Assembly: GCA_004431415.1 (NCBI GenBank)
Contig: QPMI01000482.1
Coordinates: 310,001-374,000 of the forward strand
Origin: Cyanophora paradoxa CCMP329
Lineage: Eukaryota > Plantae > Glaucophyta
Reading direction: 5' to 3'
DNA: 64,000 nucleotides
Shown here: positions 1-64,000 of the stretch, one piece after another
Layout of the letters: every line of letters starts with the position of its first letter
Position numbering within the stretch: the stretch's first letter is position 1
The notes under the pieces: model-generated
Told to the model about the DNA's origin: nothing
Databases searched by the model: none
Seen by the model: the letters and a program-made list of their open reading frames with translations, nothing else
Made by a program: the position numbers and the translations under genes

Positions 1-1016
1 CGTCGGTGGGGGTGGAGCAGAGCGGGCCGGTCCACCCCGGGGAGCAGAAGCACTTCCCCATGTGCGCCACGCCGTGCCCTGCGACGCCGGCCGCGTTCGC
101 GCGATGCCGGCCCTGCGATGCCGGCAGGCTGGGGCGCGCGCGCGCACCGGAGCAGGCGACGGGGCTGGAGGGGACGGGGGCGGAGCAGTCGTCGCCGGCC
201 CAGCCCGGGTGGCAGGCGCACTTCCCATGCACCACGATCCCGTGGTCTGCCCCCGCGGGGTGCACGACTCAGCGGTGGGCGGCGCCGGCCCGTGCGCGCG
301 CCCGAGACTCCGAGGGGCGCGCCCGGCGCCCGGCGGGCCCCTCGCCTCCCTCCTTGCCCTGGGCGGGGGCGCACCCGAGCAGGCGACGCCGGGGAGCTCG
401 CCGGCCGCCGTCGCGCAGTCCGGCCCCGTGTACCCCGGCACGCAGTGGCAGCGGCCCTGGATGACGAGCCCCTTGCCTGCGCCGGGCCTGATCATGAGCC
501 GGCGTCTGCCCGAGTCGGCGGCCGGCACTGGCCGCGGGGGCGGACCCGAGCACGGCTCCGAGGAGCTCTCGCCCGCGCCGGGGAGGAGCGCGGCCGGCGC
601 GGCGCACTCCGGCCCCGCGTATCCCGGCATGCAGAAACACTTGCCCTTTATCAGGACCCCATTCCCTGGGCGCGTCGTGAGTCAACAACGTTGAGGGGGG
701 AGGGGCCAGCGAAGGCCTAGGGAAGGGGCCAGCTAGCGAAGAGGAGGGCGCGCCCGAGCACGGGAGGGAGCCGGCGGCCGACGCCGGCGCGGCGCAGTCG
801 GGCCCGGCCCAGCCCTTGAAGCAGTGGCAGGCGCCAGCCAGGAGCGCCCCGTGTCCTGCGCACGCGCGCGTTGGACGGCCGCGCGCGTGGTGGATCGGAG
901 GCCGAGGCGTCACAGCTACCGCACCCGAGCACGGAGTGCCAGCCGCGCCAATCTACTCTCCCAAAGTCAGGGCATGACGAATGAACACGCGAAGGCGCGC
1001 GTACGGCGTGGGCCAT
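1..1016 (-). CDS. EGF-like (tenascin-type) repeat protein, runs off window start; 5' end uncertain
   Basis: Five spliced repeats: CSGHGALLAGACHCFKGWAGPDC, CSGNGVLIKGKCFCMPGYAGPEC, CSGKGLVIQGRCHCVPGYTGPDC, CSDHGIVVHGKCACHPGWAGDDC, CSGHGVAHMGKCFCSPGWTGPLC. Each sits on its own exon bounded by phase-1 introns. Confidence 0.8.
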
Positions 1017-3499
1017 GGCGCCGCTGGGACCGAACGGTGCGGTCTGCGCCGCGAGAACCCGTCATCCGACGGCGGGTTCGGGGCGAAGCCGCCCTACCTC
1101 AGCCGCAATTAGCAGCGACAGGGTGCCCGCCGGCGCTGCCGGCCTGCCGCCCCGCGCCATGGCCATCGATCAATGACGTGCCGGGGTACCCGCAGCCTTA
1201 AGCTTTAGCTTTGGGTCGGCGGTTTCGCGGGCTTAGCCTGAGTTAGTAATCCGTTGGTCTCACTCGAGCAACCATGCAGATCCGACAGTAAGCGTGCAGG
1301 CGCACGCCGCTCGTGCCAGTGTGCGGCGCCGCGGGCGCGCGCGCATTGCTGGAGGTGTCGGCACACGGCGCTCCAGAACCACATATGCAAGACTCTCTAG
1401 GTCGGTTTCGCCCGCCGGCGCTCTCCGGATCCCCATCTCCGACGGTCACCGGGTCGCTCGAGCTCGACCAACCACGCGCGCGTGCACGTGGTCCGCAGCG
1501 CGGGCGGGCAGGCAGACGCCGCTGATCGCCGCGGCGGAGCGCGGGGACGAGCACGCGGTGCGGACGCTGCTGGCGCGCCCCGAGACCGAGGTCGACGCCA
1601 CCGACGCTGCGGGAAGGTGCGCTGAGATCTAGATCGACTCAGCGATGTTTAACATGCGCCTTCGGGCTTTCCTGGTCGGTTCTAGAAGATTCAGAGTCCT
1701 TCGGGGGACGGGCAGCCCAGAGCGGGCGCCTCTGTCACGATATCGATATCGATATTCGATCAGGCCCGGCCCGGGGCCCCGCGCCCTCGGATCCGCAAGC
1801 CCACGCCGCCGCCTCGTGCGCAGGACGGCGCTGCTGGCGGCGTGCGCGACGTCGGCCCCCGCGCTCGCCCTGCTCCTCCTCGAGCGCGGCGCCGACCCAC
1901 AGGGAAACATAACCGGTAACTAGCTAGCTAGTAGTTACGTATCGAGTACTTTTTCTCCGCTACTCGGTACAGACTCGTTAGCTAGCGAGTCGATAACGAG
2001 TAGTTACCTAGTGCGTAGCGAGAGCGTATGTAGTGCGCATAGCTAGCACGTTATCTAGCGCGTGCAACTAGCCAACCAGCTTCCTGCTGCCACTTGCTGC
2101 CACCCGCCGTGCCGCCAGCAGCTTCACCTCGAACATGCTTCATTCACACAATCTGCTACCACTATATGCTATGCTATGCGAAGCTAAGCGAGCTAAACTA
2201 GCTAACTACGCTATGGTGCCTAGAGCTGCACTAAGACTAGACCTAAGGCTGCACTAAGACTAAGCCTAAACTGCACTAGGACTAAGCCTGCGCCGCCCGG
2301 CTCCGCCGCCCGGCTCCACTAGGACTAACGCTACGCCACGGCTCCGCCGCCCGGCCGCTAAGCCGGCGCCACGAACTCGCCGCCGCCGACTCTCCACTCC
2401 AAGCGAGCTGCAAGGGATGTGAACATCATGCCAATCTCATCATGGCAGTCGCCCGGGGCGACCTGGAGATCTAGAGCGGAAGCGGAAGCGCTAAGCGGAC
2501 CAAGAGACAGGCGCTAGCCAGATCTAGAAATGGCGAAGACATGCAGTGCGGGCAAGCCGCACCTACTTGAATGGCGAACAGGCCCAGCCGCCGAGGACGC
2601 CTGCGACAATGTATAAGCGACATGATGCCATACACCAGCCGTGGATCCTGCCAGAGCACGCGAAGCGCGACGGTATGCAGATCGGACCTTTCGGGGCTTC
2701 GGACTTCGCTTCTGGGCGCTCGGGACGGCCGCTGATTGCTCATCTGGGATCTCTAGTCAGCTAAATGAAGTCTGGGTCCCGATGGGCGACGGGGGCGGGC
2801 TGCGCTGGAGCTGTCCGTTACCACGAGCATACAGCGTCCCAGAGTCACTTGCCGTTCCCTGTGCGTGAGGAAGGCAGAGCAGCGCTCGGAGAAGCTGCTC
2901 GGGCGCCGCTCGGGCGCTGCTCGGGTTTCGAGCTGTAGCACCGTTTGGAAGTTCTGTACCCGCCAATCAAAGAGGACTGTACCCGGCCCAGGGCAGACGG
3001 TGCCAAGACCCCGAAGAGTATGTAGGCAGCAGCCTGTAGGCTGCAGCCAGGCCGCGCCCGCCACGATGACGCAGCCGACCGAGAAGCGCAAAGCGCAAGC
3101 CTTCACTAGTCGGACACCGACGCTCAGCCCCAGCAGCAAGCTAGCGAATCGTGCGGTTCGTGTTGCAAATTCAACAAAAGCTCATAGAAGGACCCCGGGC
3201 TGAGTACTACGTGCGGCACGATTCGCAGATGTCGGGGGCGCGAGGCCGGCGGGCGCCTCACCCGCTTCAGAAGGAGTTGAACATCGTGCCGCGGTAGATG
3301 AGTCGCCGCTGCCGGCGCTGAATCCGGAACGGCGCGGTCGCGGCACGACGCCCGCGAAAGTGCCGACTACGCCGACCTCCGCCCCCGGCCACCGGCCCGC
3401 TGGGAGCTCCCCGCCGGCGACCCGGCCGCCGAGCGCGCCCGCGCCGGCCTCGTCCATCTCGTCCACCCCCCGAGCCGACGCCGCGCCGCGAGCTCTCCC

Positions 3500-4340
3500 G
3501 GAGGCGGAGGCGCGGCGGGCGGCGGCGCGGCTCGCCGCACGGGGCGGAGGCGCGGAGGGCGGCGGCGCGGCTCGTCGGGCGGGGCGGAGGCGGGTGCGCG
3601 GCGGGCGACGGCGCGGCTCGCCGGACGGGGCCCGGCGGGGGCGCTGCGGGCGGCGGCGCGGCTCGTCGGGCGGGGCGGAAGCGCGGCGGGCGGCGGCGCG
3701 GCTCGTCGGGCGGGGCGGAAGCGCGGCGGGCGGCGGCGCGGCTCATCGGGCGGGCGGAGGCGGGTGCGCGGCGGGCGACGGCGCGGCTCGCCGGACGGGG
3801 CCTGGCGGGGTCGCGGCGGGCGGCGGCGCGGCTCGTCGGGCGGGGCGGAGGCGCGGCGGGCGGCGGCGTGGCCCGCTGGACGGGGCCGGCGGGGGCGCGG
3901 CGGGCGACGGCGCGGCTGGCCGGACGTCGACGGGACCGGCGGGGGCGCGGCGAGCGGCGGCGCGGCTCGCCGCACGGGGCCGGCGGGGCGCGGCGGGCGG
4001 CGGCGCGGCTCGCCGCACGGGGCCCGGCGGGGCGCGGCGAGCGGCGGCGCGGCTCGCCGCACGGGGACCGGCGGGGGCGCGGCGAGCGGCGGCGCGGCTC
4101 GCCGCACGGGGCCCGGCGGGGGCGCGGCGGGCGACGGCGCGGCTCGCCGGACGGGGCCCGGCGGGGGCGCGGCGGGCGGCGGCGCGGCTCATCGGACGGG
4201 GCGGAGGCTCGGCGGGCAGCGGCGCGGCGCCGGCTCGCCGGACGGGGACTGGCGCGGCGGAGGCCCGCCCGGCGGGGCGCGTCGGGCGGTGGCGCGGCTC
4301 GCTGGACAGGGGGGAGGCTCGGCGGGCTCGCCGGCTCCGG
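3500..4340. repeat. GC-rich minisatellite inside the transposon
   Basis: Many degenerate ~30-40 bp units with core GGCGGGCGGCGGCGCGGCTCG; produces the repetitive EPRRRPPR/ARRAAARL ORFs. Confidence 0.85.
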
Positions 4341-5453
4341 GCGGGGCGGGCTCGCCGGCGGGCAGCCATCGGCTCGCGGGGCGCCGGTGCGCGGGCAGCC
4401 GTCGGCTCGCGGGGCTCCGGCGCAGGGGTGGCAGGGGGACGGGTGGCAGGGGGGCGGGCGTTTGAGGGGCCCCACCCCTGCCGGCCCGGCCCGACCGGCG
4501 GCGGCTGCCTTGTATAGCATGTGAAGCAATCAAATAGCTTTCGTTTGTCGCTTTCCCGGCCCCAGCAGAGCCTGTGCCGCGCGCCTGGGTGCCGCGCTTT
4601 CGCCGGGGCCCCTTGGCTGATGGTCACGCCGATCGACCGCAACGACAGAGCGAGCCAGCAGAGCTTCATTTCGACATAATTAGTGAGATTCTTAAAGAAT
4701 GATATCTTAAGAGTGTGTGCACCGATTTTCGCCGCGAGCGCGAACGTTCCGGACCATACACGTTATCATGAGTCTTTAGACCAGAGTACTAGACATGACT
4801 TCATCAAGTTCATCATCAATTCTACCGTAGTACTTCAACATCGATCAGCGCTACTCAGTGACTCATCGTCCGGCACGTTCGGCGAAGCGAGATATTTGAC
4901 TTTAATTGAGATATTTAGAATATGTACATCATGTTCCCAAAGCGGGAAGTCGCTGGGTGTACGTGATCATGATCATGAGCAGCCGGGCAAGCTCGAGCCG
5001 CAGGCTTCCCCCCCGTGCACGCGGGCCCGGCCCATTACTCTTGAGTGAAAAACCGGTGCTAGTGCGGGTTTACCTTCCGTCTGAGGCCTGAGCAAGGTCC
5101 GCGGCCCGACCGCCGCGGCGGTACGCCGTGATAACCGGAGGGCACCTAGGCGTACTGCGCCGCGCGCCGCGGGTGAAGCTCTGAGCGCGCGGGGCGCCGC
5201 GCGGCGCGTCCTGAGGGCGTACATACGTCCTAAAGAAGGAAAACATGCGACTGCACGCGGCTAGAGCCTCGGGGAATCCCAGCAGCTAAAGTCGCCCGGC
5301 AGGCTGCGCCGCAGCGTCTTCAACTTAAGTCTCGGCGCTGGCGCCGGCATTATTTTGGACGAATTACTGAGGTATTACCGCGGTATCACCGAGGAATTAC
5401 CGACGACCCGAGGTATTGCCAAGGCACTGCGGCAATCTCAGAGGTATTGCCGA

Positions 5454-5515
5454 GGCAATATCGTAGCGCGTACTGGCAATATCGTAGCGCGTACTGGCAA
5501 TATCGTAGCGCGTAT
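5454..5515. repeat. 21-bp tandem repeat x3 inside the transposon
   Basis: GGCAATATCGTAGCGCGTACT x3, preceded by GAGGTATT(A/G)CC motifs. Confidence 0.85.
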
Positions 5516-8347
5516 CATCGTATTGCTCATGATCATAGCCGTGCGCATGCTGCCGGGCTAACTTAGTAAGCCTTGAAGCTACTAGGCTATATAGCTAGCG
5601 TTCGTCCAGCAGTACAGCAGCTAGCGCTCGTCGGCGTCCGCGCGCGCGGCTATAGCTATAGCTACGGGTATGTCTATTGTCTTAGCAAGCTAGCTAGCTA
5701 GTCCTCAACGAGTCGAACAAGTTTTTTTGCATAGCGAGTCTGTTAACGAGTCCGTAATGAGTCCGTAACGAACAGTCGACTCGGTAAATCGCCGGTTACG
5801 TTTCCCTGTGACCCCGCCCGCCGTGCCCCCGCCTGCCCGCCGCCCCTCCTCGCCCTCCTCCGGCCGCCCGCTCTCGCGGCCGCTCCGGGCCTGCCCGTCG
5901 ACAACTGCGTCAGCCGGGAGGACTTCGATCCCGCCGCCGCCGCGCGGGAGGCCGCCGGGCGCAGGGCGGCCCTCCACGCCGCCCTCACGGCCCTCTGGTC
6001 CCGCGGCGAGCGCCTCGACGGCTCCACCGACGAGCACGGGTACACCGTCTTCCACTACGTCCGCCCCGCCCCGCCCCGGGGCCCCGCCGCCCTCCAGCTC
6101 GGCGCGCTGACCCGCGGCGGGGCAGGCGGGGGCGGGTCTGGAGACGACCGTTCCCCTCGAGGAGGTCCTCGCCGCTTGCCCGGACCCGGCCGCCGCCCTC
6201 GCGGTCCCGGACCCCCTCGGTGCGCCCCCTCCCGTGCTGCGCCGCCTTGCTCGCCCCGCCCACGCCGGCGGGGCCAGGGAGGACGGCGCTGGCGCTGGCG
6301 TGCCGCGGCGGCCGCCACGCCCTCGCCGCCGCCCTCCTCCCCTTCTCCGACCCCTCGCCCAGGCGCGCCCCTCCGAACGCCCGCCCCGCCCCGCGCTGAC
6401 GGGCACCCGGGCCAGGACCTGGAGGAGAACTGCTGCCTGCACGTGGGGCGCCTCGGGGCGGGCGAGGGCCCCGCCCTCCTCTCCGCCCTCCTGCGCCGCT
6501 GCCCGCGGTCCGGCCCAGCCCGCCCCGCGGCACCCCGGCGCAGGGCGTGAGCTCAGCCGCACCGGCGGTCGCAGGCGGCGCGCCTGCGGAACGGGGACGG
6601 GGAGACACCGCTGCACCGCCTCGCGGCGCGGCGCCCCTGGCGCCAGGCCCGCCGCGCGCCGGCCCCCGCGGCTTTTTCCCCGCCTTTGGATTTGGGGCCG
6701 GGGGCGCCGGCCCGCTCGCCGGCCCGAGCTCGAGCAGCGTCAACTGGTGCGCGCTGTGTCTCCTTTCTTCCCCCCCTTCCCCTTCCACCCGCGCTGCGCG
6801 CCCTGCATCTGACGGGCTGCGGGCCGCCGGCGCCACAGAGAGGCCCTGCAGCGCACCTCCGAGGAGCTCGTCGCCGCGTCGGACGTCGCGGCGCAGGACG
6901 CCGCCGGCCGCACCCCGGCCCGCCACGCCCCGCCCCCCGCCCCGCCCCGCCCTCTCACGCCGGCGCCTGCAGATCCACGCGGCGGTGGCGGCGGGGCGCC
7001 GCGTCGGAGTGCTCCTCGCGGCGATGCTGGCGGCCCCGCAGGCGCGCGCCGCGCTGGCGCTGCAGGACCGCGCCGGCTCGACGCCGCTCCACACCGCCTG
7101 CCGCGTGCGCGCCCCGCGCCCCTAGACACGAGCCACCCTGCCCTAAGTGACACCCTACTGCAGCTGGGGCGCGTGGAGGTGGCGAGGGCGCTGCTCGAGG
7201 CGGGCGCGCCGGCGGGGCCGGACGCCCCGCGCGACCGGCAGGGCCTCCTGCCGGGCGAGGCGGGGCCCGAGCGCGCCCGCCGCCTCGTCCGCCGTGCGTT
7301 CGCCCCGGGGCCCTGCGCCGCGCTGCGCCGCGCCCCGCGCCTGAAGTTCAGGGGCGCAGTCTGGCTCGCGGGGGCCCGGGGCGCGGACCTCGGGGCGGCG
7401 GAGCTCGAGGGGCCCCGCGTGCACCGCGTCTCGGCGCTGCGGCCGCCCTCCCGCACCGGCCTCGCCTCGGACTCGTGCCCCAGCGACGACCCCGACATCC
7501 TCTCGTAGGCCCGCCATGCCGCCGTGCTGGGCCTGCCAAGTTAGTAAGTTATCATAGTATACAGCTAAATGAGCCTAACACAGCAAAGCTACCGCGGGCC
7601 ATGACTTCGATTTTTTCAAAGTTTAGTCATGATCCGATGATATCACTCAAATGCGCATGCATGCCGCAGCTGACTCAGTGAAGCTGCATGCATATGCAGT
7701 GCGAAGTGAATGATGCATACGATCATGAATTTGCCACCCCCTAGCCGCCCGGCGGCCGGGCCGTACGCGTGATCATCATGGCATGCGCATCATGGCATGA
7801 CCATCCGAGCAAGTCTGCATGTTTGGCAATTTCAAGTTTTTCGAGTCGCCGATCGACTCGGCGAGTCGACGTCCGACGGTCGGATCCCGGAGTCCCCGGG
7901 CCGGGCGCTTTCGATAAAAGCTTGTCCGAAGTTCAAATTCTTTCGGCCGCCGGGCCGAGTTCGGCTGCAGGATCCGGATCCGATGATCATGGATTTCATT
8001 CGACACTCAGCGGCAGCGTACTCGGCCCGTTCACCATCGTATCATTGAATCCGGAACATAAAGACAACTATGTATACGTTTTCAATTTGATTAATCCCAA
8101 ATACATAAAAGCGGCGCCCTAGTCCCCCTGGCTGCCCGTAGATAGCGCTGCGAAACCGACGACGTTGAGGGTGGCGACTCCCCAAACCCCCAACCCCCCC
8201 GCCGCCCCTCCCGAATCCCCCTCCCCAGCCCCCTTCCACCCTCCTCCCCCCCTCCCCCCTCACCCCGAACTGGCAGATCGCATTTGTGTGCACGAGAAGC
8301 GGATCGAATTGGGAAACGGGGCGCGCGGCGCGTCGGGGGTCCCTCCC

Positions 8348-11300
8348 CTACCGCTCGAGGTCGCCGCCGGAGGGCGCTGCGAGCCCCGCCCCCGCCGCCG
8401 ACGCCGCCGCGTCCCTCTCCCGCTCTGGCGCGCGATCGGCGGGGGTACGAGAAGCGAGAAAGCGCAGAGCGAGCGCGTACCCGCCGAAGCGAAGGCTTCT
8501 AGCCGCTCCTCGAACTTCGCCATGGCGTCCGCGGGCGGCGCGGCCACCTGCGCGCGCGCGCGTCAGGTCGGGAGGGGTACCGCGCGGCGAGCGGGGCAGG
8601 GCAAGAGGAATACCTCGCCGGAGACGTCGTAGAGGTGAACCCCGCCGTCGGAATCTCCGGCGGCGAGCCGGCGCCCGTCGCCCGACCAGCGCGCCTTGTT
8701 GAGCGCGTGCGGTCCCCGCCGGGCCACCGCAATCGGGGCCTGCTCAGAGCGGGGGTCGGGGGGTGAGCGGGCGGGCAGAGGGGGAGGGGGTACGCGCCTC
8801 GGAGTCCTGGACAAGGTCCCAGAGGGAGAGGGCGCCGGTGCCGTCCGCCGTGGCGAAGGCAGACGGGTGCGTGGGGGACCTGCGGGAGCGCCGCACCCTG
8901 AGCGCAGCGGAGAAGAGGGGGAGCAGAGGGGGGGGTACCACTGCACGTCGAATACGTAGTCGCCGAGGTCCTCGAAGGTGTGCAGGGGGGTACCGGCGCC
9001 CTGGCGAAGGAGCTCAGAGGATCATAGGGGGGGAAGACAAGGGGGGTACGCCGTGCCTTGGCGCTCCAGAGTTTGACGGTCCAGTCGGTGCTGGAGGAGA
9101 GGAGGAGGTGGGAGAGGTGGTCCTGTCCCCCCACCGCCGGGTGCGGGTGCACGGCTGCGCCGAAAGTCGGGCCCCGTCACGCGCGCGTACCCCGGGAGCC
9201 GGGCGGGGCGTACCCGTGACGGGGCCAGCGTGGCCCTTGAACTCGTCCGCCACGCCCTGCTTGCTGCGCGGCGGCGTCGGGGGGTACGTGGACTCTTGGA
9301 CAGGGGCACGCCGAACCTGCCGTAGCGGTAGACGCGGAAGAGAGAAGCTGACTCGGTGCCGACGAGGAACGAGTTGACGTCCCCCTCCTGCGCCCCCGGA
9401 TCGAATCCGGCCAGGTCCGGACTCCAGTCGGTCCGGCTTCGAACCTGGAAGGCCAGCGCAGTGACGGGCAGCTCGGTCCTGTTCTGCTTCTTGTCCTTCA
9501 GCTCGAGCACCTCCTGCGGGGTACGCGCTCGGCGGCGGCCTGAATGCGAGGGGGGTACGGCGCTCTCGCACCTGCGGCTGCGAGAGCATCGAGAGGGACC
9601 TGCGCTGGGCGTCGGAACGGAAGGGAGGGGAACGCGCGGACGGGTACGCCGTCGCACCAGGAGCAGACGCGGCCGTCGGTGGAGGCGGTGATCAGATTGT
9701 GCGCGTTCTGCGTGCCGACGACCTGCGCGGGGCCTGAGCGAACGGGCGGGGGCCGGCCCCGAGGGGCTGCCGGCGCCGATGGCACCTGCATCGCGTAGAT
9801 GGGGTGCGTATGGCCGTCCCCCGAGCGCGGCGTCTTCAGCACGGGCGCGTTCTTCGTCCTGCGCGCCCCGTCGCCCGGCAGCCGGCAACCGACCGGACGG
9901 GATTCGAACCGGAGGTCCCACAGGACGATCTGGCCCGAGTAGAGCCCTGCGGGAGGGGCCACGTGAGACCGAGCCTCCCCCGCGCCCTCCCGCCGCAGCG
10001 AAACCGGGGAGCGCGGACGCACCGCCGATGATCTGGGACCCGGCGTAGCGGTGGAAGCTCATCGAAGTGACGGGCGACTGCGCGGGCGGTGAGGGGCGCC
10101 CCTCGCAGCGCGCGGCGCCGGCGCCGGGCCCTCACCGCCGCCGTGAACACGTACTCGGGCTGCAGGGGGCACGCGGGGGAGGGTGGTGGGTGGGAAGCGG
10201 GGCGGGGGCGGGAGGGGGGGCACCTGGAGGCGGTTGGCGGTGCTCCAGACGAGGACGAGGCCGTCGGGCTCGCTCGTGAGGGCGTCCGCGCGGCTCCCGT
10301 ACGCCGCCGCCAGCAGCTCCGGGTGCTGCACGCCGGGTGCGGGGTTGAGAGCGACCCTTGGAGGAGCGGGGGGCGGGTACCTTGGGGGACCACGAGAGGT
10401 CCGTCACCGCCCGGTGCTTCGACCACTTCTCGTCGAACAGCGTGACCTGCGGCGCGGTCGCCCAGGGGTACGGCGATGACAGGGCGCGCGCGCTCTCTCT
10501 CACCGCGTAGGAGAGGCTCTCGCGGGAGGATGCGCTGCGGGCGGGCGGGGAAAGAGGGGGCCGTGAGAAGCGGGGGTCGGGCGGGATGAAGGGGCACCGC
10601 CCGGCGCACCCGGCCGCCGCGGAGTCGCCTGAGCCGACCGCGTAGTCCGCCGCGACGTCGGGCTGCGGTCCGCGCGAGCCGTGTGAGCGGCCTCGGAAGC
10701 GCGCGCGGGGGCCGGCGGGCGGCTGGGACGACGAGGCGAGCGCGGGGCGCGCCTGGCTCAGGGCGCGCTCGACGATGCGGGCGGAGCGCGAGAAGAAGGC
10801 CTGGAATGGCCCCGACGAGATCACCTCGGCGCGCTCCGCCGGCGTGAGCTCTGCCGGCGCCGCCGCGTCGGTCAGTTCGCGCGCCGCTCTGCGCCGCGGA
10901 GGCGGCGGGAAAGGGACGCGGACCCGGGATGCCGGCGGCGGCCTCCGCCTCGGCATCGCCGGCGGCCTCCGGCGCCTCGCCGTCCGCGCCCCCGGCGAGG
11001 GGCAATGCCGGCGTCTCCGCGTGCGCCTGCTGCTGCTGCTGCCTCCTCCTCGCAGGCGTCCGCTCGTCCTCCTCCTCCTCCCTCTGTGTCGGCAGCGTCT
11101 GCGTCTCTTTGTTGTATGTCTCCAAGATCTGCTTGCCGCCTATCAGCGCCGGCGCCCGCCTGCGAGCGCGAGCGGCGGGACGTGCCTTCGGCATGACATT
11201 GATGGGCTCCAAGTGATGTACGCTCAGCTGCGGGGCCCGCCGCTGCGGCCTGCCGCGAGCCCGCGTCAGATTTGAACGGCAAGAGTCGCCCGCAGCGCGG

Positions 11301-11744
11301 ACCGCGAGTACGCGATGGTCGAGGCGATCTCCTGCGATGCAGAGACGGATGGCTCGCCCGTAGAGAGGCCCGCCATGCTCTGCCGCACGGATTCCACGCC
11401 CGAAATGCTCGTCGAGGACGGCGCTAGGAGGTCGACACCGACGATGGACTTGACGACGTCCTCCACCGACGCCGTTGATGAGTCTGGAAAGCCGCCGCTA
11501 AGGCTCTGCGCGCGCGTCGGATGCCGGCCGGCCGCGAGGCGCTCGGAAGGCGCGCTATGGCGTTGTGGACCGAGCGCGCGTCTGGACCGCCCCAAGCGGT
11601 GCACGAGGGCAATGGCGACGTGCGAACCTCGCGCACGGACGGTCCGCCGACCCGCTTGTCCTCATTCCGTTTGCGGAGCTCGGCGAGCTTCCTCTTCTTC
11701 TCCTCCAGCTCTCGCCGCCGCGCTTCCTTGTCGGCATCCGCCAT
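8348..11744 (-). CDS. DYNC1I: Cytoplasmic dynein-1 intermediate chain (WD40), multi-exon
   Basis: N-terminal [24 protein letters not shown]; LC8-binding YNKETQT; [14 protein letters not shown]; [24 protein letters not shown]; GHTHPIY; [14 protein letters not shown]. Confidence 0.93.
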
Positions 11745-11893
11745 CTTGAGCCGGAGCGTTCCCGGAGCTCGCCGCGAACCACGGAATCTCGGTAGCCCCC
11801 GGCCAGGCCAAGGCTGCCAAGCCTCCAAGGCCGCCAAGCCGCCAAGCCTCCAAGGCCGCCAAGCCGCCAAGGCCGCCAAGCAAACTCGCTGAG
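11745..11893. promoter_or_regulatory. Putative bidirectional promoter DYNC1I/ATG6 with CCAAG tandem motif
   Basis: 149 bp between divergent ATGs; ~9 copies of CCAAG at ~11807-11880. Confidence 0.55.
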
Positions 11894-14244
11894 ATGGCCG
11901 CGGCTGAGCCCACTGTCATAATGCCAATCTGCGCGCATTGTAAGGTCCCGATCGAGCTCACGGAGCCGCTGCCGGGTGCGGACGCACGCCGACCTCACAT
12001 CGTAAGTCTGCTGACCCGCTCGCTCGCCGCGCGCGCCGACGCGCAGATAATGATGTGGAGAGCCTGTTGTCGGCGAGCCTCAGGGCGCACGACCGCGCGT
12101 CGTCTTCCTCGGCCGCGCCGGCTGTGGACGAGTCCTTCGTGCTCCTGCGCTCCAACCCGGCGGCGAGCTTCCTCGCGAGCACACAGGCGCTCGGGACCGC
12201 GGGCCCTCCCATCCTGCCTCCAAGCACGAGCGCCAAGTCGGCGAGTGCGGGCAGTCGGGCGAGCCAGAGCGCGCAGGGCTCGACGCCCATGGACTCGCAC
12301 ACGGCCATAGGTGCGCGCGGCGGCGCTGCGGGCCACGCGCATGCATCGCCGCGGCCGCAGCGAACCATCCCGTGCGCGTTCGCTGCAGTCCGCGCGTCGA
12401 AGATCATCGACTTTGCGAACGAGGAGACGTCGGTGGAGCACCCGCTCTGCCACGACTGCTGCGAGCAGGTCTGCCACCACCTGGACCAGCAGGCGCGGCG
12501 CGGCCCCCGCCTCTCTCGGGCTCGCTGGGGGGCGACGCGGGGCGGGGGCAGCTGGCGGAGGCGGAGACGGCGAGGGCGACGTACCGGCGGGAGCTGGAGG
12601 GGCTGCTGCAGGGCCCGGACGCCCCCGCCACCGACGAGGAGTTCAACCTCGAGATGTCCAGCGCGCGCCCCGCCCCCGCCCCCGCTCACACCCCCCTCCC
12701 CTCCACCCCCGCCCCCCCGGAGGCCATCCCCCGCCCGAGCGTGCTGCTCGCCGGGGGTGCCAGATCGCGGGGCGGGGCGGGCCGGGGGCTGATCGCGGGG
12801 CGGGGCCGCAGGAGCACGAGCGGGAGGCGGAGCTGCGGGCGGCGCTGGCGACGGTGGAGGCGGAGCTGCGGCAGGCGCGCGAGGAGTCCGCCGCCCTCGC
12901 CCGCGAGGAGGCCGAGGTCGACGCCCTCGAGGAGGAGTCCGCCGTGCCCCCCCGCCCCCTCTCCTCCTCCTGCGTCTGACGCCCCCACCTCCCGCCCCCA
13001 GGTACTGGCACGCGGTGAACGCCGCGCAGGAGGAGATGTACTCCCACCTCGAGGAGCGCGACTGGCTCCACAGGCGCGCCCCGTCGGCGCCGTACCCCCC
13101 TCACTCCGGGACCCCCCTTGCGCTGATGATGGATCAGGGGGATGGAGCGGGTCGCGGAGCACCTGACGACGCTCAAAGTGCGCGCGGGCGGGGTGCCGGG
13201 CCGCCAGGGGTATACGCTGCTCTCGGTGCGAGGCGCCCGAACTCGTCCCGCAGTGCACGAACGTGCTGAACGACCTCTTCTACATAACCTACAACGACAA
13301 GGTGCGGGGCGTACGGAAGACGCTCACACTCTCTCGAGTTTCGTGTTCCTCTTGTGAGCTCGGTGGCGGAAGGTGGGGATGGGGACGATCAACAGCCTGC
13401 GGATGGGGAGGAGGCCCAACGTGCCGGTGCGGGCGACCCGGGCGCTCCCTCAGGGGGGCCCGCCCGAGCGCCCCGCCGGCCCCCGCAGTTCGACTGGAAC
13501 GAGTGCAACGCCGCCTGGGGCCTCGCCGCCCTCCTCCTCCAGGTCCTCGGCCGCCGCGCCAACTTCACCTTCCGCCCGTGCGTACCCCCAAATCCCCCCC
13601 CCTCCCCCCCCCGAGCTCCCCGTCCGGGCCGATCGAGCGGGTACCCTCAGGTACAGGCCGGTGCCGCTCGGGAACGTCTCTCGGATGGTCTGCGACGAGC
13701 CGAAGCGGCGGGAGGCCCTCGAGCTGTGCGTACCCCCGCAAACCTCCCGCCCGGAGCCGAACCAGGCTCGCGCCCGCAGGCACTGCGAGGAGGGCTCCTC
13801 CATCAACTTCAACCGCGTCTCGAAGCAGTCCAAGTTCGACGCCGCGCAGGTCGCATTCCTCCAGGTTCACGTACCCCCGATCCGGTCCGCCGGCGCACCC
13901 CCTCACCCCTTCCAGTGTGTAAAGGCGCTCGGGGACTGGGCTCTCTCGTTGGACCCCAGGGGGGTACAGCTCCCCTATGAGTGCGCCCACCCGCTTCCTC
14001 CCCCCTCGCCCGCGCACCTCACTGCCCACCCCTCAGGATCGACGACGACAAGATCAACGGGGCGAGCATACGGTACCACGGGAGGCAGTTCGGCGAGAAG
14101 GGGGACGAGCAGGCGCCCTCCCGTGCACCGCCCTCGTCCCCGCCGCTCTCTCTGACTGCCCCTCCGCAGTGGACCAAGGCGCTAAAGTACACTCTGACGC
14201 ACCTCAAGATGCTCATGGCGTGGGTGGCGAAGAGGCAGCAGTAG
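11894..14244 (+). CDS. ATG6: Beclin-1 / ATG6 (VPS30)
   Basis: DESFVLL, EHPLCHDC, coiled coil, TNVLNDLFYI, GTINSLRMGR, WNECNAAWG, LPYEIDDDKING, EQWTKALKYTLTHLK. Many introns, three of them GC-AG. Confidence 0.95.
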
Positions 14245-14308
14245 GCAGCGCAGGAGCGGCGGGTCGGGTGTTTCAATCTGTACAGCGGGGAGGGCCGGCT
14301 GGCTGCGG

Positions 14309-14989
14309 CTACGAGAAGGGCCAGGGGTGGAGGGGTCGCCCCGGGCAGGCGTCGAGGGCGGCGCGGAAGTGGGCGGCGGCGGCGGCGGGGTCCGGGGCCT
14401 GGACGATGCCCGAGAGGACGGCGACGCCGGCGCAGCCCGTCGCCAGCGTCTCCGCCGCGTTCTCCGGCGTCATGCCGCCCAGGGCGATCACCGGCAGCCC
14501 GGCGCCCCGCACGACGTCGGCGAGGGCGGGGATGCCCCGCGGCTCGAGGCCCGGCTTGCAGCCCGTGACGAAGACGTGCCCGTAGATCACGTAGTCGGCC
14601 CCGGCGCGCTCCGCCTCGCGCGCGTCCTCCGCGCTGTGCACGGAGACGCCCACGAGCGTCGCGCTTGGGCTCCCGCGCGCCCGGCAGGCGTCGACCAGTC
14701 GGCGGGCCTCGTCGGGCGGGAGGCTGTGCCAGGCGAGCTGCAGGCAGCGCGCGCCTACCGCAAGCGCCACGTCGGCGCGGTCGTTGATGGCGAGCTTAGA
14801 GGCGGGGAGGCCCGCGTCGGCCAGCAGGCGCCGCGCCCACTCTAGCTGCTCACGCGCGTTCCGCTGCTTCTCGCGTACGTGGAACGCGTCGACGGCCGGC
14901 GCGACGGCACGCACGATCGGCACGACATCGTCCAGCGCCTGCTTGCCGCTGCTGATCGCATGGAGCGCGTACCGCCGCGGCTCGCCCAT
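14309..14989 (-). CDS. tenI: Thiazole tautomerase TenI-like (ThiE/TMP-TENI fold), intronless
   Basis: LHAIS, VDAFHVREK, INDRADVA, GVSVHS, ADYVIYGHVFVTGCKPGLEPRG, PVIALGGMTP follow my recollection of Bacillus TenI ([21 protein letters not shown]) more closely than ThiE. Confidence 0.88.
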   Translation of the reverse strand: MGEPRRYALHAISSGKQALDDVVPIVRAVAPAVDAFHVREKQRNAREQLEWARRLLADAGLPASKLAINDRADVALAVGARCLQLAWHSLPPDEARRLVDACRARGSPSATLVGVSVHSAEDAREAERAGADYVIYGHVFVTGCKPGLEPRGIPALADVVRGAGLPVIALGGMTPENAAETLATGCAGVAVLSGIVQAPDPAAAAAHFRAALDACPGRPLHPWPFS

Positions 14990-15163
14990 CCTCGGCGGCC
15001 GGTTAGCGCGGCTCGCGTTGTGCTGCAGCTGGTTTCCGAAGGAGCGGGGCGGGCCTGCGGGGCGAGCTTGCAGAATGAGCGTCGCGGAGCCTGTACCCGC
15101 CCGGCGAGCCTGTACCCGTCAGACAGGACTTTACTTCCGCAAAAAGAGGCTTAAATCGCAGAC

Positions 15164-15724
15164 ATGAAGCACGTCGCGGGTGCGCAGTGTTGTGCATCGA
15201 ATGCGATAGCTCTTAAGCGCAATCTGGCGACCCGGATGCCGTCGGGATTCGCGATCGCTTCCGCCAGTCGCGCTGGGGACGATCGAATGCGTGTTTGACC
15301 GCTTCTCCCCGCAGCCTACCTGCTGCTCAACCTCGCCGGCAACGAGCACCCGAGCGCGGCTGACATCAAGAAGCTCCTCGACTCCGCTGGTGTCGCGGCC
15401 GATGATGCCAAGCTGAAGGCTTTCCTCGCCACCGTTGAGGGCAAGAACGTCGCCGAGCTCATCTCCAAGGGCAAGGGCAAGCTCGCGTCGGTCGCCGTCG
15501 CGGCGGCTCCGGCTGCGGGCGCTGCGGCCCCGGCTGCCGGCGGCGCGGCTCCGGCTGCGGCCAAGAAGGAGGAGAAGAAGGAGGAGGAGGAGGAGGAGAC
15601 CGTGCGCCCCGCCCCCGCTGTGCACTCCCGATCGATCCTGACTGACGATCGCCGACGTCGCGTGCGCCTCTTCCCCTCCTTCTCTTTGCGTGCGCAGGAC
15701 ATGGGCCTGTCCCTCTTCGACTAA
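15164..15724 (+). CDS. RPLP2: 60S acidic ribosomal protein P2 (3 exons)
   Basis: MKHVA|AYLLLNLAGNEHPSAADIKKLLDSAG...ELISKGKGKLASV, Ala-rich hinge, KKEEKKEEEEEET|DMGLSLFD*. Confidence 0.96.
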
Positions 15725-16218
15725 GCGCTCGTCGCTGTTCACTGCTCCGGCGGGCGGTGCGGATGGATCCTTCCGGCTTCACACGACCGCCCTTCTGGTT
15801 AGCAACAAGCAGAGTGGGTGCCCTCAGTTCGCGGAAAGTCCTATCCTGTCAACATCTACTGCGCCTCTAGTGCTTTGAAGACCCATCAAATGCAGAGGTC
15901 AGTTCGTCCTGTTAGGGCGCTCGCCCTGTATTGCACGGGGTTTGCATGTCGGCGGATCCTGTATTCGTTTGCATGTCTGCACGGGGTTTGCATGTCGGCG
16001 GGGCTGTACTCGTGCATTTCAGAGACGACCAGTTGCAACGACATCTGGACTAGCCCTAGTAGCTGTTTGGCTAGCAGTGGGCCGCCGGTCGAATCCATGG
16101 GCTCAGACAGATAGGCAAGTGACGTCGAAAATCGAAATCGAATACCGAAGCTCGAGCCTCGAGATCGAAACCTAGGCCTACTTACCCTACGGGCTTAAGA
16201 TCATAGGATCAAAGGTGC

Positions 16219-16535
16219 GGGCCGTGCCCGGAGGCTCGCCCGTTCCCGCCACGGACTGGCCGCTAAGGGAGAGGAATACTGCCCGAGGGGGCCGGAACCC
16301 CAACGAGCCCCGGACCGGGAGACCGGTACCGGGCCTCCCCCATGCACTGCAGCTGGGCGCCGCACCGGACTCCGGGACGAGCCAGCTGCAGAGCCTGGCA
16401 GCGCACCGCCGGGCCGGCAGCTCGGACAGCGTCAAGCTCCCGGGCCGCTTGGATTGAAGGGCCCCGGCGCAGGCCCGGTGCGCAATGCGGATGCCTGGCG
16501 GGGGGGGATCGTTCAGCCATGCCCAGTTTTTTTTT
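16219..16535 (+). ncRNA. Candidate structured ncRNA ending in T9 (unassigned)
   Basis: Intergenic ~310 nt with several stems (16347-16356/16382-16391; GAGA-capped stem 16309-16333; 16401-16408/16476-16483) followed by T9 at 16527-16535. Confidence 0.25.
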
Positions 16536-16598
16536 GCCGCCAGATGCCAAGGACCTAGCGACGACGCCTAACGTGATGTGTCGAAGCTTAAGATATCG

Positions 16599-18881
16599 AT
16601 GCCGGGACACGTCTTTACAGAGCTCGACTTTGCCGTCGACTGGTGGCGGAGTCATCCGCGCGTCTCCGGTGCAAGCCGGCCCGGCCCCTCCCGCGGCCGC
16701 CACTGGCCTGAGAAAGGCGCAGCATACTTCCTGACACACGCGCATGCCGACCACACGGCCGGCCTATCGTCCAGGTGCGCGTTCGGAGCGCGGCCGCGGC
16801 GCCCGGCCGGGCTGTTCGCTCATGGGAGTCATCATGTATGACGTTCGAATTCGCAGCTGGGGCCCAGGACCAGTGTACACCTCCACTCTGACGAAGGCGA
16901 TCCTCAGGCAACGCTTCCCTGGCCTCTCCGCTCAGATCGTGCGTCAGCGCCGGCCGCGGCAGCGCTCCGCGAGCACATCCTCTGCGTTCGATGCCCGCTG
17001 ATGCCTGCGTTGCCCTCGCAGATCACGATCGATGCGGGTGACACCAAGGTGATCCGGATCCTGCAGCGGGCCGGGCAGCGGTCCGTCCCTCCCGCGCTTT
17101 GCCGACCGCGGGCGCCGGCCGGACAAGGCCAAGCTCGCTGCGCAGGTACATGCAGGTCAAGGCCATCGACGCGACGCACTGTCCGGGAGCGCTCATGTTT
17201 GAGTTCCGGGGCGAATTCGGGCGCATGCTGTACACCGGCGATTTCCGGTGCGCGCGTTCGGCTTTGACGTATGATCGGCATGCAGGGCTCAGCGAGCGCG
17301 AGCGCCCGGCAGGTTCTCGGGGGAGAAGGAGGAAGAGTACCGATCTCTGAGCGGGCCCGACGTGCTCTACATCGACAACAGTGCGCGCCAGCACCCGCGC
17401 CATCGAACCGGGCGCCGGCGCGGGCCGACGACCGGCCTCGCGCGCGCTCTGGCAGCCTTCTGCCACCCGCGCTTCGTGTTCCCGACGCGGGCGGAGGCGG
17501 CGGGGGCGGCGGTGGAGCTCTGCCGGAGCAGCCCGGGCCACCGCGTCGTCGTGGGCGTCGATTCGCTCGGCAAGGAGGAGCTGCTCGCCGCCCTCGCCCA
17601 GGCCCTCGACACGCAGGCTCGAGCCCGCGCCGCCCCACTTGCTGGGCGGGGCACGACGCGCCGCGGGCGCGCGCGCAGGTGCTGCTGAGCGAGGAGCGCT
17701 TCGCGACGGTGGCGCTCCTGGACGGCGTGCCCCCCCAGGCCTTCACGGACGCCGACGAGGAGGGCCTCTGCCGCGTCCGCGCCGTACCCAAGCGCGCCCT
17801 CAGCTGCAAGAAGTGCGCGCATACCCCCCTTCCTGCCGTCCTTCCGGGGCGGCCGAACCGCGTGCCGCAGCGTGCGCGACTGGAGCGCGCGGGAGCCGAC
17901 CCTGGCCCTCCTCCCCACCGGCTGGGCCCTGAACCTCTCCGGTGGCGGCATCCACGTCCGCGCTCTCCCCCCCCCCCCCCCTCCTCCCCCCCCCCTTCCC
18001 CCCGGCCCGCCCCCCCGCCCGCCTCTGATCCGGCGCCCGCGCAGTACATCCCCTACTCGCTGCACTCGTCGTACCCTGAGCTGTGCCGCTTCGTGTCGGT
18101 GGTGCGGCCGCGCGCGGTGCGGCCGGTGGTGGAGCGGGGCCCCTGCAGGGACATCTCCAGCCTGCGGGCCCTCCTCGCCCCCGCCTCGCCGCCCCGCCCC
18201 CTCCGAATGCCCCCCCCGGGGGCCCCCGGGCCGCCCCCGGCTTCTGTGCTGGCCGCCCTTCGCGCTCTCTCCGAGCAGGAGGCGCTCAAGGCGGCGAGGA
18301 AGCGCGCCCGCGCCGCCGCCGCCAGGTGCGCTCCGCTGCGCCGCAAGTGGGCTACGGCTGAGGGCGGGAAGGGGCAGGCCGCGGGCGGCGGGGAAGCGGC
18401 GGGCGACGGTGCCCTCGACGCGGAGCTACCCCGGGGGCGCCCGCCTGGCGGATAGCTCGGGGGGCGGCAGCAGCGGCTCGGAGGGGGAGGGCGGGGCGCC
18501 GGGAGAGGGGGACGACGCGGAGCTCGCCGAGGCCCTCGCTGGCCTCGCCGAGGCCGGCGGGGTCGCCGCCGACGAGGGGGACGGAGCCGAGGGGGGTGCG
18601 CTAATTCCCTCCGCCGCTCTCCCACACTTCTTCCGCTTCTCCCACCTGACTGCGGGCCCCCGGGTGCAGGTCTCGTTCTGGAGGACGACGGGTGCACCCC
18701 CGCGCTGCTGGAGCTCCTCAGGCTCGTGGAGCTCGAGGGGGACGGGGAGCCGTCGGGCGGGGTGCCGAGCGCGCCGGGAGGGGGGACGTCGGCGGCGGCC
18801 CTCGGCAGGGGGGGTACAGCGCCGGCGGGGGGCGGGGATCCGGATCCCGGGGAGGCCGAGTACCTCACGCAGGAGTTCTAG
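16599..18881 (+). CDS. DCLRE1B: SNM1B/Apollo-like metallo-beta-lactamase/beta-CASP 5' exonuclease
   Basis: FLTHAHADHTAGLSSSW, DATHCPGALMF, LYTGDFR, LYIDNTFCHP..FP, DSLGKEELL, IPYSLHSSYPELCRFV. Confidence 0.9.
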
Positions 18882-19240
18882 CTTCGGCTCCCCGCCTGAG
18901 CTCAAGAACGGACTCCGGCGAGGGGGGCCGTAGCTAGATCTAGATTAGCTTTGGCTATCTGGGTACAGTTGCAGCTGTAATGCAGGCAGAGACAGTTTAA
19001 CAGTGCACGTCATGTTAATCATTACTAGTTATAATTAGCTATATAGCTATATAGAATGTTACGAATGCTCGCGCGAAGTCAGAGATCGCAGAAACGCGAC
19101 TGCTGCCTTCAGCTTCGGCCTGTTTGGCTACTTTGGCAAGCAATCGCACATATGCATTCAAACACGAAGCACTAGGACTCCGGGATAACAACGTCAGCGT
19201 TCGACGTCGACGTCCGCCCCAGCTGCAGCGCCAGCGGGGC

Positions 19241-21635
19241 CTAGGCCTCGTCGTCATCCTCGTCGCTGGGGGCCTGCTGTTCGCCCTCCATGGCCCACGC
19301 CAGGCGCACGCGCCCCGCCCCCGCCGCCCGCGTCACCTGCCCCCGCTCGCTAGGCTCGAAGGGGCGAGGGTGAGGGGCGGGGCGGGGGCGCGCCTCGGAG
19401 ACGCCGGCGGGGCTGGCGCGGAGGGTCGACCAGACGCAGACGCGCAGGGACTCGAGGAGGGGCAGCGCGGGGACCGCCTGCCGCGACGAGGGGCAGTGAG
19501 CGGCGAGGCGGGAGGCCGGGGCGGCTCGGGGAGGGGGCCGCCTTGGCGAGGGCGCGGAGGAGGGCGAGGGCGTCCCCGTCCGAGACGAGCGTCACGCCCA
19601 GCCGCCGCAGCGCCCCCAGCGACCGCAGCAGCCCGAACGCCGGCCCCTGCGCCTGCTGCCCCGCCGCGTGCACCAGCTGCCCGCCCACTGAGGAGGAGGG
19701 GGGCGGGGGGGAGGATCAGGGGGCTACCTTCATCTCGAGCTCCTCGAGGCGGCGGAGGCTCCCGCCGCCGTCGGCCGCCGCGGCCTTCAGCGTCTCGAGA
19801 ACTGCGGCGCGGGGGGCAAGATCTCAGAGCTCCCAGGAGCGCTCGTTGAAGAAGGGGGCGACCTTGGGGCGGGGTGCAGCCGCCGACGCGGAGCGGGGGC
19901 CGGAGGCGGAGGGCGCGAAGGGCGGCGGCGCCCGTCGCGAGGGTCGCCAGGTCGGTCAGCGTCGGGGCGTGCGCTGCGGGGGCCTGGCCTGTGCGGCGCG
20001 CGGCTCGGCCTGCGCGCTCGCAAGGCACGGGCGTGGGAGGGAGGGGCGGGCCCCCACCGTCGTCGTCGCCCGAGTGGACCTGCCGCGCCGGCGGGCGAGT
20101 CAGCGCCGTCGTCGGCCGGCCGGCACGGGCGCCGGCCCCGCTGCTGGGGAGACGGACCTCGATCTGCAACGTCTCCAGGGCGGGGCAGCGGCTGAAGTAG
20201 CCGATCTGGGGGTACGCGGTCAGGGAAGGCCCGTCCGGGGAATCGCGAATGCTGCGGGACCGCATGCGCACCAGGGGCCGCATTGCGGACGCGGACCCCG
20301 CCTCGCAGACGGCCGCCAGCTCCGCGCTCCGCAGGTGCAGCATCGGCCCCGCCTGGGGGCACGACCCGTCCGGGGGTACCAGGATCTGGGGGATGAGGAG
20401 GGGGCGCGGTGGGCGGGGGTACGGGCAGTCGCGGGCGGGCGGGCGGGGAGGGGTACGGTGGCGGCGAAGTCCTCGAGGCGGTCGAAGGAGGCGGCGAGGG
20501 CGGCGAGGGCGGGGAAGCAGAGGGGGGAGGAGGCCTCGAGGCGGAGGGAGCGGAGCTGGAGGCGGGCGGGGCCGCCGGCGAGGAGGGAGGCGGCGCGGGG
20601 GCCGAAGGGGCACGTCCAGGGCCCGGAGAGGCGGAGGCGGGCGAGGCGGGGCAGGCGGGAGAGGGCGGCGAGGAGGGCCTCCAGGGGCGGGCAGTGCGCC
20701 CCCGGCGGCCCATCGCCGGCCTCGCAGGCGGGGCAGCCCCACATCAGCAGCTCCACCCGTTCCAGCCCCGAGGAGGCCGCCGTGGCCTGCAGCGCCTCGA
20801 TCGCCGCGCCGGCCTCGCGGGGGGAGGCGGCGGGGAGGGTCAGGGCACGGAGGGGGCGGGGGGTCCGGGCGGCGACGGCGGCGGCGAGGCCGGCGGCGAG
20901 GGCCTGGGCGTCGGGCGCGGCCCGCGGGCCGGTCTGGAGGTGGAACTCGGTGAGGGCGCAGAGGGGCGCGAACGCCGCCGCGAAGTTGGCGGGGCGGGGC
21001 CCCGGGGCCGGCGGCGGGGCCGGCGGCGCCGCGCCGCGCTCCACGTCGAGCGAGAGGGACTGGACGCCGTCGCCCAGTGCAGCGAGGCCGCGGAGGACGC
21101 CCACGACGAAGGGGCCGCCCAGCGCGGCGAGCTCGGGCGTCGGGCAGCAGACGGGGCAGCCGTCGTAGCTGAGGGAGAGGGAGCGGGCCCGCAGCGGCGC
21201 TCTGCACAGCTCCTGCAGCGGATCCAGTGGCAGCGGCCTGCCGGAGCTCGAGGAGCAGCCGCAGGGCGCGAGGTCGACGCGGACGGTTTCCGCCCGCGGG
21301 GTCGCGCCGCACGCGATCCTCCTGAGCATCCGCGCAAGCCGCAGCTGCCTGGGTTCAGCTGCGTATGCGCAAGCTACAGCTGCCTGGATTCCAGCGGTAG
21401 CGCCCTCCACACTCAGCAGCGGCCAGGTCACAGCACTCAGCACGGCGCGCAGCCTCCTGCATGAAGCCCAGAGCGTGTATGCACAGGAGACGCCTGCGTA
21501 CGACACGATCTTCTCGAGGATGTCGTCCGGGAGAAGCAGGAGCGCAGACGCGGTCGACGGGCTCGCTGGGCTCTCGGGGCGGTCGTCCACCTCCATAAAG
21601 TCTGCGTCCTCGAGCTCCTCGTCGGCGGCGTCCAT
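19241..21635 (-). CDS. F-box / LRR-like protein
   Basis: F-box LLLLPDDILEKIVSY...WASCRRLRAV, then Leu-rich repeats (LPRLARLRL, CPALETLQI, LGALRRLGV). Ends SDEDDDEA*. Confidence 0.7.
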
Positions 21636-21853
21636 CGCTGACGAGCCTCCGAAGTTCCTCGGGCAGACGAGGCTTGGATGGGCTGTACCCCAGGCAGACT
21701 GCTTCCTGGGGGAATTCCGAATCAAGGGGTAGAGTCTAATTCACATGGCCCAACTCAGAAAGCGCATGAGCGGGCACCGGCTATCAAAAGCGGGCGCCTC
21801 CGACCCAGCACCTCACTTGTTGAACAGCATCAGCGCCCGAGCGATCTTTGAGA

Positions 21854-22905
21854 ATGGCGGGCGGCCATGCAAAGCACGCTGCCGGGGAGGGAGAGCACAA
21901 GGAGCGCTTCCGCGGCGCCGACTTGATTCTGGTGCGCCTGTGAGATTCGGCCCGTTGCCCTTGCCGAGCCGCCTGCCGGCGCCCACCCAAAGCTGACGAT
22001 GCCGCTCCCTTCGCAGAACCGCATCAGGCACGATCCGTCCCTTGAGCCTTTTCTGAACGATTTCGTTGTCGGCTACCTGGTGCGCGTCGCTGCGGGCGCT
22101 GGGGAGATCCTGCAGCTCACGATGAGCGCTCCCGCCGCGTGTAGGATCGCTTCCTCGGGGTTGTCGAGCTGCCTGTGACTGAGTTCAAGAACGTACACGA
22201 CGACCGGGACGGCGTTCCTCTGCACCGGTGCGCCTCGGCTCTTCAGGCCTCTCGCGCAACGCTCTGAAAAGTTGGCGCGCAGCATCCGCCACTTCAAGCT
22301 GCGCGGCGTGCGCGTCTGGGACCGCGACCGGCGCCTGGACCTCCTCACTCACTCGTGCGCTGGCGCGGCTTAAGCTTCGCACTCGAATGCTTTAGCGCCG
22401 AACGTTTAAACTTGATTGCGCTTCTGACTTGGGAGGCGGCAGGACGGACTTGGCCGGGGAGGTGCAGTGGCGGGTGGATGCGGCCGAGGCCATGGCCTCG
22501 CCGCCCCGCGCGCGGCCGCCCCGCCGCGGGGGCCGCCACGAGGAGAAGGAGGAGGGGGCCCCGGCGCAGCCGCCGGCCCCGGGGGTGCGCGGGGAGGGCG
22601 AGGCGGAGGAGCGCGATCCCGGGTGGGCGCGCGAGGAGGAGGAGGAGGACGGGCGCCCGCGGCCGCAGCGGGCCCCCGCGCCCGGCGCGTGGCGCGCAGG
22701 CCCCGGCGGTAGACGAGGCGGGGCGGAGGAGCCGCCGCAGGGCGCCGTCGTGGCGGAGCCGCCTCCGGAGCCGGCTGCGGCTGCGGGGGCGGCGGGGGCG
22801 GGGCGGAAGGCGGCGCGGCGGGCGGCGCGGCGGGCAGAGGCGGAGGCGGCGGTGCTGGAGGGCCGCCGACTCGCGCCCCCCAGCGACGGCTCCGACGAGC
22901 CCTGA
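21854..22905 (+). CDS. Stand-alone MJ1316/DUF504 (LENG9-like) domain protein, 5 exons
   Basis: Spliced: RFRGADLIL|NRIRHDPSLEPFLNDFVVGYL|DRFLGVVELPVTEF...GVPLHR|IRHFKLRGVRVWDRDRRLDLL, then a low-complexity tail. All introns GT-AG. Confidence 0.85.
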
Positions 22906-23314
22906 GGGCCGCCCCTCCGCAGCCGTCTCCCCTCGAAGCCCCCGACGAGCCCCGCCCGGCCAGCCCCGGCCCGAGAGCCGCAAGTGGCCGGCCAGCGGCG
23001 GCACGCAAGGCCATATGCAAGGCGCCCGTCGGTGGGCGCCGCGGCCGCGGCCGCCAAGCGTCGGGCCTCGCCAAGGCCGAAGGAGCCCTCGGCAGCTCGC
23101 GATCGGGCGCAGTTTCTCGAATCGGAGGACTAGCAGCTCCAGTGTCTTGCCGGGCGCCCTGCCTCGCAAACAGCGCCTTAGATGAGCGCTTAATTCCACC
23201 TTGACCACATTAATGTAACAATTCTCATACTCTTGTAAACTCAATATCAAATTAAAAAATCACTACCAATACGATGGCTCCCTCCGTCCTCTCTTTGAGC
23301 TGCTAGCGCTAGTG

Positions 23315-24945
23315 CTAGTGGCAGGGACGGGCCCAACTGGTAGAAAAAAGGCGGCCCAGAGACAAGCTTAAGGCTCGAGAGCTGAGGGCCGCGCGCGGCT
23401 GCCCCGGGCGGCCGCGCGCGGCTGCCCCGGGCGGCTCGATCTCGACGGGGAAGCGGTCGCGGGGGATGGCCGCCAGCAGCTCCGCAGCCGGCCCCACCGC
23501 CCTCACCGCCCACGCGGGCAGCTTCCTGCCCGGCCGCGACGCTCAGGAGGGGCGGATGGGCCGAGGCGAGGGGGCCGGGGAGGGGGCGGGCGGGGGGATC
23601 GGAGGGAGGCGAGGGTCTGGGGCTCGGCGAGGGCGGCGGCCGCCTCGGGCTCCAGCTCGGGGAGCTGCTCGAGGGGCCAGCTGTACGCCCTCAGCGCCTC
23701 CGCCAGCCCCCGCGCCTGAGAGCAGATAGCTTCAGAGCAAAGGAAGAAGGGGGAGAAGGGGGGTACCTGGCCGTCCGTGTGGATGCGGAACCCGACGGCG
23801 GCGAGGGAGGGCATGCCCGACGCCAGCGACGCCAGCGCCTCACCGGGTACCACGGGCCTCGCCTGCGGGGGTACGGGTTTGTGCGAGCGGGGCGGGGGCA
23901 GGAGGGGTACGAGGGCGGCTCGAGCACGTTGACGAGGCCGTTCTCGACGCGCTGGAGGCCCTCGAAGCGGGCGAGGGCGCGCACTGCGGCACGCCCTCCT
24001 CGCAGAAGAAGTTGTCGACGTGGCCGCCCGGGCCGGCGTCGGAAGACGGAAGACGGCGAGGGAGGGGGCGGCGGGGCCGGCGGCGAGGGCGGCCAGGTCG
24101 CCGCCTTGGGTCCCCAGCGAGGAGAGGGCGCAGAGGAGCTTGAGGGGCAGCGGCGCCAGCTGCGCGATGGCCAGCCCGGCGGCCCCCGCGCCCGCGCGGC
24201 GGCTCTCCGACAAGCTCGCGGTGAGCTCGTGGAGGGCGGGGCAGGTGGCCGCGGCGGCGAGGGCGGCGGCGGCGGCCGAGCGGAGGTCGAACGCGCGGTG
24301 GAGCTGCAGGCCTAGGGTCTCGAGGAGCGCGTGGGGCGCCAGCGCGCTACGGAGGCGCTCCGCGTCGCCCCCGGCGTCCCCGACCTGCGCGCGGGGGCGC
24401 GCCGCTCGCTCGGACGGAGCCGGCGGCGGGGGTTCGAGGGAGGGCGAGGCGCACGTGGGCGAGCGAGCCGCGCTCGTGGGCGATTATCTCCAGGCAGCGC
24501 AGACTGCTGGGCGCCGGCGAAGTCGAAGCGGCGGCGGCGGAGAGCGCCTCCAGCACGCCGAAGACATGCTCCCGTCACGCGCCTTTGATCTCCGCGTAGT
24601 CGACGGACTCCTCGTACTCCAGGTCGTGGTCGTACGTGAAGGCGAGCTCCTGGCAGAAGACGCCGAGCCCGCCGGGGCCGCACGCCGCCGCCTCGGCCGC
24701 GGCCAGCGCGCGACCTAGGCCGGCGCCGTCGCACTCGGCGTCGAGTTTCAGGGAGGCGCCCGGCGCCAGGCGCAGCCGCCCCGCCCGCACGAGCGAAGCC
24801 AGGGCACGGTCAACGCGCCTCAGCCGCCAGGCCTCGGCGGCGGGGAGCTCGCCAGGCCGGCACAGGAGCTCGAGGGGCAGGCGGCGGCGGGGAGCTCGTG
24901 ATCGGCCAGCGCGCGGCCTAGCAGTTCGTCGGGCAGCGCGTCCAT
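23315..24945 (-). CDS. Second F-box / LRR-like gene, frameshifted by a 47-bp duplication (possible pseudogene); 3' end approximate
   Basis: MDALPDELLGRALADH.../ELPAAEAWRLRRVDRAL; later LRCLEI, LASGMPSLAAVGF. Confidence 0.6.
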
Positions 24946-25079
24946 CGCGCCACGTCGGCACGCCCAGAGGAGATCAACCAGTGCAGGGTGTTGTACCCCG
25001 GCGAACGAGCCGAAGCATCTGAACGCCGCGCCGATTCCCGCTTATCGGCATCCAGTTGAAGGCACCGCAACGCCCCACG

Positions 25080-28000
25080 ATGGGAGATCACGCGCACCAC
25101 TGCATCACGTGCACCGACCCGATAGAGGTCTTCAGCTTCGGTCCGTGCCAGCATATCGACGTGTGCGCCGTGTGCTCCCTCCGGCTGCGGGCGCTCTACA
25201 AGGACACACGCTGCCCTCTCTGCAAGGTGCGCCGCACCGCCTTGCGGCAGCTGCTCTCGCCGAACCGCGACCAGGTGGACCTCCCCGCCGTCGTCATCTC
25301 CTCCAACAGCGAGAAAGCGTTCGCGGACTACAATGTGAACCCGGCAACCGTGGATCCCTTCTACAAGGCGCACTTCGACGACAGAGCCTACTATGACCGG
25401 GTGCGCGATAGCGACGCCCGGCGCCAGTGGCGCGCCACGGGTCTCGCCCCGCGCGCGAAGGACGCTCCTATGCGCGGCCGGTCTGCTCGCGAACGCAGCT
25501 AACGCGCGCGCCCCCGCCCGCCGCAGATCAAGCGCATGAACGAGACGCGCTGCCCGACTTGCGATAACCACCCGAGCTTCCCGCACGTTCGCGCCTTGAA
25601 GGGCCACATGCAATCGCATCACAACCTCCACTACTGGTCCGCGCTGCTTCAGCGCCCGGCGCCCGCCCCCGCACCGGCCTCTCGCCTCCGCGTCCCCGGG
25701 CCCGACCCGGGCCGGCGCGCGCAGCGACGTGTGCCTGGAGTTCAAGAAGGTCTTCCTGAGCGAGCAAAAGCTGTACAACAAGAAGGACCTCGACGCACAC
25801 GTGAAGGGCTCCGACGACCCGAAGCCGCGCGACGCCAGCGGCGCCCCGGGGCTCCGTGCGCGCGCCCCCAGAAAAGATAGGAAAGAGGCGGAAAAGGAAA
25901 GGATTCCGTGCTTATCCCGAGCGCGGGCGCAGGCGGACACCCGGCGTGCCAGTTCTGCCGCAAGCACTTCTACGGGACCGACGAGCTCTACCACCACATG
26001 AAGGCTCGCCGCTCCGCCCCGTCCCCCGCGCCGCCTCGGGTTGACCGTTCGCCGTGTTCCTTCCTCCCCCGCCCCCGCAGGAGAACCACCACACCTGCCA
26101 CATATGCGACCGCGAGAACATAAAGTGGCAGTACTACCGCACCTACAGGGACCTGGTCCGCGAACCCCGTACCCCCCGCCGGTCGACCGGCCCCGGATCG
26201 AGCGTGCGCACGTACCCCGCAGGAGCTGCACTTCCGCGAGGCGCACTTCCTCTGCGACGAGCCCGAGTGCCTCGAGAAGGTCCGGAGCGCCGTACCCCCC
26301 TCCACAGGGGCGCTCCGCAATGACGCCGTACCCCGCGAGCAGAAGTTCGTTGTGTTCGCGAACGAGATCGATCTGCAGGCGCACAACGTGCGCCCTTTTC
26401 ACTACCCCCCCGCGCCCGACCGACCGATCTGAAGGGTACTGCAGGTTGAGGTCCACAAGCGGAAGGGGCGTGCGGCCGCCATTCCCGTCACCTTCACTGT
26501 ACGCCGCGCGAACCGGCACGGCGAGGGGGTAGATCACGGACCCGACGACCCTGGGGTACCCCGTTACCCCTCCCACCTTTCCGCCGCCTTTGCTGAGTGA
26601 GAGCGGCAGTACGGAAGGAGGAGAGGCCGGGGGCGCGGCGGCGGCGACGAGCCGGGGGACGGGCAGCCGGGCCCCTCCTCGGCGCCGGTCTTGCTGTGCG
26701 TACCCCCGCTTCCCCCCCCCCCCCCCCCCCCCCCCCCCCGCCGCCGCCTCATCTGGTGGTGTCGCAGGGGCGCCCGGGGCCGCCTGGGGTCGATTCGGCG
26801 CCGGCGTCGGCGTCCTCGTCCTCCCGGGCGCCCCGGCCCCGGCCCCGGCCCGCCTCGGGCCCGGCCTCATCCCCCTGGCACCATCCCCCACCCGCCCGCC
26901 CCGGCCCCGCCGGCCGCGGTGCCGCCCGCCCCGCCACGGCGCCCGCCACTCCGCCCCGCGCCCCGGCGCCCGCTGCCGCACCCGCCCCGGCGCCCGCCCC
27001 CGCCCCGGCCCTCCGGCGGCGCCCGCGGCTCAGGTCCAGGCCCCTGCCGCCGGCTCCTCGGCTTCGAAGAAGGATAAAAAGAAGGCTGCTGCTGCAGCTG
27101 CCGCCGCCGCCGCACCCGCCGTCGCCTCGGCCGCCCCCGTCGTCGCCGCCGCCGCCGCCTCGCCGGCCGCCGTGCCCGCCGGCCCCCCTCCCGGCCTCCG
27201 CGTCGCCCCGCCCGCCGCCGCCGTCCGCGTCGCCCCGGCCCCCGTCCCCGCCCCGCCCCGGCGCCGGCCCCCGCCCCGATCCCGCCCCTGGGCCCGCGCT
27301 GGCCCGCCCCGCCTCGGCGTCGCCCACGCCGCCAGCCGGGGGCGCCGGGGCGGGGCGCGTGGCTCTGCCGCCGGCGCCGGCGGAGTCGGTGGAGGCGGCG
27401 TACGCGTCCCTGCAGGTGCACGAGCTTCCCCGGGGGGGCGAGGCTGCACGGCCCTCGCGCTCCTGACCGGCCCCGCAGCGCGCCGCCAACGTCCCCCAGG
27501 ACCCCGAGGAGACCCAGCGGTACCCCCCATGCCCCTCCTCCCCTCCGCCGCCCGCCCCCGCTCAGCCCCCCGCCGCGTGGCGCGCAGGAGGAACCGGCTG
27601 CTGGTGCGGGCGATGCGGGTGCTGCTCGGCGACGACGACGCCAAGTTCGCCGAGTTCAAGGAGGCGCGTACCCCCCCCCCTCCGGAGGGGTTGGAGGAGG
27701 GGGCTCCCGCGTGCAGCTGCCCCCTGCGCGGGACGGGGCGCAACCACGCCGGGCGGGGCGGGGCGGGGCTGAGGCGCGGAAGCGCAGGTCTCGGCGGACT
27801 TCCGGCGGGACAAGACGGACGCGGGGCAGTACTACGAGCGCTTCGGGCGCCTCTTCGGAAGCCCCGCCGCCCCCGCCCGGCCCCGCTCCGCCTCCCCGAC
27901 CAGCGAGCTCAGCTCCGTGCGCCCGCCCCCGCGCCCGCCCCCCCGGGGCGTCTTCGCCTTTTCCGCTGAGGGGGCGCGCCGGGGCCGGCCAGATTGAGCA

Positions 28001-28998
28001 CGTCTTCCTCGAGCTCGTGGCCCTCCTCCCGGACCCCGACAAGCGCGACGCCCTCCTCCGGGTCCGCCCCCCCGCTGCCCCCGCCTGCCATCCTTATAGG
28101 GAGAGGAAGGGGCTTGGCGCTCTCGTGCGCGGGGCGCTTCTGAGAGGGCGGCCCGCAGGTGCACGCCGCGAACGTCGCCGCTGTGGCGCAGGCCGCCGCC
28201 GCCGCCGCCGCTGAGGCCGCACGCGCCGAGGCCGCACGCGCTGCTGCTGCCGCCGCCGCCGCTTCCTCCTCCGCCTCCTCCTCTTCGGCGGGCAAGAAGG
28301 CCGGAGCCGGCGCCGGCGCCCCGCCCCCGGCCTGGGCGCCCGCCCGTCGACCGCCCGGCGGCGGCGCCGGCGGAGGATTTCCCGAGCCTGCCGGCGCCGG
28401 CGGCGGCGCCGAAGAAGAAGAAGAAGGGAACAGTGGTGGCGGTGAACGGTCGCCCGGTCGCCCCGCAGGGCGCCCCGACCCGCGGGCCTGGGGCGCGGCG
28501 GGGGCGCCGGCCGGCCCAAGCCTGGCGCAGCGGCTGCTGGGGAGCGCGGCGGCGGCGGGGCGGGCGGGAGCAGATGGTGACGTGCCCGCACTGCCGCCTG
28601 AAGCTGCTGCCGGCGGACTACGAGGGCCACGAGATCCGCCACCTCGCCTGGGCCCGCGACGACCCCTCCTCCGCCTCGCCCCCGCCCGCCCCGCCCCCGC
28701 CCCCGCCCCCGCCCCCGCCCCGCCCCCGCGGCGCCGCCGTCCTCCTCCCCGCTCCCCTTCGCGGCCCCCGCGGCCCCCGCGGGCGCGTCGGTGCGCGCCT
28801 CGCCTGCACGCGCCGCGCAGCGCCGCTGACGGGCCTGCGGCGCAGCGAGCCCGTTCAGCGTCAGCGACTTCCCGACGCTGGGGGCGGGCGGGGGCGGGGC
28901 CGGGCGGCGGGGCGGGGCGGGGGCCCCCGCGGGGCGGCCCCTTCCAGCGGGCGGTGGCCCTCACGGAGGACGAGTTCCCGCGCCTCGGCGGCCGCTGA
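25080..28998 (+). CDS. ZNF598: ZNF598/Hel2 ribosome quality-control E3 ligase
   Basis: RING CITC...CQHIDVCAVCSLRLRALY..CPLCK; C2H2 fingers (KVFLSEQKLY, GHPACQFC, HTCHIC, AHFLCDEPECLEK); LVALLPDPDKRDAL; C-terminal EDEFPRL. Confidence 0.93.
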
Positions 28999-30774
28999 GG
29001 CCCGGGCCCCGCCTTCGGGCGGGCCATGGCCCCCGCGCCGTCGCCATTGCCCTGCGGCGCCGCCGCGAGCTTTTCCCTTCCCGAGCCGCCCTTCCTGTAG
29101 CCTCGTCTCTAGCCCTGCGCATGCTCTACAGCCGCCGCGCTCTCCGATACCGATCCGACCGATTCCGAGTCTAGTTGCAAGGGGGGGTCAGCTGCTCAAA
29201 CCCCCCTTGCTACCCGTCGGATTGTCTGTCACGCTGTCCAAGCCGGCCAGTTCGCAAGTCGGTCTTTTTTCCGTCGGCGATAAGTCTTTTTGTGGTACCC
29301 CGCTGTGGATAAGGCCGGCGCCGCCGGACGTCTCTTTTTGCTGTATCCCGCGCAAGGCTCCTTCAAACCTCCTTGCCGCCGCCGACGACCGTCGGACTTG
29401 CCGCCCACGCAACCGCGATGTGCCAGCCTGCAGCTGCAGCTGCACTGCTTGCAGAACGCAGCTAAGCATGCACTGCTTGCAGAGCGCAGCTAAACATAAT
29501 CGCGCCGCCGCCCGCCGCGCCTCCGCGCGCGGCCGGGGCGTCGCGCCGCGCGCGCGCGCGCTCCGCTCTGCCGGCGCGCGAGCCGCGCGCGCCACCGCCC
29601 TCGAGCTCCCGTGTCCGACGGTCCCCGCGACTGGCCCGCGCGGCCCGCGCGGTCCTAGCTGGACATGTCGCCCTCCGCTGCTCGGCTAACCGGGCGCGGC
29701 ACGCGGGAGTGCGCAGCGGCCGGCTGCGCGACGCGAGGCCGGCGCCATGCATATGACGGGCGGGGCGGTCGGGCAGCGGTCGGCGCGGCTCGCCAAAGCT
29801 GGACGGAGCCTCGGAGGCGCTACGCGCGCGTGGCAGCTCAGCCGCGGCAGGCGGCGGCGCGGCTAGCGCTCGGCAGGCGGGACGGGGGCGCGGTACCGGT
29901 GCACGTGGGCAGCGGCGCGGCTCGGGGCGCGGGGGCCACGCGGGGCGAAGGCGCGCGCGCGCGGCGAGCGGGGCGGCGGCGCAGCTCTCCGGGCACCGGC
30001 GCGCGCGCGGGGCGGAGGTGCGGGCGGCGGTGCGGTTCGCCTGGCCATGGCGGGGCGGAGGCACGGTCGCCGGGCGGCGCTGCGCGCAGGCCCAGGCCTA
30101 TACCCGCATTGTTGTAAAGATAGCCGCTGAGCATTACTTAGTTGTTGTATTCTGTCAGCGCCTCTACTTTAGACCCCACCTTGCACCTCCTGAGACGAGC
30201 GGGGGCGGGGGCGAGTCGAAGACCTAGTAATTTCCGACTCGACGTGTTTCTTTCGAATTCGAAGCCAATCATTGAATTATAAACAAGCATTTCGCGCGCT
30301 GCAGCTGCGCATTCGCGGCCACGTTTTAGAACCAGCAAGAGGGCATCTAGGACCGTGTAGCTCAGCATGACTTCATTTCGGTAAAACCCCAAAAATGCGC
30401 CGAAATTGTGGTTCGTCGGCATCATATTTTCGGCAACACAGCCAGCTGCAGTCCGCCGGCCGCATAGGCGCCGATTAGGCGGCGGGTACATTGCTCCCTC
30501 TTTTGCCGTACATCTGCATAATTCTGGCAGTTTCAAGTATTCGGCACCACGAGGCTATGCCGAAAAGCTTGAATTTCGATCGAAGCGCCGTCGCTGCGCC
30601 GAATATAAGTTCTGCCGGAGGTTTCTTGCGGGCCCAAGTTGCGGCTCAAGCCAAGCCGACTTGCTAGCCGGCTATAGCTAGCGCTAGGCGCTGGCTGCCT
30701 AGCAGTGCCTACTACTAGGCTATAGCTAGGCAGCGCGGTAAAGCCAGCTCGCTCGCTAGCCCGGCTCGCGCGGT

Positions 30775-31010
30775 GAATATCCTATTCATGCGCCGAATAA
30801 CATATAGAATATCCTATTCATGCTCCGAATAATTCGCAAGTTTCCCGTAGATTCTGCCCGGATCATCCTGGATCCAGAGTTCCAAAATTTTTTGTAGGCC
30901 CAGGAGACCCCCAAAAAATTTTTCGGCCGGAACCCTGCCCGGATCTGCCCGATTCTGCCGCAATTTCCCGTAGATTCTAGATATATATAGATCTGCAGGC
31001 TGCAGCTCCA
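30775..31010. repeat. Direct-repeat-rich degenerate TE fragment
   Basis: GAATATCCTATTCATGC x2, TTTCCCGTAGATTCT x2, CTGCCCGGATC x2. Confidence 0.5.
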
Positions 31011-31089
31011 TGGAGATTGAACCGCGATTCAGCGATTCTGCGCTCAGGTGGAAAAAACGCATCAATAGCCCCTGAGCCTGGGCCTGAGG

Positions 31090-31375
31090 TACCGTAATCC
31101 AGAATATTAAGGTCTGCACTTTATTATGTCGTCCCCAAATTATGTCGCCGAAAACTTGACATGACGACATAATTTGGGGACGAGTCCCGGACCGGGCCGG
31201 ACGACATAGTAGGGCGTGCTTAGTGCTATACCGGGGTACCCCCCCAATTTTACCACCCCATACAAGCCTGAAAATTTCATGCCGACATAATTTGGGGACG
31301 TCATATTTCTCATAGAGAAGGGTCCGGATTTCAAACGACATAAATTTGACCGTCATATTTTCCTGGATTACGGTA
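31090..31375. mobile_element. Tc1/mariner-type MITE (TA TSD)
   Basis: TA+CCGTAATCCAG at 31090-31102 and its exact reverse complement at 31363-31375; internal inverted CGTCCCCAAATTATGTCG / CGACATAATTTGGGGACG. Confidence 0.8.
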
Positions 31376-31880
31376 GGGCACTGGCCAGTGGCCAGCCAGG
31401 TGACCCAGGTCTCCCTTTGGCCAGCGGGCCAGCCCAAGCCGACAAAGCCTTGCCAGCGGCCCGGGGCTGGCCGCCAGCTTCCAGCCAAAACTTGGCCGGC
31501 CAGCTGGCAACCAGCCTCCAGCGCTAGCTAGGAGCCGAAGACTCGGCTGGGCCAGCTGGCCAGCCGACCAGCCGCAGAGCCCCGGGCCCCGTTGTTAAAT
31601 GAAATTGGTGTCTTAGAAACGATTTTAACTGTTTTATCGTGCACTGTAACTTAAGTCTGTAAGCACTGTAAGAATATAAGCAGTTAACGTTGATCTTATC
31701 AAGCCACGGTTTACTTAGCCACCCCCTCAAGCCCCACTCCTAGCCTGGAGCCGACCCCCCAGCCAGTGTCGCCGACCGGCTGGCCGCCCGATAAAGCCGA
31801 AAAAGGCTGGCCCCCGGCTGGTCAACAAATCGGGCGGCTGGGCCAGCCTATAGCTAAAAGGCCAAAACCAGCCAGCCAGC

Positions 31881-32158
31881 TACCGTAGAACACATAATTA
31901 TAAATACCGCGCCCGCTTAATTATACCGCGGTACCAAATTACCGCGTCAAGAGTTAAATTGTTTTAAACGCGGTGGTACCGCGGTAATTATCTGATGATC
32001 ATGAGAGGTCACCGCATACAGTACCCCCCCTACATTACCGCCCCATACAAGCCTCAAAGTTTTAGGACGCGGTAATTTGGTACCGCGGTATTTTGCTCTA
32101 CTAGGCTAGATGGCGGGCCGGGTTTTAATTATTTAATGCCCGACGGACATGCACGGTA
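31881..32158. mobile_element. Related degenerate MITE
   Basis: TACCGT...ACGGTA ends; internal 26-bp inverted repeat ATACCGCGGTACCAAATTACCGCGTC; shares the core GTACCCCCCC..TTACC.CCCCATACAAGCCT with the 31090 element. Confidence 0.6.
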
Positions 32159-32546
32159 ATATTTAATGCACCGCGGTGCCACCGTGGCACCGCCTCAGTG
32201 ACTAACACTGACTACCGGTATAGTATCATAGCCGATTCATAGGTAGGCTAGCTATAGGCTGGCTAGCCTACTAGGCTACTGAGCCTACGGCTAGCTATAC
32301 TATGTTAGTAGCAGCGCCTAGTACTACTACTAGCCTACTAGTACCGTAGTAGTACGGTACTACGGTAGCAGCGCCTATACCGTAGGTCCGTAGCAGCAAA
32401 AGCTAGCCGCTGAGCGCTGCTACACACAAACGGTGACAAACCTGACTGCAGCTGAAAGTGAAAGCGCGCTCGCGCTCCCTCAGCCTCTTTTGTCGACGTC
32501 AGATCTGAAAGTTGCAACTGCAGCTGCAGCTGGGCGCTTATCGATT

Positions 32547-35500
32547 ATGGCGCGTTCGATGGGTCGCGATGGGGATCGCCCGCGGCCGGTCATGATCAGG
32601 AGGCCTCTCGCACTAGTGCCTAGGCCTGCGCTGCTACTCTGGCTTGCAGTGGCGGCGCTTGCCCTCATCCTCGCCTCGCACGCGGACGCCGCGTCGCCGG
32701 CGGCGGTCGGGAACGAGCTCCTGCGCCTCGACTGCGGCGCCCGCCTGCACCTCTTCCCCACCGGCTTCATGAACGCCAGCCTCGACCTCAGCCGCCTCCT
32801 CAAGGGCTCCGGCACCGCCGAGCTCTTCACAAGTGCGCCGCGCGCAATGGCAATCTCACGCTTAAGCGTATATGCATGTGCAAAGCTCGCGATTTCGAAC
32901 GAACGCGGTTGCGGTCGCGCAGAGAAGCTGAAGGACCGGTTCAAGTGCATGATGGATCGCGAGCAGGCCGGCTCCTCGTCCCAGCTCACGGATCCCGACT
33001 GGGTGACCGGCTGGAGCTTCGGGCCCCAGGCCCTCGTCAACATGCTCCGCACGACCGCCCGCAAGGGCTACGCCTGTGCGTCTACTTACAGATGTAATTA
33101 TACGTATATGCGCATGCAGCACTTCGAATTCCGAATTCGAATTCCGGCATTGAATTCACATTCGCGACAAATCGACCCGACGCTCGCGATGCGCGCGCGC
33201 ATGCGCAGTGCTGCCGGAGGCGGCGCGGAAGGCGATGCGGAAGACGTACAGGGGCCTTCCGTTCTTCTGGAACGCCTTCTACAACGCCGAGCCCCCAACG
33301 CAGGCCTGGCTCCCGGGTTCGTCGCGACCACTAGCTATAGTACTGTGCATGTCATCGATATCCTCCCATGGCCAATCGCGCACATGTCAGACACGTGCTC
33401 CGGCAACGGCCCCTGCTACATGACCATCAACGCCCGCGCCACTTTCGGGGCCGTTTTCAAGGTATACACACTCGAACAATAGGCCCCAGCCTCGTCCTTT
33501 CATTCAAATTTATTATTAATTATCGTCGAACGAATGCCAGGTCGCGTACGACTTTTGCCCGGCGACGAGCCTGCCCTTCGTCTCCGTCGGCTGCGAGGGC
33601 AGCGCCTGCGAGCGCTTCACCCGCCCCTGCTCGGTGCGTTGCGATTGTCGCGTGATTTTTCACATGCTGGCAATTTTTTCAATTGTCAATATCAATGATT
33701 GATATCGATTGCCACGAACAGACCGACGGGGACTGCCAGACGAGCGCATCGGACACGGGCGCGAAGTGCCTCAACCTCTTCGAGAGCCCATCGCAGAAGC
33801 AAGTCTTCACCTTCCTCAAGGTCCGCTACATTTGCGCTCCTCTGTGAATAACTCTCCGACTGCAGCTGTGGCTTCGAATTCGATGTTGACGCGTACGCGT
33901 CGCCACAGGGCCTGGGCATGTACGACGTGGAGGACAAGGAGGATCTGGTGGCAAACGTGATGCGCGACCTGCTCGACTACTACCGCTCCGTCCACGGGCT
34001 CGCCCCGGCGCCGTCCACGGATGCGAGCCCGCTTCTTTGTTGTTTGAATAATTCGAAATTTTACTTTTTGCATTCCCTGACTGACTTGTCCTCGGGGCCG
34101 GCCGCGGCTCCGCTCGTGATCTCTGCAGGCCGTCTCTTACAAGTTCTGCCTTGCCACTGCACGTACGTCCTTTGATTAATATTTGCACTATCTAAATTTT
34201 GCTGATGGTCGGCCCTGCATGTCGGATGTCCACGATTTTTCTAACTCACCGCGCAGCTCGACTTGGCATCACCGCAAGTGACAAAGCGGAGCTTCTGTAT
34301 TTGAATAACAAGCTCTTTTCCAACAATTTCACCATCCCTAAAACTGGCGGATTAACGGACTCGTGCGCCACGGCGCTCAGCGACTGCGGCGCCTCAAGCC
34401 CTCAAGCCAATGTTCTAATCTCTTTACTCAGCTTCGAGGCGATCTACCACTACGTGACGAAAGACATCATGGGCTGCGCCGCGGACGCGAACGGCCTCAC
34501 GACCTGCTTGCAGGTCTCGTCCTGGGACGGTCCGCACTCTCGTGCCCCGCGCTCGGCGGGGCCTAGGCCTGCTTCGATCTTCATGAAATTCAACGGAGTG
34601 TGCCCTTCGCAGGGAAGCTGGCGAGCGGGGAGTCGGTGGTCTCCGAGGCGCGCAAGCAGGGGCGGGACATCGCGTACTCGGGCATCCGCGTGGTGATGGA
34701 CAAGAAGGAGCCCGTCACCAAGCTCCTCGCCTTCGACTGCGAGGGCGAGCTCTCATTTCATATGTTGCCCGCCTGGCGCACTGCCGCTCACTTCACTGCC
34801 GCGCACAGGCGGCGTCCACGTCGGCCTCATGAACTTCGGCGTCTCGGCGCGCGTGCCCTTCGCCCGCCCCTTCGCCGCCTGGCTCGGCGAGTATGTCAAG
34901 GGCCTGCAGGCGAGCATCCGCGCGGGGGCCGTGCACGTGGAAGCGGTGTTCGGTAGTGACGCCGGGCGCAGAGGGCGCGCTACGCCGCGCGGTCGATCAG
35001 CTTGAGCGATGGCCAGCTCGTTTACTATCTGCCTTGGAGCGCAGGCTACCTCCTGTGCGTCTCAATGATGTTATTACCTTAAGCTTTGTCTGATTCCTAA
35101 CAGTCCAACGCAGGTCCACGTTCACAAACGCGCCAGGGAAGCCACCGCAGCCGGCCCTGACCAGCTACTACGCCAACGAGAACGTCACTCTCTTCGATGT
35201 GCGCGCTCAAAAATTGCGAGCGGCTTCAATTCAAGTCTCGTATTAGAACCTGACGATCGCGTGTTTCTTGTTCGCGCAGGTGAGAAGCACAGACTGCAGC
35301 CTGGAAACGATCGCGAGCAAGGGGTACTGCCTCGCTAGAATCGGTACTCCCCGTTTGTTTCACTTGTATTCAAATTAAACTCTTTTTCCGTCTGGCTACC
35401 CGCCCGCCCCTGCTCCGGGCCCTGTTGAGCGTCCGTTCTCACCCTGGCCTCCTGGGCGTCCCCCGCAGCCAAGTACTTCCCGAAGGACCTGAAGGTGGAG

Positions 35501-38500
35501 GCGGGGCTCGCCCAGTGCCACGGCGAGGCCGCCGGCCTCGCCGCCTTCGAGATCGGCGTCTCCGGTGCTCGCGCCCCAGCTGCCTGCAGCCCGCGCTCGC
35601 GCTTGAGCTCGCGATCGAGCTGACTCCGTCGTGCACGCATGCGCAGGAACCGGCGCGGAGCTCTTCACCATCCACCAGGTTCGCCGGGGACTCGGTTTCT
35701 GTCTAGCCACCCGACCCCCGCCCGCCTCACGGTGTCGATCGTGGCCGGCCCCCAGGGCTGCGACACGAGCGCGGCGTGCGGGGGCACGAGCGTGTGCGAG
35801 AACGTGGAGGCGCCCCTCGAGGAGTTCTTCGGCCTCCCCGTCGGCTTCATCAAGCTCTACGACCTCGTCTCCAACGCCTTCTGGGGGTGCGCTGCGGGTT
35901 GCCCCCGATCCTATTCTTCTCGTGACCGTTCGCAGGAACGGGCCGCTCCCCGCGCCGCAATTGGATACCATTCCGTTTGCTCTCAACCAAATCAAGATAG
36001 TTGATGGCCCGGCGTGCCTCGCGACTGCGAGTTGCAAAATGTGTGCTCGGGTTGCTTTATTGAATTCAATTCTATTGAATCTCTCGCTCTCTTCGATATC
36101 TTTAAAATTGTTATTAATATTTGATTTGCAGAACGGTGGATGTCGCCTGGAAATACCGGGTAGAAGACCATTACCAGCGCCTACCTGTCGATATGAGGAA
36201 TGTGGAAGTCAGATTGAAGGACAAGTCAGATAACGTAATACCCGTGACGGGAGTCCAGTGTGCCACCCGCAGGACGCAATATGGGTACACGTACAGGCAC
36301 TTGACACGCATCTCCGATTGCTTCGACGAATCGGGGACGCCCCGGAAGACGAATACTGCCGGCACGGATGAGTACGAGCTGATCGAGAAGACGCAAGACT
36401 CGTGGTCCATCCACGACACCTTGTATTCCGATTTTTACAAGTACTCCGAGGGAGCTTTTATTCCGCAATATAATTCCTCATTCTACGCATCTGATAGCGT
36501 TGAATTCGTGAGTGCCGTATTCGATTCCACATGAATCTCGTATTTCAAAACAATTTACTGATTGTATAAGCGCATGCACAGTCGCTGTACAACGAGACGA
36601 GCTCTCGTAGCTACTCTACTTCCAAGTACCGCGTCGATGTTGCTCGTATCGCAAAGGTACTTCTAAAATAAAATCGAAATTAAACCGGAACGTGAACGTG
36701 GAAGGTGCTGATCATGAGAGCGCGCCGGCAGGTGGAGCTGATTCTGAATACCGGCGCCACCCCCGCTTTGCTGGACTCCCGCACCCTCTCGGCGCCGCCG
36801 CCGCCGACGTCTGGCGTGCACTCCTGCGTTAGGAACTACAGGCGCGTGCGCGCGCGCGACGTCAAAGCGCCAGCTCTTTGCTCTAACAAAAGGCGCAGAA
36901 CGTCTTCCTTCAGCGGTGAATGGGTCGCCAGCGGGGGAGCTACCTCTGAAAAATGCTATCCAGTGTGAGCTCAAAGTTTTTAATTCTTTTAGATTGGATT
37001 GGATTCGTATATATACAGCGCTCCCAATTGCAATGCCCACTTCTGCTAGCGCTCACAATGGAGTCGATGTCCTGCAGGATTACATTGGAAGAGGCTTTCA
37101 AGCAAAAACTGCTCAATATTGTTGGGATGCGATCGACCTTTTTCAGACCGACACGCTCTTCATACGATTATTCGCACTATGTACGCATTCTTAATTTAAT
37201 TTATTTTCCGTACATGGGACTTTTCCTTAATTGAATTTATTTTCCTGCTCGCGTGCACGTGCACGTGCTTCGCAGACCGCAGATATCGCATATTCAGCTA
37301 ACGCACCGCATCCGTTGCTGATGAACACTCTAGTAAACGTGATGTTCGAAACGAAACCTATCCGCTTTTCGGAGACTTACGTCAACAAGACAACGCAATA
37401 CGGGGAGCTCTTTCAGGAGCAGTACGAGAGACAGCTCACGTATAACACTTTGACCGGATCGGGAGAGATACAGCCTGGGGGCATCTTCCGGATACCGGTG
37501 ACCTCGTCTTTCACGAGTGCTCTCGTGCATAACTGTTCGGGATGGAATCCCTGGGATTCAAATTCATGGCCACCCCCTCCGGGATGCGACGCCTTCTTCC
37601 CGTTGTACAAAACGGGCACGATCTACTTTTTCTTGTACGCTCATGATCATGGTCTTGTGCTCATGATGATCGTGAGCCTCGATCTAACAAAGCGCTCGTT
37701 TGTAGAGAGAACAAAGCCGAGGGCTGGAACAAGTCGACAGGGCTAATCGCGCCATTCTCCCTCCCCGACATCAGCGGGCCCCCCGAGGTGTATGAAGGAT
37801 GCAGGTGAGGTTTCATCAATTGTTAGCGAGTGCTATAGCTCCCGCTACGCTCCAGATGTCTTTAGATTTGTTCAATGGCACCGGCCGCCTACTTACAGTC
37901 TGCTGCAGTCTGCACCGTAGCTGGAATTCGAAGGATGGTCAGCTGGGTGAATGGAAGCTGGCCTGCCCCACCTGTGCCTCACCCGCTGGATACTGGCCGC
38001 CCGCTTTGTACAGCGGATCCGGATACTGGTCTTCAGGTCAAGGTGTTTCATATCCGGAACTGTTCAACCGAGTGCTCGTTCCGTCTGCATTCAACTCGAC
38101 GGCCTCCGGGTTTTGCACCGATGTCGCCGCATTCTGTGCGGACGGGACGTCGGCTCGGACGTACTACGCCGCCAACTGCGCCTCCATTCCAGACTCACGT
38201 TCCATAACTACGGAGAAGCTACCAAACGTTAAACAAACACAAACAGGGGTTCTACCGGGAGAAGTAAAAGGACCCGTGGTATCACAATCATGCTACTGCA
38301 CAAATGACCAATACTGGTCTGGTGGATGGTCCGGCGGTGTTCAGACGTCGACTTGCTATGTGACCTATTTCAGCTACGGAAGCCCTTCCACTTCGTGCAG
38401 CTCCGGAAGCGAATGTCGTTGCAGCAAGACCGCTGCGGACAGCTTGCTCAGCACCATCTCGCGCAACGCCGCCTTCAAAGCGGCCCCGGTGCTCGCCGAG

Positions 38501-41235
38501 GCGGTCAACGTCCCCGCCACGTACTTGGCGCGGCTGGTTCAGGCCATCTACACAAGGTGCGCGAGTACTTTCTGTAGCTCGTGCTGCGTGAACGTGCCGC
38601 CGCCGGATCTTTACTTACGCTTTTCGAATCCCTCGCGCGCGCATTCTCGTGGATGCAGTAACATAAGAGTGAGCACATCTAGTTCTACATTATATTATCG
38701 ATTTGGATCCGGATGCAGATAGATCTGACCGCAAGTTTGCACGTGCAGGTCTGGAACTGGTACTTCGAGCCGGCGCTGCACACCCACGCTGCCGTCAGAG
38801 GAAGCCGGAACATATCGGAGGACGCGACAGTCTTCCAGTTCGGGCCGGAGGTGCACGAGCTGCTCGAGGGGACGTGCCCCGCCACCGTCCCCGCCTCGTC
38901 CGCCGTCTTCTGGCGCGACCTCCTCAACATGCAGGCGAGCCGCGCGCTGTCCTGGCGCTAGAAAAGTCTCGCCTCATTTCCCGGCGCGCGTACGCGTGCA
39001 GGCGGACCGGGCGGGGCGGCCGAAGATGGCGGAGGCGAAGGCGAAGATCTGCCTCCCGATGCCGCTGGAGGAGATGGTCGTGGGCGAGGCGCCGCGCACC
39101 CCCGCCGGCCTCGTCCTCACCGAGGCGCGCCCCCTCCCTCCGGGGCCCTCCCCCTAGCCTCGAGGCGCGGCGGCTGCGGTTGCGGCTCACTGGGAGATGC
39201 GCACGCGCAGGCGTCGTCCCTCCCCGCCGGGAACCTCCTGATGAACGTCACCCTCGCCCTCAGCATCAGCAGGCGCGCCGCCGCTGCCGCTGCCCCGCAT
39301 GAGCTTAAGCACGGCTTGCGCTGCTTCGGATTCGCTGTGCTGATCGTTTCTCCCGCGCGCAGGGCGGAGTTCACGGCGGAGAAGCAGACGCAGTTCCTCA
39401 ACGCCATCGCGAGGCAGTTCAAGATCCCCCCGGGCCGCCTCCGCATCCTGTACATCGAGGCGCGCTCTTGCGCCTCTGCCACATGGATTCAGTGCCGACG
39501 TATTCGCGCAGGACGTGGCGCGCAGACGCAAGCTGCTCGCCGGCGGCATTGCCGTGACCGTCGAGGTCCAGAGCGCGCCGGGCTCCGACGCCGCTTCCGT
39601 AAGCTCGAGCTTCGAATTCAGCGTCGACCTAATCACAAATGATCATGAATAGTTGTGACACGCATATGCCGATCGACAGGTGACGAGCTCGATCCAATCG
39701 GCGGTGAACAGTGCCGCGTTGCGGCGCGAAGCGTTCACGTTCGGGGACGTGCCTGTCTCTGGAGGATTCGCTACCGTGCGTACACGTACCGTACCCCGCC
39801 CCTCCAGCTCCCATCAGACCTTCGCTTCATATTGACATAAATACAAGCATGCATGTTGATATCTGACGCGATCGAACGTTCCGCATGCGCGCAGGTCAAC
39901 GTCCCGGGGGCGGTTGGGGCCGTTCAGATGGGCGACGACTCCGTCAAGGACGCCCGTGAGCTCCACGTTTTAAACTCCCATCCCGGCTGGAGCCTTTTTC
40001 AATATTAATTCAATCACGGGTCGTGCGCAGAGTTGATCAAGAACCTCCCTGGAGTATCGTCGATTCTCGCGAACATCAACAGCACTTGCGCCGCCATAAC
40101 TTCCTGTGCCACCTGCACGGCTACAACTTGTGCGTATTCAGACAATTCAATTTTCTCATATTTGCAAAGCTATCGACGGTTGCAAATGAACTCACGCGCA
40201 AATTTAAACCTGTCCAGATCAGTGCGTGTGGTGCGCTGGAGCTTGCACATCGTCGGCGAGCTGCATCACATCCGCTGCTGTAATATCCGACAGCGGCTCG
40301 TGCTCGTTCGTCAGTGCGAAACCTCGCCTGGACCTGTCGCGCCAAATAGTTGTAACCGCGCCGCTAATCTCATGACCAGGCACATTCCGGCAAACGTTCA
40401 ACACGACCCAATCGCTGCCCGACGCGTTCTTCACGAACCAGACCGTCAAGGACGAGCTGGCAGTGTGGTTCGAGTCCATTCTCAGCGTTCAGAAAGGCGC
40501 AGTGCGGGTGCGTGCCATATCAATATTTCAACATGGCTTCCGGATCCGCTACCGCTACCGCAGTTGACTTTCGCGAACCCACCGCAGATTCTTTCACTTG
40601 AGCGAGGCTCCGTCATTGTGAACGGCCAGGTGATCAAAAAGATTCTTCCAATCTCGAAATTAGCTGCCTGTCTCGAACTCGCCAGTAACGCCCGGGCTCG
40701 CCGCGCGCGCGCGTGCAGGTCACGTCGGCGGAGTCGCAGGCGGCGGTCGACGGGCTGCGGGAGAAGCTGCGGCGGGCGCTGGGGACGACCACCGCGCCCC
40801 GCACCATCGGCGGCTTCACCTTCCTCCCCGCCTGCCCGGGCGCCGGCTGCTTGGACACCTCGGGATCGACGACGACGCCGACGTCGAGCGGCGACGGCAC
40901 GAACACGAACGCGATCATCGGCGGCGTCGTCGGCGGCGTCGGCGGCGCCTTCCTCATCGCCGTCATCGCCGGGCTGTGGTGCGAGCCCGCGCACGCGCGC
41001 TCGCCATCGACGCCTATTCGAGTGCCTGTTTGTGACCGAGCTCCCGCGGCCGTCGCGCAGTTACTGTCGCCGTCGGAGCAACCAGCGGAAGCGCACGGGC
41101 GCGGGCGGCGAGAAAGGAAAGCACGACATGGAGAGCAACGCGGCTGCGTCCGCGCCGGCGTATGGGGAGCCCTCGAAGGCTTACCCGCCGCCGCCGCCGG
41201 CGCCGGCCCCGCTCACGACGGACGTTCGTCTTTAA
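32547..41235 (+). CDS. Large type-I membrane protein: signal peptide, Cys-rich ectodomain, SEA-like/PSI-like/SEA modules, TM, short tail
   Basis: Signal LLLWLAVAALALILASHADA; many exons; SEA-like EFTAEKQTQFLNAIARQF..RRKLL; PSI-like CAAITSCATC..CVWC; ILSLERGSVIV; TM AIIGGVVGGVGGAFLIAVIAGLW; tail ends TDVRL*. Continuity was not checked at every junction. Confidence 0.65.
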
Positions 41236-43479
41236 GAGAAGAGAATTCTTCGCGCTTGCAAATGCCGCCTCGTGTGCACCCGCAATTGCCATATATACTT
41301 TCCTCGCAATTGATTTCGCCGCCTCGCGATCGTCTGCACTCGCAGCTAGTGCCACGGTGTGGCTTCGAAATTCGATGATCATGATATCATAGTTCGGGAC
41401 TCATGATCAACAGCCGGCTTCCTTCCCCAAGTTCCGGAATTGGTGATGTGATTCGAATTCCGGTTCTCTTTCAAGATTTATTATGTAATATGTATCGTCT
41501 GGCTTTCCGAAGTTCAACGCGCGCCAGCTTTCGGTTTTGATTAGTAACTTAGTAAGTCGCGATCGGTTATACATAGTCGGCTTATAGTGCCTTTCCTTGT
41601 CATCAGAATTAATCTATCCTCTCAAAATTAATACTATGATAGACATGGCCTTGGTACCGGTTGAATATTTATCTCAAGATCACAGCGCTCCGAAAATGTA
41701 CAGCCCCCCCCCCCCCCCTCCCCTCCCCCCCACCCCCCCCATCCCCCCCATCCCGCCCCTCGTCCACCCGGGACCCCCTCCACCTGCCCGACCCCCCATC
41801 CCGCCCCTACGCCTCCCCTCCCCACTAGGCCTGCGCATGCGCAGCTCCATGCATGCGCACAGATTTCACAGCCTGGCAGCTTGCGCAGGGCCTTGGAGCG
41901 GCCGTAATTGTAAGCCTGACCCCCAGGCCTAGGTCTGCTCCCCCTGGCTGCCCCGGCCCCTTCCCTTCCACTGTAACCCCCCTCCCCCGCTCCCCCCACT
42001 CCCTCCCTCTCCCGTATACGTACGCGTCCCCCCCGGGCCCGGTGCCCCGGCCCCCTCCCTTCTCCCCGCCGCACCTCGCTCGCGACGGAGCAAGTCTAGG
42101 AAACAATCCGGGCCGGGGCTCGCGGTCCGACGGTTGTACATGTATGTCGCTATAGGCCTAGGCGTTGTACTTGTATCGCGTACGCGCGCGAGGCGCGCGA
42201 GGCGCGGGCCGGGTCCGGATCCTAATCCTAATTATATAAGTATAAAATTCGAAGCTTTGAGCCTAGGCCTGCGAGGCGACAGATCCGGACTAGGCCGAAT
42301 CGAAGAAGACGATCGCGAGCTCCGAGGCTCGAGCTCTAGATCTATAGATCTAATTCGAAGTGCGTGCATGCGCACTGCGCATGCGGCATTTAAATTTGCA
42401 TGCGCATTGCGGACGTACTGCGCATGCGCATGCGAGAGCGATCGATATCGCGATCGATATCGCGAGAGCGAACCGCGGCTCGCCCGAGCTAGAGGCGCGC
42501 GCGGCGCCGGCTCCGAGGCTCGCGAGTCGCGACGTCGACCCGCTTGGCCTTGGCCTGCCAGGCTGCGCATACACATGCGCCCGAGCTCGAGGCGGCGGCA
42601 GGACGATCGCGAAGCTGGTGAAGGCGGCGGCGGATCCCGGAGTCGCTGCGCATGCTAGCTACATATATAACGCTGCGCATCCTGCAGCTCGCTTTTTTTC
42701 ACAAAGCCCCACGGGGGCAGTACTATATATATTGGCAGTACGACTGGGAAAGGCTACACGGGGCGTAACCTGCAGCTGTTTAAGCTCACAGCGAGCCGCA
42801 ACAGTTCCGAGGGGGCCCCCCCAGGACCCCCCCGGGCCCCCCCCGGGCCCCGTAAGCTTCAGGCCCCCCCCGCCCCCCCCCGGGCTCAGCCCCGCCCAGC
42901 CCCGCCGCACTCCCCCGGCCCGCCCCCCAGCCCCCCCTCCGGGGATCCCCCCCTAACCGCTGTGATCCGCTTTCACAGCAGGGAACCGGTTGGGCCTTCC
43001 GTAGGCATCCGCAGGACCAAGACGCTGGTATCCGATGATCATGATCTCCCGCGCCAGGTCATTCGTTGCTAGTAGGGCTGGAACCCACCCAAACTGCCTT
43101 AAAGCTTCGACCAAGCGCCCCGGGAGGGGGGGGGGGGGGGGAGGGGGGAGGGGGGGCGCTAGTGGCCGCGGGGGGTTGGGGCATGAAGGGGGGGATCACG
43201 GGGGCCGGGGGGGGCTGCGGGTTGGGGGAGCCTTGAGGGTGGCTTGGGAGGGGGGGGGCTGGGGGGAGGGCTCACGATCGGGCATGGCCAGCTTGGGGGA
43301 GGCTGGGGGGGCAGGGGCCGCGCGCGTTGAGGGGGGGGGTACGTAGGGGGCCGGGCAGTGATAGCGTGTCGGGGCGAGCTCGAGCTAGGGGGGGGGGGGG
43401 GGGGGGAGCGAGGGGCAGGGCCGGCTGGAGGTCAGTAGTGGCTATAGCTATAGGAGGGCGCGAGTGACTGATCATGAGG

Positions 43480-43519
<40 letters not shown>

Positions 43520-44245
43520 TCGAGGCGCAGGGGAAATGACCCTTTGGCATTGACGGTGACTCAGTGTGAGCACAGCCGTGGAAAGTGAAATCAGAAAAGA
43601 GGAGGGTCGGAAAGGAAGAAAGTCTGTTGAAAAGGAAAGTTCTGAAAGGGCCTGGGGGCCCGGCCCGGGGTTAACGTTGTCCTGCACGAGGTCACTCGTG
43701 CGAACTACTGCCTCTCTGTCCAGGGCTAGGGCGCCTAGGCTGCCTGGTCGGCCTCGCGGGCGGCGAGGAAAGCGAGGGCGGCGGGGTCGCCCTGGGCGAG
43801 GAGGGCGGCGAACTTCGCGGCCGTCGCGGCGTTAACGTTGGCCATATATGCATGGCCGCCGCGTTGGCGGACTCCGGCGTGGCGGATCCTGCAGCTCGCT
43901 ATATATAGTTTTAGCGCGCGTGATATGCATGCATGATGATGCATATGAGCCATGGCCGCCGGCCGCGGGCCAGCTAGCGCTGCAGGCCGTACGCGTGCAC
44001 GTGCATGGCGCCGGCGCCGCCGGGCCGGCCGGCGCTGCAGCTGGGCCGCGGCGCAAGCGCTACGTTTAAATAGGTCTGCATGTTCATGCGCATGCTGAAT
44101 TGACGGTACTAGTGAAGCCGCTGAGCGCTAGCTATATTAATTGCTATAGTGCGTTAATTGAAGGCGCCGGCTAGCGCTGCCGCGAGGTTGAGGGGAGGCG
44201 GGGGCGAGCCCGTGCCGGGTACGTGTTTCAGGCAGGCCCAGCAAC

Positions 44246-45834
44246 ATGTCGGCGAGGTCCGTGCCATTCCGCGCGTTCTGCGCTTGGATAGAGCTTAGAG
44301 GACGCGATGATCGTGTCGCCGCCGGCCGTCGGGCGGGAGCGGTCTCGCTTGACTGCGTCCCCCTTGCGTGCCGCCGCGACGCTCTCTGACAGTTTATATT
44401 CTCAGATATGATCGTGCCATCACAGTCTTCTCGCCGGATGGCCACCTGTTCCAGGTGGAGTACGCGCTAGAAGCCGTCCGCAAGGGCACGACAGCGGTGC
44501 GCCCGCGCTTCCTCGCTCGCGTAGGCACATTCGGCATACACAACGCGCCTACCGTACTCGCCGCTCCGGTCATGCCAGCCGGTCAATGGCGAACATTTGG
44601 GCTAGAGCGCGGCCTGCCGGGAAGTCGCGCCGTGTACATGCGTTCGTAGGGGGCTGTTCTTTGGTTGCCGATGCGCCGGCGAACGTGCGCAGGTTGGCGT
44701 CCGCGGCAAGGACATCATCGTCCTCGGCGTGGAGCGGAAGTCGACAGCGAAGCTGCAGGACGCACGGACCGTGCGGAAGATCGTGCAGCTCGACCAGCAC
44801 ATCTGCCTGGCGTTCGCAGGCCTCACGGCCGACGCGCGTGTCCTTGTCAACAAGGCCCGCATCGAGTGCCAGAGCTACCGGCTGACGATGGAGGACGCCG
44901 TGACGGTGGACTACATCACACGTTACATCGCCGGCGTGCAGCAAGTGCGTGCTGCCCGGGGCGCCGCGATGCGCGGCCGCCGCGGCTGCCCGGCCTCTCC
45001 GAGCGCCGGCCGCTGACGCGCGCCCTCGCCGCAGAAATACACGCAGAGCGGAGGGGTGCGGCCCTTCGGCATCTCGACGCTGATCATCGGCTTCGACATC
45101 GACGGCACCCCGCGGCTCTTCCAGACGGACCCCTCCGGCACCTTCTCCGCCTGGAAGGTCCGCCCCATCCTCCTCTTTGGGAGGGCGGCCCTGCGTCCTC
45201 CTTCTCACTCTCTCCCTTTCTTTCGCCGCAGGCGAACGCGATCGGCCGCAACGCGAAGACCGTGCGCGAGTTCCTGGAGAAGGTACCCCCCTTTCCTCTT
45301 CTTTCTCTTTGGTTTTGACCGCGCTGCCGCAGAACTACAGCGATACGAGCTCCGAGGAGACCATCAAACTCGCCGTCAAGGGCCTGCTGGAGGTCCGTAC
45401 CCCGCTGCGGGAGCTTACTACCCCCGCTCGATTTTCGACCTTCCTTGCCCCCACTTCAGGTCGTCGAGGCGGGCAGCAAGAACATCGAGGTCCGCGGGGG
45501 CACCCCGCCGCGCCCTGCATTCCCGCTGACGGCGTACCCCCAGGTGGCGGTGCTCGAGAAGGGGAAAGCCCTCCGGCTCCTGACCGAGGAGGAGGTCGAC
45601 CGGTACTGCACTCAGGTACCCCCCTCACCTTCCTCCCCTCCCCCGGCCGCCCTCGTAACCCTGTGCCCAGATCGAGGCGGAGAAGGCGGCGGCAGAGGAG
45701 GCGAAGAAGCGGGGCGGGGCGGCGCCCTCGCCGGCGCCCCCAGGGGGTGCGTCCCCGCCCCCTCGTCCCTTCGCCTCCCTGGCCCCTCTGAACCCTCTGG
45801 CGCAGCCTCGATGGCCTCCGTCGGCGCGACATGA
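44246..45834 (+). CDS. PSMA7: Proteasome subunit alpha type-7 (alpha4), 9 exons
   Basis: MSAR|[64 protein letters not shown]. All introns GT-AG. Confidence 0.97.
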
Positions 45835-45898
45835 GGAGCTTCCCCCCCTTCCTTCCCCCGCTTCCCGTCCCCTGTACATTCCAGTGGCTCTCCTGGAC

Positions 45899-47684
45899 TC
45901 ACTTGTTGCGGCGGGGGCCGGGGCCGGGGCCGGGGCCGGGGCCGGGGCGGGGGCCGGGGCCGGGGCCGGGGCCGGGGCCGGGGCGGGGGCCGGGGCCGGG
46001 CCGGGGCCGGGGCCGGGGCGGGGGCGGGGCCGGGGCCGGGGCCGGGGCCGGGGGGCCGCCCGGGGGCCTCGGGGCGGTCGGGGACGATGCCGAGCCGGAC
46101 GAGCGCCGCCGCCGCCTCCAGCAGCGTCTCCTTCGCCGGCCGGTACCCCACCCCGAGCGTCCTCGCCCCCTGCACCGCCCCGTCGCCCCGCGCGCCGAGC
46201 GTGAGCCGCGGGGCCGGGGCTGGGGCTCGATCGGGGCACCTTGCCATTCTCATAGGTCATGGGGGCGGAGGGCGCGCCGGCCGCGCGCGTCGGGAGGGGG
46301 AACCGGGCGAACTCGGGGGCCAGGAGGCGGGCGATCTGCGGGCGGCTCATGATCAGCGCGGCAGGCTGGTCACCGGAGGGGGTGCGCCCGCCTCGAGGAC
46401 GGGGCGGGTTCGCGTCTCGCCGGCGACGATGTAGCGTCCGGCGGGTACGCGCTCCCGATCGAGGGCGGCCACGTGCGCGGCCGCCGCGTCTCGCACGTCT
46501 GGGGTACCGGGTGAGGACCTGGGGGGGGGGGGGGGGTTCGGGGGTACGGCGGACCGACAACGGCGTACGAGGCGGCGGGTGCGCCCCTCGCGGCGTACGT
46601 CCCGTCCAGCATGCCGGCCACGAGGCGGACCTGAACCGCCGCCCCGCTTGAGTCCGTACCCCGCCCCGGGCGGGGGGGGGAGGGGGAGGGGGGCGTACCG
46701 AGAACGAGTCGGTCCGGGGGCTGAGCGGGGGGCCGAGGATGAGACAGGGGAGGATGGTCACGAGGTCGATTCCTGCGGGGGGGAGTGATTCGCATGGAGC
46801 ACGAATCAAGGGCGCCGGCGCTGGCTCCGTACCCGTCCGAGCGGCTGCGATGAGGTCCTACGCGGAGCCGTTTAGGACGCCTGGGCAGGCGATGCCAGGG
46901 GCGGCCAACGCGTACCCAGGCGGCCCGCTCGGCGAGGGCCTTGCTGAGGGGGTACGGCGAGGACTGGAGCGAGGCGCTGGGGGCCAGTCAGCGGGGGCGG
47001 GCGGCGCAGCTCGGTACTCAGAGCAGCGCAGGGGCACCCGTCGTTCCAGTCTTCCTCGCTGTACCCCCGCCCGGAGGGCCGCCTCCGCGCGCGGACGGCG
47101 GCGACGCTGCTGGTGAGGACGACGCGGCGCACGCCTGCACGGATCGCCTCGCCCACCACATTCCTGCGGGCGGACTCTTGCGATCAGTCCTCTTCGCTTG
47201 AACTCTTTCGAGTGCGCATGCTCGCAAGGGGCCGCGCCTGGTGCCGACGAGGGCGGGGTCGACGAGCTCCCTCTGCGGGTCCCTCGCCGTCGTCTTGAAG
47301 GGAGACGCGACCTGGCAGCCGCGGGCGCGGGGCTCAGGATCGATCAGCGCACTATAGCTAGAAGGACTTGAAGCGCCCGCGCTCACGTGGATCACGTACG
47401 CGCAGCCTGCGCCACGGCGCGCGCAGGCCCGCGCTGGGCGATAAGCACGCGGCAACCGGAGCCGCCTCGCGGCTCGCACCCGCGAAAGCGTCCCTGAAGG
47501 AATTCTCTTCGAGAAGATCGCACTCGAACAGGTCGCACTTGCCGCGCAGGTGCGCCGCGCGCTCGTCAGTGGCGCGCCTCACCGTCGCACGTACGCGGAA
47601 GCGGCCGGCCGCGGAGGCCTGCAGCTGGTCGACTACGTGCGATGCGAGGAAACCTGACCCCCCAGTGACGCACACAACCTCCAT
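45899..47684 (-). CDS. NAD(P)-dependent epimerase/dehydratase (CCR/DFR/Gre2-like extended SDR); 3' end uncertain
   Basis: VCVTGGSGFLASHVV, VIHVASPF, LVDPALVGT, RVVLTSS, YPLSKALAERAAW, VTILPCLILGP. Confidence 0.9.
45913..46052. repeat. (GGGGCC)n hexanucleotide tract
   Basis: About 20 interrupted GGGGCC units at the 3' end of the SDR gene. Confidence 0.9.
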
Positions 47685-47900
47685 CGATGTACAGCTGCAG
47701 GCGCGTGGACCGCCCGCATTGGACACCTAAAGACTAGGCAGCCTGCAGCTGGCGGGCTGTGGCCGCAGCCTTTCGCCAGCCACCCTCAGGCAGCCTTGAC
47801 AGACGGGGTACGCTCGACGTCGCGCCCTGGGCTCGTCTGAAGAGGCAGGGGCTCGCAGCTGCAGCGTCACAGGCGGAGGATACAGCGCACAGGCGCGCGC

Positions 47901-48896
47901 ATGGGCGCGTCCGAGTCCAGTGAGCGCCGCCGGTCGAGTGGTTCAGCGTTCCTTGGCGCGGCCACGGGCGGCGCGGCTATCCTTGGCGGTGCGCTGCAGG
48001 CTTGAATCACTCAGTGAACTCAATTCTTAACTGTAATCTTCGCTAGGTCTCGCCTTGCTCATCAGCAAGCTGCTGGACGGCGGCGAAGAGCAGGACCAGC
48101 AGCAGGTGCAGAGACAAAGACAGGAGAGCCTGCGTGAATGGCAGGTACGCCGCGCCTGGGCTGCTCTGCGGTTGCGCCGTGCTGCGGCACTGGTCCCTTT
48201 CGAATTCTCACGCGGAGCTGTCGAGCCGGAGCGCACTCTAGCCCTTGAGGTTAACGTTTGAGGTCTCGATTCTGCCAGGCTGATCACTTGACCCCGCAGT
48301 TTGTGAACAAGGAGGACGGCATGAAAGGCGGCTGCAGCGCATGCAGCGGCTGCGACAAGTGTCCCGCCTCCCCGCGCGCGGAGGCGTCCAAATTTGATGA
48401 CCGGTGCGCCGACCGCAGCCGCCCTTCGCCGTCCCGGCGGCAGCGGCTCAGCCACCGCAGGCTTGTCTGCGCAATCTGCATTGAGTCTTGGATCGGCCGC
48501 TCCCCTGTCGCCCTTGGTGCGAGCCGCCCCGCGCCCCGCGCCCGCCCCGCACCGCTCGGCGCTCCTCGACCCGACCGCGCCGTTGCGCCGGCAGACTGCG
48601 GGCACGTGCTCTGCGCCAAGTGGTGCGCCCGGGTCGATCCCCGAGAGGGCGGCACGGCGGCGCTCACCGGTCCGCGCCCCGCGCAGCCTGGAAACGTACG
48701 AGCAGTACCACGCCTCGCAGGTGCCCCCCCCCCCCCCCCCCCCCTTTCCCCCCCCACTCCCCCCCCCCTTCCCTCCCCGGCGCGGGGCCTATCCGACGGT
48801 CCTCGCTGGCAGCCGGACCCGGACGACGAAGAGCTGGCGTGCCCGAGCTGCCGCACGCCCATCCGCAACCCCCGCAGCCTCCTCGGCATCTCCTGA
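47901..48896 (+). CDS. Small C3HC4 RING E3 ligase with N-myristoylation motif and hydrophobic segment
   Basis: MGASESS; AFLGAATGGAAILG|GLALLI; CAIC...DCGHVLCAKC...CPSCRTPI. Confidence 0.8.
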
Positions 48897-50479
48897 GCAC
48901 GCGCACCACCCGGCGTCGACGACCCTTCAACGCTTCCCGCCGAGCCTCTTAGGCTTGCCTCGCCCCCCGCCCGCCCACGGGCACCCCGGGGCCGGGCCCC
49001 CCGCCGCACCCCTTCCGTGCTTCCACCTTTCCTTCTCTAGATCTCCGCGAGCTCCCCGTAGGGCTCCCGCCCGCTGGCGGCAGCGCGCGGACGCGACGCG
49101 GCTAGTCTAGTTGCCTGCTTTCGAATATAATTAATCATGCCATGCTGAGCGCGAGCCGCAGTTGCGGCGCAGTGGCGCCGCGGCGATTCTCATCAGGCTG
49201 ATATGTCGCCCTCGCGCTCGCGCTCGGCGCGCCGCGCGCGGCGTCGGCGGCTCTAGCTCTGATGAGGCGCGCGATCGAGCTCGGGGCGCGCTGCGCATGC
49301 GCTGATCATGACTCAGTGAGCCGCGGCCGCGGCCATCGATATCAGCCGATCGATCGCGATTCGCGACAAGTTGACAGTGAGCGACAGATTCGCCGACATG
49401 TACAACAGCAACCCGCGGCCGGCGGGCCCAGCGCCGGCGCCGGCCCGGCCCGGGCCGCCCGGTGTGTCGGCCCGGCGGCGGGGCCTGCGCTGCGCATGCG
49501 CGCGCGCGGCGCGCGCGACGCGCGTGCGCACGTACGTATACGTATACGCGTCTGGCCTAGTTGCGGCCGCCGGGCGCTAGCGCTAGCTCAAGGGTTCGGT
49601 TCCTGCTGTTTCCGCTACGTTGTACTTCGAATCCCTGTGATTCCCGATACCGTGACTTGTATCCTCGTTGTGTACTACGAGTGGGCACGCCCACCGTAGA
49701 TCTTTAAAAAAAAAATAGCTCAAGTGCGCATGCTGCGCTTTTTTATCCCAATATTTCCGATGATAATATATGTAACGTACTGATACTAGATTCAATTAAA
49801 CATATGATATCCAAACATATAATTTATATTATATCACGTCCTGCATGCATGCATGCATATACATCAATATATATCCAAGTAAATTTATTGGAACAATTAG
49901 ACGTTTAACTGTACCCGTATGGCCAAGGCCTTAGCGGCGCAAGTTAGCGCCAAGCCGGCGAGGACGCGTACGGTAGCACTGCTGCTGGGTCGACTTCGCA
50001 GCTCGCAGATCGCTCGCAGCTGAGTGCGTGCGCGAGTAGCACAATCCTGGCTGCGCGAATACGCGAGTTAGACGGTCTGCCAAGAATCAGAATCGATTTC
50101 GCTCTGCCGGCCCGACAGTCGGGGGGCTCGGCTCGACGCGACGACCCCGCAATCCGGCGGCGCGTGCACGCCTTGATTGCCGGGCAGCCTGCATCTTTGT
50201 AGTTGCGGCTTGTCCGCGCGTGGCCGCCTCAGCCGTTACGGGACAGAGCGTCCGGCGGCAGTTAGCCGCGCCCCGCTCCAACGGCTTCGGCTTTCGTCTT
50301 TCGTCGAGTGCGATTGATCTCGCAGCCCGTCGGCTCGCCCGCCCGCCCGGCAGCGATCTCGCCGGCAGCAGCGCGCGGCCGGTGACCCGGCGGGATGCTC
50401 CTCGCGAGCTGCGCCACGCAGAGGCCGTAACCCGATCGCCGGGCGCGGGAGGCGTCTCCCGATCGCCGCCGCCGGCGCC

Positions 50480-53400
50480 ATGTCCGCCTTCGCGGCGGAG
50501 GTCGAGGAGGTGCGCCCTGCTCGGACCCTCGAGCGCGCCCCCCGGCGCTCACGCCGGCCCCCGCGGGCGCCTCCAGGTGTTCAACACCGTCCTCTACGAG
50601 TCGATCGAGTCGACGGGGTGGCGGCCCTGCCTCTCCCACGGCGCAATCACCGTCGAAGTCAGGCGCGCCGCCCCGGCCCCCGCCCGCACCCCGCACCCCG
50701 GCCCCGCCCCCGGGCCGCGCCTGACACGCCTCGCCCCCGCGCGCCGGCAGGGACCTCCCCGACAGCAACACGCTCTTCCGCGTGGTGATCGAGTACCCCG
50801 ACATCCCGGCCGAGTTCGCCGCCCGCTGCCTCCTCTCCAGAAACCGCGGCGTGGTCCGCCCTTTCCCCGCCCTACCCCCCACCCCCCCCCCGCCCCCGTT
50901 CGCCCCGCCGACGCGCACCCCGCAGGAATACAACGAGGCAGACACCCCCCGCCCCTGAATCCTGTACCCCCCGCTCATCCCCCCGGGCAGTTCGTGAAGA
51001 GCGAGGAGATGACCGAAGAGCTGCCCGAGCTCTCGTGCGAGGACCCCGCCGCCCCCGACGGCATCGGCCGCGCCGCCATCTACGAGCAGTTCAGCTCCTA
51101 CTTCGGTCTGCGTACCCCCTTCCGCCTCCCCCCCCCTTACTTTCGCCGCAGGCATCGCCGTGGAGACGACGCTGCTCTACGCGACGCGCAGGCGAGGCTG
51201 CAGCGCCCGCGACCCCTCGCGCCCCTCGTGATGGCGGGGGCGCAGGCTGCCGGGCCCCCTCGGGGTCCTCGGCATCAAGGTCCCCGCCCAGCGCTCCGAG
51301 GACGGCCACTGGTGCGCCCCCGGGGCCCGAGGCCGCGGGCCGGGGGTACGTCAGGGGGCCTCGCTCAGCCACGGCCTGCCCCGCAGGAGGCTGGCGCACT
51401 TCCAGGCGCGGGTGAAGACGCTCTCGGGAATGCACGTCGCGCCGATGCCGGTCAGCGGCTGCCGGTGCGTGGAGGGGGGCGGGGAGGGGGTGCCGCGGGG
51501 GGCTGGAGCGGGGGCGGGCGGGGGCAGGGTGGCGGCGGTGCACTTGTCGCGGGGCTGGCTCTTCGAGTTCATGCCCCGCTACCTCAACCTCCAGGTCGTC
51601 TCCCGCATCTTCGGCAAGAACCAGGTCCACATGGCCAGGGTGCGCCCCCCCCCCCCCTCTTCCCCCCCCCCCCCCCCTCTTCCCCGCCCCGGGCGACCCC
51701 CTTATACCTCCTCAGCTCCTCCTGAGCGAGTACGCGGCTGAGGGCGGCTCGGCCCCCGCCGGCGGCTTCTCGCCCCCGTACCCCCGCTTCCGGGACTCGA
51801 TCTTCGCCTCGGGGTCCTGCGGCATACCCCCCCACCTCTCGGCCGCCCGGCGGGCCTCGGCGGACGCCGGCCTGGGGCCCGACGGGGAGGGGGACGGGCC
51901 CCCCGCGCCCACGCCCCCCTCCATCTTGGTGTCGTACGGGAGCCCCTTGTCCCCCGGGCCGGAGGCGGGGGCGGAGGCGGGGCAGGCGGCGCCCCCGCCG
52001 GCGGCCTCCACGGAGGAGCTCTTCTTCGACCTCGTCGGGGTGCAGGCCCCGGGCCCCCAGACCTCCCGCGACACCTGGGGCCCCCAGCAGCCCCTCGACG
52101 CCTCCCCTCCCTCCACCTCGGTGCCCCGCCCCGCGCACCCCCCCTCCCGCCCCCCCTCACGCCTCGTGGGGCCCGCAGGGGAGCGGCGAGAGCTCCGCTG
52201 ACTCGCCGGCGACGTCGGCGGCCGCCGCCGCGCCCAAGCCCATCCAGGTTCGACCCCGCCCGGCGCCCTTTTCTTCGAGTTCGGGCCCCGATGGGAGCCG
52301 AACCGGCCCCTCCCAGGTCATCCGCGACGACATCGGCGTCACGAGCGAGCCGAGCGTCATGTCCCGGGTATTCCTCCCCACCCCCCTATCCTCTCCCCCC
52401 CCCCCTCCGCCGCGTACCCCGGCGTGGCTGACGGGTGGCGGGGAGTACGGGGAGGCGATGCGGGTCTCGCTGGAGATCGCGCTGCGGCTGGAGAGCATGT
52501 CCCTCCACGAGCCACCCCGCCCACCCTCCTCCTCCGCCCCGCCCTCGCCCTCCACCCGCGGGCCCGCCACCCCCGTCGCCTCGTGGGACGCCCCTCCCCC
52601 GCCCTACCTGCCCCCGCCCCCCAGCGCCGAGCGCGCCGCCTCGCCCGGCGGGGAGGCGCCCAAGCGCAAGCCGGGCGAGGGCGGCGCCGAGCTCGCAGAC
52701 CGCAGGCTGCACCCTCCGCCGCGGCCCTCCGCCCCCCCGCCCGGCGCGCCCCCGCCGAGGCGCCTGCAGCCGCTCGCGGCGCAGCCCGGCGGGGCGGCCC
52801 CCGCCCACCTGGAGGCTGCGGCGAGCGCGGCGGCCAGCGCGGCGCCCCAGAGACCCCAGCGGAGGCGAAAGAAGCCGGTACCCGGCGCCGCAGAGGCCCC
52901 CGCCCCGAACGGGTCCCCTCCCCCTCGCCTCTACTCCTCTCCTTTCTCTCACTTCCTTTGCTGACGCCCCCGCCCCCTTCCCCCTCCCCCCTCCCCCCTC
53001 CCCCCTCCTCCTTCCGGTTCCACTTTTAGATTCATTCAGTTCTGCCGGTCGAAAAAAGACGGCGTGCTGCTCGAAAACCCGAAGTGCGCTGTACCCCCGC
53101 CGCATCCCCTCCTCCCCCGCCCAACCCGCCGTACCCCCCGCGCGCAGCATCACGTCGCGGGAGATGGCCTCCATCCTGGGGGGTCCGCCCCGCCCCCCTC
53201 CCGGACCGGGGCCGCCGATCCTGTAACCCCCGGACTCACCGCCCCGCCCGGCGCAGAGATGTGGCGGAGGACGCCACACGCGGAGCGGGCCGGGTACCAG
53301 CAGGTCGGCCGGCGCCGGCGCCCCCCCTCCCCTCCTCCCCCGCCCCTCCCCCTCCATCTCCCCCCGCCGACGGGGCGCCTCAGGTGGCGCGGGAGGCGCG

Positions 53401-53866
53401 GGCGAGGGAGCTCGCCGCCGGGCCCAAGCCGGTGCGCGCGCCCCGGCGGCTGCCCCCCACGCCCCCGCGAGCCGCGAGCGCCGGCGGGGCGCAGCGGAAG
53501 GCGCGGAAGGCGCGGAAGAAGAAGGAGGCGGGGGAGGCGCCCCGCGGGAGGGCGGCCCCCGCGGTGCGCGTCAAGCCCGAGCCCTCGGGCCTCTCCGAGG
53601 AGGACGAGGCGGAGGAGGAGGAGGAGCTCGACAGCGACGCCCCGACCCCCGGCCCCTCGGGGGGGTACGGCCCCGCCAGCGCCCTCCTCTACAACTTCCC
53701 CCAGCTCCAGGCCCCTCCCTGGATCCACGTCACCGGCCCAGGCCGGCAGGGGCCCGTGTACCCGGGCGGCGCGAATCCCCGGCTCCCCGCCGAGCATGCC
53801 CTTGGCGATGTTCCCTCGGGGGCGTCGACGCACGCCGCGCCCGGCCCGCCGCGGCGGCCCGTCTGA
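50480..53866 (+). CDS. START-like domain + HMG-box protein (putative transcription factor)
   Basis: N-terminal START/SRPBCC-like region (GWRPC..LFRVVIEY..RGV|EYNE|FVKS..SGMHVAP..RGWLFEFMP), in-frame Pro/Ser linker, then APNG|FIQFCRSKKDGVLLENPN|ITSREMASILG|EMWRRTPHAERAGYQQ|VAREARARE. Confidence 0.75.
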
Positions 53867-55045
53867 GCTCACGTCCTCGTTTCTTTCGACGCTGCTTGTT
53901 TCACCTCGTCTAGTGCTCGAGCCGTGCGCACTGGCGCCGGGGTTCGAGGTCCCTCCGATCGAGCGACGGCCGGGCGGCCGACCGCGCGCCCCGTTTACGA
54001 CATAAGAGTTTCCATCCCACCGCCCTCCGAGGCTCCCCCGTCAAGTCGCCTTCTTCCGGCCCCTGAAGTGCTTAAGAACTTCTACATCCGCCCTATGTAT
54101 TCGGTTCACCGCCTGGATCAGGCTGCTCGCGCGCCGCTTCGTTTTTCTTAGTCTAGTGTACTAGGATTATTATACATAATTAGCTACTATCGATAACAAG
54201 CTACGTTTACAATCGACGGGAATATTTCGGCTTTGTGGTGGTCAATATGACAGTCGACGTCGACGTCGACGTCAATGCCATGTAATGCCGGGGGGAGTTC
54301 CAAATACTAGTCACTGAGTATTAGTTCAAATTCCGATCATCAGAATTCCAAGTTTGACTCGGCGGGAAACAAGCCGCGGCGCCGTGTACATGTTCATGAA
54401 AATTCATTGCCGACATCATCATGAGCACGCAATGCCGCCGTGTTCCGATTCGACTTGGCTATCCGATCAACATGTACATGTGATCATCTTCGAAATTCCG
54501 AGCTCGAATTCCAATTTCGAATCCGGCGGCCGATCATCCGAATTCGACTCGGCGGGAAACAAGTACTGTGATATTTGTGAAAAAGACTGCTACGTAAATA
54601 CGCTGCTGTGCACGTGACGGTATGAAATTGGCTGGACTGAAGCAACTTGCAGGAACTACCTGATTCATAGCCTAGTAGCTAACATTAACTCTTAAACTCT
54701 CAGGAAGTATTTTCGAACTCAAGTTCTAAAGGTTCTACATGTATGTAAATGTGCACGAAACGGCTGCGAAATGACGACTGTCGGGGGACACGTGCCTTCA
54801 AGGCTTGGCGGCAGTAAAGACTACTGAAACCAAATCTGAATCTTACTACACAGGCATATATAAAGCTAAATCTACTTGTACAAATCTAGGAGCTAGCATG
54901 CGCAATTTAGCAAGTTCGAAAGGGCCCCCTGAAATAACTTGGTTACCAAGGATCTCATTTGATCAGCAGTCAGGCAGGGCGAGCCAACCGAAAAAATGCA
55001 GCGTTGAGGAAACCTTGAAACCAAGCTAAAGACAATCTTAATTGT

Positions 55046-58000
55046 TTAAGCTCTATAGGTGTATGCACAGTCCGCAGAGACGAAATGGAGAAGTGCTTCC
55101 TCGCGGGTCGGGGCGCAGGGGCGCTCACTGCCAGGCCTGGCTGCGGCGCGCGTGCCACGAGACGGAGGTGCGGGCGGGGCGGGCCGCGGCGGGGGCGTCG
55201 GGGGCGAGGAGGGCGAGGGCGGGGCGGAGGGCGGGGGTGAGGAGCGGGGCGAGGGGCCGGAGGAGCGCTGGGCGGAGGCGGGGCAGGGGGCGCGGCTCAT
55301 GCCGCTCCCCTGGCGGGCGATCAGCGAGGCCACGCTGCTCTCCGCCTCCCGCTGCCCCGCCGGGCCGAGGCCCGCGCCGCCTGGGCGCGGGGGACGGCCG
55401 AGGGCGAGAGGGAGAGGGCGCGCGCCGAGGCCTGCGGGGCGGCCAGCGAGGAGGCGCCCGAGGCCGAGCGCTGCGAGGCCGGCGACGGGCTCCGCGTCGC
55501 CCGCCGCAGCGAGCGCGTCGAGAATGCCGGCACGGGCCCGTGCGGCCCGCCGGGGGCGCCGCAGAGAGGCGCACGGCGGGGCCGGGCGCCCCGCGCCCCG
55601 ACACGAGCGGCGAGCCCGTCGCCGGGCGCGCGGCGTGCCCCTCGATGTGCGTGCCCCGGACGGCGAGCGGGGACACGGAGGAGCCGCACTTGGGGGTGGA
55701 GGAGCCCGAGGCGCCCCCGAGCGGCGCGCCGCCGCGAGGAGGGCGGGGGGGCCGAGGGCGAGGGCGGCCGCACGATGGGCGGCAGGGCCGGCGAGTGCGG
55801 CGAGAGGGGCCGCCGGGCCGGGTGCCCGTGGGCGGGCCCCTCAGGGAGAGGCTCTCGTGCCCGCCCTCGGCGGCCCTGAGCGCCGGGGCGGGGCCCGGGG
55901 GCGGGGCCTCCCCTCCTCCTCCTCCCCCTCGACGTCCTCGACCAGCGGCTCGGGCTCCCGCCGGCGCGCCGAGGGCGGGCCCCCGCCCTCGCCCCCGGGC
56001 CCGCCGGCGCCCCCGACGGCGGCGGGGGCAGGGCGAGGCCCGGCATCGACTCCGGGGGCGAGAGGGGCGTGGCGCTCCCGCTCCCGCTGCTGCTCCCCTC
56101 CCCCGCCCCGGCCCCCGCGACGGCCCCGGGCGAGGGGCGCTCCTCGCGGGGGCGCCCCTCGCGGAGGGCGGCGAGGGGGGAGAGGGCGAGGGAGGGGGCG
56201 GCGGGGGAGAGGGGGTCGAGGGCCGGGGAGAGGCCGGCGGCGCCCATGAGCCCCGCCAGGCCCGAGCCGGCCAGCCGCGACACGTCCACCTGCCCGCCCC
56301 CGGCCCCTCCGCCTCAGCCGCCCCGCCCCGAGGCCGCCTCGCCGACGATCGTTTGGGCGCCGAGTGCTCTAAACTCGGCTGCGCTGCTATGCAGGGCGTG
56401 CGGAGGGGGCGGGGGCGGGGCGCCAGGGGGGCGCGGGGGCGGCACCTCGACGGTGACGGTGGGGCGCTCCGGCGCGTCGCTCCCGGCGCTCGCGCGGCGC
56501 GAGGCCGAGCGCGCCAGCCCCGCCGCCGCCTTCTCCGCCGCCTTGTCCGCCTCCAGCAGCGCGAACGCCGCCGCCAGCGACGACGCCAGGTTGTTCGGCC
56601 CTGCCCGCCCCAGCCGCAGCCCGGTCAGCAGCCGAGAGGCGAACGACTCCAGCGGCTACTCGACGGTGCAGAATACAGTGCATTCTGCTCTAGAAGAGGA
56701 GCAAAGGTCGGAGTCACGCTGAATGGGAGCCCCTCCCGCGCCTCTGGAGGCCTGGGCCTCTGGCGCGCGGGCGGGCGGATGGGCGCACCGTTGCGGAAGG
56801 AAACGGAGCGGGAGGCGGCCCGAGAGGCGGCCCCCGAGCCCGAGCCCGAGCCCGGCTCCTTCAGGATGCTGCGCCCGCCAGGCGGCCCCTCAGCCCCGCG
56901 CGCCACGCCCACGGCCCCCGGCCCCGTGTGCTGCTACGCCTAGACCAATGCGGCCGCGCGGCGCGCGCAGCGGTCGCCTCGGGTGCTGGGCGGGGGCGGG
57001 CGGGGGCACCTGCGGCGGCGGGAGCCGAAGCCAGCCGGCTCGGGCTCCGTCTTGGGGCTCTCCCCGCCGCAGGCTCCCCCGCCACGCCCTCCCCGCCTCC
57101 TCCCCGTACAGCTCCCGCCCCGCCGCCTGCGTGCCGCCCCCGCGTCAGCCCCGCCGGCCGGCCCGCGCCCCCGCAGCGGCCTCTCCACGCGACGGGGGAG
57201 CCGGCGCGCACCACGGCGGCCGCGATGTTCGTCGCCCGCCGCATCGACTGCGACCGCCCGCCCGCTGCCCCTGCCCCGCCCCGCGGTCGGCGGGAGGGCG
57301 TCGGGGCGGGGCGGCACGAGCGGGCGGACCGCTGTCGGCGGAGCGGCGCATGGAGAGCGAGCGGGGAGCCCGGCGCCGACTGCAGAGGGGCGTGAGGGGG
57401 CGAGGGGAGCGCGGGTATGCGAGGGCGCAAGGAGCAGAGGGCGGGGCGCACGGGCGGCGATGGCGGCGACGGTCTCGAGGGCCGACGCGGAGGAGGGGGC
57501 GAGGCTCGAGACGCCGCCCTCGGCCCCCGCCTCCTCTGCGCGCCAGGGTCGGGGCGGGGAGGGGCGGGGCGGGGCGCGGGGGCTGGGGCGGGCGGGCGCA
57601 CGGCTCGGGGTGCGGACGGAGAAGGTGGCGCGCATGCGGATCGAGCCCATGCGGGGCGCCCGCGCCCGCGACGACGCCGGCGCCGCCGGCCCGTCCGACG
57701 ACCCCTCGTCCCCCGTCACCGCACCGCTGCGCGCCCCGCCGCTGAGAGGGGGCGCAGGGGGGAGCGGGGGGTGCGGGCGGGGGGCTCGCCTGCGGGAGGT
57801 GTCGGGGCCGGTGTAGACGGACTCGCGGTCCGTGTCCTCCGCGCCGGAGAGGCCGCTGAGGCTCCCTAGCCGCGACGCCCGCCGCGCGAAGCTCGACGGC
57901 CTGCACCGCGCCCCGCGCCCCCTTCAGGCACGACAGACGCGGCCCGACAGGAGAGACAGGGGCTGGAAGCAGGCGGAGGTGGGCGGGGCCGGGCTCGGGG

Positions 58001-60435
58001 CCCCGGGGCTCGGGGCGGGGCGGGGCGGACCGGGCGGAGGTCTTCCAGCGCTGGCCGAGGAGGCGGCCGTAGAGGCCCTCCGAGATCGCCGGGATGTGAG
58101 CCACCTTGCTCTCTGCCCCGCCCCGCCCCCAGCTCCCGTCGGGGGGCGGCGGGGCGGGGAAACGCGGGGCCGCGCACGCTGCTCGGCGTCCGACCTGCCG
58201 AAGCCGGCGCCGCCCCGCCGCGGGTCCCGCGCTGCGCCGGCCCGCTCGAGGGCGGCGAGGGGGCGGCAGGGCGGGCGGGGGCACCCTGGAGGAGGCTGTG
58301 GAAGAGGCTCCAGCCGCCCGCCGCGTCCTTGGGCGGCGGCGAGCGGCCCTTCTCGTCGCTCCCGCGCCCCGTCGCCGCCCCGTCGCCCCGCGGCTCGCCG
58401 CCGTCCCGGGCCTGCCCCGCCCTCCTCGCTCCTGGCGCCGTCGCCCCAGCCCTCCAGCCCGCCGCCGCCGCCGGGGTAGGGGACGGGGAGAGCCCCTCGG
58501 CGTCGGACTGGCCGCCGGTGGTGTACCCCCCGTCCTCGGGCTCGGTGAGGGAGGCGCGGTGGAGGGCGCCGGGGCGGGGGCGGCGGAGGGCGGGGTCCTT
58601 GAGGAGGGCGACGGCCGCCTCCTCGGCGTCGAGCAGGCCCCGCCGCGCCCGCTCCGCCGCGCTCGCGCTCGCGTACCCCCCCTCCCCCTCCCCGTCCGAC
58701 GCCGCGGCGGCGGCGACGGCCCTGAACGAGTCGGAGCGCAGGCTCGACTGCCGCCGGTTCCGGAACGACTGCGGGGGAGGGCGCGCGCGTCAGGTGCGCC
58801 CCGGGGCGGGGCTCGGGCGGGGGCGTCGGGTGTCGGACGCGGGAGCGGAGGACGGCCTCGCGGGAGCGCTTGGAGATGCTCGTCTTCTGCTTGCGGAGGC
58901 GCGCCAGCTCCACCTCCGCGATGCACTCCCCCGCCCGCACCTCTGCGCCCCCGCCCGCCCCGCCTCAGCGGCGGCGACGAGGGGCGGCGGGGGCGGGGGC
59001 GGGGGCGGGCCGTCGGGGGACTTGAGGGTGAAGCGACCGCGGGGCTCGTCCCAGCGCATGATGCAGTTGAAGAGGATCTCCAGGAACTCCACCTGCGCCC
59101 CGGCCCCCGCCCCCGCTCGCGCCACGCCCACCCTGGCGCCGGCTCCACCCGCAGGCGGCGCCCCGGCTCGCGCACCATCTCCCCCTCGTCGATGTTCTCC
59201 GTCCTGCGCGGTCCCGTGGCGGTCAGACCCGAGACGGCCCACGGTGAGCGGCGCAATGCAGGGTCTGGCGATTACCAGGTATCCTGCGCGCCGCAAGGGG
59301 CCGGTCAGGGCGACCCGGGGCGGGGTACTCGGGGCCCGGGGGGGGGGGGGGGGGGGGGACAGCCGCTGCGCACGGCGAGCTGGAAGAGGGAGAGGAGGAA
59401 GGTCTCGCAGTTGATGAAGTTCTTCTCCCGCCGGTCGCTGTGCCTGCGCCCCTCCCGCCTCACGCCCCGCGCTGCGTGCCGGCCGGGCCGAGCGAGCGGG
59501 GAGTAGAGGGCACCAGTCGACGGTGCAGGCGGCCCTCGCCTTGGACTCGTCCCACGCGTTGTTCAGCACCTTGTACAGCAGCCTGCGCCCCCGCCCCGCC
59601 CGCCCCCCGTCAGGCCCCGGAGGGCCAGGCGCGGCGGAGGTGGCGGCGGGGGCGGACATGGCGTAGGGCATGAACTCGTGCTCCTCGAGGGTGTTGCTGT
59701 TGTCGAGGTCGATCGAGCGCCAGAAGAGCACGCTCCATCTGCCGGGGCGAGGGCGCGGGCGGCGGGGGTGAGGCGTCTGGCGGCCCCGCAGCTGCCGCCG
59801 CTACCGGACGCACATGGCGACGCGCGGCGAGAAGCGCAGCGCCTCACGCCGCAGGAGCGCCTGGCGAGCGGCTGCACGTCAGAGCGCGCAGAGCCGGCGG
59901 GGCGGGGCGGGGCGGGGCGGGGCGGGCGGGGCGGGGCGGGGCGGGGCCGGCGGGGGCGCGCCTTGTCCGTGAAGAGCTCCGCGGCTGCGCCCTCGTCCGC
60001 CTTGTAGAAGGCCCGCAGCTGGGCCAGAAGCGTGGGCGGCGGCAGAGTTCGCAGCTCTCCCATCCCGATCGTCGCCCGCCGCCGCCGCCGTTCCCGCCGC
60101 TCCGCCGCGTTCATAAGCGCGAGGGTGACGCTCTCGCCCAGGCCCGCGGCCGCGGATCGGGCACTGCTCCGGCCCGCCCAGCTGTTCGCGCGCTTGCGGC
60201 CGCTTGCGAGGATCCGGAGCGCGGGAGGCGGGGATTCCGACCGCGCCTCGCACGCCTCGGCGGGATCGGCGGCGTCATCGGCGGCGGCCGCCTCGGGGGC
60301 TTCGGATGCGGCCGACGTCTCGGGCTCCAGCGCGGCCTCGAGGACTTCAAGGCTCGTGGGGAGCTCGGCGACCGCGAGCTTTGCGTCCATTCCGGGCATC
60401 TTCCCGTCCATGGCTGCAGGCTCCAAGGGTGGCAT
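55046..60435 (-). CDS. EF-hand-containing protein with long disordered C-terminus; internal structure partly uncertain
   Basis: EF loop DLDNSNTLEEHE; FLLSLFQLA|DTW|TENIDEGEM|VEFLEILFNCI; long Pro/Ser/Ala-rich exons ending ADCAYTYRA*. Confidence 0.6.
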
Positions 60436-61086
60436 CTCCGCTGCCGCGGGTCCCGCTGTCTTGGCGAGGTCCAGCGCGTACGTGGCTGCGGCCCGAGAGG
60501 GTCGGCCAGGCAGCTCACGCGCGGCGTTAATGGGCCCCTTAATCTGGATCTGTCTCGACCGCAACGGCGGCGGTTGTTCGGAGAACGCGCCGCGCCGCGT
60601 CCGGCTGGATGACGACAAGCAGATCCGGGCAGGTCCGGGCGACGAGGCCGAAGCTAGAAACCGAGGGAGCTAGCTGCGGACGTTGAGGTTGCGGGCCTGC
60701 GGGGCTGCGCCGCGCGTTGAACGGAGCTATACGCAGTCTGGCCGCCGGACCCGCTGCTTCGTCGGGGGTAGAGGCGCTTACAGGGGGTGCGAGTCGGCCA
60801 AGCATAGGGTAAGCTCGGGGACATATGGGCCGCTTCAGTTTGAATCGGCCTTTTGAATCGATCAAATTGTCTTGAGTTCGAAAATTCGCCGCCCTCTCAC
60901 GATCATGACACTGTCACACTGATCGAGATTCGAGACTCATGTATCATGATCATATGCATAGCATTGCATACTAGCTATATAGTACTACTACTGTACTAGT
61001 AGTGATCGCTGATAGTGATCATAGTCGACGTTGTCTTCGGCGGGACATTAATAATTATATTTCATACAAATTGACAGGTCTGAAGC

Positions 61087-61639
61087 AAATTAAGACTCTG
61101 CCCCTTTCCTCGTGTCGTCCCCAGTTCCTCAGATTAGTCTTCAGCCGTCCATTGTTTTACCAACTCTACAATCTCGATTCCGTTTAGACACTCCGCCAGC
61201 TTCGACTTTCCCCTCTAGTGGTGTCCTACGTTTCGCCTCTCCTACTGTTCTACCGCCTTTGCCTCCTGCGACTACGTCTTCTAGTTCTGCTGTTAGCTCT
61301 GTCTTGTCGTCTTCGTCTAGATCTTCGTCTTCGACTGTAGTTCCTCGTGCTCGTTCTCCTTATTTGCTGCGTCCCCGTGCTCCTCGTCGTTCTAGTGTGA
61401 CTAGTACTTCTGCATCGACGCCCTTGAGCTCTTCTACTCCTTCTCCTCGTGCTCGTTCTCCTTATCTTTTGCGTTCTTCTGATCGTGTCCTTTCTCGTGA
61501 TCCCTCTTGATTCTGTATATATTTTGTGCTAGTTTACTGTATCTTTGATTTGTGATTGCTTTGTTGTCTTTAATATCACTACCTACGGGGGGTTCGCCCC
61601 ACCGTAGTCTCTCAAAAAAAAAAAAAAATTAAGACTCTG
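61087..61639 (+). mobile_element. 5'-truncated poly(A) retroelement insertion with 14-bp TSD
   Basis: AAATTAAGACTCTG at 61087-61100 and 61626-61639; poly(A) at 61614-61628; T-rich body with ORF remnant ending 61510; 3' stem-loop at 61583-61607. Confidence 0.88.
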
Positions 61640-62176
61640 AATAATGCAGGAATTCGAAATCGAATCGATATCGCGGCTGCTGAATGCATGTGATGTGCAT
61701 GCGTTACTAAGTTACTGTCTTCGAGGCTCGCCGCTCAGAGCCTCATGCTCAGACAGCCTCACTGAGTCGGAGACTCAGACTCTGCTCGAGCTCAGATCCT
61801 CAGACCGAAGCTAGCGCTAGCCTAGTATACGTAGACAGCGCAGCGCTTAAACGTTAACGCTGACTCAGTGAAATTATAATTAGCAGCGCGCTCACTCAGA
61901 AGCCTCATGACCATCATCGGATCTATAGCTAGATGATGGCTCACACTCCGCGCACATATTCGAATTCGAATTCTAGCTGCATTCGCGGCAGGCCTAGGGA
62001 TGGGAGGCAGCCAAGGGCGGGCCCGGGGGATCCGGAGAGGCCACGGGAGAGAGGGCCCGCTGGGGCGCTTGGCGCTATCATGCCGCAGTGCAGTATAGCT
62101 AGCGCTCGTGCGCCCGCAGACGGGGAAGGATGGTCTCCTCCAGCAGACCCCGCAGCTGCGCCGCCAGTAGTCGGCT

Positions 62177-64000
62177 TCAGAGTTCAGACCGCGACAAGAG
62201 AAGGGAGCTCTGGATGTAGAGGGCATGCACCTGGGCGGCGCGGGGCTCCGGGACGGGGGTGAAGGGGATCTTGAGGAGGACCTCCGCCTCGAGCTCCGCG
62301 GCGGCCCACGCCCGCAGCTCCTCGTCCACCTCGCGCTGCGCCCGGCCGCGCCCTGCACGCGCAGCGCTCAGACCGCAGCTCGAGAGCGTCTGCACGAGCG
62401 CTCAAGCCGGATCGCGCACCGCCCCTCTTCGTGATCTCCGCCTTCTTCTCGTGCCGGCGCTGGTACTTCGCCCTCTCCTCCTCCCGCCGGCGCAGCAGAT
62501 CGTCGTAGCCCGGCATCTCCGGCGTCAGCTTCTGCGCGCCTAATTGTAAGACCGAGCTCGAGAGCGCTAGTAAAGCGATCAGAGCTCCGCCGCGGGATCG
62601 CACCGTCTCGCGCTGGCGGCCCCAGAACCAGCCGGCCGGCTTATCCCTCCTCAGCACCGCCGTGAGCCACGCCTGCACGCGCCGCCGTGGGGGAATCGTC
62701 AAGAGGCGCAAGCTGCGGGGTGCTTATGGTGCGGACGGGAGCGACGTCGACGGCGAGGCAAGATAAAAGCGGCAAGCGTCAGCTCGACATAGGAGGATCC
62801 GGGGCCGGGACGGTGCTCTCAAGGGCTAGACGGGAGAGGGGGAGGGCGCGAGGGCTGGATTCGGAGGGAAGAGAGGGGGGCAGGGCACCTCGAAGACGGC
62901 GGGCTCCCTCTCGCGCATCTCGGTGAAGGGCATCGCCACCGGCTCCGCCACCTGCCGCCGAACTCGTCATCAGAGCGGAGCGGGGCGGGGCGCTGGTGCG
63001 GGGGCCTAGGCCGAGGCGAGGGCGGACGCGGTAGTAGCCCATGATCTGGCAGCGGGAAGTGCCCGTGTCGGCGACGGGGACGGCCAAGAGGACGCCCCCG
63101 AACTGCGCAGACACGCAACGTCAACGAGGGAGGAGCTCGAGCTCGAGGGCGCCGCGGCTGGCCCCGATATCCCTCGAACTGTATGTGAGAGCGGTTCGGA
63201 CTGCTTAGTTCCGCACCTCGTCGGACTGCCTCATGAGTTCAGCAGTGAAGACCCGGTCTCGGACCGCTGCAGGCGCGAGACAGGAAGGGCCGATCAGGGG
63301 CCACGCTCCGCCAAGAGCGGCAACTCGAGGGCGGCCGGCGCACCCTCGATGCGGTAGGCGCAACCCGGCTGACCGGGCTCCGTCGGGAGCTCCTGAAGAG
63401 TCCGTGTCTCTTCACGAAACAGTGTAACGCGAGACTCTGAGAGCTTCGCACCGGGTTCCAGGAGCGCCTCGCCACGCAGTAGCGCTCCCCGATCTCCACG
63501 ACGGGCCCCAGGCGCCTCTTCTTCTTGGATTTGTCGGTCGTGTGCACCCACGAGTCCTGCGTCCCGCCTGGCGAGGGCGCCGCCGTTCAGAAGCACAAGG
63601 GCGTGAGGAGACGGGGAGAGAAGAGCGGTGCACGCACCCCCAAGGACGGCCGCGATCGTTTTCCGATAGAAGCCCTCGGGCTCCGCCTCGGCCTCGGCCC
63701 CCACCACCACCTCCACCTCCTGCCCCAGCTGCGAGTCGGGCGCATGCGCAGCGATCGGGGGCAGGCTCGGGGGGCGGAGACAGCGAACCTCATCAGCATC
63801 CTCCTCGTCCCCCTCCGTCCCCTCCGGGCTAGCGGCCTCGCCCTCCGCTCTTTGCTGCTGGCTCTTGCAGCTAGCCGCAGGCTCCGCCTGCAGGCTCGCT
63901 ACCGGAGACGCCGCTTCGCGCTTCCGGCCCCTTGCTGCCGGCTTCGCATGCGGGCTCGCTGCCGGAGACGCCGCTGCCGAGGAGGGGCTGCTTCTGCTGC
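62177..64000 (-). CDS. Hypothetical multi-exon protein, 5' part beyond window
   Basis: Coding-like exons (AWLTAVLRRDKPAGWFWG, LLRRREEERAKYQRR, EVDEELRAW) separated by GT-AG introns; no family recognised. Confidence 0.45.

Follow-up and report, generated by a model that had tools for sequence, protein, structure and literature searches.

A Cyanophora paradoxa gene joining a START-fold domain and an HMG box in one protein

Transcription factors coupled to a START domain have so far been a hallmark of the green lineage, where they are represented by the HD-ZIP III and IV families, and the role of the START domain in these proteins took two decades to start resolving. HMG boxes of the sequence-specific class (SOX/SRY/TCF/MATA) are recognised by a base-contacting asparagine and a hydrophobic wedge within the pattern N-A-F-I/M, whereas HMGB boxes show Ser-A-F-F at this place. 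HD-ZIP III proteins need their START domain for DNA binding, and this domain also binds phospholipids and promotes dimerisation (PMC10226595).

Analysis of a 64-kb stretch of Cyanophora paradoxa DNA (the window, meaning the whole stretch analysed) revealed one nuclear gene at 50480-53866 on the + strand, with 17 exons and a product of ~749 amino acids. It is highly probable that this single gene encodes both a START fold and an HMG box. The presence of the two in one protein is confirmed as a real, undescribed architecture and a variant of START-linked transcription factors; the first-pass annotation of this DNA had not known of such a pairing, and no published description of it was found in literature and database searches.

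Gene structure and reading frame

The reading frame is open from the ATG at 50480 to the TGA at 53864-53866 through all 17 exons, with zero internal stops (frame check), in agreement with the continuous frame from a START-like end to an HMG box proposed in the first-pass annotation. Introns are 46-117 nt long; 13 have GT-AG and three GC-AG borders. The DNA here is 75-77% GC, a composition at which open frames come cheap.

The public protein for this gene, P0001 (tig00020830_g14471.t1, 646 amino acids, a BRAKER1/Augustus model), was retrieved at 100% identity with exon 5 as query. Starting at model residue 83, it is identical to the manually spliced product throughout, except for an in-frame 63-nt intron at 53432-53494 that P0001 splices and the 749-residue model retains; if this optional intron is spliced, the product has 728 amino acids. 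P0001 is without the first four exons and is N-terminally cut short compared with the spliced model, so the domain is hidden in the public gene model. Comparison with paralogues indicates that the four missing exons are real. RNA-seq was used for training and hints in the public C. paradoxa gene models, which their authors say need curation (PMC6704402).

A profile built from paralogues only matched exons 2-10 in collinear order, with no other match above 6 bits anywhere in the 64 kb. When the paralogues were searched against the window with tblastn, proline-rich matches drowned the result, and the profile search was used instead. At exon 4 the paralogues read SRNRAKEFNEF or DFNEF without insertion, and the C-rich stretches flanking this micro-exon must therefore be spliced out. 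The true start of exon 1 could be further upstream. The coding features are as follows.

50480-53866, + strand: whole coding region (frame check; identity with P0001 from residue 83)
50480-50509, + strand: exon 1, 10 amino acids, start codon tentative, not in P0001; AAEVEE similar to AAEIEP in the corresponding position of paralogue P0008; GT donor at 50510
50577-50662, + strand: exon 2, START helix 1 and strand 1, GC donor at 50663, not in P0001; 50601-50675 matched by paralogue-only profile positions 25-48; BLASTP against P0008, E 9e-4
50751-50850, + strand: exon 3, START strands 2-3 and helix 2, not in P0001; paralogue-only profile positions 44-76, 23.6 bits; 50% identity with P0004, E 2e-9
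50926-50937, + strand: exon 4, 12-nt micro-exon (EYNE), GC donor at 50938 (paralogue alignment)
50991-51105, + strand: exon 5, in which P0001 begins at an internal Met (MTEEL); P0001 match, profile positions 83-120
51152-51639, + strand: exons 6-9 (51152-51191, 51246-51311, 51387-51464, 51528-51639), START strands 5-9 and C-terminal helix; P0001 identity, profile positions 118-216 collinear; GC donor in intron 51192-51245
51716-52120, + strand: exon 10, end of START helix and disordered linker with FASGS and LFFDLVG (motifs in paralogues)
52179-52367, + strand: exons 11 and 12 (52179-52247, 52317-52367), linker (P0001 identity)
52446-52912, + strand: exon 13, amphipathic helix motif, Pro-rich linker, RRRKK and first HMG box residues (motif scan, AF2)
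53384-53866, + strand: exon 17, HMG helix 3, basic tail, acidic run and disordered C-terminus (P0001 comparison, AF2)

The N-terminal domain and the HMG box

The two domains occupy the following positions.

50480-51742, + strand: START-fold (helix-grip) domain, model residues ~1-222, introns included (fold of paralogue P0002)
52902-53410, + strand: HMG box, end of exon 13, exons 14 (53030-53083), 15 (53148-53182) and 16 (53257-53303), and start of exon 17 (Pfam PF00505)

The START-like reading of the N-terminus given in the first-pass annotation is supported at the level of modelled fold, but no sequence profile recognised it. The confident fold is that of P0002, the nearest paralogue with a complete sequence (~35% identical), and the exons of the window align collinearly to the same family profile. 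AF2 modelling of P0002 residues 1-240 gave a helix-grip domain (pLDDT 89, pTM 0.87). An N-terminal helix is followed by three strands, then by a pair of short helices, a six-strand antiparallel sheet and finally a long helix at the C-terminus, exactly the order of elements in the START helix-grip fold (PF01852). Foldseek with this model returned START domains for all of the top 48 matches (best E 7.5e-9), and VIA gave Z 18.5 for START (rmsd ~3 Å over ~200 residues) against ~13 for PYL and polyketide cyclases. Atlas searches by structure and by features also led to START clusters (language-model features 0.96, 26 of 30 matches). P0001 itself, being without the first third of the domain, folds there at pLDDT 55-80 only, and its AF2 model shows strands and the long helix in exons 6-9.

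At the sequence level, PF01852 found no match at E up to 10 in the exons, in P0001 or in 12 N-domain sequences. Among PDB sequences, the family profile found no START chain and phmmer no route to START; a match to BvgS (E 0.007) was weak and was taken as chance. Exon-by-exon Pfam analysis gave no match, as the exons are too short. The N-terminus escapes START sequence profiles, so conserved residues give no basis for inferring a ligand pocket.

The C-terminal part contains a true, canonical HMG box, present as a single copy with basic clusters on both sides (RRRKK at 52860-52874, just N-terminal of the box, and the tail RKARKARKKK at 53495-53524 after it). Pfam PF00505 matched P0001 residues 459-516 with E 2.4e-10 and a score of 41.2 bits (cut-off 25.4), which bears out the box identified in the first-pass annotation and its place at ~52900-53420; the strings APNGFIQFC, ENP, ILGEMW and Y quoted from it are present. 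Division among five exons hides the box from ORF lists, as had been noted, and from exon-wise Pfam. AF2 placed its three helices at P0001 residues 461-477, 483-496 and 499-518 with pLDDT 95-98. Foldseek matched the box with probability 1.00 to HMGB2, BAF57, SRY, SOX17 and SSRP1 over ~60 residues. TM by target reached 0.85, and for the best rows (BAF57, SSRP1, SOX17) rmsd was 1-2 Å.

The first-pass annotation had assigned this box to the SOX/MATA type, and this part of its claim held only in the signature residues. P-N-G-F-I of the window aligns to M-N-A-F-I of SRY and P-S-A-F-F of HMGB1 box B, so that Asn and Ile occupy the contact and wedge positions as in SRY. HMGB, SRY and SOX boxes alike appear among the PDB sequence and fold matches, per-domain PDB scores are equal overall for HMGB1 box B (25.0 bits) and SRY (22.3-26.3 bits), and structure does not tell the two classes apart. 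Sequence and structure alike leave the box between the SOX/MATA and HMGB classes.

Linker motifs and the paralogue family

Between the two domains lies a linker of ~320 amino acids, Pro/Ser-rich as described in the first-pass annotation and, in the AF2 model of P0001, mostly predicted disordered apart from three short motifs conserved in the family: FASGS, ELFFDLVG and the amphipathic helix SLExxLRLESMSL. FASGS (51803-51817) and LFFDLVG (52019-52039) are near-invariant in the paralogues, and a scan of 12 family members found the helix motif, SLEIALRLESMSL at 52467-52505 in exon 13, in 10; the motifs are this well kept although the paralogues share only ~30% identity. AF2 predicted a short helix at P0001 residues 230-238 in the exon 10 region and a helix at residues 306-325 in the region of the exon 13 motif. 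By pattern matching alone, the SLExxLRLESMSL motif fits the spacing of a class-1a nuclear-export signal and the basic clusters resemble nuclear-localisation signals.

At least 13 deeply diverged paralogues, this gene included, make up the family, and every one is from Cyanophora paradoxa. The only relatives among 1.84 billion representatives were 12 other Cyanophora gene models; a phmmer search of this set matched Cyanophora paralogues alone, apart from P0007 and P0014, which are repeat artefacts and not relatives. Residues 1-135 of P0001 matched nothing but themselves in a word-based search, and a family-profile search was flooded by low-complexity candidates, with P0015 as the sole addition. 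A whole-protein Atlas search with P0008 gave no two-domain cluster, its scores being too low to count. The family, its linker motifs and the lack of an HMG box in about half of the models go beyond the first-pass annotation.

Analysis with a family HMG profile revealed HMG-like boxes in seven of the 13 models and none in the other six. By Pfam, P0002 and P0008 contain the HMG box, and in P0003 and P0004 it scores just below the cut-off. Several family boxes are degenerate, with Ser or Ala for Asn and few basic residues. With boxes absent from six models and degenerate in others, DNA binding is not the common denominator of the family, whose best-conserved parts are the START domain and the motifs. 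The family tree is an unresolved star and so gives no verdict on gain versus loss of the HMG box.

Proposed function and comparison with known systems

The best overall explanation, to which we give about an even chance, is a START-regulated, HMG-box DNA-binding protein. That the product is a DNA-binding nuclear protein is probable; that its activity is regulated by a ligand is a tentative proposal, drawn only by analogy with HD-ZIP III/IV. The HMG box with its basic flanks would bring the protein to DNA, while the START domain would serve as the regulatory input, binding a hydrophobic small molecule of the lipid, sterol or carotenoid class and altering the activity of the protein, with the conserved linker motifs as likely effectors. 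The version we prefer, in view of the export-signal spacing of the helix motif and the NLS-like basic clusters, is ligand-dependent nuclear access through the export-type helix and these clusters; in an alternative version the START domain would govern self-association, as in HD-ZIP III. In its widest form, the proposal would be a glaucophyte multigene system resembling nuclear receptors, in which a lipid, sterol or carotenoid sensed by the START pocket would gate an HMG-box factor via export-like and activation-like conserved linker motifs; such a second, convergent origin of START-coupled transcription within Archaeplastida, with a DNA-binding domain other than that of plants, is rather doubtful.

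Three other explanations were weighed against the START-regulated DNA-binding protein. The box could bind or bend DNA non-specifically, as in HMGB or SSRP1, making the product an architectural chromatin protein whose START domain is a constitutive protein-interaction or lipid-carrying module with no ligand gate. The top single PDB sequence match of the box (HMGB1 box B, E 8.5e-7), the presence of HMGB2, BAF57 and SSRP1 among its fold matches and the long disordered acidic and basic tails recalling HMGB-type proteins all point this way. However, Asn and Ile, as in the N-A-F-I of SRY and unlike the S-A-F-F of HMGB1 box B, mark the sequence-specific class according to textbook knowledge, and retention of the START domain and linker motifs in 13 deep paralogues suggests regulation; we regard a chromatin protein as unlikely. 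A primarily cytoplasmic lipid-transfer or contact-site family, in which START is the working part, ELFFDLVG an FFAT-like tether and the HMG box accessory or decaying, would suit the strong conservation of START and the motifs, the six of 13 models lacking a box and the degenerate boxes of others, and the FFD core with upstream acidic residues is like the FFAT motifs of CERT and OSBP. Positions 1, 5 and 7 of ELFFDLVG nevertheless do not fit the FFAT consensus, Pfam finds no membrane-targeting domain in P0001, and this gene has a canonical box (41 bits, pLDDT 95-98) flanked by basic clusters at either end, which makes this explanation improbable.

An annotation or assembly artefact, either adjacent START and HMG genes read as one or a decaying pseudogene, is the least probable of all and very hard to sustain. 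The gene structure was read here from DNA and gene models alone, open frames come cheap at this GC content and the authors of the gene models call for their curation (PMC6704402). Against an artefact, all 17 exons are in frame without a stop, the linker between the two domains contains no stop, plausible terminator or new start, and in P0001 two thirds of the START domain and the HMG box are already part of one protein. Furthermore, independent gene models from other contigs show START, the three motifs and HMG in this same order.

A second and unrelated family of START with a DNA-binding domain, in a glaucophyte, would mean that a lipid-binding fold has been wired to a transcription factor more than once in evolution. 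The family would then offer a simpler, single-box system for studying how START controls a DNA-binding domain, and candidate metabolite-responsive regulators for glaucophytes, whose gene regulation is almost unknown.

Comparison with nuclear receptors is one of functional analogy only: the proposed logic, a pocket for a lipophilic ligand and a DNA-binding domain in one protein, would be the same, whereas both domain folds are unrelated and ligand gating is here only proposed. With SRY/SOX/MATA and HMGB proteins the Cyanophora protein shares the three-helix HMG fold and the Pfam pass; N-x-F-I at the DNA-contact and wedge positions is shared with SRY, and a basic tail past helix 3 with LEF-1 and SOX. 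It differs in that its box is equally similar overall to both classes, SOX group motifs and a second box are lacking, and its fusion partner is unlike those of either class.

The nearest solved folds of the N-terminal domain, by the P0002 model, are animal START domains (STARD3/MLN64, its carotenoid-binding silkworm relative BmCBP, STARD5, CERT and ACOT11), with Z 17-18.5 and rmsd ~3 Å over 190-200 residues in matches that span the entire domain from its N-terminal to its C-terminal helix. Sequence identity to them is 10-16%, with no profile match, and these animal proteins differ in being lipid carriers joined to membrane-targeting or enzyme domains; we know of no animal START protein fused to a DNA-binding domain. 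In HD-ZIP III/IV proteins (PHB, GL2, PDF2) the DNA-binding part is a homeodomain with a leucine zipper and START lies C-terminal to the homeodomain, whereas in Cyanophora an HMG box is used and START is N-terminal; Pfam found no homeodomain in P0001 or the paralogues. The Cyanophora protein also differs in lacking MEKHLA, a second START domain and detectable PF01852 sequence similarity, and its family is found only in Cyanophora. What it has in common with HD-ZIP III/IV is a START fold and a DNA-binding domain in one polypeptide, both systems occurring within Archaeplastida.

Gene structure and sequence context

50480-53866 (+), the gene: N-terminal START-fold domain, linker and C-terminal HMG box

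Manual splicing of the gene yielded 17 exons from the ATG at 50480 to the stop codon at 53864-53866, comprising 749 codons with zero internal stops. The 16 introns are 46-117 nt long; 13 are GT-AG and three are GC-AG, with GC donors at 50663, 50938 and 51192. Exon 5 (50991-51104), used as a query within a stop-free reference, matched a single protein at 100% identity, the public model P0001 (EukProt tig00020830_g14471.t1; 646 amino acids; precomputed Pfam PF00505), whose first residue is a methionine inside exon 5. The spliced model is the same as P0001 from residue 83 to the end, bar one extra intron in P0001, and the GC-AG intron 51192-51245 is common to both. The coordinates and the continuous frame proposed in the first-pass annotation are thus borne out, as is the division of the HMG box over five exons. 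The extra intron (53432-53494) is an in-frame GT-AG intron of 63 nt, removed in P0001 and retained in our model. It follows HMG helix 3 and precedes the basic tail, and is stop-free when read through; it may represent an alternative isoform, altering the spacing between box and tail. The C. paradoxa genome, published with contig and gene names of this same style, has a GC content of 67.6% and 9.2 introns per gene with a mean of 86 bp, and its public models, built by BRAKER1/Augustus with RNA-seq training, "will require additional manual curation" (PMC6704402).

In every complete paralogue the segment homologous to the N-terminus of P0001 starts only near residue 90-125. A search of the window with a profile built from paralogues alone, P0001 being excluded, matched the exons of the gene in strict collinear order.

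Matches of the paralogue-only profile to the gene (+ strand; window coordinates, profile positions, score)
Exon 2: 50601-50675, positions 25-48, 6.4 bits
Exon 3: 50749-50847, positions 44-76, 23.6 bits
Exon 5: 50991-51113, positions 83-120, 14.3 bits
Exon 6: 51151-51192, positions 118-131, 3.4 bits
Exon 7: 51241-51318, positions 130-153, 5.3 bits
Exon 8: 51394-51471, positions 154-179, 14.6 bits
Exon 9: 51502-51642, positions 169-216, 16.5 bits
Exon 10: 51716-51754, positions 216-228, -0.1 bits (under noise)

Scores for exons 6, 7 and 10 are near or under noise and draw their weight mainly from collinearity; no other match above 6 bits was found in the whole 64-kb window. Exon 3 matched paralogue P0004 (50% identity, E 2e-9) and exon 2 matched paralogue P0008 (E 9e-4), while the 12-nt micro-exon 50926-50937, which encodes EYNE, lines up with EFNE or DFNE in the paralogues, without inserted residues before or after it. 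Judged by these sequence comparisons, the first four exons are real. Because the paralogues and the collinear profile matches support the upstream exons, the public model is short by 82 residues; the two 5' GC donors (50663 and 50938) and the micro-exon are the likely cause of its truncation. The assignment of the start codon to the ATG at 50480 is tentative.

The window is 65-80% GC, and its introns are short and C-rich. A 12-kb block (30000-42000) is of much lower GC (0.51-0.62) than the remainder (0.65-0.81). G makes up 71% of intron 51465-51527 on the coding strand, with runs of GGGG to GGGGGG, and the intron may be G-quadruplex-prone; 11 of the 15 other introns are at least 50% C. Owing to a GC content of about 75%, long stop-free ORFs (297-501 amino acids) lie antisense to or out of frame with the real exons, fitting the bidirectional ORFs without transcription noted in the genome paper (PMC6704402).

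52386-53357 (-), long stop-free ORF
50262-51155 (-), long stop-free ORF
50220-51725 (+), long stop-free ORF
47361-47726 (-), upstream; exon 1 of a gene of the NAD-dependent epimerase/dehydratase type (Pfam PF01370, E 3.5e-7)
48258-48893 (+), Cys-rich ORF, RING-like by eye; no Pfam match
54140-54650, AT-richer, a little 3' of the stop codon, with a (GTCGAC)n run (around 54255-54275) and repeats of several short words; probably intergenic

The N-terminal domain and the HMG box

Sequence searches for a START domain gave no Pfam match for the exons, P0001 or any family member, and searches of PDB sequences were blank whether the query was one sequence or a profile. The domain was modelled on residues 1-240 of the closest complete paralogue, P0002, using a 12-sequence family alignment. 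The predicted model (pLDDT 89, pTM 0.87) opens with a helix and three strands; after two short helices come six long strands, with an additional short one at 154-156, and a C-terminal helix of 29 residues. Foldseek comparison of this model with the PDB returned true START domains in all of rows 1-48 (BmCBP, STARD10, STARD13, CERT, StAR, STARD5, ACOT11, STARD4, MLN64 and PCTP), with E from 7.5e-9 to 1e-5 and TM, by query or target, of 0.51-0.72. Structural re-alignment to START gave Z 18.5 and rmsd 2.8-3.1 Å over about 200 residues, whereas the PYL receptors and polyketide cyclases, which are other helix-grip families, reached a Z of only about 13. ESM Atlas models showed TM of 0.6-0.7 to START clusters, and language-model features placed PF01852 in 26 of the 30 nearest clusters (score 0.96). 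P0001 folded at full length showed the corresponding strands and long helix at pLDDT 55-80. On these predicted models the N-terminus of the gene is a START-fold domain, by shape closest to the StARD family. The START-like N-terminus of the first-pass annotation hence stands as a fold, seen through a paralogue, but its membership in PF01852 is not demonstrable from sequence.

The Pfam HMG_box was found in P0001 at 459-516 (E 2.4e-10; 41.2 bits, cut-off 25.4), in agreement with the PF00505 assignment expected for the C-terminal part. The AF2 model of the box has three helices at pLDDT 95-98. Foldseek related the box to HMG boxes of both classes, HMGB and SRY/SOX, with probability 1.00, the better alignments spanning about 60 residues at an rmsd of 1-2 Å. 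In PDB sequence searches neither class came out ahead, SRY scoring 22.3-26.3 bits and HMGB1 box B 25.0 bits. The motif P-N-G-F-I aligns with M-N-A-F-I of SRY and P-S-A-F-F of HMGB1 box B, and Asn together with a wedge residue is the mark of the sequence-specific class. The SOX/MATA label given earlier is no more than plausible: the N-x-F-I is SRY-like, but the overall score does not separate the box from HMGB1 box B. Basic clusters occur on either side (RRRKK, 52860-52874; RKARKARKKK, 53495-53524).

A family of paralogues with conserved linker motifs

Analysis of 1.84 billion representative proteins by phmmer (query P0001:1-135, no length filter, E <1e-3) revealed 13 further proteins, of which 11 are C. 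paradoxa models on other contigs at 25-41% identity; two were discarded as repeat artefacts. A profile search added P0015. With the family HMG profile, boxes were found in seven of the 13 models, P0002 and P0015 having two apiece; none was found in P0005, P0006, P0009, P0010, P0011 or P0012. Pfam itself detected the box in P0002 and P0008, with P0003 and P0004 slightly below cut-off. Cluster records give EP00741 Cyanophora paradoxa as the source of the relatives, and no matching protein was found outside Cyanophora, the exhaustive search having used this partial single-sequence query. The tree of the family does not resolve beyond a star, and its terminal branches measure about 1 change per site; given this deep divergence, the family is old. 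P0002 and P0015, on other contigs, carry tandem HMG-like boxes that lack the Asn and most basic residues and may have lost the ability to bind DNA.

Three short motifs of the linker are near-invariant among paralogues that are otherwise about 30% identical.

Motif 1: FASGS(A/C)G, directly after the START helix
Motif 2: (E/D)-L-F-F-D-L-V-G, predicted short helix in otherwise disordered sequence
Motif 3: E-A-x-R-A-S-L-E-L-S-L-R-L-E-S-M-S-L, predicted short helix in otherwise disordered sequence

From its acidic and hydrophobic residues motif 2 resembles an activation motif and, less well, an FFAT motif. The hydrophobic spacing of motif 3 would fit a class-1a export signal.

Possible ligand control and competing readings

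One protein holds the START fold, the conserved motifs and the basic-flanked HMG box. The box and its basic flanks would direct the protein to DNA and the START domain would serve as regulatory input; in the reading we prefer, a ligand would control nuclear access or activity via the linker motifs. By analogy with known START regulators we propose such ligand regulation tentatively, at somewhat less than even chances.

A chromatin protein without sequence specificity is the most serious competitor, although we consider it unlikely. A lipid-transfer family in which the HMG box is an accessory seems improbable. An artefact is very improbable: the domain order recurs at independent loci, and nothing else speaks as strongly for a genuine fusion over a merged annotation.

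Full-text searches of the literature, Cyanophora included, yielded no description of a START-HMG protein, consistent with the earlier claim that this architecture was not known, and recent literature on START transcription factors mentions no HMG partner. The gene would belong among the START-coupled transcription factors. In one such group, the HD-ZIP III proteins, DNA binding depends on the START domain, which also binds phospholipids and promotes dimerisation, and StARkin domains generally are able to control localisation, stoichiometry or stability (PMC10226595).
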